Shown here piece by piece: positions 1-64,000 of a stretch of DNA of 64,000 nt. The notes under the pieces were generated by a model. It searched no databases. It saw nothing but the letters and a program-made list of their open reading frames with translations, and was not told the origin of the DNA. Within the stretch, counting starts at the first letter, position 1; the number at the start of each line of letters is the position of its first letter. Origin of the DNA: Sumerlaeia bacterium (GTDB lineage Bacteria; Sumerlaeota; Sumerlaeia; SLMS01; JAHLLQ01); NCBI GenBank assembly GCA_040219255.1, contig JAVJSW010000068.1, positions 273,800 to 337,799 of the forward strand, in the 5' to 3' direction. A program made the position numbers and the translations under genes.

Positions 1-705
<705 letters not shown>

Positions 706-729
706 GGGCGGGGGGGATCCGATGTGAGA

Positions 730-925
730 ATTAAACGCGAAGCAGCAGAGGAGCGAAGAAGCAAAGAATTACGAACCGAGAGCCTTCAAGCGGAGTTGAG
801 GGGGGCGATACACCAAATCTCTCCTGGAGGATTTTCCGTGACTGATTTCAAGTCGCGCAGAATCAAAGTTGTAGGCTTCGTGGCTCAAGGCTGCGCCTCC
901 GTGCCTCCGAGTCACCGTGGCGAAT
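730..925. repeat. Lower-GC insert bracketed by degenerate inverted REP-like motifs
   Basis: AACGCGAAGCAGCAGAGGAGCGAAG at the left and CTCCGTGCCTCCGAGTCACCGTGGCGAA at the right; same motif style as the elements at 3452, 15545 and 32127. Confidence 0.4.
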
Positions 926-1021
926 TGTCTCCTGCCGGCAAGGCGCCGCGAACAAAAGTCCTTCCCCACCGCGAGCCGGATTCGTAGGCTCCGTCTTCGA
1001 CTCGTGAAGGAGGCGCACGCC

Positions 1022-1921
1022 ATGCGCAGCATGACAGGTTTTGGAAGAGAAACGGCGGAGGGCCCGCTCGGCAGCGTCACCGTCGAGTTGCGTTCGGTGA
1101 ACCATCGCTTCCTCGAGATCGCGGTGCGGGCGCCGTCCGCCTTGGCGGCGCTGGAGCCCGAACTCCGCGCCCGGATCAAGGAACGCCTGGTCCGGGGCCG
1201 GGTCGATGCGACCGTGCGATTCACGCCCGCGGGAGACACCACCGGCGACGCCCCCGCCGTCCGGCTGAATATCGCCCTGGTGCGGTCGTTGGCCGAGCAG
1301 TTCCGAAAAGCCCTCGGCACCGCCGAAGGTTCGGTGCGTGCCGCCGAACTGCTCAGCGTCCCCGGGGTGCTGGAAACGGGCGACGCGGAAGCGCCCACGG
1401 AAGAGAGTCTGGCGGCGCTGGGGGCGATTCTGCGCGAGGCGCTGGATGGGGCCCTGGACGGCCTGATCGCCGAGCGCACCCGCGAAGGCGCCGCCCTGCG
1501 GGAAGCCCTCGCCGCCATGGCCGCCGACATGCGCGGCCACGCCGCCGCCGTCTCCGATGGCCGCGACGCCGTGGTGGATCGCTATCGCGAACGGCTCCAG
1601 GCCCGGTTGGAAAAACTCCTCGGCCCCGAAGGCCCCGCCCTCGACCCCGGCCGGCTCGAGCAGGAAGTGCTTTTCTTCGCCGACAAGGCCGACATCTCCG
1701 AGGAATGCGCGCGCCTCGCCGCCCACCTCGACGCCCTCGACGCGGGCATCGCGGCGGACGATGAAGCGGTGGGCCGGAACCTGGAATTCCTGACCCAGGA
1801 AATTCTGCGCGAGGTCAACACCACCGGCTCGAAATGCCGCGACCTAGACATCGGCCGGCACGCCATGGCGCTCAAGCAGTTGGTGGAATCGCTGAAGGAA
1901 CAGTTGGCCAACGTGGAATAG
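1022..1921 (+). CDS. yicC: YicC/YloC family endoribonuclease
   Basis: MRSMTGFGR, ELRSVNHRFLE, RGRVD, DKADISEE, GRNLEFLTQEILREVNTTGSK, and the C-terminus KEQLANVE. AAGGAGG RBS lies upstream of ATG 1022. Confidence 0.95.
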   Translation: MRSMTGFGRETAEGPLGSVTVELRSVNHRFLEIAVRAPSALAALEPELRARIKERLVRGRVDATVRFTPAGDTTGDAPAVRLNIALVRSLAEQFRKALGTAEGSVRAAELLSVPGVLETGDAEAPTEESLAALGAILREALDGALDGLIAERTREGAALREALAAMAADMRGHAAAVSDGRDAVVDRYRERLQARLEKLLGPEGPALDPGRLEQEVLFFADKADISEECARLAAHLDALDAGIAADDEAVGRNLEFLTQEILREVNTTGSKCRDLDIGRHAMALKQLVESLKEQLANVE

Positions 1922-2080
1922 GGTAGGCGGCCGTTTCGGCCGTGACCACCAGCGACGCTTCTCCCACGCCCCATCCGGTTTTCAAATGGGCGCCTTTGAA
2001 AGGCGTGAGATGAGATGGAGCGGTTTGAGAAAAAGCGCCGCCGGACATGGGCGGGACGCCCTTGCTACCCAGAAGTGCGG

Positions 2081-3310
2081 TTACTTCACGACCTTGGGGA
2101 TGCTGAAGAGCGGCAGGTAGAGCGCGATGACGATGGTACCGACGATCACACCGAGGAACACGATCAGCAGCGGCTCGAGAATCGAGGCGAGCGCGTTCAC
2201 CGTGTCGTCCACTTCGCGTTCGTAGGCTTCCGCGACCTTCGTCAGCATGGCGTCGATGGCACCGGTTTCTTCGCCGACGGCGACCATGTGCACGACGAGC
2301 GGCGGGAAGACCTTACATTCGCTGAGCGGTTCGTGGATCGACTCACCGTCCTTGACGGAGTTGTAGACCTTGTCCATGGCGAGGGAAACGACCTCGTTAC
2401 CGGACGTGTCGCGCACGATGTCCAACGCCTGCAAGATCGGCACACCGGCGGTGATCAGCGTGGCCAGCGTACCGGCGAACCGCGTGATGGCCACCTTCTG
2501 GAGAAGCGACCCGATGACCGGCAGCTTGAGCTTCACCCGGTCGAAGAACAGTTTCCCCTTCTTGGTCTGGTTGACTTTCTTGAAGAAGACGAAAATCGCG
2601 ACGGCGCCCAGGATCACCCAGAGCGTCTTTGTCCGTACGACATCGGACATTTTCACCAGGGCCAGCGTCAGGCCGGGCAGTTCGGCGCCAAGCTGCTCGA
2701 AAATGTCCACGAACTTGGGCATGATCTTCCACAGAATGAAGGTCACGATGACGACCGCCAGACCCGACACCACGATGGGGTACATCATGGCGGATTTCAC
2801 TTTGCCGACGAGCGCCTGGCGCTTTTCGAGGAAGTAGGCGATTTTGTTCAGAACGGCTTCCAACACACCGCCGATTTCGCCCGCGCGCACCATGTTCACG
2901 TACAGCGAGTCGAAGATTTTCGGGTGCTTCGCCAGACCTTCCGAGAGCGACGAACCGCTCTCGATGTCCTTGGCGACCTGCTGGATCTTTTCCTTGAAAA
3001 CGATCGATTCGACCTGCTCGGTCAGGATGTAAAGCGAGCGCAGAATCGGCAGGCCGGCATCGATCAGCGTGGCCAACTGACGCGTGAAGGTCATAATGTG
3101 CTTGGTCTTCACGCGGTGCATGATGTTGCGGATGCCGGGCAGGGCGAAAATGTCCAGGTCGCCCGCGCCCTTCTTCTGCTCCACCACTTTCAGCGGATAG
3201 TAGCCCATGCTGCGCAGGCGCTCGATGATGACGTCTTCGTTGTTGGCCTCGATGGTGCCGCGAACCTGTTTGCCGCCTTTGTCGAGGGCCTCGTAGAAAA
3301 ACTCCGCCAT
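2081..3310 (-). CDS. pilC: Type IV pilus inner-membrane platform protein (GspF/PilC family)
   Basis: FTRQLATLIDAGLPIL, YVNMVRAGEIGGVL, KVKSAMMYP, MVAVGEETG, LEPLLIVFLG, IALYLPLF; two T2SSF repeats. Confidence 0.95.
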   Translation of the reverse strand: MAEFFYEALDKGGKQVRGTIEANNEDVIIERLRSMGYYPLKVVEQKKGAGDLDIFALPGIRNIMHRVKTKHIMTFTRQLATLIDAGLPILRSLYILTEQVESIVFKEKIQQVAKDIESGSSLSEGLAKHPKIFDSLYVNMVRAGEIGGVLEAVLNKIAYFLEKRQALVGKVKSAMMYPIVVSGLAVVIVTFILWKIMPKFVDIFEQLGAELPGLTLALVKMSDVVRTKTLWVILGAVAIFVFFKKVNQTKKGKLFFDRVKLKLPVIGSLLQKVAITRFAGTLATLITAGVPILQALDIVRDTSGNEVVSLAMDKVYNSVKDGESIHEPLSECKVFPPLVVHMVAVGEETGAIDAMLTKVAEAYEREVDDTVNALASILEPLLIVFLGVIVGTIVIALYLPLFSIPKVVK

Positions 3311-3451
3311 GGCTGCCGCGCTCCTTGCAGGGTTCGTCCGGGGGGGACGAAAAGACATCCCGCACCACGGCCAAGCCGGAAGCGGGCTCTTCCTCCTGTA
3401 ACAATGGGGCGGAGGGGGTCAAGCTGTCAACCGCGTGTTGCGGCGGGGTGG

Positions 3452-3772
3452 CCGCGATCCTTCACCACAGAGATGGTGCGTTGAGGGCATAGAGGACAGA
3501 GGTTCCACAGAGTGCATTCAAAACGTGCCGCAAGATGGGATGGCCTGTTGAGCCAAGTCCATAAAAATAAGCAATCTGTCAACCAAATCCGAAACGTAGC
3601 GGCGATTTCGGCATCTTGTCCCATTGTTGGTTCCTGTTTCAAGAGAACGGGCTACGGTATCTCACTCATCCAGCCAGGAGCCGGGCCATGCCCCCTTGTT
3701 CCGGTCTACTTCAAACGCACCGGTGTCATCTCTGCGTTCTCCGCGCCTCCGCGGTGATTTCTTGAAGAATCA
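3452..3772. repeat. ~320-bp dispersed MITE/REPIN-like element, copy A
   Basis: Colinear with 32127-32453. Shared blocks: CCGCGATCCTTCACCACAGAG, GAGGACAGAGGTTCCACAGAG, CCAAATCCGAA, TCATCCAGCCAG, ACTTCAAA, CTCTGCGTTCTCCGCG, CGGTGATTTCTTGAAG. Confidence 0.8.
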
Positions 3773-3802
3773 TGGGGTGGAGTGGTGATTTCATGTAAAG
3801 CC

Positions 3803-4519
3803 TCACAAAACCCCCAACCCCCGCAGTTCCGCTTCCGCTTTGCCGCCCCAGTCCTTGTTCGCGGCGGGGCTGGCGGGGCTGGGGTGGAGGATGCGGCCGA
3901 ATTCGAGGCCGGGGAAGCCGTCGGCGAGGGCGAGGCGGGCGCGTTGTTCGGCGAAGGCTCCGACGCCGACGACCATGCGGGGTTTGAGGTAGCGCACCAC
4001 GCGGCGCAGGTGCTCGTCGCAGGCGTCGATCATCGGGGTGCGTTCGGCGGCGGGGATTTTGTCCGGCGTGCGGTTGCGGCCCGAGTCCTCCAGGAAAATC
4101 AGCGGGCAGTAATTCACGACCCAGAAGCGCTCGAAAAATGCGTCCGGGGCGCCGAAGCGCTCCCGCGCCCAGCCCCAGAGGCGGGCGCCGCTGACTTCGC
4201 TGCGGGTGCAGGCGAGGCCTTCGACGGGGCGCTTTGGGTGTTCACGGGCGGGTTTGCCGATGGGGGCTTCGATGGCGAGCCAGTCGCGCACGGCGCCGAC
4301 CTCGCCAAAGGGTATGCCCGTCTGGGCCATGCCCCAGGGCCCGGGGTTCATGCCCAGCAGGAGGGTCTGGCCCCCATCGCGCCGCGCCCAGCGCCGGCAG
4401 TAACGGGTGTAGGGTTCGAAGGCGTACTCGAGCACGTTGTAGGTGTGCGTGACGGGCGGCGAGAAAGTCAGAGGCGCCAGGGCGAGGCGCAGGTTTCGGG
4501 CGGCGGCGATCGGTTCCAT
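3803..4519 (-). CDS. SMUG1-like (family 3) uracil-DNA glycosylase
   Basis: GMNPGPWGMAQTGIPFG, HPKRPVEG, RSEVSGARLW, NYCPL, GRNRTPDK and ILHPSPASP are SMUG1 motifs. Confidence 0.93.
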   Translation of the reverse strand: MEPIAAARNLRLALAPLTFSPPVTHTYNVLEYAFEPYTRYCRRWARRDGGQTLLLGMNPGPWGMAQTGIPFGEVGAVRDWLAIEAPIGKPAREHPKRPVEGLACTRSEVSGARLWGWARERFGAPDAFFERFWVVNYCPLIFLEDSGRNRTPDKIPAAERTPMIDACDEHLRRVVRYLKPRMVVGVGAFAEQRARLALADGFPGLEFGRILHPSPASPAANKDWGGKAEAELRGLGVL

Positions 4520-4558
4520 AAGAAGACAAATGTTGCCCGCGATAGGTTGCGCGTCAAG

Positions 4559-5938
4559 TCAACGGAGCATCGACGAGATATCGGACGCCGATGTGGGATA
4601 GGCCCAGCGCACGCGGCGCAACTCGGGCACAGGGGTTCCGCAGCCAAGCGCGAGGGCGAACACGTTGATCGTTTCCGCCGCGTGGGGGCCGAGCAGGTGC
4701 GCGCCGAGGATGCGGCGGCTGCCTTCCTCGATCACGATCGCGTACCCGGCGCACGGTTCGTTGCGGTGGCGCTGGGAAAACCATTGGCTGGAATCGCCGC
4801 GGTTGCAGGTGAAGGCGAGGCCCTGCTCGCGCGCCTGGACCTCGGTGATGCCCACACCGGCGATTTCCGGGATGGTGAAGGCGGCGCTGGCGGTGGCTTT
4901 GTAGCTGACCGTTCGCTCGTTGCCGTGCATCAGGTTATGGAACACGGCGGCGGCCTCGGCCCCCGCCACGGGGGTCAGGGGAGCGCCCGGCGTGGCGGTG
5001 CAATCGCCCGCCGCATAGACCGCCGGGTTGGTTGGGCTTTGCAGGTACTCGTTCACTTCGATGCCGCGCGGACCAAAGGCCACGCCCCCTTCTTCCAGGT
5101 TCAGCGCGGAAATGAACGGAATGCGCCCCATGCCGTGCACCACCAGATCGGTCGCGAGGGTTTGGCTCTCGCGGTTCGCCGTGTCGTTCGTGCACACGGT
5201 GTAGGCGCCGTCTTCGCGGCGGATTTCGCAGACGCGCCGGTTGGGGATGAATCGGATGCCCAATTCTTCGCGGCTGTAATCGACGAGGCGCCGCACGAGT
5301 TCGGCGTCGAAGCCCGACAGGGGGACTTCGTGGCTGTCGATGACGGTGACATCGGCGCCGCACCGGGCGGCGATGTGGGCGAATTCCCAACTGATGTAGC
5401 CCCCGCCGGCGAAGGTCACGCGCCGGGGCAGCTCCGGCAGGTCGAAGAAATCGTCGCTGGAGGTCAGGCAATCGGCGCCGGGAAAGTTCAGCGGCCGCGG
5501 TTTCCCACCTGTCGCCAGGAGGATCTTGCGCGCCGACAGGGTTCGCTCCGAACTATCGTCGCTCCGCACGCGGATCGTGTTCCGCCCGGCGAAACAGCCC
5601 CAGCCGTGGTAAACGTCCACGTTCGCTTCGGCGTATCGTTTCGCGTCGGTTTCGGGAACCGGATCGGTGAAGGTGTTTTTGAACTCGCGCATCGCCTGCC
5701 AATCGAGGTGGGCCCCCGGCGCCACCAGGCTCCGGCCCTCCATGCGGCGGATCCAGTCCATGGCCTGGGCTCCGGCGCGCAGCATCTTCTTCGGCGAACA
5801 GCCCCGCAGCGCGCACGTTCCGCCCAGGGGCCGGCTTTCCACCAGCGCGACTTTCCAACCCTCGGCGGCGCAGCGTTTGGCCGGCGAGGAGGCGACGCCG
5901 CTGCCAATGACGATCAAATCGTATTCCGTTTCCGGCAT
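4559..5938 (-). CDS. Pyridine nucleotide-disulfide oxidoreductase (glutathione reductase/dihydrolipoyl dehydrogenase family)
   Basis: DLIVIGSG FAD motif, GGTCALRGCSPKK redox disulfide, GGGYIS, YAAGD, and C-terminal AYPT. Confidence 0.92.
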   Translation of the reverse strand: MPETEYDLIVIGSGVASSPAKRCAAEGWKVALVESRPLGGTCALRGCSPKKMLRAGAQAMDWIRRMEGRSLVAPGAHLDWQAMREFKNTFTDPVPETDAKRYAEANVDVYHGWGCFAGRNTIRVRSDDSSERTLSARKILLATGGKPRPLNFPGADCLTSSDDFFDLPELPRRVTFAGGGYISWEFAHIAARCGADVTVIDSHEVPLSGFDAELVRRLVDYSREELGIRFIPNRRVCEIRREDGAYTVCTNDTANRESQTLATDLVVHGMGRIPFISALNLEEGGVAFGPRGIEVNEYLQSPTNPAVYAAGDCTATPGAPLTPVAGAEAAAVFHNLMHGNERTVSYKATASAAFTIPEIAGVGITEVQAREQGLAFTCNRGDSSQWFSQRHRNEPCAGYAIVIEEGSRRILGAHLLGPHAAETINVFALALGCGTPVPELRRVRWAYPTSASDISSMLR

Positions 5939-6117
5939 TCTCTCGGGCTCCTGACTCTCGGGATGGAACCGATAGGGACAGCAAGTCCGGCACCATGTCG
6001 CGCTGGAATCGGCCGCGTCCGGCATTTTTCCCCATCGAATCGGAAAGAGAAGTCTTGCGCGGGTGCCCGCTCCAAGGCCATGCAATGGCGGCGCTGCCCC
6101 TGAATTGAACGAAACCC

Positions 6118-7077
6118 ATGGCTTTGCAAGTCTCCAACCTGCCCGAAATCCTCTCCGCCGGCACGCAAGTGGTGGTGGAGAAAACCCTGCGTGGCGCCGC
6201 CGGAGAGCCCATCTGTCCGCAGGGCGCCGTTGGCGTGGTTGTCGGCGAACCGGACACGGCGGACGGCCTGTACCGCGTGCGCTTTCCCAACGCCTACGAG
6301 GCCGATCTGGCGCGGGGCGACTTCGACGTGCGCAAGCATTACCAGCGCCGAAGTCTCGGCGACCTCGCGGGGCTGAACGACGGCGTCGATTGGCGGCGCC
6401 ACATCATCTATCGCTGCGTGATCGGTTCACGGGCCTATGGGCTGGACACGGACGACAGCGACACCGACCGGCGCGGAATTTTCCTGCCCCCGGCACGGCT
6501 GCATTGGAGTTTGGCCGGTGTGCCGGAGCAGATCGAGGACCACCCACGCCAGGAATGCTTCTGGGAACTCGAGAAGTTCCTGACGCTGGCGCTCAAGGCC
6601 AACCCCAACGTCCTCGAAGTCCTGCACTCGGATCTCGTCGAGCACTGCGCGCCCATCGCCGGCGAGCTGTGCGCCATGCGCGGGGCGTTTCTGTCGCGGC
6701 TCGTCTATCAGACTTACAACGGATACGTGCTATCCCAGTTCAAGAAAATGCGCCACGATCTCGACACCCGGGGCGAAGTGCGATGGAAGCACGCCATGCA
6801 CTTGATCCGCCTGCTGTGGAGCGGCAAGGAACTGGTTCGCACCGGCCAGATGGTGGTCCGCATCCATGACGGCGCGATGGTGGAGCGGCTGCTGGCCATC
6901 AAGCGCGGCGAGTGGACCTTCGAAGCCGTGGAGCAGTGGCGCCAGCGGCTCCACCGCGAGTTCGACGACGCCCTGGCGCGGACGCCGCTGCCGGAACTTC
7001 CCGACATTCGCCGCGCCGACGCGTTCCTGATTCGCGCCCGCCACCGCATGACCGAAACCGAGGAGATTGCCCGATGA
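6118..7077 (+). CDS. Predicted nucleotidyltransferase (Pol-beta superfamily, PF10127/RlaP-like) with an extra N-terminal beta domain
   Basis: GSRAYGLDTDDSDTDRRG (GS..DxD), KANPNVLEVL, KHAMHLIRLL, and LLAIKRGE. Confidence 0.88.
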   Translation: MALQVSNLPEILSAGTQVVVEKTLRGAAGEPICPQGAVGVVVGEPDTADGLYRVRFPNAYEADLARGDFDVRKHYQRRSLGDLAGLNDGVDWRRHIIYRCVIGSRAYGLDTDDSDTDRRGIFLPPARLHWSLAGVPEQIEDHPRQECFWELEKFLTLALKANPNVLEVLHSDLVEHCAPIAGELCAMRGAFLSRLVYQTYNGYVLSQFKKMRHDLDTRGEVRWKHAMHLIRLLWSGKELVRTGQMVVRIHDGAMVERLLAIKRGEWTFEAVEQWRQRLHREFDDALARTPLPELPDIRRADAFLIRARHRMTETEEIAR

Positions 7078-7853
7078 TTGTCGATGCCACCGGCCCGATT
7101 CCCACCGAAGACCTGCGCCGCGTCGCAGCCGCCCATCCCTACGCGCTGCTGTTCGCCACCGTCAGCGGCTCGCACATCTACGGCTTTCCCTCGCCCGATT
7201 CGGATTTCGACCTGCGGGGCGTACACGTGCTGCCGCTGCCCGAGGTCATCGGCCTCGCCACGCCGGATGAAACCATCGAGCAGGGGGCGTTTCGCGCCGG
7301 TCTCGAGATGGACCTCGTCACGCATGATGTGGCGAAGTTCTGCCGCCTGCTGCTCAAGCCCAACGGCTACGTGCTGGAACAACTCATGTCGCCCCTGGTG
7401 ATCCAGACGTCGTCCGAGCATCAAGAGCTGAAAGCCATGGCCCACGTTCTGATCACGCGCTACCACGCGCGGCACTACGAGGGATTCTTCCATTCGCAGT
7501 GGAAGCTCTTCCAACGTGACGAACCGCGCAAAGTCAAGCCGCTGCTGTATTGCTACCGGGTGCTGATGACCGGCATCCATCTGATGCGCCGCAGCGACCT
7601 GGAGCCGAACCTGGCGATCCTGGCTGAGGAATACGGCCTGCGTTACATCCCGGACTTGATCGAGCGCAAACGCGCCGGGGGCGAACACGGCACCCTCGGC
7701 GGCGCCGACTTCGCCTTCCACGAACGCGAACTGCACCGCCTCCTGGAGGAACTGCGCGACGAAGCGGACCGCTCCTACCTGCCGGAAGAACCGCTCTGCC
7801 GCGAGGACATGAACGACTTCCTGCTACGGGTGCGGATGAAGTTTCGGGAGTAG
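7074..7853 (+). CDS. Second predicted nucleotidyltransferase (PF10127/RlaP/YcgL-like)
   Basis: ATGA overlap with the upstream gene; SGSHIYGFPSPDSDFDLRG, NGYVLEQLMSP, and KPLLYCYRVLMTGIHL. Confidence 0.88.
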   Translation: MIVDATGPIPTEDLRRVAAAHPYALLFATVSGSHIYGFPSPDSDFDLRGVHVLPLPEVIGLATPDETIEQGAFRAGLEMDLVTHDVAKFCRLLLKPNGYVLEQLMSPLVIQTSSEHQELKAMAHVLITRYHARHYEGFFHSQWKLFQRDEPRKVKPLLYCYRVLMTGIHLMRRSDLEPNLAILAEEYGLRYIPDLIERKRAGGEHGTLGGADFAFHERELHRLLEELRDEADRSYLPEEPLCREDMNDFLLRVRMKFRE

Positions 7854-7984
7854 ATGGGGGGAATGGGCGCTCCGCGGGCACAAGAATGGAAAAATACTCG
7901 CCCTCCCTGTATACTCAAAAGAAGCCGACTCAAAAGTGCATTCTCCCGCCTAGAATAAAATAATCCACCGCGCGCATTTTTCTC

Positions 7985-8012
7985 TTGCGCGGCAGGGCGA
8001 AATCAGTACTGT
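7985..8012 (+). promoter_or_regulatory. Possible sigma70-type promoter
   Basis: TTGCGC-16 bp-TACTGT following an AT-rich tract (7886-7984), upstream of the small ORF and tRNA-like region. Confidence 0.3.
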
Positions 8013-8088
8013 CCGCTCCCACGCCGCAGAGGAAAACGCACGTTTTCGCCGCGGCACTCCACTCCCTCCGCAAAGGGGACGCAGCACT

Positions 8089-8322
8089 ATGATCCGGACA
8101 GACGTCATCAATCGCATCGCCGCAGCCGCTCAGGTTCTTCGGAATCTGGATCGGGTCCTCGGCCTCGTCGTCACCGGCTTCGCCCGCAGTCGCTCGCGCT
8201 CCTTTGCTCTCGCGAGTTCCCAAGGCGACGCCGGATACCACGGAGGAGCCCCGATGGGTTGCCCCGGACGGAAACCGGCCGGCATGGAACGTTGGCGAGA
8301 ACGAGGGATGCGCGAGGCGTAA
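8089..8322 (+). CDS. Small hypothetical protein or leader ORF (77 aa)
   Basis: AAAGGGGAC RBS-like sequence before ATG 8089; no recognisable family. Confidence 0.35.
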   Translation: MIRTDVINRIAAAAQVLRNLDRVLGLVVTGFARSRSRSFALASSQGDAGYHGGAPMGCPGRKPAGMERWRERGMREA

Positions 8323-8713
8323 GCCGCCTCTTTTCCGCACACAATCCCCATCGACTCGCGGTTCCAGGCTTCGGCTTCGAACGGCACGCTCGCATTCGCT
8401 GGCCCGCGCCACGCGCCTGCGACACGCAACGCGCTCTCCTTGTCCTTCACGCCTCCGCCCACGGCGGTTCGCCGTCTTGGGTCTATGCTGAACGAATAAG
8501 CCGCGCGCCGCGTCCCGCCGTCTTCGCAGCCCCCCGCCACGCCGCCGCTTGAACCCTCCGTTGCCGCAAGGGGTCCATCGGGCCGCTTTGTGACATCCGG
8601 GAACCCGATCCCGCGCGATCACTAGTTTACTTGAACTCCTGACGCTTATGTGTGTTTGGAGACCAGAAAAACCATATTCGAATGGAAAAGAAAGAGTGTT
8701 TGATCGCACGTTC

Positions 8714-8903
8714 GTAGTTCCGCCTTCAGGCGGAAAAGATCCGTGCAGAACGCATTGTCGCTTTTCACATGGGGACCGGTATCCCAACTGGCAGAGGACG
8801 GCGCCTCAGAAGCGCTGAGTTGCAGGTTCGACTCCCGCCCGGTTCACCAAAAGCTTTGTGCGGCCAAGGGCCGCCTCCTTCCGCCTGAAGGCGGGACGAC
8901 GAG
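8714..8903. repeat. Inverted pair of GTAG-type REP palindromes bracketing tRNA-Leu
   Basis: GTAGTTCCGCCTTCAGGCGGAA (8714-8735) and TTCCGCCTGAAGGCGGGACGAC (8879-8900). Confidence 0.7.
8773..8849 (+). tRNA. tRNA-Leu(CAG), atypical short variable loop
   Basis: Acceptor GGACCGG/CCGGTTC; D arm TCC..GGA; anticodon arm GGCGC-CTCAGAA-GCGCT; 5-nt variable loop; T arm GCAGG-TTCGACT-CCCGC (one A.C mismatch); A73; encoded CCA. Confidence 0.85.
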
Positions 8904-8914
8904 CACGTTACACA

Positions 8915-9076
8915 TCTCCGGCCCCGGTGGCCGCGGTGGTTTTTTCCGAGTCCGAGAGACCGGAGCGTTGAAATCTTGGGCAGCGTCTGGCGGATACCGT
9001 CTCCCCGCCGGACAATCAACGCCCCGGTTCCTCCCGGAGCCTCGGCAAAACCCCCCGCGACCTCCGGGGCTGGGGA
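8915..9076 (+). ncRNA. ~160-nt imperfect rod hairpin, candidate structured RNA
   Basis: 8915-8950 pairs with 9041-9076 (about 31 of 36 positions counting G.U); 8951-8971 pairs with 9016-9038; GTCTGGCGG pairs with CCGCCGGAC at the apex. Strand assumed from the flanking tRNAs. Confidence 0.5.
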
Positions 9077-9117
9077 AGCGCAAGGCGAGAATGAACGATG
9101 AGCGGCGACAAAACTTG

Positions 9118-9170
9118 CCGGGTGCCGGGCGTGGGACTCTCCTTTCCCACCCACGTGGGCCGGCGCCCGG
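9118..9170. other. GC-rich hairpin between the rod RNA and the second tRNA
   Basis: CCGGGTGCCGG pairs with CCGGCGCCCGG, enclosing GTGGGA/TCCCAC. Confidence 0.4.
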
Positions 9171-9241
9171 CCAGGGGGAGAGGGGGGCCAAGCGCAAGCT
9201 GAACGACCGGGCAGAGAAGGGCACGCCCCGGCGTGCTCTGC

Positions 9242-9319
9242 CGGGCCCTGGCTCAACCGGTAGAGCATCCGCCTGTTATAAGCGGAAGGTTCCGGGTTCG
9301 ATCCCCGGGGGCCCAGCCA
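9242..9319 (+). tRNA. tRNA-Asn-like gene with a 9-nt anticodon loop (atypical or pseudo-tRNA)
   Basis: CGGGCCC/GGGCCCA acceptor (C1:A72 mismatch); GCTC/GAGC D stem; TCCGC-CTGTTATAA-GCGGA; CCGGG-TTCGATC-CCCGG; G73; CCA. Confidence 0.75.
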
Positions 9320-9454
9320 TCGTATGTCCGTTCGCGGAAGACGTCGGAACTCTGGCCCGCCCACTGCCGCCAAGCTTTCTCGCTCTCGGGTTCGGCAGAC
9401 TCGCCGGTCATTGTGTCTTCCCACCGCCTTCGACCCGTTCGTGGCGGGGCGGGG

Positions 9455-9925
9455 TCAATCCTCGAGATAGTCTTCCCGCGAGAGCACTTCGAGAACATAG
9501 TACACGCATTTGCGAAGTAAGAAAGGGCTTTGCGCTTCGAAGTCACCGGCGGTGATGAAGGCTCGGGCCCCGGCGCGGGTTCGGGCGGAGAAGTCTTCCC
9601 AACTCTCGGCGCCTTCGTCCCACATCGGATCGGGGGTCCACCGGGGCATGGTCTTGCGTTTGGACTTGTCCAGCAGATAGGCGCTGGCGGTTTGGCCCGG
9701 GTGGGCGAATTCGACCAGCAGGCAGGGCTGGACGGCGAGGATGGCACAGCCGTCCCGCGCCAAAAAGTCCAGGCCGGCGAGCGCGTCGTCCCGGCGCCAG
9801 GCGCTCCGGCCATCGGGCAGGGGAAAGGCGCGAGCCTGGAACCGGGCGGCGCTGTCGGGCGCCGGCGGCAGCCGTTTCCCGCTCTCCCGCAGCAGATAAA
9901 GCATCATTCGAATCGCAGCGATCAT
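9455..9925 (-). CDS. Hypothetical protein, possibly Imm40-like immunity protein
   Basis: AWRRDDALAGLDFLARDGCAILA and ESWEDFSARTRAGARAFI recall the Imm40 pattern; resemblance judged from memory. Confidence 0.5.
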   Translation of the reverse strand: MIAAIRMMLYLLRESGKRLPPAPDSAARFQARAFPLPDGRSAWRRDDALAGLDFLARDGCAILAVQPCLLVEFAHPGQTASAYLLDKSKRKTMPRWTPDPMWDEGAESWEDFSARTRAGARAFITAGDFEAQSPFLLRKCVYYVLEVLSREDYLED

Positions 9926-10107
9926 GAACCCGGGGCTTCCTTTTGCGGCTCGTTTTTCCCATGGCGCACGCTTTGCGGCATGGGGGCGATGGAAAGAGTG
10001 ACGTGTCGTGATTCTTTGGAGCGGGAAAGTCTTGTGGGGCGGTGTCCAGCCCGGTTAGTGCTCGCTCGATTTCCATCATCCCCCCCGGAAGGAGGCGGCG
10101 CCACCCC

Positions 10108-10863
10108 ATGGAAGGCAACCCCGGCGGCATCAGCCGCGACGCCCACCTGTTTCATCTCAAGCAATGCCCCCTGTTTCAGCAACTGAGCCCCGACGAACTG
10201 AACGCGGTTTTCAATGCGTCGCAGATGGTGACGCTCGATGCACGCCAGAATATCCCGCCGAGTTCGAAGGGCGAACCGAGTGTCTGGGTGGTCAAGCGGG
10301 GCCACGTCAGCCTCTGCTACGTCGGCCCCGACGGCCGCGACGGTGTGGTCGTGATTCTCGGTCCGGGCGACCTGTTTGGCGCGCGGATGTCCGCGCCCGG
10401 CGAAGAAGCGGCCGAGGAAGAAAGCTACGGCGAGGTGCCTGTCACCCTCACCAGCGCCTGCCTTTGCCGCCTCAGCGTGAAGAAGCTGGAGGCTTTGCTG
10501 CTCCGTTATCCGAACATATCGTACTCCCTGAATAAGGCGAATTTCCGCCGCATTCATAAACTGCATGTCCGCATGGCGGACCTGATGATGCGGCCGGTGG
10601 ATCAGCGGGTCGCCATCGCCCTGCTGGATTTGGCCCAGATCGCCAGCACGGCCGGCGCCGATGGGTCGCGGACGCTGGATTTCACCGTCTCCCAGCGCGA
10701 ACTGTCCACCCTGGTCGGGAGCAGCCGCGAAATGGTGACGCGCGTGATGCAGCAGTTCCGTAAGAGCGGCCTGGTGCATTTCGAGCGGCGCATCATCACG
10801 CTGTGCGATGTGGCGCGACTCGAGGCCCTCGGCGGGCGCGTCGGCGCTCCGGCGGCGTCCTGA
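10108..10863 (+). CDS. Crp/Fnr family transcriptional regulator
   Basis: cNMP-binding segment (VKRGHV, ILGPGDLFG) and C-terminal HTH SQRELSTLVGSSREMVTRVM; GGAAGGAGG upstream. Confidence 0.93.
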   Translation: MEGNPGGISRDAHLFHLKQCPLFQQLSPDELNAVFNASQMVTLDARQNIPPSSKGEPSVWVVKRGHVSLCYVGPDGRDGVVVILGPGDLFGARMSAPGEEAAEEESYGEVPVTLTSACLCRLSVKKLEALLLRYPNISYSLNKANFRRIHKLHVRMADLMMRPVDQRVAIALLDLAQIASTAGADGSRTLDFTVSQRELSTLVGSSREMVTRVMQQFRKSGLVHFERRIITLCDVARLEALGGRVGAPAAS

Positions 10864-10980
10864 GAGCAATTCTATGCGGGATGATTTTTTTCCACAAGAA
10901 GTTGCTCTTGCCCGATGGGGCCGCCCCGCCCAGCATCGGCGAATCCTATCACGATGCTCACCGGTGCCGGGGATCCGCCC

Positions 10981-12567
10981 ATGTTTTTCTCCTTTTCACG
11001 ATCAGTCCGTCTCGCCTTGGCGCCGGCCCTCTTGACCGTCGCGGGGGCACTGGCCGCTCCTCCCGCACTCCAGGGCATCCCGCCCGCCACGGCCTTCACC
11101 GATCAGGGCGGCACCCTTCTCGGCGGCGATCTCTACGAATTGCGCAGCGCCTCCTTCGCCGACATCGACAACGATGGCGATCTGGACATTCTGCTCCAGG
11201 GCTCGACGGATTCGCGGCGGCTCTATCGCAACCTCCTGATCGAGAACGGCAGCCTGGCCTTTGAGGACATCACCGCCACCCACGGTCCCGCCGCCAACGA
11301 CACCTCGGGCTGGAGCGCGGCCTGGGGCGATTACAATGGCGATGGCCTGGTGGATGTGTTCCTGGGTCAGACCAACGGCGGCTCCTCGCGCGGCGATCTC
11401 TTTCGAAACGATGGTGCGGCGGGATTCACCGATGTATCGGCGACGACGATCAACGACCCGGGTTTCGCGCAGAACGTGGCATGGGCCGACATCGATAACG
11501 ATCGCGACCTGGACCTGCTGATCGCCATGGAAGGCCCCGAAAAGCACGAGGTCTATATCCAGGAGGTCGATGGCTCCTTTACCCAATCGGGCCTGGCCAC
11601 GGGGTTTCAGGCGCCCTTTGGCACCAAGTGCTACGGCATGGCCATCGGCGACCCGGACGCCGATGGCGACATGGATGTGTACCTGTCCACATGCCGCGTG
11701 GGAGGCAACATCCGGAACAATTTCTTCGAGAACCGCACCGTCGAGGACGGCGCCCTGGCGTTCGTGGATATCGCCGACACAAACGGCACGCAGTACCTGC
11801 CCAACAGCTACGCTACCCAGTTCCTGGACTTTGACGACGACGGCGACCTGGACCTGTTCATGTCCGGCGCGGATCAGGAAGACAACAAGATCTGGCGCAA
11901 CGACGGCGGCGGCGCCTGGACCGATGTGGACACGATCACGGGGACGCCTCTGACGCCGAACAACGGCGGCGATTTCAACGGCGCCCGCGCCATCGATTAC
12001 GACAACGACGGCGACTTGGACCTGTTTTTCCACGACCACAAGCCCTTCAACGGGGTAACCAACGCTCGCTCGCTCTTTCGCAACGAGGGCGATTGGGCAT
12101 TTGTTGAGGTCACCGCCGACGCCGGCATCGCGGCCCTAAACGAGGGCGCCTACGACAGCGCCTGGGGCGATGTGGATAACGATGGCGATCTGGATTTGCT
12201 GGCGCCGACGGACGGCAGTTTCCCCACCCGCCTGTTCCTGAGCGATGCGTCGGAGAACGGCAACCACTGGGTCCAGGTGCGGCTGCGCGGCATCGCGCCC
12301 AACACGCGGGCCATCGGCGCGGCGCTCTATGTGACGGTCAACGCGGGCACGCCCCAGGAACGCACCTATCGCCGCGACGCGAACACGAATGCGGGGGCCT
12401 TCAACCAGAGCGACACGCCGGTGCATTTCGGCCTGGGCGCGGCCTCGGTCATCGACCGCCTGCGCATCGTCTGGCCTGGCGGGCGCGAGCAGGTGATCGA
12501 TAACCCGGCCGTGGACATGCTGCACGTGATTGATTTTCCGCAGTTTGCGGGGGTGATGGTCAGGTGA
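10981..12567 (+). CDS. Secreted FG-GAP/VCBS repeat protein with ASPIC/UnbV domain (CRTAC1 family)
   Basis: Signal peptide; seven DxDxDGDLD-type repeats; NHWVQVRL, AIGA, HFGLG and IVWPGG. Confidence 0.92.
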   Translation: MFFSFSRSVRLALAPALLTVAGALAAPPALQGIPPATAFTDQGGTLLGGDLYELRSASFADIDNDGDLDILLQGSTDSRRLYRNLLIENGSLAFEDITATHGPAANDTSGWSAAWGDYNGDGLVDVFLGQTNGGSSRGDLFRNDGAAGFTDVSATTINDPGFAQNVAWADIDNDRDLDLLIAMEGPEKHEVYIQEVDGSFTQSGLATGFQAPFGTKCYGMAIGDPDADGDMDVYLSTCRVGGNIRNNFFENRTVEDGALAFVDIADTNGTQYLPNSYATQFLDFDDDGDLDLFMSGADQEDNKIWRNDGGGAWTDVDTITGTPLTPNNGGDFNGARAIDYDNDGDLDLFFHDHKPFNGVTNARSLFRNEGDWAFVEVTADAGIAALNEGAYDSAWGDVDNDGDLDLLAPTDGSFPTRLFLSDASENGNHWVQVRLRGIAPNTRAIGAALYVTVNAGTPQERTYRRDANTNAGAFNQSDTPVHFGLGAASVIDRLRIVWPGGREQVIDNPAVDMLHVIDFPQFAGVMVR

Positions 12568-12574
12568 TTGAATA

Positions 12575-12718
12575 GGAGCGCGGGCTTCCAGCCCGTGACC
12601 GGCGCGCCTTCTCCCACGTCATAAGCCGTGCTCCTAGGGCAACTTTCAGCAGACGAAGCCCATCGGCTGCGGTAGGAGTCGGGGCGTGGCTGGTCACGGG
12701 CGGGACGCCCGTGCTACA
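12575..12718. repeat. Inverted REP pair (REPIN-like)
   Basis: GGAGCGCGGGCTTCCAGCCCGTGACC and GGTCACGGGCGGGACGCCCGTGCTACA. Confidence 0.7.
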
Positions 12719-12755
12719 CAGGTCAGTTCAATTCCCAGAGCGCTCCCCCCCCCCC

Positions 12756-13640
12756 ATGATCCTCGTCGCCGGCATCGTCAACGTCGAAACCACCTTGCGG
12801 GTCGAAGGCTTTCCCGTCGATTACGCCAAATCCCGCTTCGCCTTCCACGGCGTCAGCGACCGCCTCGGCGGCGTCGGCTACAACGTGGCGGCGGGGTTGG
12901 CGGCATTGGGGGCCGGGGTGCGGCTCGTGGCGACGGTCGGCGGGGATCTGGCGGGGGCGACGATCCGGGGCGAGCTGGCGAAGCTGCCGGGCCTCGACAC
13001 CTCGGCACTGGCCGAGGTCCCGGGCGGATCACTGCGCAGCGTGGTGCTGGTCGATCCAGAGGGCGCCGGGGCGATTTTCACGGACCTGAAGGACGCGCAG
13101 GACCTGGCTTTTCCAGAGGACCGGTTCGAGGCCGCCCTCGACGGCGCGACGCATCTGCACGCGACCAACATCAACTGGGCCCACGCCTGCGCCGCCCGCG
13201 CCCGCGAACGCGGCCTGCCGGTCTCGACCGATGTTCAAGCCATCGGCGACCTCCTCGGCGACGCCTACAACCGGCGCTTTCTCGAACTGGCGGACATCGT
13301 GTTTTTCAGCGGCGAGAACCTCGGCGCCCCGCCCGGGGACGCCCTCGCGGCGGTGCTGGCGAACTACCCGGCGCGGCTCGTCATCTGCACCGCAGGCGCC
13401 CGCGGCGTCTGGGCGGCGGAGCGCGGCGCGCCCGCCATCGTCCACCAACCCGCCCCCGAAATCGACAAAACCCCCAACGCCACCGGCGCGGGCGACGCCT
13501 TCGCCGCAGGTTTCCTGCGGGCCTACCGCGCGGGCGGAATGGGCCTCGCGGAGTCCCTCGCCATCGGCCAACGCGTCGCGGCCCTGCGGATCACGACGCA
13601 CGGCGGGCGGTGGCCGGGGTGGGGGGAATTAAAGGGGTAA
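12756..13640 (+). CDS. PfkB family carbohydrate kinase
   Basis: GGVGYNVA, VGGDLAG, CTAGARG and ATGAGDAFAAGFL. Confidence 0.9.
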   Translation: MILVAGIVNVETTLRVEGFPVDYAKSRFAFHGVSDRLGGVGYNVAAGLAALGAGVRLVATVGGDLAGATIRGELAKLPGLDTSALAEVPGGSLRSVVLVDPEGAGAIFTDLKDAQDLAFPEDRFEAALDGATHLHATNINWAHACAARARERGLPVSTDVQAIGDLLGDAYNRRFLELADIVFFSGENLGAPPGDALAAVLANYPARLVICTAGARGVWAAERGAPAIVHQPAPEIDKTPNATGAGDAFAAGFLRAYRAGGMGLAESLAIGQRVAALRITTHGGRWPGWGELKG

Positions 13641-13782
13641 CACGGGTGTCTCACCCGTGGACCGGCCAGCCTTCTGCGACGCCGATTGGCCGTTGAGAAA
13701 GAGTGGCTTTCAGAGGCCGATGACATCCGGCCACTTCGGATCCAGAATCCCCGCCGGACACGGCCGAGACGGCCGTGCGACA
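13637..13782. repeat. Inverted REP pair
   Basis: GTAACACGGGTGTCTCACCCGTG and CACGGCCGAGACGGCCGTGCGAC. Confidence 0.6.
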
Positions 13783-13966
13783 CAGATTCGGTCCCCCCTC
13801 CCCCGTTGTCTGATAAGTGTATCTTGTCTTTCTTGTGCCGTAAGCTCCACATGAGGGGACAAACGGCCAGGCCTGTGAGAGGCTCCTTCCAACGTTCCGC
13901 CACGCGGCGGCCCAAGGAGCTTCACACCATGACTTCCCACATCCCCTTCGCTGTTCCGAGCGAATC

Positions 13967-15388
13967 CTATTCGTCCGCCCCGTCCATTTCGTCCAGCTCT
14001 TCCTCCCGGCGTTCCTCGCGGGGGGATTTCTCCGGCGCTGTGTCCACCGCGAAGGCGCTCTCGCCTTCGAAGACCGGGTTGCGTTCGCCGTTGCCGTCGT
14101 CGCACCACGAGCCGGCGCGGGGCGGGGGGTCCATCAGGTCTTCGATGCGCCAGAGTTCCTGGCCCACACACCCGATCAGGGCGCCGTCTTCGCCCAGAAC
14201 CCAGCGGCCGCCGGGTTTGCGTTCGTCCGTGTGGTGCAGGCGGCGGGTCAGGTCGGGGTCGATGGTGGTCAACTGGCCTTCGCGCCAGAACGCCACCCGG
14301 CCCGCGCGGTCGGCGACGGCGCCGCTGGTTTGCGTGCCCCGGATGTAGGGGCCGCGCTCGATGGTTTTGCCCGGCCGCAGGATCACCAGCCGCTTGCCCG
14401 GCACCCGGGGCGCGAGCTGGCGGGCCCACTTGCGCGCGTCCGGCAGGGCGTCCAGGGCTTCCCAGGCGTCCTGCTCCGGGTCTTTTTCGTTCGTGATTTC
14501 CACGCATCGCAGGGCGCCATCGGACCCCGCGACGCAATAGCCGTGTGTCTTCCAGTGCTCGGCGTACTGACCCTCTTCATCGAACAGGATGGTATCGAAA
14601 TGACCCCCACCCATGCTTCCAATCGCGAACCGATCGGGCCCGGCGGCGGCCTTGGCGGAATTGCGCAGCACCGGCGACGCCCAACGAATGCGCCCCGTCC
14701 CGGTGTCGAGGCCGTAGGACAGGCCCTGGCCGTCGCTGTCGGTGAAGCTGACCAGCAGCGTGCCGCCCGCCACGATCAGCGGGTTGCGCCCCGGCAGCCA
14801 ACTGACGCGCGGGCGCCAGCCGTCGGGGATTTGCAGCTCCGGGCCCTTCTGAAAAAAGCTGGGCTTGCGCGTGAAATACAACGTCGTCGCCCAGGCCGGT
14901 TTGCCATCGGCGTCAAAGGGCACATAAAGAACGCGGGGATCGCTCTTGCCCGGTTTGATGCCGGTGGCGCCTTCCGTTTTCATGGGAATCGTGGCGATCC
15001 AGAGGCCTTCCCCGCCGATCAGGAATTCGACGATTTGTTCGCCCTGTTTCAGACGCGGTTCGATCAGGCGGCCTTCCTCGCCGGGGGGCATCATTTCTTC
15101 GATTTCCGTGCCGCGATTGACCCAGATGGCGCCGTCGGGCCCGATCCGCAGCGACGGCACGAGCCCCGCGGCGGTGCGTTCTTCGGATTGGAGCACCGGG
15201 TGCTCGAAGAGCCGGCGGCCCCGTTTGTCGGTGACGAAGCAGACGTAGCCCGGTTCGGACTCGCCGAGGCCGCCCTGCGTTTCCAGCAGCACGGCGATGC
15301 GTTCGCCGGCGGTGCCCTGGCCGGAAATCGAGCGGGACATGGCGAAGTGGAGGGGCTGGCCCGGGAGGGGAGCGGTTTCGATATCCAT
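13967..15388 (-). CDS. Hypothetical protein, probable beta-propeller (PQQ-like)
   Basis: Coding-like from MDIETAPL; IGPDGAIWV, YGLDTGTGRIRW and LGEDGALIG, plus a C-terminal W..GNGERN. Confidence 0.65.
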   Translation of the reverse strand: MDIETAPLPGQPLHFAMSRSISGQGTAGERIAVLLETQGGLGESEPGYVCFVTDKRGRRLFEHPVLQSEERTAAGLVPSLRIGPDGAIWVNRGTEIEEMMPPGEEGRLIEPRLKQGEQIVEFLIGGEGLWIATIPMKTEGATGIKPGKSDPRVLYVPFDADGKPAWATTLYFTRKPSFFQKGPELQIPDGWRPRVSWLPGRNPLIVAGGTLLVSFTDSDGQGLSYGLDTGTGRIRWASPVLRNSAKAAAGPDRFAIGSMGGGHFDTILFDEEGQYAEHWKTHGYCVAGSDGALRCVEITNEKDPEQDAWEALDALPDARKWARQLAPRVPGKRLVILRPGKTIERGPYIRGTQTSGAVADRAGRVAFWREGQLTTIDPDLTRRLHHTDERKPGGRWVLGEDGALIGCVGQELWRIEDLMDPPPRAGSWCDDGNGERNPVFEGESAFAVDTAPEKSPREERREEELDEMDGADE

Positions 15389-15544
15389 GGCGGCGCGGCG
15401 GGGCCTTTCGGGAAAGGATGGAAGATTTGGAGCGCACAGGCGAAAAGCGGGCCTTGCACACCCCCATCTCGACACAGAACCCATAATGGGCAATGGGGAA
15501 CGCGGCGAAACGAAAATCTCACGCACGGTGGTCTTGCGCCCCAT

Positions 15545-15732
15545 TTCACCCCAGAGAATCACAGAGGACGGAATCTTCACAGAGAGTTTGCGGAAGCACG
15601 GCCGGGCACCACCGAAGGTTCTTTGGAAGACCAATGGATTCAATCTTCTTTCGGCATTCTTGATGGCTCGATGTCGATTTTTCCGATGAATGGAAGGGCC
15701 ATGCTCCCACGAAGTTTGCGTCACCCGGTGCA
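15545..15732. repeat. Lower-GC insert starting with a CACAGAG-type REP-like motif
   Basis: TTCACCCCAGAGAATCACAGAGGACGGAATCTTCACAGAG resembles the left end of the 3452 and 32127 elements. Confidence 0.45.
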
Positions 15733-15774
15733 CCAAGACGCCCGGACCCCCGAAGCCGAGGAGGCTGACCGCGC

Positions 15775-17646
15775 ATGAAATCCCGAAATGTACTCGTTGC
15801 TGCCTGTGCCGCTGTGCTGGCGATTTTTGTGATCTTGCTGATCTTCGCGCCGGAACGCGCCCGGGAAACGCAGGAGTACGAGCCCATCGCCGTTGCCAAA
15901 GCGGCGCAGGAAGCAGCCACCGACACTCCCCGCACCGCACCCGTGGGAACGCCCGCCGCCACGCCCGAGGCCGCGGAGCAGACCGCTGCGGCCAGCGCGG
16001 CCCCCTTCCGTCTCGCCGCCGAACTGTTGGCACCGGTCGGTGACGCAGACGGCGGCGTCACCGCCCTTGTCGGCATCACCGCCATCGCCCCGGAAGACCT
16101 CGCCGAGATGGAGGCCCAGCAGGCCGCCGGCGGCGAAGGCGCCGGGGCGCGCGGTTACTTCGAACTGGCCAACGTGCGCGAATGGATCCCGGCCCGCGTG
16201 ATCGCTTTGCCGGATGGCGAAGCGGGGGTGCGAACACTGCTCAGCCCCGATCTGCCGGACGCCCCGTTCTATCGCGTGGCGGCCTACACAGACCGCGGAA
16301 CGCTGTGGCTGGCGGATGTGTTCCCGGCCGAAACGGAGCCGCGCGAGGTCGAGAGCCAGGAATACCGGATGGTGCCCCAACCCATCGAGCCCATCGCGCC
16401 CACCGGTCTGCGGCTGCGGCTGGTGAACGACACGCTGGGCCAGGGCGAGTACCTGCTGCGGCTCTCGCGGCGCCCGGCGGAGGACGCCCTCTGGGCCGAG
16501 GACGCGTCGCGTATCGGCGGGCTGCTGGGCCGCATGGCCCCCGCCATCGCGGCGGCCTATCGCGAGGAAGCGCCGCTGGCCGTTACCGTGGACGAGGCCG
16601 CCCGGCTGGCGCCGCTCTACCCCGACCCGGCGGTGCGGCTGACGCTGCTGACGGTGAGCGGCGTCGAGGCGGAGCCGATGGTGGTCGAGCTGGCACCCGG
16701 GCAAATCGTGGAGGCGGAGCTGGACATCGGCGCACTCTTTGGCGACGACGCGGCGGCCGGGCTGGTGGATTTGCGGGGGCGCCTCGTGCGCGAGGGCAGC
16801 GGCGAGCCCATCGCCGGGGCCCTGGTGGAACGCCCCGGTGCGCCGGGCCAGAACCAGCGCATCACGGACGAGGACGGCCGATTCGTCTTCGAAGGCCTGC
16901 CCCGCGCCCGCGAGACTAAGCTGCGAGTCCTGGCCGCCGGGCCGGGCTCGGAATTTCCCGCCACGGCGGAGGAGGAAATGGGCCTGGGCCCGCGCCGCGC
17001 CATGCCGCGCGTCCACTGGCTGACGTTCGACCCCGTGGCGGACGCGTTGGAGGAAAGCGCTACCGAGGCGGAAGTGACCTTCGAAGTGCCCCAGTTCCGG
17101 TGGCTGCTGGCGGAAATCGACGAACGCGAGCGCGAACGGCTCGCCATCGGCGCCAAGGTGCCCTACCCGATCTATGTCCTCGAACGATACGACGAGGGCG
17201 CCGACGCCTGGCGCGAGACGGGGGCCGAGGAGTTCCTGCGCGAGGCCGACGGCATCGCCGTTTCCATCGAAGACCCGGGCATCTACCGCGTCGTGGCGGC
17301 GCGCTCGGCGGTGGACATGGCGTACAGCGAACCGGCCCTGGTCGAGAACGGCGAAGCGCGCACGCCGCTCGATTGGGAATTCGGGCGCGAAACGCAGATC
17401 TATGTGGAGGACGCGCAGACCGGCCGGCCCGTCGGCGGGGCCTACGTGGCGATCAGCGGCCCCTACGGCTCGCTGCCGCCGCTCGAAGGCGAAACGGCCA
17501 AGGACGGCTACTTCGAAACGGGTTCCGTCAGCGTCGGCCAGATCGAAGTCTTCGCCGGCTACGGCGACAAGGAAGGCACCACCCTGGTGGACTTGGACGA
17601 GGAGTTTCCCTCGACGATCACGGTGCGGATCGGGCCGGGGGAGTAG
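15775..17646 (+). CDS. Membrane-anchored protein with carboxypeptidase-regulatory-like (prealbumin/CnaB-like) domains
   Basis: N-terminal TM helix; LRGRLVREGSGEPIAGALV..ITDEDGRFVFEGLP and VEDAQTGRPVGGAYV..ETAKDGYF. Confidence 0.75.
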   Translation: MKSRNVLVAACAAVLAIFVILLIFAPERARETQEYEPIAVAKAAQEAATDTPRTAPVGTPAATPEAAEQTAAASAAPFRLAAELLAPVGDADGGVTALVGITAIAPEDLAEMEAQQAAGGEGAGARGYFELANVREWIPARVIALPDGEAGVRTLLSPDLPDAPFYRVAAYTDRGTLWLADVFPAETEPREVESQEYRMVPQPIEPIAPTGLRLRLVNDTLGQGEYLLRLSRRPAEDALWAEDASRIGGLLGRMAPAIAAAYREEAPLAVTVDEAARLAPLYPDPAVRLTLLTVSGVEAEPMVVELAPGQIVEAELDIGALFGDDAAAGLVDLRGRLVREGSGEPIAGALVERPGAPGQNQRITDEDGRFVFEGLPRARETKLRVLAAGPGSEFPATAEEEMGLGPRRAMPRVHWLTFDPVADALEESATEAEVTFEVPQFRWLLAEIDERERERLAIGAKVPYPIYVLERYDEGADAWRETGAEEFLREADGIAVSIEDPGIYRVVAARSAVDMAYSEPALVENGEARTPLDWEFGRETQIYVEDAQTGRPVGGAYVAISGPYGSLPPLEGETAKDGYFETGSVSVGQIEVFAGYGDKEGTTLVDLDEEFPSTITVRIGPGE

Positions 17647-17691
17647 GTTGGGGCCTGTCACAACGGGCGGCGGAACGCCAAGCTGGGGGGT

Positions 17692-20364
17692 TTACCGGCT
17701 CGTCAACTTCTCCACCCGGTTCAGCACATCCTTATACCCCGCGTCGATTTTCACGAGTTGCTTGAACATCGCGGCGGCGCGGTTGAAGAAGTGGGCTTCT
17801 TCGAGGAGTTCCGCCGTCTGGTACACCCAGCCCATGAGTTCGTCGAGTTCCGCCGGGTCGTCCTGGAGGGAGAGTTTGAGTTCGCCGAGGGTGTCGCCGG
17901 CCATGTCGAAGAGGCGTTTTTTGGCGTAGCAGTAGGCCAGTTTCGCGAGGGGGAGGCGGCTGGCTTCCGGTTGGCGGCTGGCGCGTTGGTAGTAGGTGAT
18001 GGCCTGGCCGAAATCCTCGGCCTCGCGGGAGAGATCGCCGAGTTCCATGAGTTGGTCGTAGCTGGCTTTGCCGCCTTCGACCTCGCGCTGGAGGAAGGCG
18101 AAGCGTTTGCTGTCGAGGGCATGGCTGACGAGGGCGCGCAGGCGTTTCGTTTCTTTGTCCTGGGGGGCGCGCTGCTCGAGCAGTTTGTGGAATTCGGCCG
18201 CTTCGTCCGCCGCGCCCGAGTCGATGGCCATGGGGATCAGGCGGTGGAGCATGCGAGTGGCTTCTTCGCTCTCGACGACGTCGCCGCCCATGAGCCTGGA
18301 CACGTGTTTCTTGGCGCTCTTGTAGTCCTTCAGGACGAGGTAGGCTTCGCCGAGGGCGCGGCTGATTTCTTCCGTTTCCTCGCCGCCGTTGGCCAGATAG
18401 AGGGAGTAGGCGTGGATCATTTCGGTGAACATGGCAGCGCGGCGGTAGGCCTCGCCGAGCGCCGACAGAGTCGGCAGGTGGTGGGGGCTGCGGCGCAGGA
18501 TTTTCTGGCTGGCGTCGCGCAGGGTCGCGACTGGGTCCATGCCGCGGGCGGCCATGGCTTTGATGGTTTCCAGGGCGGCGTCGTAGCGGCCTTGCTCGGC
18601 CTGGAGGTCCGACAGCAGGTCCAGCAGCGGAAAGGTGATGCCGGTGGTTTTCGTTTTGGCGGCGGCGTCTTTAGGGTCGGCGGAGCCGCCGTTGTCCTCG
18701 GGGGCCGGTTCTTTCGCGGCGGCTTTGGTGACCTTGGTGAAGGCGTACTCCAGCGTGTTGGCCACGTCGCCCCGGGCGGCCGGGTGGTTTGTCAGGATCC
18801 GGTCCGCGAGGCCGACGGCGCGCTCGCCATGGCCGCCCAGAACGAGGGCCCGCAGGGCCTCCAGGTTGAGTTCCAGATCGGCTGGGGTGTTGTGGGCGCG
18901 CTCCACCAGTTCGGCCAGTTCCTTGGAAAGGATGGCGTTCTCGACGCGGCGCAGCAGCATGTTCAGCCGGCCCTCGCGCCCGGCGTCGTGGGCGCCGGGG
19001 ACCTTCAGAGCGGCCTCCGCCGCGCCGCGGGCCTGATCCATGTCTTTCATTTCAAAGTGGGCGTGGGCCAGGATTTCCAGCCGCTCCGCGTCCTTCGGCC
19101 CTTCCTGGAAGGACTTGCGGCCCAGGAACGCGCGGGCCTTGTCGGCCTTGGCGTTGCTCATCAGAACGTGGGCGTAGCGCAACGCCAGCGCCGCGTCCTG
19201 GGGTTTGTCCTCGACTTCCTGGGCCAGCACATTCTCCAGCCGGTCCGGGTAATCCATTTCCTCGTAGAGCTGGATCAGGCGGTGGCGCTTGCCCGGTTGG
19301 TTGCGATCGAGCGCCAGGGAGCGCTCGAGCCACTTCATCTGCGCCTCGCGGTTGGCGGTGCGTTCCGCCTGGGACGCCAGGATGTTCAGCACATCCGGCC
19401 GCTCTTCCTTGTTGAGGATGTCGCGCAGGATCTTGTTGCTGCGAGGCATGGGCACGCGCTCCACCTCGCCCAGGCGCTTGGCCGCCTGCACGGCCTCGGG
19501 AAAGCGCCGCGCCGCGACCAGGAGCGAGGCGTAGGCCGCCAGCGCTTCCTCGTCCTCGCCGCCGACGCCATAGCGCTCCATGGCATCGAGGGCCTCCTCC
19601 TCGTGGCCCTGCTCGAGAAGCTCGTCCAGGTAGGCTTCCTGAAGCTGTTCGTCGTTGGGGAATTTTTCGAGGAGCTGGCGCAGGTAAGTCAGGTATTCCG
19701 CCGGTTTGCCTTCCTCGTTGGCGAGGCGGCAGAGCATTTCGAGTAGGTCCGCGTCGCGGTCGCCGGCGGCGTAGAGGTCGCGCAGCATGGCCGAGGTCTC
19801 GCCCCGGGCGCCCCGGCGGAAGCGCTCCATCGCCACGGCGCGCAGAAGCCGGTCCTGGCCCGGGCGCCACAGAAGGCCGATGCGGCTGACCAGCAAGGCG
19901 GGTCCGCCGAGGTTTTTCTGGTCCATGGACCGCAGCGCCCGATCCCAGAACCAGCGGAAGAACAGCTCGACCGCCAGGATCAGCACGGCACCAGCCAGCG
20001 CCCCGCCCGCCGCCGACAGCCAGCCGAGCGCCGGATTGCCGAATTCCTCGAGCGTGAACCAGTACCCCGCCGCCGCCGCCAACGCTCCTGGCCCGGCGAA
20101 CCCGGCGGCCATACTGACAAACGGCCGGCCCTTGGCCCTCGGGTCCAGACTGATCAGGTAGCCGAGCACCGCCAGCGCCGCCAGAACGCCCGCCACGGGA
20201 AACAAGAGGGGCGCGAACGCGAGCGGATCGTCGAGCGTGAACTGGTTCACGATGCGCCCCTGCAACCCCTCGTCCATCCAGAAAAGCTGGAGCAGGACGG
20301 CTCCGCCCACCCCCGCCAGACAGGCGGCCCAAAAGAAAACAAGCGATGAAACACGGCGCATCAT
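17692..20364 (-). CDS. Membrane protein with a large tetratricopeptide-repeat region
   Basis: About four N-terminal TM helices followed by helical TPR-like repeats; C-terminus IDAGYKDVLNRVEKL. Confidence 0.85.
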   Translation of the reverse strand: MMRRVSSLVFFWAACLAGVGGAVLLQLFWMDEGLQGRIVNQFTLDDPLAFAPLLFPVAGVLAALAVLGYLISLDPRAKGRPFVSMAAGFAGPGALAAAAGYWFTLEEFGNPALGWLSAAGGALAGAVLILAVELFFRWFWDRALRSMDQKNLGGPALLVSRIGLLWRPGQDRLLRAVAMERFRRGARGETSAMLRDLYAAGDRDADLLEMLCRLANEEGKPAEYLTYLRQLLEKFPNDEQLQEAYLDELLEQGHEEEALDAMERYGVGGEDEEALAAYASLLVAARRFPEAVQAAKRLGEVERVPMPRSNKILRDILNKEERPDVLNILASQAERTANREAQMKWLERSLALDRNQPGKRHRLIQLYEEMDYPDRLENVLAQEVEDKPQDAALALRYAHVLMSNAKADKARAFLGRKSFQEGPKDAERLEILAHAHFEMKDMDQARGAAEAALKVPGAHDAGREGRLNMLLRRVENAILSKELAELVERAHNTPADLELNLEALRALVLGGHGERAVGLADRILTNHPAARGDVANTLEYAFTKVTKAAAKEPAPEDNGGSADPKDAAAKTKTTGITFPLLDLLSDLQAEQGRYDAALETIKAMAARGMDPVATLRDASQKILRRSPHHLPTLSALGEAYRRAAMFTEMIHAYSLYLANGGEETEEISRALGEAYLVLKDYKSAKKHVSRLMGGDVVESEEATRMLHRLIPMAIDSGAADEAAEFHKLLEQRAPQDKETKRLRALVSHALDSKRFAFLQREVEGGKASYDQLMELGDLSREAEDFGQAITYYQRASRQPEASRLPLAKLAYCYAKKRLFDMAGDTLGELKLSLQDDPAELDELMGWVYQTAELLEEAHFFNRAAAMFKQLVKIDAGYKDVLNRVEKLTSR

Positions 20365-20599
20365 GGTCTCGGAACAGCACCTCGCGGACTGGTGGGTTGA
20401 AGGGAAGGCCTGCGCCCTGAACAAATCCTGTACCGTGATGCGGCCAACGGCAAGCCGACGGCAAGGGGCGATTGGGATTTCTTCAGGTCTGGCGCGACAC
20501 TTCCGTTCCGACCCGCGAAAGCTGACCTTGCGGAATCACCGCCCGATTGTGTCTGATTTCGAATCCCGTCCGGCCCCTCGCCGCCCAGGCCACCGACCC

Positions 20600-21733
20600 A
20601 TGCGCTCTCCCTTGCTCCCGCTGATAACCGCCGTTCTCGCGCTCGGTTGGCAAACCACCCGCGCCGAAAGCCCCCTCCGCCCCGCCTTCCACCGCGGCGT
20701 CTGCCTCGAAGGCGGCCTGCCGCTCGAGCCCTGTCACATCGAAGAACTCACCGCCACGGGCGTGACCCATGTGTCGCTCAACCCGTTTGGCTGGATGGAG
20801 AGCGCGTCCTCCACCGAAGTCCACATGCGAACCGAATCGGGCGGCGGGGGCGGCGGGCGGTGGTTTGGCGAGCGCGACGATGGCCTGCGCCAGTACGCCT
20901 CGCTGGCCCGCGAGGCGGGGATGACGGTGATGCTGCGGCCCCACATCTGGCTCCGCCGCGGGGGCAAGGACGCCCAGGGCAACGACCTCTGGCTGGACGA
21001 CATCGGGTTCGAGACGGAGGCGCAGTGGCAGGCGTTCTTCGCCAGTTACACCCGCTTCGCCGTGCATTACGCCGCGCTGGCCGAGGACGCGGGCATGGCG
21101 TGGTACAGCGTCGGCGCGGAAATGACACGCGCCACCCGCGAACGCCCCGAGGACTGGCGCCGCGTGATCGCCGCCTGCCGCGAGGTTTACAGAGGCAAGC
21201 TGATCTACAGCGCGAACTGGTACGAGGAAGCGGAGGCCCTGGCATTCGGCGACGCGCTGGATGCGATCGGGGTTCAGGCGTACTTTCCCCTAGCCGAGGC
21301 ACCGGGCGATAGGGCGGAGGATCTGGCGGCGCGGTTCGAGGGTTGGCTCGACCGCATGGAGGCGGTTTCACGGCGCGCGGGGAGGCCCGTGATCTTTACG
21401 GAAATCGGTTATAAGGCGACGCCGAACGCGCTGGTCGAGCCGTGGGTCTGGCGCGAGGACGGCGGTCCCTCGCCGGCGACGCAGGCGCTGGGTTATCGCG
21501 TGGCACTCGCGGCGATGGCGGACGAGGAGTGGCTGGCCGGGGCGTACTGGTGGAAGTACCACGCCGACCCCTGCGCCACGGCCCAGCCCCGCCGGCCGGG
21601 CGATTTCACCTGGCAGGGCCAGCCCGCCGCCGAGATCCTGGCACGGGCCTATCGAGGTCTGGACATGGAAACGCCCGGTTCCTCGGGCGAAGAACCGGGC
21701 GCGGAGGCTTTGGGGAACGGGGGCGGGCGTTAG
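20600..21733 (+). CDS. Secreted glycoside hydrolase family 113-like TIM barrel
   Basis: Signal peptide; VMLRPHIW, SVGAE, YSANW, IGVQAYFPL, PVIFTEIGY and GAYWWK. Confidence 0.85.
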   Translation: MRSPLLPLITAVLALGWQTTRAESPLRPAFHRGVCLEGGLPLEPCHIEELTATGVTHVSLNPFGWMESASSTEVHMRTESGGGGGGRWFGERDDGLRQYASLAREAGMTVMLRPHIWLRRGGKDAQGNDLWLDDIGFETEAQWQAFFASYTRFAVHYAALAEDAGMAWYSVGAEMTRATRERPEDWRRVIAACREVYRGKLIYSANWYEEAEALAFGDALDAIGVQAYFPLAEAPGDRAEDLAARFEGWLDRMEAVSRRAGRPVIFTEIGYKATPNALVEPWVWREDGGPSPATQALGYRVALAAMADEEWLAGAYWWKYHADPCATAQPRRPGDFTWQGQPAAEILARAYRGLDMETPGSSGEEPGAEALGNGGGR

Positions 21734-22350
21734 CCGCGCTTGCGGCCGGCGAACTTCCACGCGGCCGGCAGAACGGCGGCGGCGAGGATGATCTTGATGA
21801 CTTCGCCCGGCAGATAGATCAGCAAGCCCATATCGTAGGCGTGTGAGAGATTACCGCCGAGCCAGTTGCTGTACCAAAGCACGCCGGGAACGAAAATCAC
21901 CGCCGTGCCCGCCGCCATCGCGATCAGCGAACGGGACATGGTGCGGTCGAAACCGCGCTCGGCCAAGTAGCCCACCAAGGCGGCGGCGGCCAGGAACCCG
22001 AGCAGATACCCGCCCGTCGGCCCCATGAAGTAAACCGGGCCGGCGCCCAGGTTCGCGAACACGGGCGCGCCCGCCAGGCCAAGCGCCAGATACGACGCCA
22101 CCGACGAAGCGGCAAGCCGCCAGCCAAGCACCATGCCGATGACCAGCACCGCAAAGGACTGCATCGAAATCGGCACGCCGGGGCTGAGGGCCGTGTTGAA
22201 GGAAAGTTTGGCGCCAATCGTCATCAGGGCGACACCGCCGATGACGAGGGCTCCGTTGCGGAGCCAGGGAAGGGCCTTGGACTCGGACGTGGTCGCCGCG
22301 GGCCACAGGGCGTCCGAAAGCGTAAGGGTGACAGGGGCGGCTTCAGACAT
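21730..22350 (-). CDS. bioY: Biotin transporter BioY
   Basis: VPISMQSFAV, YLALGLAGAPVFA and GPTGGYLLGF. Confidence 0.95.
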   Translation of the reverse strand: MSEAAPVTLTLSDALWPAATTSESKALPWLRNGALVIGGVALMTIGAKLSFNTALSPGVPISMQSFAVLVIGMVLGWRLAASSVASYLALGLAGAPVFANLGAGPVYFMGPTGGYLLGFLAAAALVGYLAERGFDRTMSRSLIAMAAGTAVIFVPGVLWYSNWLGGNLSHAYDMGLLIYLPGEVIKIILAAAVLPAAWKFAGRKRG

Positions 22351-22374
22351 AATGGATCGTCCTTATACGAAATG

Positions 22375-22412
22375 AAAAAACCGGGCGAATTCCCACGGAG
22401 GAACTCGCCCGG
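22375..22412 (-). terminator. Rho-independent terminator after the DUF892 gene
   Basis: CCGGGCGAATTCC/GGAACTCGCCCGG stem followed by U6 on the minus strand. Confidence 0.7.
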
Positions 22413-22474
22413 AATCAAGCCTGCTCTGATCCGAGGTGTCAAGGCCACCCGGCCTCCCGAATCGATTTAGGACA

Positions 22475-22981
22475 TTACTTCTTCGCTTCCTTGTTCACGC
22501 CGCTCGAGAGCATGCCGCCCTCGGCGATTTTGGTGACGCGCTTGTCGGAAGCGCCCGCTTCGTCCAGGCAATCGTCGAGCAGCTTGGCGTCGTCCTTCAG
22601 GCCCAGTTCCTTGGCGAAGGCCTTGACCGTGCCGTAGCCGGCGATGCCGTAGTGGGCGATGCGGTTGACGCTGGCGATGAGGGCGGCGTCGCGGACGGCG
22701 ATATCGGCGCGCTCGCCAAGGTTTTCCTCGGCCTCGCGGATGATGCCCGCCATGGCCTCGCACTTGTGGCCCGTGGGTTCGGCGCCGTGGCCGCGGATGA
22801 TGGCTTCCAGGCGTTCCTGGCGGACCTTCGAGCCCTTGTTGCATTCATCGAAGCAGGCGTTCAGGTCGCTGTTCTGGGTCGCCGTGGCGATGCGCGGAAA
22901 GATTGTCTGGGCCTGCCGCTCGGCGCTGTGCAGATCACGAAGTTGTTCGATGTAGAGTTGTTTGAGAGTCGTCAAAGGCAT
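22475..22981 (-). CDS. DUF892 (YciE/YciF) ferritin-like protein
   Basis: LRDLHSAERQ, KCEAMAGII, VRDAALIA and HYGIAGYGT. Confidence 0.9.
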   Translation of the reverse strand: MPLTTLKQLYIEQLRDLHSAERQAQTIFPRIATATQNSDLNACFDECNKGSKVRQERLEAIIRGHGAEPTGHKCEAMAGIIREAEENLGERADIAVRDAALIASVNRIAHYGIAGYGTVKAFAKELGLKDDAKLLDDCLDEAGASDKRVTKIAEGGMLSSGVNKEAKK

Positions 22982-23280
22982 AGGGGGATTCCTCCGGTGG
23001 AGATTATTTACGGTCAGCGCGGGAAGGCTCGCCCCCGCGCTGGCACTTTGTACCGCCAGAGTTGTGCCACGCCGCCCATCGGCACCTGGTGCAATGACCC
23101 CCGTCAGGCCCTGCGAAAGTCCCGTCCGTGGCGCATCTCGCGCCACCTTCCCTCTCGGCGGGCGGATAGCGGCGAGGCAGAAACTTCGGCGGCGGAATTT
23201 TCGTCTTGGCCCCCCACAGGACACACGCTATTCCGTGCCCACTGAACAACCACCACCCTCTCGAAGAAGGATTTCGTTTC

Positions 23281-23700
23281 ATGGGTCTTTTCGATCGTCT
23301 GACAGGAGGGGGAGCGATCGAGCTGACCCCCAAGAGTTCGCTCGCGCTTTCCGCCATCGTCATGATGGCCGCCGACGGCGTTGTCGAGGAGTCCGAACTG
23401 GCCTCCCTCGGCCAGATCGTGCGCGACGACAAGAAAGCCTTCCAGGATGCCTACAAGGTTTACAAGAACAAGAAGCCTTCGGAAATCATCCCGATGGTCG
23501 CCGAGAAGCTGAACCAAAGACAGCGCCTCGCCACCATCGCCATCCTCCTCGACATGGCCATGGGCGACGGCCACCTGGACAACAACGAGAAGGCCCTCCT
23601 GCAAGCCTTCGCCGATGCCTTCGAACTCGCCGAAGGCGACGTGACGGAAATCATCGACGTGATCGCCATCAAGAACAACTTCTCGATTTTCGAGGAATAA
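23281..23700 (+). CDS. TerB family tellurite-resistance protein
   Basis: MMAADGVVEESE and DMAMGDGHLDNNEK double motif. Confidence 0.85.
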   Translation: MGLFDRLTGGGAIELTPKSSLALSAIVMMAADGVVEESELASLGQIVRDDKKAFQDAYKVYKNKKPSEIIPMVAEKLNQRQRLATIAILLDMAMGDGHLDNNEKALLQAFADAFELAEGDVTEIIDVIAIKNNFSIFEE

Positions 23701-23787
23701 GCCGGTCTCCAGCCCGCCCCCGTGCGGCGGGACGGAGCGTGATTCTCCCTTATTCCAGTTGATTCTCTGAGGACACATCGGGCGAGC

Positions 23788-24918
23788 ATGAGAGATCGTT
23801 TCGATCCGATTCTTCCCGCAGGAGACCCGCACCCCGTGCCCGCCCTTCGCCGCCTGATTCTCGTCGGAGCCTTCGCGCTCCTGGCCCCCCTCCTGCCCGC
23901 CCAGGACCTCGACTGCCCCAGCGCCACCTGCGCCGTGGTTCGGCAGGACGGGGCGACCACCGGCTCCAGCATCGGCGTGTACGAAACCATCCAGGCGGCG
24001 ATCAATGACGCGGCCATCCGTGGCCACACGGAAATCGTGGTCTATCCGGGGCGGTATTATGAGAACCTGCACTTCTCCCTCGGCGGCATGACACTGCGCT
24101 CGCTCGAGGGGCCGCTCTTGACGTGTATCGATGGGTCCACATCGGCGATTTCGGACGCCCCCACCATCGGCATGGATTCGGTGCAGGGACTGAGCTTTAT
24201 CGGTTTCACCATTTCCGGCGGCGGGTACGGCGTGCTGGTTTCCATTTCCGCGGAAGCCACCATCCGCAACTGCGTGATCGAGGGGAATCGCATCGCGGGA
24301 GTTGGAACATTCTGGAACGAAGAGCTGCTTCCCCCGCCAGCTGTCAGTGTGATCAATTGCGTGGTCAGTAATAACTCTGGCAGTGGCATTGCAATGACGA
24401 GCTTACTTAATTCACGCGGATGTCCACTCGTTTCGCACATGAGTGTTCACAATTCAATCATAACCAACAATGGCCGATATGCTGTCGACTACGGTGTGGT
24501 CAATTCCATATGTTGTTGTTCCAGTTTCCTTTTCACGGATCGATTTCAGTTTTCGCACAACTTGCTATCAGCGAATGCAGAAGGAAATCTGGGCCCCTCC
24601 ATTGCTAATGGAAGCATTCCCATCGGCACCGCAAATATCCAAAACCAATCCCCCGGTTTCATCGGCTCCGCCACCGGCTGCGGCCCGGACGTTCGCCTCC
24701 TGAGCACCTCCAACGCCCGCAACCAAGGCTGGCCCGCCGCCGCTTACCGCGACCCCGATGGGTCGCGCAACGACATGGGAGCTTTCGGCGGCCCCTTCGC
24801 CGAGGCCTACTACACCTCGATGGACGACGGCCCCGTCATCAAGCAGGTCACCCCCCTCGGCACCATCCGCGCCGGAGACGGCCCCTTCACCATCGAAGCC
24901 GTCGGCGCGGCGAGGTAA
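23788..24918 (+). CDS. Secreted right-handed parallel beta-helix protein, paralog 1
   Basis: Signal peptide; TIQAAI, VYPGRYYEN, IRNCVIEGN and VINCVVSNN; DPDGSRNDMGAFGG tail. Confidence 0.88.
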   Translation: MRDRFDPILPAGDPHPVPALRRLILVGAFALLAPLLPAQDLDCPSATCAVVRQDGATTGSSIGVYETIQAAINDAAIRGHTEIVVYPGRYYENLHFSLGGMTLRSLEGPLLTCIDGSTSAISDAPTIGMDSVQGLSFIGFTISGGGYGVLVSISAEATIRNCVIEGNRIAGVGTFWNEELLPPPAVSVINCVVSNNSGSGIAMTSLLNSRGCPLVSHMSVHNSIITNNGRYAVDYGVVNSICCCSSFLFTDRFQFSHNLLSANAEGNLGPSIANGSIPIGTANIQNQSPGFIGSATGCGPDVRLLSTSNARNQGWPAAAYRDPDGSRNDMGAFGGPFAEAYYTSMDDGPVIKQVTPLGTIRAGDGPFTIEAVGAAR

Positions 24919-26079
24919 GCCAAGCCGCCGCCGAAGACTCTGAAATGCCCCCTGTATCGAACAGGCACCCGCACCCGAAAAAGGAGCCTCGTCCTCTTGA
25001 AGTTTCCAGCCCAGTTTCTCATAGCCGCCGCCATATCGTGCTTTGCGATGACGGCATTCGCCCAGGATTTCGACTGCCCGAGCGCGGATTGCGTCGTGGT
25101 TCGCCAGGACGGCGCCACCACCGGCTCGCAAATCGGCGTGTACGACACCATTCAGGCAGCCATCCTTGCGGCACCCTCCCAGGGCTTTAGCGAAATCTTG
25201 GTCTATCCGGGGGAATACCGCGAGACGCTGCAAATCAATCAGGGCGGTCTGACCTTGCGGGCAATCGACGGCCCTCTACTGACTTGCATCAATGGGGCGG
25301 ACGACACGGACTCGACCATTCCCGTGGTCAGTTTGGGGTTCGCGCAGGAAGTGACCCTGATCGGATTCAACATCCGCGGCGGGGGCTATGGAGTTTTTCT
25401 TTCGGATTCCGCAGAAGTTCGGCTTCAGAATTGTGTTGTTGAAGGGAATCGCATTTCGGGGATCTACTCGGAATGGACAACTATCAACGTGACGCCTCCA
25501 CAGCTTACTGTTTCCAACTGTGTCGTGACCAACAATGCGGGAAATGGCATCGACGTTATCCTCCCTTCCGTGAATCCCACAACTTGCTCTTTTACCACGA
25601 TTCAAAATAGTATCGTCAGCGAGAATGCCGGAGTGGGTATTTATGTGAGCTTTCTTACGGCCTTCTCGACGCAATCCACACCAAATGAGTCCGAGCGGTT
25701 CCAAATGCAATACAACCTTGTGACCGCAAATGTCGTTGGGAACTACGGTGGGTTCCTATTGGGGATTGGCGGAAAATTGCCGATCCCGGCGACCAATGCG
25801 TCGAACCTGAGCGTTGGATTTCTTGACTCCAGCCCAGGCTGCGGACGCGATGTTCGCCTCCGCACGAATTCCCAGGCCCGCAACGCGGGATGGCCCACCA
25901 CCGCGTTTCGCGATCCCGACGGCTCGCGCAACGACCTCGGCGTCTTCGGCGGCCCCTTCGCAGCGGGATTCTTCACCACCATCGACGACGGGCCCGTCGT
26001 CAAGCAAGTCACCCCCCTAGGCACCATTCGCATTTCCGACGGCCCCTTCACCATCGAAGCCGTCGGCGCGGCGAGGTAA
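24877..26079 (+). repeat. 42-bp perfect direct repeat at the 3' ends of the two beta-helix genes (24877-24918 and 26038-26079)
   Basis: GACGGCCCCTTCACCATCGAAGCCGTCGGCGCGGCGAGGTAA occurs in both. Confidence 0.9.
24997..26079 (+). CDS. Secreted right-handed parallel beta-helix protein, paralog 2
   Basis: TTG start after AAGGAG; same N-terminus (AQDFDCPS..VVRQDGATTGS) and C-terminus as paralog 1. Confidence 0.88.
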   Translation: MKFPAQFLIAAAISCFAMTAFAQDFDCPSADCVVVRQDGATTGSQIGVYDTIQAAILAAPSQGFSEILVYPGEYRETLQINQGGLTLRAIDGPLLTCINGADDTDSTIPVVSLGFAQEVTLIGFNIRGGGYGVFLSDSAEVRLQNCVVEGNRISGIYSEWTTINVTPPQLTVSNCVVTNNAGNGIDVILPSVNPTTCSFTTIQNSIVSENAGVGIYVSFLTAFSTQSTPNESERFQMQYNLVTANVVGNYGGFLLGIGGKLPIPATNASNLSVGFLDSSPGCGRDVRLRTNSQARNAGWPTTAFRDPDGSRNDLGVFGGPFAAGFFTTIDDGPVVKQVTPLGTIRISDGPFTIEAVGAAR

Positions 26080-26083
26080 TCCC

Positions 26084-27232
26084 GTGATCCGTTTTCCTTT
26101 TCTCCTTCTCGCCGTCGCCCCCCCGCTCCTGCCCGCCCTCGCGGCGGCCCAGGGCAGCGCCGTCTCCAAGGCCTTCTTCGAGGTCCAGAACTTCGACCCC
26201 ATTCCCCTCGCCGTCGCCGACGAACCGACATCCGTTCCCTATCCGCCGGGCGACCCGATGCTGGCGTTCAACCTCTCGGGCACGAGCGGCACCATCACCA
26301 CCGCCGATCCGGCTTTTGGCGACGGCGGCCTGCCCCTCGGCCCGCATCACTTCCGCATCCTTCTGGAGGACTCGGAAGGCCGCACCGGGGCAAGCGCCTG
26401 GCGCGTCTTTCGCCACGATGGCACGCCGGTCATCACCGCCTACGAATGGACGCTGTGCACGTCGCGATGGAGCATGGGCAACATCCCGCCCCAGCCCGCC
26501 TGCGGAGCCATCGCCCGCGTCGCCGTCGATCCGCCCCGCCCCGAGGCCCAGGCCAGCGTCGATTTCAACACCCGCGACCTCGGCGTCGGCACCTACTACT
26601 TCTACATCCGGTTCTTCGATCAAGACGGTTTCACGACCGAGTGGCGCGAGTTCGTGTTCGAGATCGAACCCAACCTGCCGCTCCTTCGCGCCGAATGGAC
26701 CCTGGACCCGGAAACGCCCTTTGGCGATGGCAACGCGGTCGCCATCGGCGAGCCGGACGAATTCGGCGATCACCCCCTGACGGCCCAGGTCAACCCCGCC
26801 ATCCTGCCAGCGGGAAAGAACACCATCTACCTGCGCGTCCAGCGCGACGTGCCCCGCGCCGAAGGCTCGCCCGAACCCGGCCCGGCCGACGGCAACTGGA
26901 GCGAATTCACCGAGATTCCGGTGAACCGCTGTCCCGAAGTCACCGCCCGCACCCCCGCCGCGAGCCGCCGCACTATCAACAGCAAGCGCGAAACGTTCAG
27001 CGTCACCGCCTCGGACATCGATGGCGACGGCTTGACTTACAGCCTCTTCGCCGATGGCGAGGCGGTCGCTTCCGGCCCCCTGCCCCTCGCCTACGTCTTC
27101 CCCGCTCCCGGCACCTACAACGTGGTCCTGCGCGCGACGGATGGCACCTGCCCCACCGACACCGCCTGGACGATCACCGTGACGGGAGGCCAAGGCATCA
27201 TCCTCCGCGGCCGACGGGGATTCCCGGGGTAG
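26084..27232 (+). CDS. Secreted Ig-like/PKD repeat protein
   Basis: Signal peptide; three partial Ig-like repeats, then a PKD-like domain (ASDIDGDGLTY..YVFPAPGTYNVVLRATD). Confidence 0.8.
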   Translation: MIRFPFLLLAVAPPLLPALAAAQGSAVSKAFFEVQNFDPIPLAVADEPTSVPYPPGDPMLAFNLSGTSGTITTADPAFGDGGLPLGPHHFRILLEDSEGRTGASAWRVFRHDGTPVITAYEWTLCTSRWSMGNIPPQPACGAIARVAVDPPRPEAQASVDFNTRDLGVGTYYFYIRFFDQDGFTTEWREFVFEIEPNLPLLRAEWTLDPETPFGDGNAVAIGEPDEFGDHPLTAQVNPAILPAGKNTIYLRVQRDVPRAEGSPEPGPADGNWSEFTEIPVNRCPEVTARTPAASRRTINSKRETFSVTASDIDGDGLTYSLFADGEAVASGPLPLAYVFPAPGTYNVVLRATDGTCPTDTAWTITVTGGQGIILRGRRGFPG

Positions 27233-27407
27233 CCCGAAACGGGAGCGTCCCAAGACCCCCTGCGAATAAGCCACGCAACAAACCCCCCGCGCCTTTCCCT
27301 TGCCGAGAGCGGGGCGGTTCGGCGATTGCTTCTCACCCGCGAGGGGAGCCTCGACCGGCTCGCCCCGCGCAATTTCCGGTGCCCATCGACCGGCCCGAGG
27401 TACTTCA

Positions 27408-29219
27408 TTGGCTGAATTCACCCAAGATCGCATCCGCAACTTTTCCATCATCGCACACATCGACCACGGCAAATCGACGCTGGCCGACCGCCTGCTGGAA
27501 ATGACCGGCACCCTGACTCAGCGCGAGATGCGCGCCCAGGTGCTGGACTCGATGGACCTGGAACGCGAGCGCGGCATCACCATCAAGGCCCAGGCCGTCC
27601 GCCTCTTCCACAAGGCGCCCGACGGTGTGATCTATCAGCTCAACCTGATCGATACCCCCGGCCACGTGGACTTCACCTACGAGGTGTCCCGCTCGCTCGC
27701 CGCCTGCGAGGGCGCCGTCCTCGTGGTCGATGCGGCCCAAGGCGTCGAGGCCCAGACCCTCGCCAATGTGTACCTGGCCCTGGAAAACGACCTGGAGATC
27801 GTTCCGGTCATCAACAAGATCGATCTGCCGAACGCCAACATCCCCGCCGCCAAAGCCGAGATCCGCGACGCGGTGGGCCTGAACCCGGACGACGCGATCC
27901 CCATCAGCGCCAAGACGGGCGAGAACTGCAAGGCGCTCCTCGACACGATCGTCGCGAAAATTCCGCCGCCCATCGGCAAACCGGACGAGCCCCTGCGCGC
28001 TCTGATTTTCGACTCGATTTACGATGCCTATCGCGGCGTCGTGTGCTATGTGCGCATCGTCGATGGCTCGATGCGCGCCGGCGAAAAGATCCGCTTCATG
28101 CGCGAAGGCCGCGATTACGACGTCAGCGAAGTCGGCGTCCTCACCCCGGCCCAGGTCAAAGTCGAAGAACTGTCCTGTGGCGAGGTGGGATTCTTCACCG
28201 CCGCCATCAAGAACATCCGCGACGTTCGCGTCGGCGACACCATCACCAGCGCCCGCAAACCCGCCACCAAGGCCCTGCCCGGCTACAAGGAAGCGCGTCC
28301 AGTGGTTTTCGCCGGCATCTATCCCGCCGCCAGCGACGATTACGACGATCTGAAGGACGCGCTGGAAAAGCTCCAGCTCAACGACGGCTCGGTCCACGTC
28401 GAGCCCGAAGTCAGCGAGGCCCTCGGTTTCGGCTTCCGCGCCGGATTCCTCGGGCTTCTGCACATGGAAATCATCCAGGAACGGCTCGAGCGCGAGCACG
28501 ACCTCGACCTCGTCTTCACCGCGCCATCGGTGAACTATCGCGTCACCAAAACGAACGGCGAAACCTCCTTTATCGAAAACCCCGCCAAGCTGCCCTCGGC
28601 CCAGGAAATCGACGTGTTCGAGGAACCGATGGTGATTCTGAACATTTATTTCCCGCCCAGCTATATGGGCAACGTGATGAAGTTGGCGACGTCGAAAAAA
28701 GGCCTGCAAAAAGAAATGGTCTATATCAATCCCGAGCGCGTGAAGCTGACCTACGACATGCCGTTGGCGGAAATCGTGACGGACTTTCACGACCGGCTCA
28801 AGGCCGCGACCTCCGGCTACGCCAGCTTCGATTACGACATGGCGGGTTACGCGCCGCAAAACCTGGTGAAAATGAACATCCTGATCAACGGCGAACCGGT
28901 GGACGCGCTGTCGGTGATCGTGCGGCGCGACGATTCCGCCCACAAGGGGCGCCAGCTCTGCGCCAAGCTCAAGGAAATCGTGCCGCGCCAGATGTACGCG
29001 GTGGCCATCCAGGCCGCTATCGGAGGCAAAATCGTCGCCCGCGAAACCGTCTCGGCCATGCGCAAAGACGTCACCGCCAAGTGCTACGGCGGCGATATCT
29101 CACGTAAACGCAAGCTCCTCGAAAAGCAGAAAGAGGGCAAGAAGCGCATGAAGCAATTCGGCACCATCGAAATCCCCCAGGAGGCGTTCCTGGCGGTGCT
29201 GAAGCTGGATCAGGATTGA
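27408..29219 (+). CDS. lepA: Elongation factor 4
   Basis: [32 protein letters not shown] and [17 protein letters not shown]; TTG start after GAGG. Confidence 0.98.
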
Positions 29220-29383
29220 TGCGAAATGAGACAGTTCTGTGGGGATTGTTTGGTCTGATTCTTCTTGTTGGAGTTTCCGTCACTGGTTTGGCAGTCAGTG
29301 CGGAAGGGCGCATCGTTCCCGTGGCGATTCTCGCATGGCTGCTTCTATCTGCCGTAGTATTTATAGTCAATAGAGTCCGATAA
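29219..29383 (+). CDS. Small two-TM membrane protein (54 aa)
   Basis: TGATG overlap with the lepA stop; [54 protein letters not shown]. Below the ORF-track cutoff. Confidence 0.6.
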   Translation: MRNETVLWGLFGLILLVGVSVTGLAVSAEGRIVPVAILAWLLLSAVVFIVNRVR

Positions 29384-29431
29384 GAAGGCGGGAACAGGCG
29401 CGTGCCCTGCGCCCGTTCCCGCGCGCGGCAT

Positions 29432-31924
29432 TCAAAACACCGCCCACCCCTCGACCCGCGATGCCGCGTCTTTGCGGTAGATCGACACGTCGTTGAAGAA
29501 CACGTCGTAGGCCGCTCCCGTGCCGGCGTTGAAGTTGAAGAGCCGCAGGGTCTCGATGTCCAGCGACCCGCTGACCGGCGCGAGAGAGCCGGTCAGGGTG
29601 ATGGTGGCGCTTTCCTCGCCAAAGGGCACCACCCGCAGGCTGTAGGCGGTGGGGGCGGTGAGGGTGAATTCGATGTCGAGGCCCGCCGTGGTGAAGGGCA
29701 GGGCGGTCATGCGCTCGCCGAGGGAATCCTGAACGAAGTACTGGCCTTCGCCGCCTCGGAAGTAGAATTCGAACAGGTTCTCGCCCGAGGCGTTGCGCAG
29801 CCCAAAGCCCGCCGAACCGCCGGTGTTCATGTACCCGTTGTCCATGTGCAGGCGCAGCGATTGACCCGTGTCGAGCGGCGTGAAGGAGCGGCTGGCCTCC
29901 ATCACGGTGGCGGTCGATTGATTGTAGAGGCCCCAGGCCCGGCCGCCGGTGTCGATGTCGCGGTCGGCTTCGGCGGCGGCGGGGCCGTTGCTGGCCGAGG
30001 AGCCGATGAAGGCGCCGCTGGTGGGCGAGGCGCCGGTGATCTGCCAATCGCCCGCCCAGCCCGCGCCGCCCGACGGACCGCCCGCCCAGCCACCGCCATA
30101 GGCCGCGTCCTCCGCCGAATCGGCGGTCGTGAGGGCCAAATCCTGAGGCACGACGATCACGGTTCCAAAGGTCTGCAACTGCGGAATCGTGCATTCAATC
30201 ACGCCGGGGCTGGTTTCCGTCCAGTTGATCGGCCGGGGAAAGACCGTCGCCGCGTCGTCCGGCGAGCCATAGAGCACGTCCTCGGGCACGAGGCCATTGG
30301 GCAGCGTCAGCGTCACCACGAGGTTCGTCAGCGTCGAAGGCGCAGCGGTCGTCGTGGTCCATTCCGAGGCGCCATCCAGATGGAGCAGCGTCCACGCGGC
30401 GCCGCCTTCGGCCGTGCGATAGGAATGGGCCAGGGTTCCGGCGATGGCCAGATCGGTCTCGCGCGGTTGCACACCGGGCCCGTGGTTGATGCGGTAGAGG
30501 GCGGCATCGTGGCCGTTGTATTGGCGGATGGTGGCGAAGTTCGCGGCGCTCTGGACCTGGGCGTCGGGATAGAACAGCGAGTTCAGGCCGCGGATTTCGC
30601 CGGTGTCTTCCTTGGGCTCGCCGGCCACCATGAAACTGCCGCCGCCATAGAGATGCGCGCCCATCAGGAGGCGCAGGTTCGCATTGGGCCATGACGTTTG
30701 CGAGGGATTCATGTCGGCAGGATAGCACTTCGACACGAACCGCTTGCCCGATTCCGCCACGCGGTTGGCCACCATGGCGGCCACCTGATCGTAGCGCGGC
30801 TTGTGGAAGTCCCAGTTCTCGACGAACAGGAAATCGCTGACGTCATAGAACTGCTCGATGCCTTCCTCGGCGATGTTGTTCAGCGTGGTCAAGCCGCCGG
30901 GCCGTTCTTCCTGAACGAGGGCCTGCACATCGCTGGTCAGTTTCGCCAGCATCGTGGACATGGGGGTGCCGTTGAAACTGCTGCCGGGCGAATAGTAGGG
31001 CTCGTTCCAGCCGTAAGTGTCCAATTCATAGCCATCGAAGGTCACCATGCCGGAGCCGTCCAGGCTGGTCCGCAGTTCATTCATCAGGTGCGTGTTCCAC
31101 GCCGTGTCCGGCGCGAAGGCCGTCAGGTAATACCACACCCCGCCCAGGTCCGCCTCGCGCCCCACATTGCCATTATAGAACGCGATGTTGTCGCCTCCCG
31201 CGTTCGTCAGGTGGCCGTTGGGGAAAGCGCTCAGCACCGGCGGATCGGCAGCGTAGGCTGCCGTGTAGGCGATCGCCAGGATGTTCTTGGCGCGGGCTTC
31301 GGAGATCTTGTTCTGGATGTCGCCCACCTCGATGTGGAAGCCGAACGGCGGCTGGGTGTAGGACGCGCTGTCAGGCGTGTAATCGCCGTGCGCGGGAAAC
31401 CAGTCGTAGTACTCGATGGCGTTCAGGTAACAGTCGGTCAGCAGGTCCGTCTTGGCCGTGTAATTCCCGCCGACGCTGCCGAACAGCGTGTAGAACCCGT
31501 AGCGCACATCGTCCGCCGTGTCCGCCACGACGGAGTAGATGCGCTCTTCCTCGTCGAGCTTCAGGGCGCTGTCGTAGAGTTCGACCTCCAGAAGGTGCCC
31601 GCCCTCGGGCAGGCCGGCGGGGAAATCGAAGTTCGTGTACTCGCCGGCCGGGGCGCGGGTTTCATCGGACAGCACCTCGCCATCCAGCCCCGTCACCCGG
31701 GCCCTCAACGTGTCGTTTCCGTCCAGGCTGCCGGAATTTTGCACCCGCACCGTAATGCGCCCCGTTTCATCGGGGCGGGCCGCCACCTGCCAGAGGAAAA
31801 CGCGGTCGATGGCGGGAATCTGGGCCTGGGCATCCGGGGTCAGAAGGGCACCGGCGAGGCCGGCCACCGCATAGGCGGCGGCGCGAAGGGGTCGTTGAAT
31901 GGGGCGAATACCGAAGGGGCGCAT
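29432..31924 (-). CDS. Secreted glycoside hydrolase family 66 (dextranase/CITase-like) with a C-terminal accessory domain
   Basis: RYGFY, NAIEYYDW..H, IAYTAAYAA, FDGYELDTYG and ENWD; signal peptide; tail ASRVEGWAVF. Confidence 0.82.
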   Translation of the reverse strand: MRPFGIRPIQRPLRAAAYAVAGLAGALLTPDAQAQIPAIDRVFLWQVAARPDETGRITVRVQNSGSLDGNDTLRARVTGLDGEVLSDETRAPAGEYTNFDFPAGLPEGGHLLEVELYDSALKLDEEERIYSVVADTADDVRYGFYTLFGSVGGNYTAKTDLLTDCYLNAIEYYDWFPAHGDYTPDSASYTQPPFGFHIEVGDIQNKISEARAKNILAIAYTAAYAADPPVLSAFPNGHLTNAGGDNIAFYNGNVGREADLGGVWYYLTAFAPDTAWNTHLMNELRTSLDGSGMVTFDGYELDTYGWNEPYYSPGSSFNGTPMSTMLAKLTSDVQALVQEERPGGLTTLNNIAEEGIEQFYDVSDFLFVENWDFHKPRYDQVAAMVANRVAESGKRFVSKCYPADMNPSQTSWPNANLRLLMGAHLYGGGSFMVAGEPKEDTGEIRGLNSLFYPDAQVQSAANFATIRQYNGHDAALYRINHGPGVQPRETDLAIAGTLAHSYRTAEGGAAWTLLHLDGASEWTTTTAAPSTLTNLVVTLTLPNGLVPEDVLYGSPDDAATVFPRPINWTETSPGVIECTIPQLQTFGTVIVVPQDLALTTADSAEDAAYGGGWAGGPSGGAGWAGDWQITGASPTSGAFIGSSASNGPAAAEADRDIDTGGRAWGLYNQSTATVMEASRSFTPLDTGQSLRLHMDNGYMNTGGSAGFGLRNASGENLFEFYFRGGEGQYFVQDSLGERMTALPFTTAGLDIEFTLTAPTAYSLRVVPFGEESATITLTGSLAPVSGSLDIETLRLFNFNAGTGAAYDVFFNDVSIYRKDAASRVEGWAVF

Positions 31925-32126
31925 CGGGGGGGGGGTCCTTGTCAAAACGCTTACACACAGTCGCCGCTCGCAATTCAGCCCGGTCGATCCCCGGCGGGAC
32001 CCTCGTGTTTGGCCAAGACCCTTGTCATGAAGGCTTGAACGAGCGGAAAGGCGCCGACTGTTGGACCGATGGAATAGAAGGGGGAGCCAGGACGGTCAAG
32101 AGTAAAAGCGCTTTTGCACTCTGAAA

Positions 32127-32453
32127 CCGCGATCCTTCACCACAGAGGGCACGGAGGACAGAGGTTCCACAGAGATCATTTGAAAGATGTGCTCAGGAAA
32201 GTGAGCTGTCTGCGCCAAGTCGAAGGAAAGAAGAAATCTGCGAATGAATCCCAAATCCGAATACTTGCCAGACCCAACCAAAGTCGCGGCAATTCTGGCA
32301 ATTTCCTGCATGGATAGTCACGTTTCAAAGAATCGGCCGCCGTTTTCCAGTCATCCAGCCAGAAACCGAGGCCTGCCGGTGGTTCCGACTAACTTCAAAA
32401 GCGCCAACCAACTCTGCGTTCTCCGCGTCTCATCGGTGATTTCTTGAAGGATT
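32127..32453. repeat. ~320-bp dispersed MITE/REPIN-like element, copy B
   Basis: Colinear with 3452-3772 along its length. Confidence 0.8.
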
Positions 32454-32572
32454 AAGGCCCTGGACAAGGACCCGAAAGGAGTTTGTAAGTATACGTTCGT
32501 TCTTTTTCTCTTGCCGCCATCCCGCCCCTTCGCCACCTATCCCTCATCCTCTCGAACAAAGGGTGTCGTCCC

Positions 32573-34489
32573 ATGGGGTTCTTCCGTCTTCTCTTTCTGG
32601 CCACTCTGCTGCTCGCGGCCGGCTGTTCGTCGCACTACATGAAGAGCACGCCGTTGTGGGACGATGATTATCCGGTGGCGAAGGGGCCAGCGGGCGACCG
32701 GGTGAATCTGTGGCCCCTGGCCTACTATCGCGACCCCGCTCTGTCGGTGCTGTGGCCGTTGGTGACCGTGTCGGACGAGGGCCACAGCTTCTATCCGTTC
32801 TACGAATACCGCGTCGATACGGAGCGGCTGGCGTTGGGCGTGCTCCATCCGGCGCTGCCGGGCCTGGCGGTGATGGACGGGAGCAAGGGCTACTGGCGCG
32901 TCCTGACCGTGGCGCGCAGCATCCCCGGCGACTACCTGATCGCGGCGCCGCTGTGGTTTCAGTTCAAGGAGTTCCTGTGGACGCCGCTGATGGCGATGAG
33001 CCGCGGCGAGGCGGAGCCATTCTTTGGGGTCCTTGGGCCGTTGCTTTTCTATCGAGAGCACAACGGCTCAAAGATGGTTTACGCCCCGTGGCCGTTGGTG
33101 GGGGTCTGGTGGAACGATTCGGTGGGAGGTCAGTTGTTTCCGCTCTTCTACCACAATCGAACGCGGGAGATGAATGGCACGAACATTGGAATTTTTCTCT
33201 TTCACACCGAGAGATACGATGACCGGTCTTTCACTTCTTATCTGATGCCCTTGGGAGCATTTGGGCACAAAGAAGAGAAGACGTGGAACCAGTTTTTTCC
33301 TCTTTGGATTTATCGATCGACCGAAGATGGCCCGCTGCTGTGGGCGATGTTTCCTTTCTTTCATCGGATTCAAAGAGACAGCCTGAAAGGTCTCGGGATC
33401 TATCCGCTCTTTGGCCGATATGTCTGGCCAGATAAGAACAAGAGCCTGACGCTCTCCCTGCCGTGGGTGGAGTCCCGGGCCGAAGGTCATCGCTTCCGGG
33501 CCATCCCGCTGCTGCTCTCGGGCCGATTCGAATGGCGCGGCGGCTCCTACACATCTGGCGTTTTTCCCCTGTCCCATTTCTACAAAGACGAAGATTTTGA
33601 ACTGCAATCGGTCGTTCCACTTTTCCTGCGTGCCAAATCCACGGAAGAGGATGACGAGGAAGGCGTTGCGAATCAGATGTTTCTCACGCCGTTCCTGAGC
33701 TGGGGCGACGATTTGATGGGCGGATCGGATTACCGGAATGGCATGGGACGGTTCTACAATTTGGGGGATCTCCTGTTCCATCACTTCTGTCGCGACGACA
33801 TGAAGCAGACCGCTCTTCTGCTTCCCTTTTTCGGCACGACCTGGAAAAAGGACGAAGGCCGCAGCACGCATCTTTTTCCGCTCTTCTGGACGTCTTCGAT
33901 GGATGATAACGCCAACCGAGGCGGCATTCTGCTTTCACTTCTGGGCAAATGGCACATTTCGAACAATGCAGCATACGAAAACCGCGCTCTTCTCGAGCAA
34001 CATTTCACCGCCCTGGCCGACGACGAAACGTCCGGTTCCCCAATCGCCATCGACAACCCCATCGTGAACGCCCGGTGGCGCGGGCCGCTGGGGCTGATCG
34101 GGCGCAAGGACCAATGGATGTGGCGGGGCGAGCCCTCGCGCCCGGCGGAGGACGCCCTTCAGCGCGAGCGCTCGGCCTGGGTCACGCCCTTCTGGTTCAG
34201 CGAATCCGACGGCCACGGCGCGGCGAAACGCTTTCTCCTCGGCCGCCTCTACGACGAAAAAACCGTTCCGGAGGCGGGCGAAAACGGCGAAACGTACACG
34301 CGCCAGCGGGTGCTCTGGCGCCTCTGGCATCGGGAACGGTTCGGCCAGCAGGTCAGTGTCGATGCCTTTCCCTTCATCACTTACGATCAGGATCCCGCCA
34401 ACGCGTCTTGGGATTTCGCCGGCGGCCTGTTGGGATACGAACGCATTGGCGCCCGCAAACGGAGCAAGCTGCTCTGGATGCGGTTCTAA
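32573..34489 (+). CDS. Lipoprotein with repeated aromatic L/F-x-P-L/F motifs, function unknown
   Basis: Lipobox LAAGC; many LWPL, LFPLF, FFPLW and IYPLF repeats. Confidence 0.75.
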   Translation: MGFFRLLFLATLLLAAGCSSHYMKSTPLWDDDYPVAKGPAGDRVNLWPLAYYRDPALSVLWPLVTVSDEGHSFYPFYEYRVDTERLALGVLHPALPGLAVMDGSKGYWRVLTVARSIPGDYLIAAPLWFQFKEFLWTPLMAMSRGEAEPFFGVLGPLLFYREHNGSKMVYAPWPLVGVWWNDSVGGQLFPLFYHNRTREMNGTNIGIFLFHTERYDDRSFTSYLMPLGAFGHKEEKTWNQFFPLWIYRSTEDGPLLWAMFPFFHRIQRDSLKGLGIYPLFGRYVWPDKNKSLTLSLPWVESRAEGHRFRAIPLLLSGRFEWRGGSYTSGVFPLSHFYKDEDFELQSVVPLFLRAKSTEEDDEEGVANQMFLTPFLSWGDDLMGGSDYRNGMGRFYNLGDLLFHHFCRDDMKQTALLLPFFGTTWKKDEGRSTHLFPLFWTSSMDDNANRGGILLSLLGKWHISNNAAYENRALLEQHFTALADDETSGSPIAIDNPIVNARWRGPLGLIGRKDQWMWRGEPSRPAEDALQRERSAWVTPFWFSESDGHGAAKRFLLGRLYDEKTVPEAGENGETYTRQRVLWRLWHRERFGQQVSVDAFPFITYDQDPANASWDFAGGLLGYERIGARKRSKLLWMRF

Positions 34490-34827
34490 TCCTGCGCCTC
34501 CAACTCCTCCATCAAGTCCTCCATCTCGGGCAGAAGATCCTGCCCCGAACCCTCGGGCGCCAGGGCGGCGCGCTCCATGCCTTGCCGCAGGATGATTTTG
34601 GCAGCGTCCGTTTCGCCTTGGCGCTCCAGGACTTGCGCGCGCAGATAGTACGCCGCGATGTGATCCGGCGAGGCCCCGATGACGAAGTGCAGATGCGTTT
34701 CCGCCTCGGCGATGGCCTCGGGCGAGCCGTCTTCTTCCAGGAGTTTTTGCGCCAGGGAAAACCGCGGCACGGGATCGCTCTCGTCGAGAGCCACCAGTTT
34801 GCGGATCGTTTCGATGTCGATAGCCAT
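34486..34827 (-). CDS. Small TPR protein
   Basis: DPVPRFSLAQ and PDHIAAYYLRAQVLERQGE..A. Confidence 0.8.
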   Translation of the reverse strand: MAIDIETIRKLVALDESDPVPRFSLAQKLLEEDGSPEAIAEAETHLHFVIGASPDHIAAYYLRAQVLERQGETDAAKIILRQGMERAALAPEGSGQDLLPEMEDLMEELEAQD

Positions 34828-34981
34828 GGGCGGCGGTCTCCTTGGGGCGGCGGGGATTTCCGGCGCAAGGCCGGTTGGACTCAGTCTCGGGGCGGAGGCG
34901 AGGGAGGCAAGTCAAAGCGCGAGGGGTGATGGGTTTCCGAGAAACTCTCCGCCGGGGGCACGAGGACGCGGAGATTTGGCA

Positions 34982-35254
34982 TCAGGCGATTTTCTCGGCC
35001 CGCATGCGTTCTGTGGCGCGGCGGGCCCGGCGTTTCAGATCTTCCGGCAAACTCAAGCAGTTGCAATCCTCCACGGCGCCGATCAAAGCGTAGGCGGCCA
35101 TGGCATGGATGCGGTCGGGGAAGGCGGCCGTCCAGATTTCATAAGCGACCTCCCACCCCATTCGGCGGAGTTCCTCGAGCGAACCGATGCCCACCGCTTC
35201 CAGTTCGGCGGCGCATTTCGGGCCGATGTTGCGCGCTTTTTCCAGGGGCGTCAT
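34982..35254 (-). CDS. TfoX/Sxy C-terminal domain (HhH) protein
   Basis: NIGPKCAAELEAVGIGSLEELRRMG..AY, YALIGAV and LPEDLK. Confidence 0.85.
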   Translation of the reverse strand: MTPLEKARNIGPKCAAELEAVGIGSLEELRRMGWEVAYEIWTAAFPDRIHAMAAYALIGAVEDCNCLSLPEDLKRRARRATERMRAEKIA

Positions 35255-35601
35255 GAGGTCGGACCTCCAAGTGAGTGATGCGAAACTTTGGCGAATATCA
35301 GGCCACTTTGTCAAGACCCAATCGGCGGAATCTCGGAGGATTTCAGCCCCGGGCCCTGGACGGGATGGAACGTGTTCGCCTTCGACGCCGAAACGGGAGA
35401 GGTCAGCGACTTCGCGTGGTTCGGCGAGGACGGCCGCCTGGCCCGAGACTTCGGCAGGGAACCGATGGCGGTGTACCGGCTGCGGGATGGGGCGGGGCGT
35501 TGAGGGCGACGGGTTGAGGTTCATGGCGCGGGGTCTCCTTCGCGGTGGGGGCGATGGAGAGAGCGTCGCACAGGGCGGTCGGTTTGTCCCCTCATGTGGC
35601 G

Positions 35602-35852
35602 CAAGAGAGACAAGATAGACAAGAAAGACGAAAGAGACGAATGGAGCTTGGGTGAGGAGGGTAGCAGGCGGGGATGGGGAATTCACCGCAGAGATGCGGG
35701 GGACGCGGAGGTTGGGGCGGGAGGAGGAGTTTGTAAGCGTGGATCGGGGCGGGATGGACGCGGATTGGGTGCGAGCGGAGCGGGGACCGGGGAAGACACG
35801 GGGATAACGGGAAGGGGAAATGGCCACGGATGGGGACGGATCGGGAATCGGA
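35602..35852 (+). repeat. Run of about five different purine-rich REP-like half motifs in one orientation
   Basis: GACAAGATAGACAAGAAAGACGAAAGAGACGAA; TTCACCGCAGAGATGCGGGGGACGCGGAG; AAGCGTGGATCGGGGCGGGATGGACGCGGAT; ACCGGGGAAGACACGGGGATAACGGGAA; GCCACGGATGGGGACGGATCGGGAATCGGAT. Confidence 0.45.
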
Positions 35853-35862
35853 TGAGGGCCAG

Positions 35863-36596
35863 AGGCGCGGGGCCTGGCGCGGGCCACGATCCGGCGCAAA
35901 CTGTCCGCTCTGGCGTCGCTTTTCGACCACCTTTGCGAGTGCAACGCCGTCGCCGGCAACCCGGTGGATGGCGTCAAGCGCCCCCGCAGCGAGTCGCGCG
36001 AAGGCAAAACCCCGGCGCTGGGCGACGATCAGGCGCGGGCGCTGCTGGCGGCGCCCCGGGGCGATTCGCTCAAGGCCAAGCGGGACCGGGCGATTTTGTC
36101 GATGCTGCTCTATCACGGCTTGCGGCGCGAGGAGATGTGCCGCCTGCGGGTCGCCGACATCGAAGCGCGCCGCGGCGTGGCGCATTTGCGGGTGTTCGGC
36201 AAGGGGGCGAAGGTGCGCTATGTGCCGCTTCATCCGGCGACGGGGCGGCTGGTGCACGAGTACCTGGAGGCGGCTGGGCACGAGGATGACACCAGCGGGG
36301 CGCTGTTCCGGCCTGTGGTCAACAACGCAACGCCGGACGGCCTGGCGCGGGGGCTCGATCCGGGCAGCGTTCACCGCGAAATCGTCGCGCGTTACTGCCG
36401 CGAGGCGGGCATCGCCGCCTCAGGCATCGGCCCTCACGCCCTGCGGGCGACGGCCGCGACGAACGCCCTCGACCACGGCGCCGACATCGCCCGGGTGCAG
36501 GCGTGGCTCGGGCATGCGGATATCTCGACCACCAAAATGTATGATCGGCGCGGGGAGAGGCCGGAGGAGAGTCCGACGTTTCGGGTGGAGTATTGA
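35863..36596 (+). pseudogene. Tyrosine recombinase, 5'-truncated (copy 1)
   Basis: The frame reads EARGLARATIRRKLSALASLFDHL upstream of the listed GTG but hits TGA near 35853. Catalytic residues are intact: GLRR, GKG, HALR, LGH and Y (KMYD); ends SPTFRVEY. Confidence 0.85.
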
Positions 36597-36943
36597 GGAG
36601 GGGAGGACTTCAGCCCAATGCCGGGAGAGCTGAGAGGTTTGATCCGGGAGTATCATCGGGAAGCGGCGTAAAATGTTTCCTTCTTACGAGTGCTGGAATT
36701 GAGGCACAAGCATACTAATCGCCTTTCAGCATTTTTCTTTCTGAGTGAGCAATTGTGGAGATTGTCCAGTCAGAGAGAAAAAAAACCTCTACCACTTAAC
36801 CACTACATACATTGCTTGCGATCGCTTTCGACTTGGCTTGCCTCGCCACCCAATATGAGATTCCGGCAATTACTGCGTAGGCCTACAAGCTGGACTCACT
36901 AGGTTTTTCCTCCGCACCACCGGACTGTCATATCCCGACAGGA

Positions 36944-37294
36944 CTACGTTCTGTATATAAAAATTTTTTTGCATTCGTTTTCTGAAGAAAATTCCAAAAC
37001 AAAAATAGCCAAATCGATTTCATATACATAAGCAATATGATCAACTTCAATTTCCACATCAAAAAAATCACTTTTCCATTTTTGCCCCGACTCAACAAGG
37101 AAATCCGGTTCCCCATTGGCTCGCAGACATTCTTCCATACTCATTCCTATAGATACATTTGCGACGAATTCCAGCTCCTTTTGAAGCCATATTGCTTGGG
37201 ATCCACTCAAATACAGTGTCAGTACAATATTGGCGATACACCCAAGGGATAAAATAATGACTGCTGTAAAAAGAGCAAGTTGAGATTTCTTCAT
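36944..37294 (-). CDS. Putative immunity protein, membrane-anchored, BamE/SmpA-like motif
   Basis: Low GC; directly downstream of the Rhs C-terminus; N-terminal TM; VSIGMSMEECLRANGEPD. Confidence 0.65.
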   Translation of the reverse strand: MKKSQLALFTAVIILSLGCIANIVLTLYLSGSQAIWLQKELEFVANVSIGMSMEECLRANGEPDFLVESGQKWKSDFFDVEIEVDHIAYVYEIDLAIFVLEFSSENECKKIFIYRT

Positions 37295-37334
37295 GGAATT
37301 TACCTTCAAGAATTATCAGAAATCAAGGAACACT

Positions 37335-38680
37335 TTAATCGATCAACTCATAGTATCCATACGTCTCAAGTCTCTTCACCTCATTAGGGAAAGAAAAATA
37401 GTGAACGGAGCCATCGGTTGCACCAAAAATCGAAGCAGGAGAAGTCTCTATGGAACCAAGTCCCCATAGAATTCCGTCCCCTTTTATCCACTCAACGTAA
37501 CTTACTTCACGCTCGTCTTCTACCAACCTAAAGTTCGCCGAAGGAACGTCTAGCAAAACTATCCAAACAGATTTATTCTCCTTGCCATTATTATATTTTA
37601 TAGCTCTACCCACTTCCTTCCAAACATCGCCGTATTTAGCGTCGATTCTTGGACAGAGGACAGAGATTGACGGCAACTTAGGAGGAGATTTGGGGCCCCA
37701 TTTGGTATCACACCAAGACCCGCATGGAAGGGCTTTGGGACAGTCGACTCCATCAAGAGCAGCGGCGGTATCTTCTACTGCATCATTAAAACCTGTTCCA
37801 GCCTCATGAACTATTTGCCCCATGATCGCAGCGGATGATCCAAAGCAATTTCTTAGTGCACAAGCCAAGAAACAATGAACCCATTTGTCGTCTCGTCCTC
37901 TTTCTCTGCCCTTCTTGTTTGCCCATCTCTTCCAATAGCTGGGAGAGAAACGGTTGAGGCTTATACATGGAGACCATAAGTTGCCTGTGGGGTCTGCGCG
38001 AAGAATTGGTTCATGTTCTGCGAAGGAGTAGGCATCCTCAATGTATGCTGGATACGGCGCCTCCGACAAAAACACCCCAATCTTCCCATTGTACCACCTC
38101 TGATACATATAAACCAACCCCACATCCCCATCGAACTCCTTGGTGAAGGACCCCCTGAAATGAACCACTTCCTTACTTCTCCATTAATCGTGGAGCACAG
38201 GCGCTGAGTTGTCCAGCTTGATCACCGCCAGACCAGTGCCGCCCTCTATTAGTCCTGTGGTTCACATCGGGGGCTCTTTGTGTTATGTCCCCAGCCACTC
38301 TGGCCGTTGGCGTTGGCCCAGAGGCCCGTGGCCCAGTTGTCCATCACGTTGCCGAAGGCGTCCTTGTACACTTCGCGCGAGAAGGCGCCGCTCGGGTTCG
38401 TGACGGTCATGACCGAGCCGACCTGGTCGTAGTGGAACCACGAGTCGGTGACGGCCGGCAGGGCAGCGACGGCGGGCTGGATAACGCGGTTGCGCAGGAT
38501 GTGGGCGATGCTGCCGGGGCCGATGACGTTGTGCTCGACGGTGACGGCGTTCGAGAGGCGGACGTCGTCCATATACAGGACCGGGTCGTAGGATTGAGGC
38601 CGGACCACAAGCCCATCGGTATCGACCCAGGTTTCGGAGGAATAGGCTTCGAAATCGGCGGCGACGTCGCGGGGCGGCGG
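37335..38680 (-). pseudogene. Headless Rhs core plus C-terminal toxin, interrupted by a 137-bp insertion
   Basis: WFHYDQVGSVMTVTNPSG..YKDAFGN..GWGHNTK joins KEFDGDVGLVYMYQRWY..ADPTG. The low-GC tail has DKWVHCFLAC. The 5' boundary is approximate. Confidence 0.82.
38144..38280. mobile_element. 137-bp MITE or IS remnant with IS3-like imperfect terminal inverted repeats
   Basis: Left end TGAAGGACCCCCTGAAATGAACCAC; right end (reverse complement) CAAAGAGCCCCCGATGTGAACCAC. Removing it restores GGA CAT AAC ACC AAG GAG TTC (GHNTKEF). Confidence 0.75.
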
Positions 38681-38771
38681 TTTGTGCGGGCGGCAACTCG
38701 GCATGCGTCGTTTCCGGGGTGGGACGTTGGGGATGATTATGCGCGGCGGGGGGGGCGTTGCCAATAGGTTT

Positions 38772-38795
38772 CCGCGTGAACGCGGGACTACGAAC
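38772..38795 (-). repeat. GTAG-type REP palindrome
   Basis: Reverse complement GTTCGTAGTCCCGCGTTCACGCGG; same family as 8714. Confidence 0.6.
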
Positions 38796-38896
38796 ACCCC
38801 GCCCCTCCCCTCCAAAAACACCTTGCCGTTCTTCGCCCCGCCTTTCAGGCGTGGGGGACGTTATTGCGAGACTTTGTCCGGGAAGCCCATACGCCC

Positions 38897-41518
38897 ATGT
38901 TCCGCCGCCGCCGATCCGATACTCCGACGACTGCTTTGATGCCGCATTGGCGCGGGGAGGAGCTTGAGGAGACGGGGGAGGTGGCTGGCTCGGCGGTGTC
39001 TGCGGAGGACGCGTGGCGGCCGGGGTTTGGGAATTTGGTGGCTCGGGGGGTTTGGTGGATTGGGGCGATGGTGATTTGTGCGGGGTTGACGGCGGCGGGG
39101 GCGGCGACGGGGGGGATGGCGGCTTGGTTGTTGGAGGGCCCGATGATTCGGGAGGTGGTGGAATACCGGCCGCCGGAGACGACAGTGCTGCTGGATCGGG
39201 AGGGGGCGGTGATGGCGACGTTGGCGACGGAGCGGCGGACGGTGATTGGGCTGCGCGAACTGCCGAGTTATCTGCCGGAGGCCTTTATCGCGATCGAGGA
39301 TACGAATTTCGCCTATCACATCGGGGTGGACCCGCGGGGGATCGTGCGGGCGGCGGTGATCAACGCGGTGGAGGGCCGGGCGGCGCAGGGGGCGAGCACG
39401 ATCACGCAGCAGTTGCCGCGCAATCTGCTGGAGTGGGTGGGGCGCGAGAAGACGATCCGGCGCAAGGCGCTGGAGGCGTTGGTGGCGCTGCGGATGGAGC
39501 GGCTGTATGCGAAGGATCAGATCCTGGAGGTGTACCTGAATCAGATTTATCTGGGGTCGGGGAATTACGGGGTCGAGGCGGCGGCGCAGGCGTATTTCGG
39601 CAAGAGCGCGGCGGAGGTGTCGCTGGCTGAGGCGGCCCTGCTGGGCGGTTTGCCTCAGTTGCCCGAGGTGTATTCGCCGCTGAACAATCCGGACCGGGCG
39701 CGCGAGCGTCGCGATGTGGTGCTGGCGCGGATGGAGGAGCTGGGGTGGATCACGGCGAAGGAGTACGGCGAGGCGGTGGCGGCTCCCGTGGTGCCGGAGG
39801 AGGGGCTGGAGCGGCCGCAGCGTCAAGCGGACGGGGGGTTTTTCCTGGACGGGGTGCGGCAGCAGTTGCGGGCGGACGCTCGCGTACCCGCCGGGGCATT
39901 GCGGGCGGCGGGTTGGCGCGTGGAAACGACGATGGACCCCGCAGCGCAATCGCTGGCGGAGGGCATCCTGGCGGAGGGGTTGGAGGAGGAAGAGGGGCAT
40001 TGGCTGGACGAGCGGCCGGAACGTTGGCGCCGGGCGCAGGCGGAGGGCGAGCAGCCGCGGCCGGAGAAGGGCGTCGTGGTGATGGCGGAGGTATTGCGGG
40101 TGTACGACGATTCGGGCGGGGGGCGGTCCTTCGCGGTGGAGCTGGCGACGGGGCAGCGGGCGACGCTCTCTGTGCCCGCGGCGACGGCGGGGTATTTCGA
40201 GGCGGTGGAGCCGGGCGACGGCGTGGATGTGGAAGTGACGGCGGCTCCGGAGGCGGGGTCGCGTTTGTTTCAGGGGCGCTTGCTGCCGGTGCACCGGTTG
40301 CAGGGCGCCCTGGTGGCGATGGACGCGGCATCGGGCGAGGTGCTGGCGCTGGCGGGCGGGCGGCGCTGGGGCGACCGGGCGAACGGGGGCTATTTCAACC
40401 GGGCGACGCGGGCGAAGAGGCAGGTGGGCTCGACGATCAAGCCCCTGGTTTTCGCCGCCGCCATGGAGGCGGGCTATACGCCGGCAAACGTGATCGACGA
40501 TGCGCCGCTGCGGTTCGCCGACGGGTACGAGCCGCTGAATTTCGAGCGGCGGTTCTTCGGGCCGACGACTTTGCAGGAGGCTCTCGAGCAGAGCCGCAAT
40601 GTGGTGACGGTGAAGCTGGCGCGCGAGGTGGGACTGGAGTCCATCGTTCGGGGCGTCGAGGCCTTCGATACGAGCGCCGCGCTGGGCAACGCGGCGTGGG
40701 ACCTGCCGCGCTATTACCCGGTGGTGCTGGGCAGCGAGAACGCGACGCCGCTGGAGATGGCGGCGGCCTATGCGCCGCTGGCGAATGGCGGGATGAGGGT
40801 CGAGCCGAGCCTGTGGCGCCGCGTGCGGATCGACACGGGCCAGGTGATCGAGGCGGAGGGCGCGGCGCCGAGGCGGCTGCTCTCGGCCCGCGCCGCCGCC
40901 CACATGGTCCAGATGATGGCAGGAGTCATGAGCCATGGCAGCGGCCGCATGGCGCGCGGGTACTTGCCGCCGGAGCTGCGCAATGCCTGCGGAGGCAAGA
41001 GCGGCACGACCAACGACACGAAGGATTCGTGGTTCGTGGGCTTCGCCCCCGGTCGCGATGGGCCGATCACGGTGGCGGTCTGGATCGGTTTCGACCACCC
41101 GCTGCCGCTCGGCCCGCATCGGACCGGCGGACGGTCGGCGGGGCCGATCTGGGGGCAGTTCGTGGCGGCGTACTGGCGGGCCGTGGCGCCCATCGCCACG
41201 CGCGAGCCCCGGTTGCCCCTGCCCGCGGGTTGGGAAGCGGTGCCCATCGACGAAGACACCGGCTATCGCGCGGAAGTGGCCGGTGCCGGAGACAGCGTCA
41301 AATGGCACGTGTACCCGGCCGGCACCGCCCCCGGCCTGGCCCCGCCGCCCGCTCCCGAGCCCCTGCCGGTGTACGGCCCGGGCGGCCTGGAGGGCCTGAT
41401 CGTGGACGGCGTGGTGGTGCCGGCGGAGGCGTTGACGACGGAGACGCTGCGGGCGTTCGCTCCGGCGGGCGATGGGGTGACGACGGGCGGGTTGGTGGTG
41501 CCTCGGGGGGATGGGTGA
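38897..41518 (+). CDS. Class A penicillin-binding protein (PBP1A family)
   Basis: Glycosyltransferase motifs EDTNF..H.GVD, GASTITQQL, RKALE and KDQILEVYLN; transpeptidase motifs STIK, SRN and KSGT. Start codon uncertain. Confidence 0.93.
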   Translation: MFRRRRSDTPTTALMPHWRGEELEETGEVAGSAVSAEDAWRPGFGNLVARGVWWIGAMVICAGLTAAGAATGGMAAWLLEGPMIREVVEYRPPETTVLLDREGAVMATLATERRTVIGLRELPSYLPEAFIAIEDTNFAYHIGVDPRGIVRAAVINAVEGRAAQGASTITQQLPRNLLEWVGREKTIRRKALEALVALRMERLYAKDQILEVYLNQIYLGSGNYGVEAAAQAYFGKSAAEVSLAEAALLGGLPQLPEVYSPLNNPDRARERRDVVLARMEELGWITAKEYGEAVAAPVVPEEGLERPQRQADGGFFLDGVRQQLRADARVPAGALRAAGWRVETTMDPAAQSLAEGILAEGLEEEEGHWLDERPERWRRAQAEGEQPRPEKGVVVMAEVLRVYDDSGGGRSFAVELATGQRATLSVPAATAGYFEAVEPGDGVDVEVTAAPEAGSRLFQGRLLPVHRLQGALVAMDAASGEVLALAGGRRWGDRANGGYFNRATRAKRQVGSTIKPLVFAAAMEAGYTPANVIDDAPLRFADGYEPLNFERRFFGPTTLQEALEQSRNVVTVKLAREVGLESIVRGVEAFDTSAALGNAAWDLPRYYPVVLGSENATPLEMAAAYAPLANGGMRVEPSLWRRVRIDTGQVIEAEGAAPRRLLSARAAAHMVQMMAGVMSHGSGRMARGYLPPELRNACGGKSGTTNDTKDSWFVGFAPGRDGPITVAVWIGFDHPLPLGPHRTGGRSAGPIWGQFVAAYWRAVAPIATREPRLPLPAGWEAVPIDEDTGYRAEVAGAGDSVKWHVYPAGTAPGLAPPPAPEPLPVYGPGGLEGLIVDGVVVPAEALTTETLRAFAPAGDGVTTGGLVVPRGDG

Positions 41519-41559
41519 GGGGGTGAGGATACCTTTCATACCGCAACCAAGATTAGTAA

Positions 41560-44500
41560 TTAATCCAAGATCCTCGCTCGAATCTCTAAATTGTCTGCTT
41601 CCATTCGAATCGGATGTAGGCTGACATGTTCATTCACTATGTAATTGTCGTTTCCCTGGACAAAAGCCCAGGCAAAGAACTGCGTCTGGATAGGATCTCT
41701 AACTTCTGCCGAAGTCATTGGTATCCTCCTGTTTAGCGACTCAGGACCCCACTCGTTCTGTACAATCCCGTTGGTCAGATAGGCCATTCTGGGAATGCCA
41801 TGCTCATCAAGGACAAGCCGAGAGCCAGAATTCATCGCCAAGTCGCCTTCGAAACGTGGGTCCCAATCGTAGAGTTTCCTTATAGGAAAATCCAACTCTT
41901 CTGAACCGAAATAAAATTCAAATTCATCCATCCAGCAGCCTCCGAAGGTGGACCCCCAGTTAACCGGTATGCCGGAGGGATCGTAGAAGTCGAAGCTCCT
42001 CACATTAAGTATATCAGAAAATCCCATGGCGCCAGAATAACTAGAGGAGATCCATTGGTTGGGATCATCCCTATGTGTGGTGCTGTAAACATAGGGAAAC
42101 TTATGCACCACCCAAAGGTTTTGCCCCCATTCGGAGTAGGGTTCGGGGGTCTGTTGGAAAAGGCCGGGGTCCTTTATAAGAAGATCAAGTTTTACTTCAA
42201 AGCTCTTGACTGCCGCAAAATCAAAAGGCCAGCCCCAGGATATTGTCTGCTCGCCCGTGGTGAGTCTGCCAGTTTCAAAGACATAGGGAGCCGTCGTAGC
42301 AAACACAAGCTTCCCGTTTTCGATCGTAATGGTTCCACCGAAATCTGGAACGCCTGCTGGCATATAGGTCTGTGCCACTGACGCATAGGACATAGTAAAA
42401 GCAGGGTCGGAAAAGTCGTCAACCCAAAGGATGTCATAAAATATTTTCACCCTCCAACCATTTCCCCAGTGAGCGTCTATTGTCCCTTCGTCATCAAAAA
42501 AACTTACTCTGAAATCATGCTTGGCGTCGGAGGGGATAGTGATGTCGAATTGCCACTCATCGCCGGTCCACGTGCCAGCTACCTCATGAACAGCCTCTTG
42601 AGACAAGTCCTTCTTGAACAGGAATCGCGCCATTACCTCCGGAGAGTTCTCTAACGGTCTCTGTCTCGGATTGTAAAAGACATGAGCCTCTTCGCCTGCC
42701 GCGGGATTTTCTGGTTCACACTGGACGATATCAAGCTCAGAGCCTTTGTAAATTGATTGACTAATAATTGGACTGTGCTTCCCATCAAAGCTGAAAGCTT
42801 GGACAAAGAATGTTCTGTAGATCGATGTTCCGAATTGGGATTGGGAATAGCTCCATTCCTCTGCACCATCTGCGGGATACCATGATGATTGGTAGTCTTC
42901 GCTAACCAACACCTCGCTGATCGGTGCCCCTTTAGAACTGGCCTGGCCCGATATAGTAATCTCTCCGGATGGATACCACCACCAAGGTGTGATGATGGTA
43001 GACTCGGGTGGTGAGGTTATAGTGACATCAACATCGGCCTTTGTTACCCGTCTCGATTCGACGCGACTTACTGCTCCCTCTTCGGTCCAAGCCCGCACTT
43101 CAATGAGGGTTGTGCTGTTGTCAATTAGATAGGGAACAATAAAATCCCAGGCATTTGTTCCAGAAGCTGCCTGCCAATTTCCCCCATTTATACCCCATTC
43201 GACCAGCCTGATTGTACCCTCAAGGGCTTCGGCTGAACCAAAAAATCTCACGCTTGTTGTCGATAGAGGATACCAGGGGTCGACCTCTGGTGAGTCGATT
43301 GTCACCCGAACTCGAGGGGTGCCGCGCGTGATGATGCGTTTGACACTCGCAACATAGGGACCGTTCCCGAGCAGAGCCTGAACCTCAATCGTATTCACTC
43401 CCTCTTCTAGTTCTCCTGCGACGAAGCTCCAGGACGGAATAGGGCCCATATCGTGCCATCTCTTTGATCCAATGCGCCAACGAACATTCCCTAGTTCCTG
43501 AGCAGGAAAATTGGCAGTCCCATAAAAAACATACTGGGTAGTCTCGGCGGACAAGATGATGTCAGTTGAGGGATCAGCAATAAGTAAACCTGGAGACAGT
43601 TCCGTCCAAATCGGCTCGAACGCCAATTGAAAAGTATTGGATTCCAGTTGTTTTATGATTGGCAAAGGTGGTTTCAAGTCAAGGCCCGCCAGATTATCCA
43701 ACGCCGTCAGCGTATAGTCCCCCAGCGGCATTTCCTCGACCAGGCTGCGGGTGCCTTGGCCTTCAAGGCGGTAGCCTCCGGGGCCGGTGAGGATCCAGGC
43801 GCCTTCGTCGGGGGTGGGGGTGATGCGGATTTCCGGCGGGGTCGGTTGGTCGCCGGGCAGGTATTGGCCGGTCAGGGGGGCGATGCTGGCGCCTTCTAAT
43901 GTGTAGGCCATGATGCGGGGTTTTTGCCAGCCCTCGATATCGTCGAAACCGATGAAGTAGCGCCCCGCCGGGATCCAGGGCAGGTCGCGGGTGGTGCCGG
44001 TGCCTTCGAGGAAGATGTGGCCGTTGGTCTCGCCGCCGCCGTCGATGCGCCAGCGGGCGATGGTCTCCACCTCGGCCGGTTTGATGACCACGTAAAGTTG
44101 CCCTTCCTTGCCCCGCCAGTTCAGGTGCCGCGTGACCCGTTCGTTGGGCGGAAGGGTGAAGGTATGCACCGCGGGGAAGGGCAGGTCCATCGACGGATCT
44201 TCGGTCAGTTCATGGGCCGTCAGGGTGCAGGCTCCGGGCGGTACGGAGGCGACGGTGCGCGTGCCGCGCCCTTCGAAGACAAAACCGCCGGAGGCCTCAA
44301 GGGTCCACCGGCCTTGGTAATCGTTGGTCACGACTTCGATGGTGCTCGATTCGCGGAAGACGCCGCGATAGGGCGTGCGCAGACCGTCGGCTGTGTTCAC
44401 CAGGGTGAAGGAGAAGCCGTAGTCGCCGGCGGGCGCGGTGTCTTTGCGGGTGAAGGTGGCGGAGAGAACCGGCCCCGAGGCGTTCGACGACACCCCGACG

Positions 44501-46335
44501 TGGGGGTCGCCGCTCTCGATGCGGTAGGCGGCGGTGTCGGCTTCGGCGATGGTTTCCGCGCGGTGAAAGGTGCGGATCGAATCGAGGGTTTCGCTGCCGA
44601 GGAGGAACGTGGCGATTTTTTCGAGGACGCCGCTGACCCGGCTGATGGGTGCGGCGACTTCCGGCGGGCAATTGGTGCGCCGGGCGTTGACGCCAAAGCG
44701 TTTGGGTTCTCCAGAGGTCACGGCGATGGTCTTGGTCTCGGCGGCGGCGGCGCCCTTTTCGTCGAGCAGCGTCAGCACGTTGGATTCGGTGATGAACTCG
44801 TCATAGGCGGCCTCGAGCGCATCGATCAATTCGCTGACGTTGTAGATGAGGGCGGCGGTTGCCGCTACCAGACCCACAGTGCCCAGGCCGCCGGTGACCC
44901 CGGTGGTGGCGGTGAACGCGATGACCGCCTGATAGCTGCTGTAAGTCAAAATGGCGTAGCGCACGACGCGCTTGTGCACGGGGCGCAGGGCTTTCTGGTC
45001 ATCGGCCTCGCCCAAGAGTGCGTTCGCCTGAAGGAAGCGAAGAGTCGTCAGCGCTTCGTCCTCGCTCAGGGCGGAAACGGCGCCGCGTTCGCGTGCGAGA
45101 TCGGCGAGCGCCGCGCGCAGATCCGGCAGAGACGGATGCTGGGCGTCCGCGTTTTCGAGGTCGGCGAGGAGGGCCTCGATGGCGGCCATCATGGCGTCCA
45201 GCTCCGCCACCAGGGCGCCCTTCACATCGTCCACCGGCGGGGCTTCGGCGACTTCGATGGCCCGCACGACGCCTTCGCGGCCGGGCACGGCGATCGCCAG
45301 ATCGAAGGTGCCCGCAGGCGTGTCCGGCGGGATTGTGAACAGCGCCAGGCCATCGGGCGTCACGGGGAGATTGGCCGCCTCGCCCCGGAACTGCGCCACC
45401 AGGGTTGTGGCTCCATCGAGCGGCACCACCGACACAAAGGCCAGCACCTGGCCCGGCAGGTACGGCCCCGGCACCGTCGTCAGCACCAGCCCGTCGCTGC
45501 TGCCGTCATCCACGGGCGCCGTCCATCGGAACCCATCGTGGGCCAGCAGTTGGCCGTCCAGGGCGAGCAGTTCGAAAAGCAGATCGTGGGTTCCCGCCGC
45601 CAGCGGCACGGGCACGTCTCCGGAGGTCCAATCGACCACCGGCACCCGGCCCACCGAGGCCCTGAGGACCGAGTCCACGCCGACGGAGGCGCCTTCGGCT
45701 TCGGCGCGGAAGACGAAGGTGGCGGTGTCCTGGCCCGGAGCCAGCACCGCCGGCACGGGGCTGGTCGGCGTTTCTCCGACCGACAGCGCCGCCGGCAAGG
45801 CCTCGACATCGCGCACCACGTCGGCCGAGTCCACCTCGCCGTCGCGGTTGGCGTCCGGTCCCTGGGCCACGCACGGCAGGCTGGCGTTGTCCGACCAGCC
45901 CAGAACATAGCCCGCGATCACGTTCTCTGGAGCCGGAGCATGGATGGTAAAGGTCAGTTCCGCCGGCACCGCATAGGCGTCGCCCGAAAGCGAAGCGATC
46001 CCGGCCCCTTCGGCTTCGATCCGCAGCACATACGCGCCCGGTTCGCGGGTCACGGCGCACAGGAGCAGGCGCACTTCGCGCCCGTCGAGGAACTCCATCG
46101 GCACCACCGCCAAATCCACCGGCGCCCCATCGCGAGTCAGCGTCACGTCCTCGCGCCCCAGGCCCGTCACCTCCTGATCGAACAGTGCCGTGACATAGCC
46201 AACGGGCAGATGGCGAGGGCCCTCGCGCAGCGGCAGGAACGCCGCCGTCGGCGCCCACTGGGCCGCCACGGGAGCGACGGCTCCGGCGAGCATCCCCGCA
46301 AGAATCGCAACCAGGAATCGAAAACGAGGACGCAT
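41560..46335 (-). CDS. Large secreted multidomain surface protein (Ig-like repeats, dockerin-like motif, CBM-like module)
   Basis: Signal peptide; DANRDGEVDSADVV; Ig-like repeats (LEEGVNTIEVQA, TLIEVRAW); PENPAAGEEAHVFYN resembles a CBM53/CBM25 module. The 3' ~2.1 kb is much lower in GC. Confidence 0.8.
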   Translation of the reverse strand: MRPRFRFLVAILAGMLAGAVAPVAAQWAPTAAFLPLREGPRHLPVGYVTALFDQEVTGLGREDVTLTRDGAPVDLAVVPMEFLDGREVRLLLCAVTREPGAYVLRIEAEGAGIASLSGDAYAVPAELTFTIHAPAPENVIAGYVLGWSDNASLPCVAQGPDANRDGEVDSADVVRDVEALPAALSVGETPTSPVPAVLAPGQDTATFVFRAEAEGASVGVDSVLRASVGRVPVVDWTSGDVPVPLAAGTHDLLFELLALDGQLLAHDGFRWTAPVDDGSSDGLVLTTVPGPYLPGQVLAFVSVVPLDGATTLVAQFRGEAANLPVTPDGLALFTIPPDTPAGTFDLAIAVPGREGVVRAIEVAEAPPVDDVKGALVAELDAMMAAIEALLADLENADAQHPSLPDLRAALADLARERGAVSALSEDEALTTLRFLQANALLGEADDQKALRPVHKRVVRYAILTYSSYQAVIAFTATTGVTGGLGTVGLVAATAALIYNVSELIDALEAAYDEFITESNVLTLLDEKGAAAAETKTIAVTSGEPKRFGVNARRTNCPPEVAAPISRVSGVLEKIATFLLGSETLDSIRTFHRAETIAEADTAAYRIESGDPHVGVSSNASGPVLSATFTRKDTAPAGDYGFSFTLVNTADGLRTPYRGVFRESSTIEVVTNDYQGRWTLEASGGFVFEGRGTRTVASVPPGACTLTAHELTEDPSMDLPFPAVHTFTLPPNERVTRHLNWRGKEGQLYVVIKPAEVETIARWRIDGGGETNGHIFLEGTGTTRDLPWIPAGRYFIGFDDIEGWQKPRIMAYTLEGASIAPLTGQYLPGDQPTPPEIRITPTPDEGAWILTGPGGYRLEGQGTRSLVEEMPLGDYTLTALDNLAGLDLKPPLPIIKQLESNTFQLAFEPIWTELSPGLLIADPSTDIILSAETTQYVFYGTANFPAQELGNVRWRIGSKRWHDMGPIPSWSFVAGELEEGVNTIEVQALLGNGPYVASVKRIITRGTPRVRVTIDSPEVDPWYPLSTTSVRFFGSAEALEGTIRLVEWGINGGNWQAASGTNAWDFIVPYLIDNSTTLIEVRAWTEEGAVSRVESRRVTKADVDVTITSPPESTIITPWWWYPSGEITISGQASSKGAPISEVLVSEDYQSSWYPADGAEEWSYSQSQFGTSIYRTFFVQAFSFDGKHSPIISQSIYKGSELDIVQCEPENPAAGEEAHVFYNPRQRPLENSPEVMARFLFKKDLSQEAVHEVAGTWTGDEWQFDITIPSDAKHDFRVSFFDDEGTIDAHWGNGWRVKIFYDILWVDDFSDPAFTMSYASVAQTYMPAGVPDFGGTITIENGKLVFATTAPYVFETGRLTTGEQTISWGWPFDFAAVKSFEVKLDLLIKDPGLFQQTPEPYSEWGQNLWVVHKFPYVYSTTHRDDPNQWISSSYSGAMGFSDILNVRSFDFYDPSGIPVNWGSTFGGCWMDEFEFYFGSEELDFPIRKLYDWDPRFEGDLAMNSGSRLVLDEHGIPRMAYLTNGIVQNEWGPESLNRRIPMTSAEVRDPIQTQFFAWAFVQGNDNYIVNEHVSLHPIRMEADNLEIRARILD

Positions 46336-46604
46336 GGGAAAACACCTTTCATCGGAACAGCAAATCAACACTAAGTCTTATCTGATTTATCTGCAAAAAT
46401 GCGGGACGGGGAGCAATTCGAAAGGCGTTTCGTGTCCCGATTGAAGTAAGCTTAGCTCAAGATCCGGTGACAAGCGCTGCCCCCCTTTCCCCCAATCTTC
46501 GCCCCGCCGCTCGAATACAGCTTGATCAGAGGCGGCCGCGAATCGTAGAGGACAAGGGCTGCTGATCGCTCCCGCTCCCCCGCCCCGAGAGTCCCCCCGC
46601 CCCC

Positions 46605-47966
46605 ATGGATATCGCTTCGCGCCTGGACGCGCTGTTTCTGAAGAAAAAGCTGTACGAACCGCCCGCCCCCACCGAGGCGCCGCCGCGCCGCGATGCCGGG
46701 CCCTGGCCCGAGCGCGCCGAGCGGTTTCTCGCCGCCTTTCACGGCGCCCGCATCGAGGAGCGCGGCGGGGCGGATTGCCGGGTGATTCGCATGCGGACGG
46801 ACATTGCCGTCGGCGACGAGGCTGGCGCCTACAGCCTGCCGATGCGGTGGCACGGGGATTTGGGGGTGCTGGGGGCGGAGCTGCCGCCGGACCTGGGTCT
46901 GGGCGAGGTGGCGTATCTGGATACGGAGACGACGGGGCTGAGTCGCGGGTCGGGCACGATCGCTTTTCTGATCGGCATCGGGTGGTTCGAATCGCCGGAG
47001 CGGTTCGCCGTGGAGCTGCTGTTTGCCGAGGATTTCTGCCACGAGCGCGCGCTGCTCGAGGCGGCGCTGGAGCGGCTGCGGCCGTTCCGCGCGCTGGCGA
47101 CGTACAATGGCGCGGGGTTCGATCTGCCGCTGCTGCGCACGCGGGCGGTGATGAATCGGATGCGGCCGAGCGACTGGCGCTGGCCCCACCTGGATTTGCT
47201 CCCGTGGGCGCGGCGGCTGTGGAAGGGCGCGTTCGAGAACTGCCGCCTGGGCACGATCGAGCGCCGCGTGCTGGGCATCGCGCGCACCCGCGATGTGGCC
47301 GACAGCGCCGAAATCCCCGCGCTGTGGCAGGCCTTCGCCCGCGATGGCGACCCGGCGCGGCTGGGCGATGTATTCGCCCACAACATCCAGGACATCGCGA
47401 CGCTGGGCGCACTGGCGCATCACGCGGCGGGGCTGCGCGCGCGGTGCGAGGAGCCGGGGGTTCTGGCGTGGCGGACGGAGTTTTGGGGCCTGGCGCGGTT
47501 GTTCGAACGCGAGGGCGATTGCGCCCGCGGGGCGGCCCTGATGGCGATGGCGGCGCGGGCGGAATGGGCGGATGGCGAGGCCACGGCGGCCGAAGCCGAC
47601 GCGTTCGCCATGGAGGAAGCGCGGCTGTGGCGCCGGGCCGGCATGCTCCAGCGGGCGGCGGTGCTATGGCGCGGGATGCTGGCGCGGCCGCTGGCGAGCG
47701 CCTGGCCGGCCTGGATCGAGTTGGCGAAACACCTGGAGCACCGCGAGCGGGCGTGGGACGAGGCCCTGCGGCTGGTAGAGGGTGCGTTGCGGCAACTGGA
47801 GTTGGAAGAGGACTTGGCCAGCCTGACGGGCCGCGCGGCGGGGGCGTCGTGCCCCGTGGCGGTGCGGGACGATTTGCGCAAGCGAGCCGCGCGCCTGCGC
47901 CGCAAACACGCCAGCTCGGGCGCGGGATCTGGCGAAAATGTGGCAGGTGCGGGGCTTTCTCCTTGA
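46605..47966 (+). CDS. YprB-like RNase H-like (DEDD) nuclease with C-terminal TPR
   Basis: YLDTETTGL..GSGTIAFLIG, TYNGAGFDLPLL, HLDLL, HNIQDI and IELAKHLEHR. Confidence 0.9.
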   Translation: MDIASRLDALFLKKKLYEPPAPTEAPPRRDAGPWPERAERFLAAFHGARIEERGGADCRVIRMRTDIAVGDEAGAYSLPMRWHGDLGVLGAELPPDLGLGEVAYLDTETTGLSRGSGTIAFLIGIGWFESPERFAVELLFAEDFCHERALLEAALERLRPFRALATYNGAGFDLPLLRTRAVMNRMRPSDWRWPHLDLLPWARRLWKGAFENCRLGTIERRVLGIARTRDVADSAEIPALWQAFARDGDPARLGDVFAHNIQDIATLGALAHHAAGLRARCEEPGVLAWRTEFWGLARLFEREGDCARGAALMAMAARAEWADGEATAAEADAFAMEEARLWRRAGMLQRAAVLWRGMLARPLASAWPAWIELAKHLEHRERAWDEALRLVEGALRQLELEEDLASLTGRAAGASCPVAVRDDLRKRAARLRRKHASSGAGSGENVAGAGLSP

Positions 47967-47990
47967 CCGCCGCGCCCCCTTCCCCATCAT
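47963..47990 (+). promoter_or_regulatory. Probable promoter of tRNA-Cys
   Basis: TTGACC-16 bp-CATCAT, about 20 bp upstream of the tRNA. Confidence 0.45.
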
Positions 47991-48011
47991 GCCTTTCCCC
48001 TGCGGCATCGA

Positions 48012-48088
48012 GGTGCGGTGTCCAAGTGGTCTAAGGAGACGGACTGCAAATCCGTTATTCGTGGGTTCGAATCCCACCCGCACCTCCA
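48012..48088 (+). tRNA. tRNA-Cys(GCA)
   Basis: GGTGCGG/CCGCACC acceptor; ACGGA-CTGCAAA-TCCGT; GTGGG-TTCGAAT-CCCAC; U73; CCA. Confidence 0.97.
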
Positions 48089-48114
48089 ACATAACTCAAG
48101 CAAGACCAGGCTTC

Positions 48115-48153
48115 CGCGCCCCGAAAAGAAAGATTTCGGGGCGCGTTTCTTTT
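48115..48153 (+). terminator. Rho-independent terminator after tRNA-Cys
   Basis: CGCGCCCCGAAA/TTTCGGGGCGCG stem followed by TTTCTTTT. Confidence 0.85.
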
Positions 48154-48186
48154 GCGCGCGAAAGCCGGGGCGGGGGGACCGCCCGT

Positions 48187-48687
48187 TCAGTTCCGCAGGG
48201 TCAGAACGTCGCGGTAGCGGACTTCGATGGGTTGGTTGCGGCGGTCGAGTGCGTTGCGGAAGACTTCGACTTCAAAGCGTTTGGAGTCGCCTGTGGGGCG
48301 GAAGACGACGCGGCCGTTGTGCATCCAGACCCGTTCGTCGCCGGAGGCGGTGATGTCGGGGTCGAAGAAGGTGGCTTGCTGTTCTTCGTCGTAGTAGATG
48401 CTGGCGCGGTATCCGCGGACGGGGTTCCAGAACGTGATGACGTTGCCGCCGTCGGTGATGTCGGCGGACTGGAAGTTGGCGGGCAGCATTTCGGTGCGGA
48501 TGCGGTTGATGAGGCGGTAGGCGTTGCCGTCGGCCTGCAGGACGCTGATCGAGCTGCGCGATTGGCGCGCCATGGCGATCAGGACGAACATCAGAAAGAC
48601 GGTGATGAAAAGGGAGATGGTGGCGTAGAAAATGAGTTCGAGCAGGCTCGTGGCCCGGTCTCGTTTGGTCAGTCGCAATGTCCTCAT
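48187..48687 (-). CDS. Minor type IV pilin-like protein (PilW-like)
   Basis: Class III-like signal RATSLLELIF followed by a hydrophobic helix; in an operon with the PilV- and PilX-like genes. Confidence 0.65.
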   Translation of the reverse strand: MRTLRLTKRDRATSLLELIFYATISLFITVFLMFVLIAMARQSRSSISVLQADGNAYRLINRIRTEMLPANFQSADITDGGNVITFWNPVRGYRASIYYDEEQQATFFDPDITASGDERVWMHNGRVVFRPTGDSKRFEVEVFRNALDRRNQPIEVRYRDVLTLRN

Positions 48688-48729
48688 GGGGGGTCTCGCT
48701 TCCCGCGTATCGCTGGCTGGTTTGTGGGG

Positions 48730-49206
48730 TCAGGGGGCCATCAGGGTGCTGATGGAGATCTGTTGGGGGCGGCTCGACATGCGGCCCGATGGCTGCCACG
48801 CGACGGTGGCGCGGACTTCGAGCATGGAGCGGTCGAGGGGAATGGGCCGGCCGGTGACACCCACTTCCGTACCGTCTTCGGTATAGAAGCGCAGGCTGAC
48901 CGTGCCGGTGACGTCGTCGCTGGCCTCGTCGGGGGTGCCCCGGTTGTCGATCACAACGTCCTGGAAGACTTGCCGTTCCAGGTTCTGAAAGAGCTGACGC
49001 TTGGCCGATTCGAGGGTCTCGGCGGCGACGCGCTGAGCGCCGTTTCGCTCGCGGATGGACTGTTGCAGGTACATGCCGTACATCATCGAGGCCATGACGC
49101 CCATGCCGATAAAGGCGACGATGAACATGGTGATGAGGGCTTCGACGAGGGTGAAGGCTTGCTGGCGCGGGGCGAGGCGGAGCATGGTGTGGGCTGTCTT
49201 CATCAC
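48730..49206 (-). CDS. Minor type IV pilin (PilV-like)
   Basis: QQAFTLVEALITMFIV N-methylation motif. Confidence 0.85.
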   Translation of the reverse strand: MMKTAHTMLRLAPRQQAFTLVEALITMFIVAFIGMGVMASMMYGMYLQQSIRERNGAQRVAAETLESAKRQLFQNLERQVFQDVVIDNRGTPDEASDDVTGTVSLRFYTEDGTEVGVTGRPIPLDRSMLEVRATVAWQPSGRMSSRPQQISISTLMAP

Positions 49207-51092
49207 GCGCCTCCCGCTCCCGGCTGCGACCGCTGGATGTCCCAGAGGGTGCGCCGGACCACGGACTGGTTGAGGTTCAGCCAGGAACCGTCCTTGAGCT
49301 TCACGTCGTAATAGACGTCCGGATTGCCGCTGCCGGCGTAGCCTTCGCGCGCGTGGACGCTGCCATAGAAGGTGCGGTTGCCGCCGAAGTCAGCAAAGCC
49401 CCAGGTGTAGAAAAAGCCGTTATGGGAGACGTCGAAGCTGCTGGGCGAGGCCTGTCCGTTGGGCATCAAAACCTGCGGGTTGCCATCCTGGTCAAGGATC
49501 GAGTCGGAGTCGGGCGGATTGCCCTGGCCCGTGGCCTTGAAATCGGCGGCGACAAAGAAGGCGCCGCGGGTGTGGGTTCCCTGACCGGAGTCCTGAATTT
49601 CCGCCATCAGCGCGGCGGCATCGTTCACCGGGTCGCGGGGATAGTAGGTTTCGTCAATGACCGGAACGCCGTCGGAGAAGGGGCCGGGATTGCCGCTGTC
49701 GTCCACCGGCACGGAGTCGATGAAGGCCAGAAGGCGGTCAAAGTCGTAGTATTCGTCCGAGTTGGGCGTGGTGTTGAACCATTCCGCCCAGGATTTCCCG
49801 ACGATCTCGCCGTTTTCGTCCTCGCCATAGATGGTCCCGTTCGAGTCGGTCCAGTAATAGGGGAGGTCGTACTGCCGGAAGAAGGACTTCCAGGAGGAAT
49901 AATCGTACTCTGGGAAATTCAGGCTTTGGTGGCGCCTCAGGTTTTCCAGTCCGATGAAGTCCGATTTGCCGCCTTTGCCGGTGACGAGATAGTCGGGGTG
50001 ATAGGGTTGTTCGTAAACCGGGTGCGTGGGGTCGGTTTCCGTCGTGAGCAGGAAGCCTTTGCCCTTGGGGTCGCGGCCGTCGGCGAACTGGCCGTTGCCG
50101 TTGAGGATGTCGCCTTGGGTGCGCAGTCGGAACCAGCGGTCGTAGGTGGGGTTTCCCTGCTTGAAGTCGATGCTGGATTTGTAGTGCGGGATCTTGTTCA
50201 CGTTCGTTGGGATCTCCACGTCGTCCTTGGCCCAAAGTTCACCCCAGTACACATTGTAGTGGCCGTTGAAGATGGCGCTGGCTTCGGAGATGATGGCGGC
50301 GGGAGAGGAAATGGCGAGCGTCGGATTCTCCGTCAGGAGGGTTTCCACGCGCACCTCGATGCCTTCGGGGGTTACGCCGGTCGATTCGACCTTGGTGATG
50401 ACGCGCAGGTCGTTCGGATAATTCTGAGCGGTGAAGGCGTCAGAAGGATGGACGAGACGGACACTGACCACTCGGGCAAGTTCGCCGCCGCCGTTGATCG
50501 TGGCCAGGAAAGTCACGCTGTCGGCGAAGCTCGACACGTCCAGGTCCATTGTGGGGATTTTGCTGGTCAGGGCGACTTGGTAGTTGCCGCCAGCGTTGAG
50601 GTTTTCGAAGTACGTCCAGCGGGTCACCACCGGTTCCTCGCCTTGCGCCATCGTGTTGGAATTTTCATTCCAGATGACTTGACCGCTGGCGTTCACCGGC
50701 AGGTCTTCGTCGTTCGTCAGGTATTCGAGGATGTAGGGCTGGAAGAGCGGGTAGGAGTCGGGAAAGACCGCGTGGTCGAGCATGTAGCGCGCCGGGTGGT
50801 TCGCTTCATTGTCGTAGTCGTTGGGGACTCGCCCGGAGTATTTTCCGACGTGATTGAAGAAATCGACGGTCTGCTCGACGCCGGCTTCGGCGGCGTAGAA
50901 CGCGTGGAGATAGGCGCGATCACGGGCCGCGCCGCCCTGCATGTTGCGCAGGAAGGTGAGCCAGGCGGTGGAAGAGATCGCTAGGGCCAGGACAAGGATC
51001 AAAGAGATCAGCAAGACAGAGCCTCTTTGTCCCTGTATTTGCCTCTTCACATTACTGAAGTGGCGGCGGTTGCGGCTCGGTTTTCTGGTCAT
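49203..51092 (-). CDS. PilX-like minor pilin with a large C-terminal domain
   Basis: QRGSVLLISLILV (no E5) and AFYAAEAGVE; C-terminal FYGSVHA..GNPDVYYD..W. Confidence 0.8.
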   Translation of the reverse strand: MTRKPSRNRRHFSNVKRQIQGQRGSVLLISLILVLALAISSTAWLTFLRNMQGGAARDRAYLHAFYAAEAGVEQTVDFFNHVGKYSGRVPNDYDNEANHPARYMLDHAVFPDSYPLFQPYILEYLTNDEDLPVNASGQVIWNENSNTMAQGEEPVVTRWTYFENLNAGGNYQVALTSKIPTMDLDVSSFADSVTFLATINGGGELARVVSVRLVHPSDAFTAQNYPNDLRVITKVESTGVTPEGIEVRVETLLTENPTLAISSPAAIISEASAIFNGHYNVYWGELWAKDDVEIPTNVNKIPHYKSSIDFKQGNPTYDRWFRLRTQGDILNGNGQFADGRDPKGKGFLLTTETDPTHPVYEQPYHPDYLVTGKGGKSDFIGLENLRRHQSLNFPEYDYSSWKSFFRQYDLPYYWTDSNGTIYGEDENGEIVGKSWAEWFNTTPNSDEYYDFDRLLAFIDSVPVDDSGNPGPFSDGVPVIDETYYPRDPVNDAAALMAEIQDSGQGTHTRGAFFVAADFKATGQGNPPDSDSILDQDGNPQVLMPNGQASPSSFDVSHNGFFYTWGFADFGGNRTFYGSVHAREGYAGSGNPDVYYDVKLKDGSWLNLNQSVVRRTLWDIQRSQPGAGGA

Positions 51093-51306
51093 GGTCTCGC
51101 TCCCTTGGTTGTGAGAAGAAAATACTAAATAATAGATTTTTCTTGTAAGTCTTCTAATACCAACAAATTACGAAGTTAGAAAATCGCCTGTGAACTGTCA
51201 AGCAGCCTAAATTTTCGAAGTTTTTTGGTGCCAGAGAAATTGGTTTGAAATCGGATTTCGGATTGTCAAACACGCCGCCGTTCCCAAGCTGAATCCCAGA
51301 TCTCAT
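51093..51306. promoter_or_regulatory. AT-rich divergent promoter region between the pilin operon and the kinase
   Basis: Strongly AT-rich tract between divergent genes, with TTGACA hexamers on the minus strand. Confidence 0.5.
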
Positions 51307-53115
51307 TTGAACGCCCCCTCGGAGCCGAGCCCGTTGTCCGCCGAGCCCCCGCATTCCAGCACCGATGACCCGACGGCCTCGATGCCGACTCCGCCCTCGC
51401 GGGGAACGGCTTCGCCGACCCAGGAAACGGTGCTGCTGCGGGGCGACGATGTGCAGACCACGCCCGCCTTCGAGGGACACATCCCTCGCCAATTCGGTCA
51501 GTTCAAAGTCCTGCGGCAAATCGGCAAAGGGGGCATGGGCCTTGTGCTCGAAGCCTTCGACACCGAGCTGGAACGCTCCGTGGCCCTCAAAATCATCTCG
51601 CCGGAAATCGCGCGCATACCCGAGTTCGTCGAGCGCCTGCGCGAGGAGGCCCGCTCCGCCGCCCGTCTCAGCCATGGCTCCATCGCCTCGGTCTACGCCA
51701 TGGGCACGGAAGGCAACCTGCCCTACATCGCGATGGAATTCCTGGTGGGCGAGGACGTCAGCCAACGCATCAAGCGTTCGGGCCCGATGACCGCCGACCG
51801 CTCTTTGGAAATCACGATCGCGGCGGCGCAGGCCCTGGCCCACGCCGCCAAGAGCAACATCGTCCACCGCGACATCAAACCGGCCAACATGTTCCTCTGC
51901 GAGGACGGGCGAATCAAAGTCATGGACTTCGGCATCGCCAAGCGTCTCGACATGGACGCGCAGCTCACCAGCACCGGAGCCATCCTGGGAACGCCCGCCT
52001 ACATGGCGCCGGAGCAGGCCAGCGAAGGCCGCGCCGACTTCCGCGCCGACATGTATTCCCTCGGCTGCTCGCTCTATTCGATGATGGCGGGCCACGCGCC
52101 CTTCACCGGCAAGGTCCCGACGCAGGTCCTTATCAGCCACGCCACCGAGCCGCTCCCGATTCCGAAGCGCTGGAATGCCCTGGCGGGCGGCAAGTTCGTC
52201 GAAGTCCTGAACCGGATGACCGCCAAGGCCCCGAAGGATCGCTATACCAGTTGGGAGGAATGTATTTCCGCTCTCCAGACAGTCCGGGCAGCCCTCGGAA
52301 ACGTGGGCTCCTTGACCAGCGCGACGGCGGTGCCTCGCCAGGGAAGGCGAGGCAAGTTGCCCTGGCTGTGGATTGGCGGGGGAGTCGCCGCCCTCGGCCT
52401 GATCGGACTCGTTCTGGCGGGCGTCATGGTTTTCATGGGAGGCGGATCGGGGCGCTCGTCAAGCCGCTCCGCACCCGTCGAGCCGATTTCTTCGCGCCCC
52501 GGCGGGCTGGATCTGGCGGCGGAGCCCGAACCCGCCCGGTCCGCGTTCGATTTCGAAGGGCAGCCGGACGAGGCGGGGGAAAGCGTCGCCGGTCTGCCGG
52601 GGGCCGAACCGCCCGCGAGAGATTTTCCGCGCTCCCGGGAGACGGAAGCGGGTTCCGGAGCGACCGCCGTTTCCACTCTGGCCCGGGCCGGCAAATGGCA
52701 GGAGCTTGAGCGAGCCGTCCGAGACGTTCCCATACCCGGCCCCGCGAACGTATCCGCCCCCATGGTGATCGAAATCGCGAAAGAGTTCGATGGCCGTTTC
52801 AGGCAATGGCGGCTGGAGAACGGCATTTCCCCGGACACCGACCTCTCGGAAGCCGCCCGCCGGTACGTTCTCGAAAACAACGCAAGCATCACCGCGGAAG
52901 AAAAGGGACGGATCGTCATTTGGGCCATCGTGATGGACATCGATGGCGCCTTCGACCTGGAGAAGAACTGGCGCCCGGACATCCCGAAACCCCGCGGCCC
53001 GCGCGGTGGGAACTTGCCATCGCCCGTGATCGGTGGAGCTTTCTCTCTCTACGGCGGCTATGTCGACGAATCGGGCCAGTTCATCCGAAACGTCCGCCCG
53101 CCCCGGCCCCGTTAG
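51307..53115 (+). CDS. Membrane Hanks-type Ser/Thr protein kinase
   Basis: IGKGGMG, VALK, HRDIKPAN, DFG, GTPAYMAPE and a TM helix. Confidence 0.95.
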   Translation: MNAPSEPSPLSAEPPHSSTDDPTASMPTPPSRGTASPTQETVLLRGDDVQTTPAFEGHIPRQFGQFKVLRQIGKGGMGLVLEAFDTELERSVALKIISPEIARIPEFVERLREEARSAARLSHGSIASVYAMGTEGNLPYIAMEFLVGEDVSQRIKRSGPMTADRSLEITIAAAQALAHAAKSNIVHRDIKPANMFLCEDGRIKVMDFGIAKRLDMDAQLTSTGAILGTPAYMAPEQASEGRADFRADMYSLGCSLYSMMAGHAPFTGKVPTQVLISHATEPLPIPKRWNALAGGKFVEVLNRMTAKAPKDRYTSWEECISALQTVRAALGNVGSLTSATAVPRQGRRGKLPWLWIGGGVAALGLIGLVLAGVMVFMGGGSGRSSSRSAPVEPISSRPGGLDLAAEPEPARSAFDFEGQPDEAGESVAGLPGAEPPARDFPRSRETEAGSGATAVSTLARAGKWQELERAVRDVPIPGPANVSAPMVIEIAKEFDGRFRQWRLENGISPDTDLSEAARRYVLENNASITAEEKGRIVIWAIVMDIDGAFDLEKNWRPDIPKPRGPRGGNLPSPVIGGAFSLYGGYVDESGQFIRNVRPPRPR

Positions 53116-53118
53116 GTT

Positions 53119-55572
53119 CTAGCGGGCGAGGCCAGCGGCCGCCGGCCGTTGCCTCTCCGCGACCACGCTTCGCCCGTCGGTCGTAAAGGAAATCGATCCG
53201 TCCTTGTCGGTCCTCAGAACCGCGGCGTTCACCTCCGCCATCCGCGCCAGCACCGCCATGTGCGGGTGCCCGTATCGGTTTTGGCGGCCGCAACTGATCA
53301 CCGCCCAGCGGGGTTGGCAGGCCATCAGAAACGGCATCGAACTCGAGGAGTCGGAGCCGTGGTGCCCGGCCTTCAGGACGTCGCAGTGCAGGTCCCCTGG
53401 GTCCAGCGCCGCCAGCATTTCCCGCTCCGCTTCCGCTTCCGCGTCGCCCGTCAGCAAGAACGCCACCGCCCCCGCCTCGACCCGCAGCACGATGGACGCG
53501 TCGTTGCGGTCGTCGCCGGCCTCGGTGAATTCCGGAATCGGATGAAGAACCCGCACGCGCACCTCGTTCCCGAGGGTAAACGCCGTGCCCCGCTGGGCCT
53601 GGAGAACGGGCTTTTCCAGGTACGCGAAGACCCGGTTCAGACCGAGCCACGTTTCCGTCTCCGCCAGCCCCGACCCCACCACGACACGATCCACGGGGAA
53701 TGCCATCAGCAACTCCTCCGCGCCGCCAATGTGATCCGCGTCGGCGTGGGTCAGAACCAAAACATCGAGGCGCCGCACGCCCAGCTCCGCCAGCTCCCGG
53801 GCGAGGTCAGGCCCCCTCGGCGGCCCCGCATCCACCAGCATCGTCTCGCCCGAGGAAGCCTGCAGCAGGATCGCGTCGCCCTGCCCCACATCCAGGAAGG
53901 TCACGCGCAGCATGGGCTCGGGCGGCCGAAGCGTCTGCGTGAAAACCAGCAACCCCGCCGCCACCGCGCCACCCAGGGCGGCACTGCCCAGGCCATCGAA
54001 AGGCGTGAAACGCGGACGCAGCCGTACCCAGCGCCCCGCCAGCAGAGCCAGATAGAAGAGACCCATCGCCCACCCGGGCAGGTCGCGGTCCGCCTCCACT
54101 GCCGCGAAGGGCGCCGCGCTCAGAACCCCGGCGATCCCGGCCAGCGCCTCCGCCACATAACCCGTCAGCCAAACCAGCCCGCCCGCTCCCTCGGCCCAGA
54201 CACCGTCCAACAATCCCGCCACGAAGGCCCCGCCCAGCAGAAACGGCAGACACGGAGCCGCCACCACGTTCGACAGAGGCGCGATGAGCGACACGCGCCC
54301 GAAGACCCCCACCAGAATAGGCGCCAGCGCCAGCTGGATCCACAACGACACCCAGGCCACTTGCAGCCCGCCGATCAGGAACCCGCCCCATCGGCTCCAG
54401 CCCACCTTGGGGCCGAGGCGCTCGCGCAGCGCGATGGCCCCCGGCGCCGCCATCAACAGCGCGCCCGCCGCCAGAAACGTCATCTGGAAATCGACCTGCC
54501 ACATGGCGCGCGGGTTCGCCAGCATGAGGAGCAGCGCGACACTGGCCAGCGCACCCAGCGGATCGACGCTGCGGCCCAGGAGCGGCTGCCCCACGAACAC
54601 AATCGCCAGCAGCGACGCCCGCATCACACTCGGCCGGAACCCGGTCACCGAGCAGAACAGCACCATGGCGATCACCACCAGCCACGCCCGCCGCCTCGGC
54701 CCCAGGCCCAGGAACGTCGCCAGCCACACCGTCAGCCCCGCCACGATGCCCGCGTGCAGGCCGCTGACCGCGAAGAGGTGCAGCAGTCCGGAGCGCGAGA
54801 AGGCCTCGCGCTGCGAGTCGGAGAGCTGACCCGTCCGGCCCAGGGAAATGGCGCTCAGCACCGCCGCCGTCTCGTGCGACGTGTTGGCGTGGAAGAGCGC
54901 CTCCATCCCATCGGCCCAGCGGCGCGTCGCGAGGCGATAGCGATCCCAGAGGGTGCGCTCGCCGGGCTGCACCTCCCAATAGCGCGCTTTGACCCACAGG
55001 GCGGCGCCCTGCGAGTCGAGCCATTCGTCGAAAGAGTCACCCTGACCCACCGGCACCATGGCGCCTCGGGCTTCGATGCGGTCGCCGGGGGCGAGGTTAG
55101 CGAGGCGGTCCGCGCCGCGATCCCCGAGGCGCAGGAACAGGGGAACGGGCGTGGCGAGGACTTCCGCCGCTTCGCCACGAAAAACAAGAGCCCCCGGCGC
55201 GAGCCACAGCCTCAGCGAGTCCTCGCCCCGAACCCGCGGGTCGCCCGCTACCGTGCCGCGCACTACGATGGGGTCCGACGGGTGGGCCTCCAGTCGCGCG
55301 ACGGCGCCGCGAGAGGTCTGCGCCGAGTTCTCGAGAAACGCGCCCTGCACCAGCCCCGCCCCCGCGAAGAGCAACGCCATCAGGCCGCCGCGCCAATCCG
55401 CCCGCCCGCGCAGAGCCGCGTTCGTCAGCACAAGTCCCGCGAAAACCGCGATGGCCAGTGCCACGTTTCCCAAGGCCAAACCCCGCGCCAGACCCTGGCC
55501 CGCCATCAAGCCGAGCACCGCCACCAGCGACGGCCTCGGCAGGACGCGTTCTCCGGGGGACGGGAGCGTCAT
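53119..55572 (-). CDS. comEC: DNA internalization competence protein ComEC/Rec2
   Basis: GLLHLFAVSGLH, SVMRA, FLDVGQGDA, LTHADADHIGG, LLTGDA, KAGHHGS and NRYGHP. Confidence 0.95.
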   Translation of the reverse strand: MTLPSPGERVLPRPSLVAVLGLMAGQGLARGLALGNVALAIAVFAGLVLTNAALRGRADWRGGLMALLFAGAGLVQGAFLENSAQTSRGAVARLEAHPSDPIVVRGTVAGDPRVRGEDSLRLWLAPGALVFRGEAAEVLATPVPLFLRLGDRGADRLANLAPGDRIEARGAMVPVGQGDSFDEWLDSQGAALWVKARYWEVQPGERTLWDRYRLATRRWADGMEALFHANTSHETAAVLSAISLGRTGQLSDSQREAFSRSGLLHLFAVSGLHAGIVAGLTVWLATFLGLGPRRRAWLVVIAMVLFCSVTGFRPSVMRASLLAIVFVGQPLLGRSVDPLGALASVALLLMLANPRAMWQVDFQMTFLAAGALLMAAPGAIALRERLGPKVGWSRWGGFLIGGLQVAWVSLWIQLALAPILVGVFGRVSLIAPLSNVVAAPCLPFLLGGAFVAGLLDGVWAEGAGGLVWLTGYVAEALAGIAGVLSAAPFAAVEADRDLPGWAMGLFYLALLAGRWVRLRPRFTPFDGLGSAALGGAVAAGLLVFTQTLRPPEPMLRVTFLDVGQGDAILLQASSGETMLVDAGPPRGPDLARELAELGVRRLDVLVLTHADADHIGGAEELLMAFPVDRVVVGSGLAETETWLGLNRVFAYLEKPVLQAQRGTAFTLGNEVRVRVLHPIPEFTEAGDDRNDASIVLRVEAGAVAFLLTGDAEAEAEREMLAALDPGDLHCDVLKAGHHGSDSSSSMPFLMACQPRWAVISCGRQNRYGHPHMAVLARMAEVNAAVLRTDKDGSISFTTDGRSVVAERQRPAAAGLAR

Positions 55573-55579
55573 GCGAGCC

Positions 55580-56494
55580 CTAGCCCTGGGCCGCCATGGC
55601 CTCGTCCAGACTCGTGCCCGTAATCATTTGAAACGCCTTGGCATAGCGCGCCGACAGCTCCGTCAACAGCGCCTCGTCCAACGCCGGGGCCGGGCCATCG
55701 CCGGTGAAGCCCCGCTCGGCCAGGGCGTCGCGCAGGTACTGCTTGTCCAGCGGCATGGCCTCGCCTTCCTTCGGACGATAGCGCGAGGAGTCGGGGGTGA
55801 AGACTTCGTCGATCAACAGCACCTCGCCCGATTCCGGGTCCGTGCCGAATTCGAATTTCGTATCCAGCAGCGTCAGCCCCCGGCTGCCGCACTCGTCATA
55901 GGCGAAGTTGTAGAGGTCGAGGCTGACATCGCGCAGGAATTTCGTTTCTTTCTTGCCGAGTTCCGCCGCCATCTGATCGATCCGGATGTTTTCGTCGTGC
56001 CCTTCCAGGGCTTTCCGGGCGGGGGTGAAAAGGGTCTCGGGAATCTTGTCGTAGCGCTGGAGACCCTTCTTCAGGCGGAAGCCGCAGACGCACAAATTCT
56101 GCTGGTATTCCTTCCAGGCCGAGCCATCCAGATGGCCCCGCACCACGCACTCGAACCGGATCGGTTCGGTCCGCCGCACCGCCATCACGCGCCCACGATA
56201 GATCTCCGCATCCGGCGAACCCTCGGCAAAAATCGCCGAAGCCCGCGTTTCCACCACATGGTTCGGAACGATGTGGCGCGTCCGATCGAACCAATAGGCC
56301 GACATCAGATTCAGCACCGCGCCCTTGCGCGGCACCGGCTCGGCGAACACCACGTCATAGGCGCTGACCCGATTGCTGGTCACCATCAGCAGCGTGCGGG
56401 CGTCCAGTTCGTACACGTCGCGAACCTTGCCGGTGTAAAGATGAGGCAGTTCGGCGAGGCTGGCGGGTCGGGGTAAGGAGGAATCAGGGCTCAC
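55580..56494 (-). CDS. purC: Phosphoribosylaminoimidazole-succinocarboxamide synthase
   Basis: GKVRDVY, SAYDVV, ECVVRG, DTKFEFG, DEVFTPDSSRY and DKQYLRD. Confidence 0.97.
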   Translation of the reverse strand: MSPDSSLPRPASLAELPHLYTGKVRDVYELDARTLLMVTSNRVSAYDVVFAEPVPRKGAVLNLMSAYWFDRTRHIVPNHVVETRASAIFAEGSPDAEIYRGRVMAVRRTEPIRFECVVRGHLDGSAWKEYQQNLCVCGFRLKKGLQRYDKIPETLFTPARKALEGHDENIRIDQMAAELGKKETKFLRDVSLDLYNFAYDECGSRGLTLLDTKFEFGTDPESGEVLLIDEVFTPDSSRYRPKEGEAMPLDKQYLRDALAERGFTGDGPAPALDEALLTELSARYAKAFQMITGTSLDEAMAAQG

Positions 56495-56664
56495 GGCGTG
56501 TGGCGCTCCTTGGTTCGCGGGGGCGCAGGGATGGCTGAAACCGAGTTTAGGGCGGTGAGCGGCGGAGGTTGCAAGCGGGCTTCTGCAATGAATGGAGAAT
56601 CCGAATTCGTTGACAGTGGGGCTTGGGTCGAATTCAATGCGTGGGAGCTTACTGGAGTCCTTCT

Positions 56665-57195
56665 ATGTCACTCACAACCCCATCCGGCACCACCTCTCAG
56701 CTGATCTGCGCCGTCTTGGCATGGCAAGGAGGAGAAATCCAAAGCGAGTCCTGGCTGCTCAAACTCCTCTATCTCACGGACTGGGAGAACGCTCTGCGAA
56801 CAGGTGAAACCCTCTCTGGCTGGGATTGGGTACATGGGCCCTATGGCCCAGACTGTGAAGGCTTTCTTGAAATTTTGCATGACCTTGAGTGGGTGCAGGC
56901 CAAGCAGCGGGTTTGGGAAGCGGGCGAATACACGCACATCCGCCTTCTTGAGGGATGGCCAAACGGCGACTCAGAATGCATGGCGCGAGTTCAAGGTCTG
57001 CTTTCTCGCGCGCCCAAGACGTTCGCCGCCCTGAAATCCCATGTCGATCAAACCCTGCCGCTCTTGAAGACCAAGATCGGCGAGCCACTTCGACTGGAAG
57101 AGTGGGTCGAGAAAGCCCATGAGGCCGAAGTGCGGGAATTCCTGGACAACCTGGGAGAGGGTGACCGCAAGGCAATGGAATATCTGGCCCGGTGA
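56665..57195 (+). CDS. Panacea (DUF4065/SocA-like) antitoxin
   Basis: LLKLLYLTD..GETLSG..W...PYGP motif; GTGA overlap with the toxin gene. Confidence 0.8.
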   Translation: MSLTTPSGTTSQLICAVLAWQGGEIQSESWLLKLLYLTDWENALRTGETLSGWDWVHGPYGPDCEGFLEILHDLEWVQAKQRVWEAGEYTHIRLLEGWPNGDSECMARVQGLLSRAPKTFAALKSHVDQTLPLLKTKIGEPLRLEEWVEKAHEAEVREFLDNLGEGDRKAMEYLAR

Positions 57196-57587
57196 TCCCA
57201 CGCTTGCCGACAGTTGCGCAGCTGCGGCGGCTTCATTCTGAAGCCATTCAATTGGCTGGGGGTGCGGCGGGTGAATTCTCCGATACGCAAGCCCGCTTGG
57301 AATCCGCCCGGGGCGCGGCGGCCAACATGGCGAACTACGAAGAGAAACCCATTCCCGAGATCGCCTGCCATTTTGCCCTTCGATTGGCACGCCTCCATCC
57401 TTTTCAGGACGGCAATAAACGACTCGCCTATCTGGCTACGCGCCTGCTTGCCCGCCTCAATGGCTACCAGTTTGAACAGAAAAACTGGAATCTGTTCGCC
57501 GAAGCGATCGTTGCGCGCCTATCCCGCGAACTGGCCTCCGACGAAGAATTCGTTGAGCGAGTGGCACCTCTCTTCCAAATCGAATAA
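57192..57587 (+). CDS. Doc-type Fic family toxin
   Basis: HPFQDGNKRLA (Doc-like K in the Fic loop); ARLESA and LNGY. Confidence 0.9.
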   Translation: MIPRLPTVAQLRRLHSEAIQLAGGAAGEFSDTQARLESARGAAANMANYEEKPIPEIACHFALRLARLHPFQDGNKRLAYLATRLLARLNGYQFEQKNWNLFAEAIVARLSRELASDEEFVERVAPLFQIE

Positions 57588-57593
57588 AACCCC

Positions 57594-58451
57594 ATGCCCC
57601 TGCCCCACCTCCTCGCCAACCTTATCCTCTGCCTCGGCGCCTTGGCCGGCGGAGCGGTCCTCTGGCGCCGTGGCAAGAAGGCCGCCACCGCCGGGCTGAT
57701 CGCAGCCGCCGTCCTGGGGGCGTTGGCTTGGGTGGTCTGGTGGAGGCCCGATCTGTTCGTGCGGGCCGTGCCGGTTTCCGGGGCGATTTTCTATTCCAAC
57801 CTGTTTCTGTACGCGGCGGCGCTTGGCGGTCCGTGCGCGCTGGCGTTCGCGAAATCGCGGGGGCATGCGGTGCGGATTGGGGTGCTGGCGGGGGTGATGG
57901 TGCTGCTGCCCTGGTGGGAGGTGCGCTGGTTCTGGCAGCCCCCGGCCCGCAGCGCCACAACCCTGGTCGACGCCGACGGCATCGTGCGCCAGACGAGCAC
58001 GGACACGTGCAGCGCGGCGGCGGGGGCGACGCTCCTGGGCCTGCATGGCGTGGAGGCAACGGAGGCCGATGTCGCGGCGCTCGCGCTCACCAAGGAGCGC
58101 CGTGGCACGCGGTCGCTGGGGCTGTACCGGGGGTTGAAAATCGCGGTGGATGGCGACCCGCTCCGGGTGCGTTACCGGCGGATTTCCGGAGGCGATTTGC
58201 TCGGCCAGGGCCTGCCCGCGATCACGGCGGTGGGGTTGCCGAAACGCGGCCTGACGGCAGAGCAGCGGGCCTTCGCCGACACCTATTCCTGGGAGCCGGG
58301 CGTCTGGCACGACGTGCTGGTGAAGGGACCGGACCCGGAACGCGCGGGCCGGGTGTTGGTGGCGGACCCGGATTTCGGCCTGGAAAGCTGGCCCCGCGAG
58401 CACTTCGACGCCCTCTATCAGGGCTTCGCGATCTGGCTTGAGCCCAAGTAA
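57594..58451 (+). CDS. Membrane-anchored peptidase C39-like protein
   Basis: Four N-terminal TM helices; RQTSTDTCSAAA (Q..C), WHDVLV (H) and VADPDFG (D). Confidence 0.8.
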   Translation: MPLPHLLANLILCLGALAGGAVLWRRGKKAATAGLIAAAVLGALAWVVWWRPDLFVRAVPVSGAIFYSNLFLYAAALGGPCALAFAKSRGHAVRIGVLAGVMVLLPWWEVRWFWQPPARSATTLVDADGIVRQTSTDTCSAAAGATLLGLHGVEATEADVAALALTKERRGTRSLGLYRGLKIAVDGDPLRVRYRRISGGDLLGQGLPAITAVGLPKRGLTAEQRAFADTYSWEPGVWHDVLVKGPDPERAGRVLVADPDFGLESWPREHFDALYQGFAIWLEPK

Positions 58452-58461
58452 CCTCAGCTTT

Positions 58462-60462
58462 CTAAAGCCCCGCCTTCGCCGCCTTCAGGGCTTCCAGTTC
58501 TTCCGAAAGACGCTCCAGCGCGCCGGGGCCGAAGCGGTCGGCGAGGGCTTTGGCGTAGCGTTCCGTCGCGGCGGCGTCGGCGCGTTCCCGGGCGATCAGA
58601 ACCCGCGCCACCAGGATTTCCAGGGGCTCGTCGGGCCGTTCGTTGGCCAGCAGTTGGGCGGCGGCTTCCACGCGGCCGAGGCGAATTTGAGCGATGGCCG
58701 CCAAGCCCGCCGCCTTGCCATTGTTCGGATCGCGCTCAAGCGCCTCGCGGAAATGGCCGACCGCTTCGGCGGGGGCGCCTCGTTCGTAGAGCGCGATGAC
58801 GCCCAGGTTCACATGCGGACCGGGGTTGGTGGGCATGCGCTCCGCCGCATCCCGATAAGCCGCCGCCGCGCCGTCGAACTGACCGAGTCCGTAGAGCGCC
58901 TGGGCCCGGAGCTGCGGCGCCGTCGGATAACCGGGCCGTTCGCGCTCCACATCCTCGGCGAAGGCCAGGGCGTTTTCGTACTCGCCGAGGCGGTACGAAG
59001 CGTTGCTGAGCCGTTCGAATTCCGCGAAGCGCATGTTCTCGCTGCGGACGCCGTTCCAGTCGCCCCAGCTCATCGCCAGGCCCACGACCACCAGCGCGGC
59101 CCAGGCGCCGAAGCGGGGCCAGGCCTTGGCCCGCGCGTGCTCCACCGCCAGCGCCAACCCCGCCGCGCCCAGCAGCACCGCGGGGAACATCAGCGGCATC
59201 CGCATCCGGCCGCTCGTGTAGTACAACCCGATGGCGCCGCCGAGCAGCGCCGCGTAAAGCCACAGCCCGCCGGCCAAACGCCGCCTCCCACGGCCCAGAT
59301 TCCACAGCACCGCCAGCGACCCCAGCGCCATCGGCCACAGCCACCCGAAGCGCCCCGGCAGCAGGCGCAGCAGGAGCGAGCGCTCGCGCTGGACGGTGTA
59401 ATCCTCGAAGTTGAAAATCTCGCGGTCGCTCGTCAGCTCCAGGGCCTTGCGCAGCATCAGGCCGAGCCAGCGTGGCGGATCGTCGGCGATTTCCCGCGTC
59501 GCGCGGTCGAACCAGTAATCGTTCACCGCCCCATAGCGGATTCGGTCGTCCTCCGGCCCGCGAACCGCGCCGGCCCGCACGCCCTCCAGATAGCCCCGCA
59601 CGGCAAGGGATTGGGTCGGATTTCCGACGGCGGCGCCGGCGACGATACTGGATTGGAGGAAGTAACGGCCATTGGCACCTTCGGTGTTCGCATAGTAGAA
59701 ACTGTAGCCCCCCTGCCACGGCAGCACCAGCGCTTCGCCACTGACCGCCACATTCCGCGCCATCGTCAGCACCAGCGCCATCGCCGGAAACGCCAGGAAA
59801 ACCCCGGCCCGCTCCAAGGCGCGCCGGCTCTTGGCGCGGTCGCGCCACTTCCACAGCCGCGCCCCCGCCAGCCACGCCGCCAGGAACGGCAGCACCGGCA
59901 GCACCGTGGGCCGCGTCAGGATCGCCAGCGCCGCCAACCCCCCGGCCCACAGAACCCAGCGCCGGCGGTCCGGGTCGAGCTTGGCTCGCAACAGCGCCCA
60001 GACCATGGCGCTCTGGAAAAACAGGGCGAAGAAATCGAGGATCAGGCGGTTCTCCAGCCGCACCATCGGCGCGTACACGGCCACCAGAGCCCCCGCCAGC
60101 GCCGCCGCCCAGCCCACGCCGCTCCGGTGCCCAAGCACCCGCCGCACCCCGTCCACCGCCAGCGCCGCCAGCAGCGCCCCCGCCACGTGCTGAATCAGCC
60201 GCGCGAGCCACAGATACGCATCGCCCGCGAAAACCATCGTCGCCGCCAGGAAAATCAGATAGAACGGAGCCTTGAACAACGGCCCCGGCCCAAAGCCATC
60301 GCCCCTCAGCAGCGCGTTCGCGTCCTCCACCGCGTCGGCGGCGTCCTGCAGCGGCACGTAAAACAGCGGCGAAGTGGCGCTCTGTTCGTAGAGGTAGATC
60401 AGACGCGGCAGCAGCGCCACGGCGAACCAGAACCAGGGGCGTTGCCAGAGGGGGAGTTTCAT
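58462..60462 (-). CDS. GT-C (ArnT/PMT-like) membrane glycosyltransferase with C-terminal TPRs
   Basis: PLQDA..D, FKAPFY, LTRPT, RNVAVSGE, FYYAN and RMRMP, followed by TPRs. Confidence 0.85.
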   Translation of the reverse strand: MKLPLWQRPWFWFAVALLPRLIYLYEQSATSPLFYVPLQDAADAVEDANALLRGDGFGPGPLFKAPFYLIFLAATMVFAGDAYLWLARLIQHVAGALLAALAVDGVRRVLGHRSGVGWAAALAGALVAVYAPMVRLENRLILDFFALFFQSAMVWALLRAKLDPDRRRWVLWAGGLAALAILTRPTVLPVLPFLAAWLAGARLWKWRDRAKSRRALERAGVFLAFPAMALVLTMARNVAVSGEALVLPWQGGYSFYYANTEGANGRYFLQSSIVAGAAVGNPTQSLAVRGYLEGVRAGAVRGPEDDRIRYGAVNDYWFDRATREIADDPPRWLGLMLRKALELTSDREIFNFEDYTVQRERSLLLRLLPGRFGWLWPMALGSLAVLWNLGRGRRRLAGGLWLYAALLGGAIGLYYTSGRMRMPLMFPAVLLGAAGLALAVEHARAKAWPRFGAWAALVVVGLAMSWGDWNGVRSENMRFAEFERLSNASYRLGEYENALAFAEDVERERPGYPTAPQLRAQALYGLGQFDGAAAAYRDAAERMPTNPGPHVNLGVIALYERGAPAEAVGHFREALERDPNNGKAAGLAAIAQIRLGRVEAAAQLLANERPDEPLEILVARVLIARERADAAATERYAKALADRFGPGALERLSEELEALKAAKAGL

Positions 60463-60546
60463 GGAGGAAGGGCCGGGCGAAGAAAAACTGTCCATGCCCG
60501 CATCTGAAGACGATGCCGCCCGTGGCTCAAGCGAAACGCCGCGAGC

Positions 60547-62352
60547 GTGGCCAGCGAGGGCCCAACTCCCTATCCGGCCCCAATACGCTCTCTGCCTCGG
60601 TCCCCCCCTCAGGGCACCGACAGAAGGGCCAACGTAATCGCCGCCGAGTACCCGCGCAGACTCCTCGAAGAAGACCTCCAGGCCCCCGCCGCCAAAGAGA
60701 CCGCGAGTCTTTCCTCCCCTCAAGGGAACGCTCGACCGCCGTATCGAGAGGCCCTCGATCTGCTCGAAGTGCGCCGTTTCCGCTATGACGCGGGGACGGA
60801 GCGGATCGCGTCCTGGACCGGCGACGGGGGTTCGACGCAGAGTGTGACGCTGCATTATTACGGCCCCGGCTGGGAGACCCTGGCCGATGTGGGGGCCGAC
60901 TTCTCGCCCGCCAAGGTTTACGTGACGGTCGGCGGGATGGACAGCCAGGTGGCGATGCTAGTGCACGAGGGCGCGGGCCAATGGGCCGTCTATTACCTGG
61001 TGCGCGATCACCTGGGGTCGGTGGTGGCTTTGGTTGACGAAGCGGGCGAGGTGGTGGAAAGCTACCAGTACGCTCCCTATGGGGCGCCGCAGGTCTTTGA
61101 CAGCGCAGGAGTTACGGCGAGCACGGTGTCGCCCCTGGGCAACCGGATGCTCTATACGGGCCGGGAATGGGAACCGGCGCTGGGGTTCTATCACTATCGC
61201 TACCGGACGTACTCGCCCGAGGACCGGCGGTTTATGCAGGGCGACCCGATTGGGTTGGATGCGGGGTGGAACTCGTACGCCTATGTTGAAGGAAACCCTG
61301 TCAACTTTATCGATCCCGAAGGATTGATAGTCATTTGGGATCCGGGTCAGTGGAATCAGCCGTGGCGCGGAACGCGAACCTTTTTCACGGGCGGTGAAGG
61401 TACAGGAGGAGCCTTTGTCGAGGGTGCTGACGACGGATATCAAGGAATGTCGGTTGGTATCATCAACACCGTAGCCCCCTGGACGAACGATTACACGGAC
61501 AAGTGTAACCCCTATCAGCAGTTTGGCAGAGCCATCGGCGAAGCGACCATGGTCGCCGAACTGGCGCTGGCCGAAATGGTATTGACTGGTGGACCAAAGA
61601 GCGGACCAAAACCCAGGCCCAGACCGCGCTGTTCTCTCGAAGAAGGCACGCTGATCTTGACAGCCGAAGGGGAAGTCCCCATCGAGCAACTCCGCGAAGG
61701 AGACCTCGTTTGGGCTAGCGACCCTCTCCTCCCCGGAAACGAAGGGTGGCGAGAGGTCGTCGAAACGTACAATCGCCTGGCCTATGTGTACGACATCGCG
61801 ACGACGTCGGGCCAAATCCTGCTCTCCATCACGGACGACCACCCCGTCTGGATCGTTGACCGGGGATGGATCGAAGCCCCCTGGATTCATATCGGCGACC
61901 GACTTCTCAGCCAAGATGGAACGCTGATCGAAGTCGGGAGCGTCGCGCTCAGAGACGAACCGGCGCACGTCTTCAACTTGACAGTCGATGGCATCCCGAT
62001 GTACTTTGCGGGGGATGGGCTGGTTCTTGTTCATAATTGCAACCTTCCTCGATATGATGGACCCAAGCCAAAGTATCACGTCAATGATGCACATGTGCCT
62101 GGAAAAGGCCTCCGTGGCGGAAAGAAGACGCCACTACCCAAAGATGCTGAAGAGGCCTACAAACATGCCGTTCCTGACAGCGCGACGAATCCGAAGGCTT
62201 GGTATGCAAAAGGTAGGGATGGGAAAATCTATCGCTATTCCGATGCAAACAACGGAACAGCCCATTATAGCGGAACTTCAGGTGTTGGGGATGGGACTCG
62301 AAACATGACAAATTACGCAAAAGGTAGAATTGAACAGAGATGGCCACAATAG
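60547..62352 (+). CDS. Headless Rhs core with pretoxin HINT domain and C-terminal toxin
   Basis: YLVRDHLGSV, YQYAPYG, YTGREW, YRYRTYSP..RFMQGDPIG..NSYAYVEGNPVNFIDPEG; HINT domain CSLEEGT..TDDHP..VLVHN/C (61630-62037). Rhs-like sequence starts only near 60770. Confidence 0.88.
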   Translation: MASEGPTPYPAPIRSLPRSPPQGTDRRANVIAAEYPRRLLEEDLQAPAAKETASLSSPQGNARPPYREALDLLEVRRFRYDAGTERIASWTGDGGSTQSVTLHYYGPGWETLADVGADFSPAKVYVTVGGMDSQVAMLVHEGAGQWAVYYLVRDHLGSVVALVDEAGEVVESYQYAPYGAPQVFDSAGVTASTVSPLGNRMLYTGREWEPALGFYHYRYRTYSPEDRRFMQGDPIGLDAGWNSYAYVEGNPVNFIDPEGLIVIWDPGQWNQPWRGTRTFFTGGEGTGGAFVEGADDGYQGMSVGIINTVAPWTNDYTDKCNPYQQFGRAIGEATMVAELALAEMVLTGGPKSGPKPRPRPRCSLEEGTLILTAEGEVPIEQLREGDLVWASDPLLPGNEGWREVVETYNRLAYVYDIATTSGQILLSITDDHPVWIVDRGWIEAPWIHIGDRLLSQDGTLIEVGSVALRDEPAHVFNLTVDGIPMYFAGDGLVLVHNCNLPRYDGPKPKYHVNDAHVPGKGLRGGKKTPLPKDAEEAYKHAVPDSATNPKAWYAKGRDGKIYRYSDANNGTAHYSGTSGVGDGTRNMTNYAKGRIEQRWPQ

Positions 62353-62891
62353 TAGGCAGCGCCAAAGACTTTGCCATAGAGTTTGAATTTGTCTCTGCAT
62401 CTGGAGATTACAAATATGGAAAAATCGTTTTTCATGCAAAAGGTAGGGTTATTGGAGATTGGGATGACGAAACTGCACTGCTCAATGTGTCATGCGCGGA
62501 AGCCAAGGCATTCTTGAACCATTCTAACCAAAGATATGAACAGGAGTTCTCGTTCCTGGCTCCTGAAAGAGTTTTTGAATTGATTGTGGCAGATTTCTTT
62601 GACAAAATGCCATATGGCTTGGAAGAGCAATTCGGCTCCGAGAACACACAACGATACGCTGAAATGAGAGATCGTTTCCACCTAACAGGTGTCGGCTCTT
62701 ATTCCATGATGGATTTGTTGGAAGTAGCATGTTATAACAAGAATTCGGCCGAGCAAGTCCTAATCTGGAAATTTTGGGATCATGATGAAATCTTCCACGC
62801 CGAATACAGCTTGGGAACAATCGAAAGAGTCATTGCTGACTATTTGGAACAGCTGCGAATCATCGGCATAGACGTACCAGCCTTTTCTTGA
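62340..62891 (+). CDS. Cognate immunity protein (Imm42-like)
   Basis: Low GC; overlaps the toxin stop; IVGSAKDFAIEF..YGKIVF..G..IGD.D resembles the Imm42 N-terminus. Confidence 0.7.
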   Translation: MATIVGSAKDFAIEFEFVSASGDYKYGKIVFHAKGRVIGDWDDETALLNVSCAEAKAFLNHSNQRYEQEFSFLAPERVFELIVADFFDKMPYGLEEQFGSENTQRYAEMRDRFHLTGVGSYSMMDLLEVACYNKNSAEQVLIWKFWDHDEIFHAEYSLGTIERVIADYLEQLRIIGIDVPAFS

Positions 62892-63156
62892 GTTGGTTTT
62901 CAACACAGATTTTTTATAGGGATGAGGGCTGGCGAGTCTCAAAATGTAGGTCCACCCCATATCCTACCAGATTTGCACGATGACCCGTGAGTCAAATCGA
63001 GTCGAGAAGAATCAGGGGATGCGACGAAGAATTGACGAAGAGTTGATCGGCGCGTCCTCTGATAGCTGGCCGGTGCTGGCGGATGGAAAACCGCGGAACG
63101 CGCCAAAGGCCCCTTCAACGAAACGCTCTCCTTCGACGTACCGACCACCGGCACTC

Positions 63157-63399
63157 ACAATCAGCTTCGGGGGCGGGCGCGGGACTTGGAGGCGTCGGTG
63201 CTGCCGACGACGATGACGCTGCCGCTGGCGGGAACGTTCTCGCTCGACGAAATCGCCTATCCGGACTCGGTGCGGGTGACGGTGTCGGACGTTGACACGT
63301 CGGTGGTGCTGTGGTCGGGGGTGCCGGACTACGGAGCGCAGGGGGCTGCGGGCCAGCACCGGGTGATTTGGCAATGGACGCCCCGGCGAGCGACGCCCC
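63157..63399 (+). pseudogene. High-GC coding fragment, possibly from an Rhs/YD-repeat gene
   Basis: HNQLRGRARDLEASVLPTTMTLPLAGTFSLDEIAYPDSVRVTV reads as coding, has no proper start, and abuts the integrase stop. Confidence 0.35.
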
Positions 63400-64000
63400 T
63401 CAAAACTCCACCCGAAACGTCGGACTCTCCTCCGGCCGCTCCCCGCGCCGGTCGTACATTTTGGTGGTCGAGATATCCGCATGCCCCAGCCAGGCCTGCA
63501 CCCGGGCGATGTCGGCGCCGTGGTCGAGGGCGTTTGTCGCCGCCGTGGCCCGCAGGGCGTGGGGGCCGATGCCTGAGGCGGCGATGCCGGCTTCGCGGCA
63601 ATAGCGCGCGACGATTTCGCGGTGGACGCTGCCCGGTTCGAGCCCCCGCTCGAGGCCGCCCGGCGACGCGTTATTGACCACAGGCCGGAACAGCGCCCCG
63701 CCCGGGTCCTCGCCCCCACCCCCAGCGCTCCGTCCGGCCGCCTCCAGGTACTCGTGCACCAGGCGCCCCGTCGCCGGATGAAGCGGCACGTATCGCACCT
63801 TCACCCCCTTGCCGAAGACCCGCGGATGCGCCACCCCGCGCCGCGTCTCGATGTCGGCGACCCGCAGGCGGCACAGCTCCTCGCGCCGCAAGCCGTGATA
63901 GAGCAGCATCGACAAAATCGCCCGGTCGCGCTTGGCCTTGAGCGAGTCGCCCCGGGGCGCCGCCAGGAGCGCCCGCGCCTGGTCGTCGCCCAGCGCCAGG
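63400..64000 (-). CDS. Tyrosine recombinase (copy 2), 5' part outside the window
   Basis: Highly similar to 35863-36596; GLRR, HALR, LGH, KMYD and SPTFRVEF. Has a short in-frame insertion (RSAGGGG) and an L-to-P change. Confidence 0.9.
   Translation of the reverse strand, partial: LALGDDQARALLAAPRGDSLKAKRDRAILSMLLYHGLRREELCRLRVADIETRRGVAHPRVFGKGVKVRYVPLHPATGRLVHEYLEAAGRSAGGGGEDPGGALFRPVVNNASPGGLERGLEPGSVHREIVARYCREAGIAASGIGPHALRATAATNALDHGADIARVQAWLGHADISTTKMYDRRGERPEESPTFRVEF

Follow-up and report, generated by a model that had tools for sequence, protein, structure and literature searches.

Two nucleotidyltransferase (NTase) genes of a Sumerlaeia bacterium are followed by about 1.6 kb of DNA that carries unusual tRNA genes, which raises the question of whether the enzymes and the RNAs form one functional unit or are neighbors by chance. 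An earlier note on the window (the whole 64,000-nucleotide stretch analyzed here) had described four elements at this locus, namely two translationally coupled PF10127-type NTases, a stretch with no convincing long open reading frame (ORF), two atypical tRNAs on the same strand, and several strong hairpins, and had read them together as a compact RNA-repair unit. All four elements were found in place. The reading that we favor, with a probability of roughly 45%, is that of an RNA-repair enzyme pair next to two tRNA genes left over from a horizontally acquired set of spares.

A pair of RlaP-family nucleotidyltransferases

Both enzymes belong to the RlaP family. NT1 (6118..7077, + strand, 319 aa) and NT2 (7074..7853, + strand, 259 aa) matched PF10127 with E values of 6.9e-40 (137.7 bits) and 3.5e-48 (164.9 bits), exceeding the curated cut-off of 23 bits, and the start of NT2 overlaps the stop of NT1 by 4 nt, in agreement with the coupling described earlier. 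The G-S loop and D-x-D carboxylates of the Pol-beta catalytic signature are kept in both proteins. G103-S104 and D115-x-D117 of NT1 were at least 95% conserved across 65 homologues, as were S31-G32 and D44-x-D46 of NT2 across 81 sequences. In an AF2 model (pLDDT 91), the N-terminus of NT1 forms an SH3/Tudor-like beta-barrel of about 90 aa, and the modeled fold of the protein is kanamycin-NTase/HalB-like with this small barrel added. NT2 shares 55%–64% identity with homologues in myxobacteria, cyanobacteria, planctomycetes, and acidobacteria. NT1 and NT2 are diverged paralogues (23%–33% identity in tblastn local alignments of each query against the other paralogue's gene), and in 67 of 80 homologous loci, from at least six phyla, NT1 is the upstream gene of the two. 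The paralogous RlaP nucleotidyltransferases are inherited together, and they presumably act jointly.

Gene neighborhoods in other genomes support the placement of this pair in an RNA-repair family. A Pnkp kinase-phosphatase-ligase gene adjoins the pair in 13 of the 80 homologous loci and a Thg1-like gene lies beside it in four, while Tpt1/KptA, NUDIX, and ADP-ribosylglycohydrolase genes occur in two loci each. RlaP enzymes add one or two NMPs to an RNA 3'-OH in vitro, an activity known only for PfRlaP and PaRlaP of Pseudomonas, and RlaP has been proposed as an antidote against nucleotide-excising ribotoxins (PMC12776372). NT1 and NT2 share the Pfam family and the Pol-beta motifs of these characterized enzymes; relatives sit among RNA-repair genes, and by analogy, the addition of one or two NMPs before ligation would be expected (PMC12776372). 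The two systems also differ. The RlaP genes characterized in that work are single genes between rtcB and rtcA, whereas NT1 and NT2 form a coupled pair in which NT1 carries the extra barrel, and the ORFs tested in their surroundings included no ligase gene. More broadly, the window ORFs searched against Pfam, all within 917–23700, included no rtcB, TROVE, ligase, kinase/phosphatase, or SPFH/Band_7 gene, in line with the earlier remark that rtcB and TROVE are not visible here. The source genome encodes RtcB on a different contig from the locus. TROVE (PF05731) had zero matches in this genome, which is 92% complete, in a search whose control matched two of 14 reference genomes.

Two tRNAs in a non-coding stretch

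The stretch behind NT2 (7854..9454) shows no codon-position GC periodicity. GC content is nearly equal at the three codon positions from about 7780 to 9340, compared with a GC3 of 0.78–0.89 in flanking genes, and ORFs of the stretch had zero matches in Pfam. Besides REP-like palindromes and a single long hairpin, it holds two tRNAs that share a strand. A weak putative sigma-70-like promoter (TGGAAA-17-TATACT; 7887..7915, + strand) lies just 3' of the NT2 stop codon; the scan, which reports consensus matches only, found one site against 0.2 expected. The stretch ends at a convergent 156-aa ORF (9455..9925, − strand), which is real by its codon bias (GC3 0.78) and had no match in Pfam, NCBIfam, or PADLOC, placing it in no known family. 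We treat this ORF as the boundary of the stretch rather than as an established part of the module. No homing endonuclease was found near the two-tRNA locus.

ARAGORN and Rfam RF00005 agree on exactly two tRNAs in the stretch, both on the + strand, and an unfiltered search with a custom tRNA model found no further tRNA-like remnants in 7700–9700. In a phage search with 8700–9330 alone, matches were confined to the tRNA parts. The first, tRNA 1 (8773..8849, + strand, 77 nt, encoded CCA; RF00005, 40.5 bits), is a type I tRNA-Leu, a class that we define by a Leu anticodon, a cloverleaf with a short (4–5 nt) variable loop, and A73. It has a CAG anticodon, a 5-nt variable loop, and A73, and scored 87.1 bits against our model of the type I tRNA-Leu class (R1). 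U8, A14, G18-G19, U33, and the T-loop are preserved; points against the favored reading are an A-C mismatch within the T stem, A37, and the low RF00005 score. This tRNA is supernumerary, as a canonical 87-nt long-arm tRNA-Leu(CAG) is present on contig C75 of the source genome, which also carries canonical Asn and two Lys tRNAs elsewhere. When the best 150 matches to model R1 were aligned, the top 63 all had Leu anticodons and lengths of 74–79 nt. Across 60 distinct sequences, compensatory changes were seen at 18 of 21 cloverleaf pairs.

The second, tRNA 2 (9242..9319, + strand; RF00005, 54.5 bits), has a Lys/Asn-type body, a C1xA72 mismatch, G73, and encoded CCA. Its 9-nt anticodon loop, CUGUUAUAA, is closed by a 5-bp stem (UCCGC/GCGGA), giving an extended-anticodon shape (an 8–9-nt loop with the rest of the molecule intact); the Rfam alignment places a 2-nt insert in this loop. 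The nearest relatives of tRNA 2 are tRNA-Lys(UUU) genes of tRNA arrays, which have an identical anticodon stem, and it scored 36 in alignment with these versus 27 with the tRNA-Asn of its own genome. It is the sole confident tRNA in the source genome with an anticodon loop of other than 7 nt, and the 9-nt loop may make it useless in decoding. Among array tRNAs, 539 of 553 fit a 7-nt loop, and 12 had apparent 9- or 11-nt loops; the 10 of these that were inspected read as 7-nt loops whose closing pair is unpaired. In both tRNAs, the tertiary-contact nucleotides that we checked (U8, A14, G18-G19, and the T-loop) are all kept, and the stems are paired save one mismatch each. Encoded CCA is unremarkable because the canonical tRNAs of the source genome encode it too; in this respect, tRNAs 1 and 2 resemble host tRNAs and differ from Pirellulales array tRNAs, which do not encode CCA.

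Of the several strong hairpins proposed earlier, one stood out. An imperfect long hairpin of 149 nt between the two tRNAs (8922..9070, + strand) has an MFE of −82.4 kcal/mol (z −5.2), and none of 200 shuffles folded as well, whereas the remaining hairpins tested did not outperform their shuffled versions (z −1.2 to −2.7). A terminator-like hairpin with a T-run (8919–8945) overlaps the base of the 149-nt hairpin. The long hairpin matched no Rfam family above the gathering score and was not conserved in relatives. An inverted pair of REP-like palindromes flanks tRNA 1 (left arm 8712..8735, right arm 8879..8902; 24-nt arms, 92% complementary), and the REP core, CCGCCT[GAAG/TCAG]GCGG, occurs 18 times in the source genome, with copies on other contigs. 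Besides the two tRNAs, Rfam matches in 7700–9700 were sub-threshold and involved a plastid ycf2 leader and miRNA and snoRNA families of eukaryotes.

Possible linkage of array-type tRNAs to the enzyme pair

Both tRNAs are of the kind found in tRNA arrays, and they are supernumerary with a sporadic, transfer-like distribution. By model R1, the class of tRNA 1 scored above ordinary tRNAs in 47 of 151 Pirellulales genomes and in two of the 75 genomes of the source phylum, namely the source genome (G000) and G006, which belongs to the same family. The 29 Pirellulales type I tRNA-Leu loci that we examined held 3–29 tRNAs each, mostly in dense arrays. L-arrays have been described as horizontally transferred, supernumerary, and located among RNA-processing genes that include rtcB (PMC8421152). 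The two tRNAs here resemble them in being supernumerary, sporadically distributed, and non-canonical in shape. A tRNA array unit is defined as 20 or more tRNA genes with a density of at least two per kb (PMC4758250), and the locus itself falls outside this definition because its two tRNA genes stand alone in 1.6 kb.

The strongest rival to our reading is that the two components are chance neighbors. The NTase pair would then be a free-standing RNA-repair module, and the tRNAs would be independent relics of a decayed or fragmentary acquired cluster that landed or survived next door, with at least tRNA 2 dead. We regard this explanation as somewhat doubtful. Several observations speak for it. 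None of the 80 homologous loci has a same-strand tRNA 3' of NT2. A tRNA of any kind lies within about 6 kb in 18 of the 80, which is roughly the chance level, and 10 of these 18 are cyanobacterial loci with a common upstream tRNA-Val(CAC), which we took as one lineage. The G006 genome carries three type I tRNA-Leu genes on contig C20 and its NTase pair on C33, where the 14 kb surrounding the pair is free of tRNAs. Among 25 Pirellulales genomes with both features, 23 likewise keep them on separate contigs or at a distance of more than 200 kb. DNA searches with the 1.6-kb stretch gave no match among 40 relatives or in a plasmid collection, the REP-like repeats around tRNA 1 are a sign of a recombination-prone spacer, and no counterpart of the 9-nt loop of tRNA 2 was found in the other sequences searched.

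Against a chance placement, the intact tertiary contacts and single mismatch per tRNA would be unexpected in drifting pseudogenes, and both tRNAs share a strand with the NTase operon. Moreover, in Adhaeretor mobilis and a second Pirellulales genome (G207), a 30-tRNA array, an ORF, NT1, and NT2 follow one another on one strand. In A. mobilis, this intervening ORF is an SPFH/Band-7 gene, and Tpt1, Macro, and NUDIX genes also lie alongside the NTase locus. By our own estimate, the chance of sharing a 20-kb neighborhood in a 6–7 Mb genome is about 0.3% per genome, which the two genomes exceed. Overall, the NTase pair and spare tRNAs recur together in bacteria yet are separable. The compact unit first proposed is partly supported, by the RNA-repair family of the enzymes, by the array-type tRNAs, and by the two Pirellulales arrays upstream of the pair, but its conservation as a dedicated unit is not supported. 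An enzyme pair beside spare tRNAs is a small example of a known pairing, and the link at this locus is plausible though unproven.

Resupply, repair, and other possible roles for the RNAs

If the remnant reading is right, its likely logic would be one of resupply plus repair. By analogy with characterized RlaP, NT1 and NT2 would extend cleaved RNA at its 3'-OH by one or two nucleotides, and their main substrates may be tRNA 5' halves shortened by anticodon nucleases. A ligase would then reseal the full-length molecule, with the genome's single RtcB, whose gene lies elsewhere, as the candidate. tRNAs 1 and 2 would be the two-gene remnant, or the seed, of a spare-tRNA set of the L-array type acquired horizontally. 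Spare tRNAs of altered shape or loop could replace or outlast attacked housekeeping tRNAs, while the NTase pair heals those that are broken. In such a scheme, both tRNAs would be expressed and charged, and their adjacency to the enzymes in this genome would be functional rather than a leftover.

A type I tRNA-Leu in use is known from Streptomyces coelicolor, where tRNA-Leu(CAA) is the only CAA isoacceptor and deletion attempts failed; leucylation of type I tRNA-Leu by the host LeuRS has been shown for S. coelicolor only (PMC6614811). That tRNA and tRNA 1 share a Leu anticodon, a short variable loop, A73, and a place beside long-arm tRNA-Leu (PMC6614811). They differ in that tRNA 1 duplicates a canonical CAG isoacceptor and has relatives in mobile arrays, whereas the S. 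coelicolor tRNA is a unique isoacceptor. Altered loops also have a parallel, as phage tRNAs with altered anticodon loops escape anticodon nucleases (PMC10264068). The phage tRNAs described there carry base substitutions in 7-nt loops, whereas tRNA 2 is chromosomal and has a 2-nt insertion. Loops that differ from those of the host, as in phage tRNAs, may nevertheless offer a rationale for odd tRNAs beside repair genes.

A different role, which takes up the decoy idea of the earlier note and which we consider improbable, is that one or both tRNA-shaped RNAs do not serve translation and instead provide the repair enzymes, or an anticodon nuclease that attacks, with a cofactor, scaffold, or decoy. 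Burroughs and Aravind reportedly described in 2016 Ro (TROVE)/Y-RNA (YrlA) modules and SPFH/Band-7 modules with tRNA-like RNA in RtcB operons. As in those modules, tRNA-shaped RNA here adjoins RNA-repair enzymes; unlike in those modules, the RNAs are complete cloverleaf tRNAs with CCA, the genome has no TROVE match, and SPFH and rtcB are absent among the tested window ORFs. Such a role would suit tRNA 2, which is unable to present a normal 7-nt anticodon loop, is otherwise well formed, and resembles tRNA-Lys(UUU), the target of PrrC and RloC (PMC12776372), and it would suit the long stable hairpin between the tRNAs. However, the analogy with Ro and Y RNA drawn in the earlier note did not hold up, as TROVE was without a match and 7700–9700 had no Y-RNA-like or other Rfam family match to support it at E values up to 10. 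None of the 80 homologous NTase pairs has the RNAs or the hairpin conserved beside it, and the class to which tRNA 1 belongs behaves in arrays like normal decoding tRNAs and covers all five Leu anticodons.

Engineered tRNAs with 8–9-nt loops are able to decode extended codons. That tRNA 2 is a working suppressor, reading either UAA (if a C-A pair closes a 7-nt loop with UUA as its anticodon) or, by means of the 9-nt loop, a codon of four or five bases, would fit its ARAGORN label, tRNA-Stop(tta), and the intact remainder of the molecule, but is very improbable given that the UUA register puts G at position 33 and U at 37, breaking near-universal rules, that the other register (C32-U33-GUU-A37) is canonical with two extra bases after it, that tRNA 2 is a singleton with no homologue sharing its loop, and that window ORFs are intact under table 11, under which NT2 ends in TAG (the one stop codon read directly).

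The RlaP nucleotidyltransferase pair and its neighbors

Two parts of the locus are secure: a pair of RlaP paralogues, of a kind linked to RNA 3'-end repair, and two array-type tRNAs that are supernumerary in this genome. We read the whole, tentatively and with a probability of roughly 0.45, as a reduced instance of a pairing of tRNA repair with tRNA resupply. NT1 (6118-7077, 319 aa; PF10127, E 6.9e-40) and NT2 (7074-7853, 259 aa; PF10127, E 3.5e-48) overlap by four bases, and the ORF listing, Pfam and codon-position GC are concordant on the PF10127-type pair proposed in the earlier note. Both paralogues retain the G-S and D-x-D motifs. The AF2 model of NT1 (pLDDT 91) has a kanamycin-nucleotidyltransferase/HalB-type nucleotidyltransferase fold with a small N-terminal SH3/Tudor-like barrel, and NCBIfam, PADLOC and PDB sequence searches returned nothing for either protein.

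Close homologues of NT2 number in the thousands, from which 80 loci were taken across myxobacteria, planctomycetes, cyanobacteria, acidobacteria, verrucomicrobia, chloroflexi and others. In 67 of them, NT1 precedes NT2 on the same strand, and several of the remaining 13 are contig ends. No additional gene is common to all 80 loci. Pnkp, with kinase, phosphoesterase and PNKP ligase domains, adjoins the pair in 13, Thg1-like genes occur in four, and Tpt1/KptA, NUDIX and ADP-ribosylglycohydrolase genes occur in two each. A gene lies between NT1 and NT2 in two loci (L060:5259-6005 and L078:5336-5989); Pfam assigns the first to the R2K-clade ATP-grasp family, and the second ORF by itself had no Pfam match. 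The ATP-grasp domain could be a ligase partner of the pair. Two Pseudomonas RlaP enzymes are reported to add 1-2 NMP to an RNA 3'-OH (PMC12776372), and this addition is proposed to replace nucleotides lost to RloC-type nucleases (PMC12776372; PMC7824862). The neighbors of the pair match the RNA-repair role proposed for RlaP.

None of the papers searched describes paired RlaP genes in its main text. The RlaP activity, one or two nucleotides added onto broken RNA, has been assigned only recently, and the family is represented here by a co-inherited paralogue pair, usually without an adjoining ligase, that is widespread in planctomycetes, cyanobacteria, acidobacteria, myxobacteria and verrucomicrobia.

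Within the genome of this Sumerlaeia bacterium (G000, 92% complete), RtcB is a lone gene amid housekeeping genes on a different contig, and TROVE had no match. A PF16542 search for Pnkp elsewhere in G000 also gave no match, but as the same search matched no control reference genome either, this negative is uninformative. The pairs of G000 and of G006, a genome of the same family, are 46% identical, less than the 55-64% reached by homologues from other phyla, and their surroundings are not syntenic; together these differences point to separate acquisitions of the pair.

The tRNA-bearing stretch and the short-arm tRNA-Leu class

Codon periodicity is absent from the NT2 stop to 9454, with near-equal GC at the three codon positions versus a GC3 of 0.78-0.89 in neighboring genes, and the view of this stretch as one without a long ORF was thus upheld. 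A hidden protein gene in 7854-9454 was rejected on this ground and because five ORFs there had no Pfam match. The stretch ends at a convergent, minus-strand ORF of 156 aa (9455-9925), whose codon bias resembles that of a gene and for which Pfam, NCBIfam and PADLOC gave no match. ARAGORN and Rfam agree with the earlier note on exactly two tRNAs, both on the plus strand, and a tRNA-model search of 7700-9700 with filters off recovered no further tRNA remnants. A suggested Y RNA or YrlA was not recovered, as only tRNAs exceeded Rfam gathering scores. Raising E to 10 added just sub-threshold eukaryotic miRNA and snoRNA families and a plastid ycf2 leader, so other catalogued RNAs were rejected.

The first tRNA (tRNA 1) is flanked by two REP-like palindromes in inverted orientation, at 8712-8735 and 8879-8902; their core, CCGCCT[GAAG/TCAG]GCGG, has 18 copies in G000, with family members on other contigs (C12, C33, C34, C37, C39 and C60). 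Between the two tRNAs lies a 149-nt hairpin (8922-9070; -82.4 kcal/mol, z -5.2) that was equalled by none of 200 shuffles and whose base overlaps a terminator-like hairpin with a T-run. Rfam offers no family for it and it is not conserved in relatives; the simplest guess is a terminator or processing site. The spacer DNA matched nothing in 40 relatives except tRNA and REP fragments, the whole spacer had no match in a plasmid collection, and a phage collection queried with 8700-9330 alone gave generic tRNA matches only. Other products of the window, by Pfam, include YicC, a T2SS F protein, a UDG-family protein, a flavoprotein disulfide reductase, a Crp-type regulator, an FG-GAP/ASPIC protein and PfkB. 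A mobile island was rejected, as integrase, transposase and phage families were absent among the Pfam-tested ORFs, all of which lie inside 917-23700.

tRNA 1 (8773-8849) has a CAG anticodon, a variable loop of 5 nt and A73, and its CCA is encoded. The D arm combines a 13-22 mismatch with three pairs, as in bacterial tRNA-Leu; the T stem contains a single A-C mismatch, and position 37 is an A. Because G000 already has a canonical long-arm tRNA-Leu(CAG) of 87 nt, on another contig, tRNA 1 is supernumerary. Both tRNAs of the locus are indeed atypical, in loop or arm, while the encoded CCA that the earlier note also listed is ordinary in this genome.

Short-arm tRNA-Leu genes form a class that is under structural constraint and occurs commonly in the tRNA arrays of Pirellulales. 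A covariance model built from seven short-arm tRNA-Leu sequences (R1) scored above ordinary tRNAs only in G000 (one copy) and G006 (three copies) among genomes of the order (n = 25) and phylum (n = 75). The G006 copies are three tandem genes (UAG, UAA and GAG) on contig C20, in a genome with five canonical long-arm tRNA-Leu genes. In Pirellulales, R1 found the class in 47 of 151 genomes, and the 29 loci inspected hold 3-29 tRNAs each, mostly as dense arrays. The top 63 of the 150 best R1 matches in the alignment carry Leu anticodons only and span 74-79 nt, and compensatory changes occur at 18 of 21 cloverleaf pairs across 60 distinct sequences of the class. None of the papers searched describes, in its main text, short-arm tRNA-Leu as a trait of L-arrays, the long, horizontally transferred arrays of supernumerary tRNA genes; the terms "variable arm" and "tRNALeu" have 0 occurrences in the main text of PMC8421152. 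The class poses the question of charging by LeuRS enzymes outside Streptomyces.

We note three further tRNA observations. First, in the Pirellulales arrays (L158-L187), tRNA-Leu genes for UAA, UAG, CAA and GAG are short-armed (73-80 nt) and those for CAG are generally of the long form (83-86 nt; exceptions L175 and L184), unlike the short-arm tRNA-Leu of the window, whose anticodon is CAG. Second, the best R1 match of the order after the tRNA-Leu genes of G000 and G006 is a tRNA-Arg(UCG) in the genome G012 (C177:7341-7417, or L112:1501-1577; 71.7 bits), with an anticodon uncommon in bacteria. Third, G000 encodes on contig C60 (37328-37412, or L189:1329-1413) a long-arm tRNA with a D arm typical of tRNA-Leu, A73 and an Rfam score of 52.6 bits, whose anticodon is UGC (Ala codon GCA). 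The counterpart 85-nt tRNA in four same-family genomes is 74-84% identical and has the anticodon UAG (Leu), and neither tRNA-Leu(UAG) nor tRNA-Leu(GAG) was found in G000 at its 92% completeness. Three readings fit the C60 tRNA: a Leu-charged species that would misread Ala codons, a dead gene, or an error of assembly.

Linkage of the pair to tRNAs

The synteny of the pair with downstream tRNAs did not extend to other genomes: a same-strand tRNA downstream of NT2 was present in 0 of 80 loci. Any tRNA was found in the flanks (663 kb in total) of 18 loci, which is about chance level. Ten of the 18 share an upstream tRNA-Val(CAC) on the same strand, 0.6-4.2 kb off (cyanobacterial L024, L030, L032, L033, L035, L036, L038, L049 and L057, and planctomycete L042), probably reflecting mostly shared synteny within one cyanobacterial lineage. 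The exception is Adhaeretor mobilis (Pirellulales), where a 30-tRNA array precedes, on one strand and in this order, genes for SPFH, NT1, DUF1559, NT2 and a product of no assigned family, with Tpt1, Macro and NUDIX genes on the opposite strand. PF10127 is present in 25 of the 47 Pirellulales genomes with short-arm tRNA-Leu, and among those 25 only A. mobilis and a second genome (G207) place an array and the pair about 5 kb apart or less, with matching order and strand. Since the two arrays share gene order, they may represent one event. In G006 the pair is on contig C33, where the surrounding 14 kb hold no tRNA, and the short-arm tRNA-Leu trio is on C20. In MAG-grade assemblies, which split many genomes into small contigs, a location on different contigs rules out adjacency only across the extent of each contig.

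Because the linkage was conserved in no comparison made, coincidence or a relic is the main rival explanation, and we regard it as a distinct possibility. The phylum has few genomes, none of the same genus, so non-conservation is weak evidence. The pairing of repair with resupply is consistent with L-arrays, described in PMC8421152 as horizontally spread supernumerary sets with neighborhoods enriched in RNA-processing genes such as rtcB. The locus is another case, from a small phylum with sparse sampling, in which repair enzymes lie next to odd spare tRNAs, and it supports the view that bacteria counter ribotoxins by coupling the resupply of tRNAs to their repair.

The nine-base loop of the second tRNA

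The second tRNA (tRNA 2, 9242-9319) has a nine-base loop, CUGUUAUAA, closed by a fully paired 5-bp anticodon stem (UCCGC/GCGGA). It carries G73, CCA and a C1xA72 mismatch; U8, A14, G18-G19 and an intact T loop are all retained. Its best matches among 553 array tRNAs and G000's own set are array tRNA-Lys(UUU), with identical anticodon stem and flanks and loops of CUGUUAUAA versus CUUUUAA; the alignment score is 36, versus 27 against G000's own tRNA-Asn. ARAGORN labeled tRNA 2 "Stop(tta)" because the loop was centered, a register that places G at position 33 and U at 37. An alternative register gives a canonical C32-U33-GUU-A37 followed by two extra bases, and a recoding role is very improbable.

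A 7-nt anticodon loop fits 539 of the 553 array tRNAs. Apparent 9- or 11-nt loops occurred in 12, and ten of these 12 read as 7-nt loops with an unpaired closing pair. In a metagenome collection, two patterns, both requiring the exact loop so that diverged counterparts would escape, gave 0 matches and six matches, respectively, the six all being one unrelated element that is not a tRNA according to ARAGORN. From these counts and searches, the 2-nt expansion is therefore a singleton. It is either an insertion that recently disabled a gene still intact in all other respects or a novelty confined to this lineage. If expressed, tRNA 2 would be either an extended-anticodon tRNA of natural origin or a tRNA mimic that does not decode.

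Altered-loop phage tRNAs are reported to be able to evade anticodon nucleases (PMC10264068). A role of the tRNAs here as decoys or cofactors is unlikely. More speculative still is a damage-activated spare, or "pro-tRNA", in which CU-GUU-A and two extra bases on a Lys(UUU)-like body would be non-decoding until attacked. An anticodon nuclease would cut tRNA 2 and trim one or two nucleotides, the RlaP pair would heal the ends and RtcB would seal them, yielding a tRNA with a normal 7-nt loop, such that damage killing housekeeping tRNAs would turn the spare on; alternatively, the expanded loop would trap the nuclease. The sole hint is that RlaP adds one or two nucleotides and the loop is exactly two over normal, and we consider either version a long shot.

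Two observations concern other tRNA-like genes. Metagenome loci L140-L145 (around 1975-2070) share a conserved tRNA-like T-arm element with CTGTTATAA, not called by ARAGORN, whose neighbors are tRNA-Ile(UAU) and tRNA-Met genes. The tRNA-Asn genes of Pirellulales arrays have an architecture quite unlike tRNA 2: their tRNA-Asn(GUU) (for example, L159:2388-2463 and L157:3091-3166) is 76 nt with an apparently longer D arm (GGGCCTGTG..TACAGGC), a form conserved in about 20 arrays.

Follow-up and report, generated by a model that had tools for sequence, protein, structure and literature searches.

Two genes for secreted right-handed beta-helix proteins (heads 1 and 2) are followed, on the same strand, by a gene for a secreted protein made of Ig-like units (the stalk), and this arrangement raises the question of whether the three products work together and, if so, whether the C-terminus shared by the two beta-helix proteins is what joins them to the third. 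The original prediction was that each head donates strands to incomplete Ig-like sockets in the stalk. The features of the locus are collected in Table 1, with positions counted from the first letter of the window, that is, the whole 64,000-nucleotide stretch of DNA that was analysed.

Table 1. Features of the head and stalk genes in the window.
Feature	Position	Strand	Basis
Head 1, secreted right-handed beta-helix protein, 376 aa	23788..24918	+	ORF; Pfam Beta_helix 30 bits
Tail of head 1, last 31 residues, DDGPVIKQVTPLGTIRAGDGPFTIEAVGAAR	24823..24915	+	Conserved family C-terminus; last 13 codons same as head 2
Head 2, secreted right-handed beta-helix protein, 360 aa, pectin-lyase fold	24997..26079	+	Pfam Beta_helix 42 bits, NosD 27.1 bits
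Tail of head 2, residues 330-360, predicted beta-hairpin	25984..26076	+	AlphaFold2 strands 334-341, 352-358
Stalk, secreted, 382 aa: signal peptide, three repeats, PKD domain	26084..27232	+	ORF; AlphaFold2 pLDDT 80.5, pTM 0.48
Stalk repeat 1, aa 25-113	26156..26422	+	hhalign 97.3%, E 1.7e-11, to 77-aa tandem unit
Stalk repeat 2, aa 114-196	26423..26671	+	hhalign 98.4%, E 5.4e-15, to 77-aa tandem unit
Stalk repeat 3, aa 197-281	26672..26926	+	hhalign 95.6%, E 1.2e-8, to 77-aa tandem unit
Complete PKD/Ig-like domain, aa 284-372	26933..27199	+	Pfam PKD 25.3 bits vs cut-off 23.5; eight strands

Two beta-helix paralogs with a common C-terminal tail

Heads 1 and 2 are paralogs (51% identity, E 9e-127 in a sequence comparison), each with a signal-peptide-like segment at its N-terminus, and both pass the curated cut-off of 25.9 bits for the Pfam Beta_helix family (PF13229). 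Head 2 also gave a weak match to the NosD family, for which the cut-off is 23.6 bits. The AlphaFold2 model of head 2 (mean pLDDT 79.3, pTM 0.79) has most of its helix core at a pLDDT of at least 90, and the head model in the ESM Atlas is a single compact body (pTM 0.78). In VIA comparisons the head 2 model superposed on solved beta-helix enzymes, including a capsule depolymerase (6c72_A; Z 19.7, rmsd 2.8, 208 aligned), an alginate lyase (6kfn_A; Z 19.5) and the pectate lyase Pel9A (1ru4_A; Z 18.6), as well as on the epimerase AlgE4 (2pyg; Z 17.3) and the periplasmic alginate epimerase AlgG (4nk8; Z 15.0). The invariant columns of the head-family alignment were mostly Gly, Asn and Asp residues of structural motifs, and no conserved catalytic cluster was evident in it. 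The heads probably bind or cleave polysaccharides.

As originally described, both heads end abruptly in a shared tail of about 30 residues, DDGPV(I/V)KQVTPLGTIR..DGPFTIEAVGAAR, which is followed in each reading frame by the stop codon. A search of the window's genome (G000) found this tail on heads 1 and 2 only. All 50 VIA alignments listed for the head 2 model stop at or before residue 327, which places the tail of head 2 outside the shared beta-helix fold. Residues 321-360 of the AlphaFold2 model fall into four pLDDT blocks of 59, 56, 65 and 61, low values that carry little weight as they come from an alignment of 11 sequences. The tail was among the best-conserved parts of this 11-member family, with a mean pairwise identity of 0.38 as against 0.23-0.24 in the helix core. 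Its end is fixed, all 11 sequences stopping no more than 4 residues from one alignment column, and the final residue is Arg in seven of them. Over their final 13 codons the paralogs proved to be identical in nucleotides, whereas the next longest identical run was 5 codons (P about 3e-4). No longer, fused form of the head C-terminus was present among 207 candidates, which is weak evidence. A tail of this kind could cap or stabilise the helix that carries it.

The stalk: three repeats and a PKD domain

The stalk gene starts 4 nt past the stop codon of head 2. A frameshift or read-through fusion of the two was considered and rejected, because the stalk and its relatives have signal peptides of their own. 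The three repeats and the complete Ig/PKD domain that had been predicted for this gene were both recovered. The repeats are homologous to one another and match, with hhalign probabilities of 95.6-98.4%, a profile built from 71 tandem 77-aa 'AEYF' units of other proteins. The assignment of the last domain to PKD (PF00801) comes from a profile score above the cut-off and a complete sandwich with eight strands at 285-366, and VIA aligned it with solved Ig/Fn3 modules at Z 9.3-10.2 (4r5o_A, Z 10.2, rmsd 2.4, 83 aligned; 3pdg_A and 3pe9_A, Z 9.6).

Compared with the eight strands of the PKD domain, the AlphaFold2 model gives the repeats only three to five long strands each, at residues 25-34, 40-44, 86-96, 101-103 and 107-111 in repeat 1, 117-125, 144-152, 169-179 and 188-194 in repeat 2, and 200-206, 245-254 and 276-281 in repeat 3; the repeats nevertheless reached a pLDDT of 80-94 without a partner. 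F- and G-like strands are present in each modelled repeat, and any deficit of strands would lie, to judge from the model, at the N-terminal side. The C strand with which the repeats were originally said to begin was an interpretation rather than an observation. The PKD domain dominated the VIA results for the stalk, which are therefore hardly a test of the repeats as single domains, and the Foldseek matches of the stalk model were generic tandem-Ig rods at low TM. No relative of known structure came out of a PDB sequence search with the repeats; GbpA (2xwx) matched best, at E 0.0039 over 28 residues.

The stalk repeats belong to the same unit family as the tandem 'AEYF' arrays of the large T9SS proteins P0011, P0019 and P0071, a family that is uncurated and bears a weak likeness to Y_Y_Y (PF07495). 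The array proteins hold 7 to 38 units and have no head gene known alongside, whereas the stalk family has three: in 9 of its 11 aligned members three units directly follow the signal peptide (P0058 has two; the counts for two Zixiibacteriota-type stalks were read by eye). In single chains without heads the unit tiles 31-38 times, and in P0071 seven units begin directly after the signal peptide. Weak matches to Y_Y_Y, Big_13 and GbpA_D3 were obtained for P0011, P0019 and P0071; Y_Y_Y was reached by array proteins only, through many weak stretches, and the stalk in the window had no Y_Y_Y match at E up to 1. P0071 matched no PDB sequence below E 0.06, and the literature searched contained nothing on the AEYF motif.

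Head and stalk genes are neighbours in two phyla

The riskiest part of the original prediction was that genes for this tail and genes for partial Ig repeats should co-occur in other genomes, and it held. In all four genomes in which a tail-bearing head was found (G000, G019 among its 60 relatives, and G295 and G240 in a second phylum), the next gene encodes a signal peptide followed by three stalk-type repeats. The two genes are 4 nt apart in one genome and 10 nt apart in another, and they overlap in the remaining two, in one case by 1 nt. Full-length tail-bearing heads occurred only in G000 and G019 among the 61 genomes made up of the window's own and its relatives, and only in G295 and G240 among the 285 genomes of the second phylum; the stalk family was likewise limited to head-bearing genomes (2 of 75 and, in the second phylum, 2 of 285). 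The flanking genes differ between G000 and G019, so it is only the head-stalk pair that is conserved. That head and stalk are always encoded side by side suggests that they act as a pair.

Searches beyond these loci added little. A genome scan with query A3 gave 11 loci, with a full-length family member only on the contig of G019, and a metagenome scan with the same query gave 4 loci, all partial. For P0003 as for P0010 there is one contig only, 6844 bases long, and from this we infer a fifth pair. Matching the contigs of the other stalk and head proteins yielded no further pair, and the contigs of the stalk-family proteins P0052, P0078, P0157, P0058, P0116 and P0124 matched no known head. The known loci number only four or five, and those within one phylum are not independent. 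Searches of the phylum of G076 (86 genomes) and of that of G078 (79 genomes), run without a positive control, gave no tail-bearing head. One candidate head, L018, was rejected as it is a multi-domain relative. On the + strand of the window there is no terminator-like site within 23500-27500. Among sequencing runs none of RNA was listed, and one DNA run shared 0.05 of the words.

The original prediction also held that three sockets accept interchangeable heads, which does not agree with the number of heads, since in all but one of the four genomes a single head faces three stalk repeats. The C-terminal half of the stalk varies: it is a PKD domain in the window, and in the other phylum it holds a T9SS sorting domain. 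In the G019 stalk, the last 423 aa matched no PDB sequence, Pfam or NCBIfam entry. Even without a docking mechanism these loci define a small, uncharacterised two-gene module that is common to two phyla. The conserved adjacency would also fit a common pathway in which the products make no contact.

The stalks of G295 and G240 are T9SS cargo, with a C-terminal sorting domain (PF18962 / TIGR04183) scoring 30 and 28.8 bits against a cut-off of 27. The window's three proteins differ in having no such domain, and genome-wide TIGR04183 matched once in G000 and not at all in G019. The sorting domain is also absent from the tail-bearing heads of G295 and G240, whereas two beta-helix proteins of the same phylum with a single module, some 400 aa long, have a Por_Secre_tail of their own (38.7 and 40 bits against 27). 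Lacking it, the heads of this phylum would on their own remain in the periplasm.

Relatives with a complete Ig domain on the same chain

Multi-domain relatives were found in which a complete Pfam Ig_Rha78A_N domain directly follows the same beta-helix end (E 4e-24; 15 examples). Such multi-module proteins, for example that of locus L053, have the same beta-helix module as the heads, with the same D.DG(S/T)RND.GA end motif, and the F-G signature of their Ig domain is common to the stalk repeats. They hold the helix and a complete Ig domain of about 115 aa on one chain, whereas in the window the helix protein stops about 43 aa further on, and the next gene encodes the Ig-like units, which are shorter and threefold. 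In 14 of the 15 examples (the 15th was not measured) the segment of this cis domain that precedes the C strand is 40-49 aa long, and the tails measure 39-43 aa. Repeat 2 aligned to strands E-F-G of the cis domain (hhalign probability 67%, E 5e-5), and the repeats open with an (A/Q)(E/Q)Y.I motif that, by eye, is like the YEIEVG C strand of that domain. This places the widespread, uncurated 77-aa 'AEYF' repeat beside a defined Ig family.

The tail itself gave hhalign probabilities of 1% with the cis domain, 1.7% with the canonical 77-aa unit and 0.4% with repeat 3, and its best alignment to the cis domain, on A-strand columns 8-19, was insignificant. Against the PKD domain and repeats 1-3 of the stalk the probability was at most 0.9% for each. 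The resemblance originally proposed between the tails and the A/B strands of the PKD domain found no statistical backing, with a probability of 0.9% over 6 columns.

Possible roles of the tail

The reading that we favour, with somewhat less than even confidence, is that head and stalk are a working pair, putatively docked through the tail. The genes of one or two secreted pectin-lyase-fold heads would share a transcript with that of the secreted stalk, whose N-terminal half always consists of three small Ig-like 'AEYF'-type repeats, and in the cell envelope the products would be joined in a complex. The fixed-end, 30-residue C-terminal hairpin of the head may be what docks on the three repeats, and reach or anchoring would come from the C-terminal half of the stalk, which varies (PKD, or the T9SS sorting domain in the other phylum).

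It is possible, though on balance unlikely, that the two genes are linked in function without docking, encoding co-regulated secreted proteins that act on the same substrate or surface, with the tail as an intramolecular cap or stabiliser of the beta-helix. The stalk repeats, modelled confidently alone in pLDDT blocks of 80-94, and the head-free arrays of 31-38 units are consistent with this, as are the single compact body of the ESM Atlas head model and the profile comparisons, which tie the tail to no part of the stalk. However, it gives no reason for a tail that is better conserved than the helix core, stops at a fixed residue and has been homogenised between the paralogs, or for heads that lack a sorting domain when the two similar single-module proteins examined in the phylum have one. 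Moreover, relatives complete the helix fold without the tail.

For docking through the tail, a more specific form can be envisaged, which we think rather unlikely, in which the cassette is a naturally split Ig_Rha78A_N-type domain: the head would have kept the first two strands as its C-terminal hairpin and the stalk the remainder, and strand complementation in trans would fasten a beta-helix enzyme without a sorting signal to the stalk. As the stalk carries the only sorting domain in T9SS phyla, the head would there be exported or anchored by riding on it. A split domain would agree with the complete Ig domain of the relatives, with the length of the tails, with the few long strands of the repeats and with the low-confidence hairpin that AlphaFold2 makes of the tail, but the head-free arrays, the confident models of the repeats alone and the profile comparisons, which tie the tail to no A/B strands, speak against it.

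The full original model, a three-socket scaffold of Ig repeats lacking A/B strands to which interchangeable heads donate their hairpins, seems improbable. It draws on the complete cis domain straight after the helix in relatives, the match in length between the tail and the segment of that domain before the C strand, the C-strand-like start of the repeats, the alignment of repeat 2 to E-F-G, the small number of long strands per repeat beside the PKD domain, and the placing of the tail, insignificant as it is, on the A strand. Against it are the tiling of the unit at a 77-aa period in long arrays without donors, with the seven units of P0071 coming straight after the signal peptide, the single head in three of four genomes, and the failure of the tail to match the cis domain, the canonical unit or repeat 3. 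Because the donor-free arrays run to 31-38 copies and the repeats are modelled confidently without a partner, they are not shown to be incomplete sockets. Of the split-Ig interpretation as a whole, the co-occurrence of the genes stands, but neither the three sockets with interchangeable heads nor the incompleteness of the repeats is supported.

Finally, the idea that the head is a periplasmic factor for maturation or modification of the stalk, for instance a NosD-like or epimerase-like enzyme acting on a stalk glycan, and not a surface partner, would suit the NosD match, the structural likeness to AlgG and AlgE4 and the heads without sorting domains in the T9SS phylum, but is very improbable given that no conserved catalytic cluster is evident, that lyases and depolymerases score at least as high as epimerases in VIA, and that the fixed-end tail is left unexplained.

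Comparison with known assemblies

Complementation of one protein by a strand of another is known from pili, which are polymers of like subunits. In chaperone-usher pili it is the C-terminal G strand that the acceptor lacks, and an N-terminal extension serves as the donor. The principle proposed here is alike in that a strand of one protein would complete the Ig-like fold of another, but the donor would be a C-terminal hairpin, the repeats keep their F and G strands in the model, and head and stalk do not form a polymer of like subunits. Neither the outer-membrane usher (PF00577; E. coli control positive, G000 92% and G019 88% complete) nor a PapD-like periplasmic chaperone (PF00345; controls positive) was found in any of the four genomes. 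In the type V pili (FimA/Mfa) of the Bacteroidota, which belong to the same broad T9SS-using group, C-terminal strands are donated to the neighbouring subunit; these subunits start out as lipoprotein precursors that proteolysis activates, and their polymers are built head to tail. No match to the FimA or Mfa family was found in the window's three proteins. If true, complementation between head and stalk would be a new way of building modular surface complexes and, in T9SS organisms, a candidate route of co-export for a partner without a sorting domain. The literature searched, including passages of PMC9251779, gave no account of strand complementation fastening an enzyme-like beta-helix to an unrelated repeat stalk.

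Cellulosomes built on cohesin and dockerin are similar in carrying enzyme-like heads on a repeat scaffold. The window's three proteins had no Pfam match to cohesin or dockerin domains at E up to 1. The present locus differs further from cellulosomes in having one or two heads and not a large repertoire of enzymes, the tail in G000 being carried by two heads only.

Organisation of the head and stalk genes

The three ORFs of the cassette, two secreted beta-helix proteins (the heads) and a stalk of three repeats and a PKD domain, are arranged head to tail on the forward strand, and no terminator-like site was found on that strand within 23500-27500. The heads are paralogs (51% identity, E 9e-127) with signal-peptide-like N-termini, and both reach the Pfam Beta_helix cut-off. 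The stalk starts 4 nt beyond the stop of head 2; that it might be a frameshifted continuation of head 2 was ruled out by its own signal peptide, which makes it a separate secreted protein. Apparently unrelated genes flank the cassette (BioY, DUF892 and TerB upstream, LepA downstream), and two genes a few kb to either side, encoding GH113 and GH66-like proteins, place glycan-active genes near it.

Features of the head-stalk cassette, its relatives and their surroundings
Feature	Sequence	Position	Strand	Remarks
Head 1	window	23788-24918	+	ORF, 376 aa
Head 2	window	24997-26079	+	ORF, 360 aa
Stalk	window	26084-27232	+	ORF, 382 aa
GH113 glycoside hydrolase	window	20237-21733	+	few kb from cassette
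GH66-like protein	window	29432-31945	-	few kb away, other side
C-terminal 423 aa of stalk P0085	L016 (G019)	6647-7915	-	
Radical SAM/SPASM gene	L016 (G019)	10370-12070	-	directly upstream of head, same strand
OMP_b-brl (Pfam), small outer-membrane beta-barrel gene	L038; L069	8454-9071; 4701-5327	-	beside pair
Sigma-54-type response regulator and histidine kinase	L038; L069	4227-5816, 9460-11544; 8096-9508, 9472-11883		nearby, by eye
Beta-helix/Ig_Rha78A_N protein	L053	1315-3861	+	large protein

The tail is conserved among heads

Both heads end in DDGPV(I/V)KQVTPLGTIR..DGPFTIEAVGAAR followed directly by the stop, and in this genome (G000) the tail is present only on these two proteins. A word-index search (3227 candidates) gave 8 proteins at E <=0.001, including both window heads, to which three heads recovered from genomes were added for an alignment of 11 members. 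All 11 end no more than 4 residues from a single column, seven of them with a terminal Arg, and the tail has a mean pairwise identity of 0.38, compared with 0.23-0.24 for the helix core and 0.47 for the motif D.DG(S/T)RND.G.(F/Y)GGP that precedes the tail. To judge from this alignment, the tail is a family feature and not a local truncation. The final 13 codons and stop (42 nt; 24877-24918 and 26038-26079) are base-identical between the two heads, the longest other identical run being 5 codons; as 92 of 171 codons are identical at identical residues elsewhere in the heads, a 13-codon run has P ~3e-4. This points either to gene conversion or to a tail under strong constraint, and the pattern suggests that any conversion would have been confined to the tail.

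AlphaFold2 models of head 2 and the stalk were built from input alignments of 11 sequences. In the head 2 model (mean pLDDT 79.3, pTM 0.79) two strands of the tail, 334-341 and 352-358, make up a hairpin with block pLDDT 56-65, compared with >=90 in most of the helix. Among the 50 structural matches listed, which include the capsule depolymerase 6c72 (Z 19.7), the alginate lyases 6kfn and 7dmk and the pectate lyase Pel9A (1ru4), all stop at residue 327 or before, so that the tail is predicted to be an appendage outside the fold.

Heads and stalks co-occur

The original prediction staked its arrangement on the two gene types co-occurring in other genomes, and this was borne out: a three-repeat gene adjoins a tail-bearing head in all four genomes in which such heads were found. 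In a search of G000 and 60 relatives (61 genomes), only G000 (two matches) and a same-phylum relative, G019 (one), had a match extending to the head profile's end; among 75 genomes of the phylum, the stalk family is restricted to these two as well. The first base of the G019 stalk is the last base of the head, and the pair's neighbours, a radical SAM/SPASM gene, absent from this place in the window, and a thiazole kinase gene, are unlike those of the window. Among 285 genomes of a second phylum (two of the entry loci being labelled Zixiibacteriota), heads reaching the profile end were again confined to two, G295 and G240, as were full-length stalks among the five candidates scored per genome, a list crowded by sorting-domain matches. 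In both, the gene directly after the head encodes three canonical AEYFIDTDPG units behind a signal peptide, together with a further domain and a T9SS sorting domain. The database head P0003 and a full-length stalk relative, P0010 (36% identical), each lie on a 6844-base contig, probably the same one. No tail-bearing head was found in two other phyla (0/86 and 0/79 genomes). The head-stalk pair is a conserved module, whose products very probably work together. The beta-barrel and regulatory genes around both second-phylum pairs (L038 and L069) suggest that these may be part of a larger regulated cassette.

In the window, GC content is 0.58 over 24001-26000, spanning both heads, and 0.63-0.68 in flanking bins; with the restriction to G000 and G019 within the phylum, this hints that the cassette may have been acquired by transfer.

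Stalk repeats belong to a tandem unit

The PKD domain (residues 294-358) is the sole Pfam match in the stalk and accounts for most of the 710 proteins found at E <=0.001 in an exhaustive HMMER search; by the same search, a small family (P0010, P0085, P0052, P0078, P0157, P0058, P0116 and P0124) is built like the stalk throughout, with a signal peptide, three repeats and a PKD-like domain, followed by a C-terminal part that varies. In P0085, from G019, this last part (423 aa) contains an HG...C pattern that by eye recalls caspase-fold peptidases, and gave no match in Pfam, NCBIfam or PDB sequences. The three repeats are mutually alignable, and the same type of repeat is tiled in large array proteins (38 matches in P0019, 31 in P0011, 7 in P0071) at a median spacing of 77 aa (106 spacings); a profile of 71 tandem units matched repeats 1, 2 and 3 with hhalign probabilities of 97.3, 98.4 and 95.6%. 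Array proteins, some terminated by T9SS sorting domains, gave only weak matches, to C-terminal parts of Y_Y_Y, Big_13 and GbpA_D3, and sequence searches found no related solved structure for repeats or units. In Foldseek the stalk model (mean pLDDT 80.5, pTM 0.48) comes out as rod-shaped, with Ig-like domains in tandem; its two-domain VIA matches (196/197-368) align 135-148 residues, ~85 of them from the PKD domain.

Could head and stalk share a domain?

Two second-phylum single-module beta-helix proteins of ~400 aa each carry their own T9SS sorting domain, which the tail-bearing heads of that phylum lack; according to a review, T9SS transports folded proteins and requires a folded C-terminal domain (PMC9251779). 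The properties of the tail suggest that it is an interaction element, and the difference from such self-sufficient relatives suggests that the head depends on the stalk, a reading to which we give slightly less than even chances.

One form that such an interaction could take is an Ig-like domain shared between the tail and the stalk repeats. In multi-module relatives (15 distinct examples, 12 loci) an Ig domain of ~115 aa, Pfam Ig_Rha78A_N (E 4e-24 in L053), comes in cis after the helix end motif seen in the heads; the L053 protein alternates beta-helix modules with this domain at least three times, 1:1. The F-G part of the cis domain, Y..R.RV..G..W..W....F, is the stalk-repeat signature, where hhalign aligned repeat 2 with a probability of 67% (E 5e-5) and repeat 1 with 36%, and the repeats open with (A/Q)(E/Q)Y.I, by eye like the C strand of the cis domain. 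Tail length also agrees, with 39-43 aa after the motif in heads and 40-49 aa from motif to YEIEVG C strand in the 14 of 15 cis domains that were measured, and the repeats are modelled with few strands (5, 4 and 3 of >=3 residues, not counting bridges of one or two residues, compared with eight in the PKD domain). The fused relatives, the matching lengths and the low number of strands lend a split domain genuine, though indirect, support. However, the repeat blocks are confidently modelled stand-alone (mostly pLDDT 80-94), arrays contain the same unit without donors, and three of the four genomes have three repeats but a single head. Other profile links are not significant: hhalign related the cis domain to the canonical unit at 1.7% and to repeat 3 at 0.4%, and the tail aligned best at A-strand columns 8-19 with 1%. 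We consider strand complementation of any kind rather unlikely, and the exact scaffold originally proposed, with three sockets and interchangeable heads, improbable.

A chaperone-usher system was rejected, as searches run with positive controls detected neither usher nor PapD-like chaperone in any of the four genomes. The cassette is not of the cohesin-dockerin kind either, as had been predicted, and no FimA/Mfa family match was found in head-stalk proteins. Literature searches found no published description of the arrangement. Its parts all belong to known kinds, the head to the pectin-lyase-fold beta-helices and the stalk to PKD domains and an uncurated Ig-like tandem unit; the novelty lies in the conserved way in which head and stalk are paired, in the fixed-end tail and, possibly, in the split of an Ig_Rha78A_N-type domain between them.
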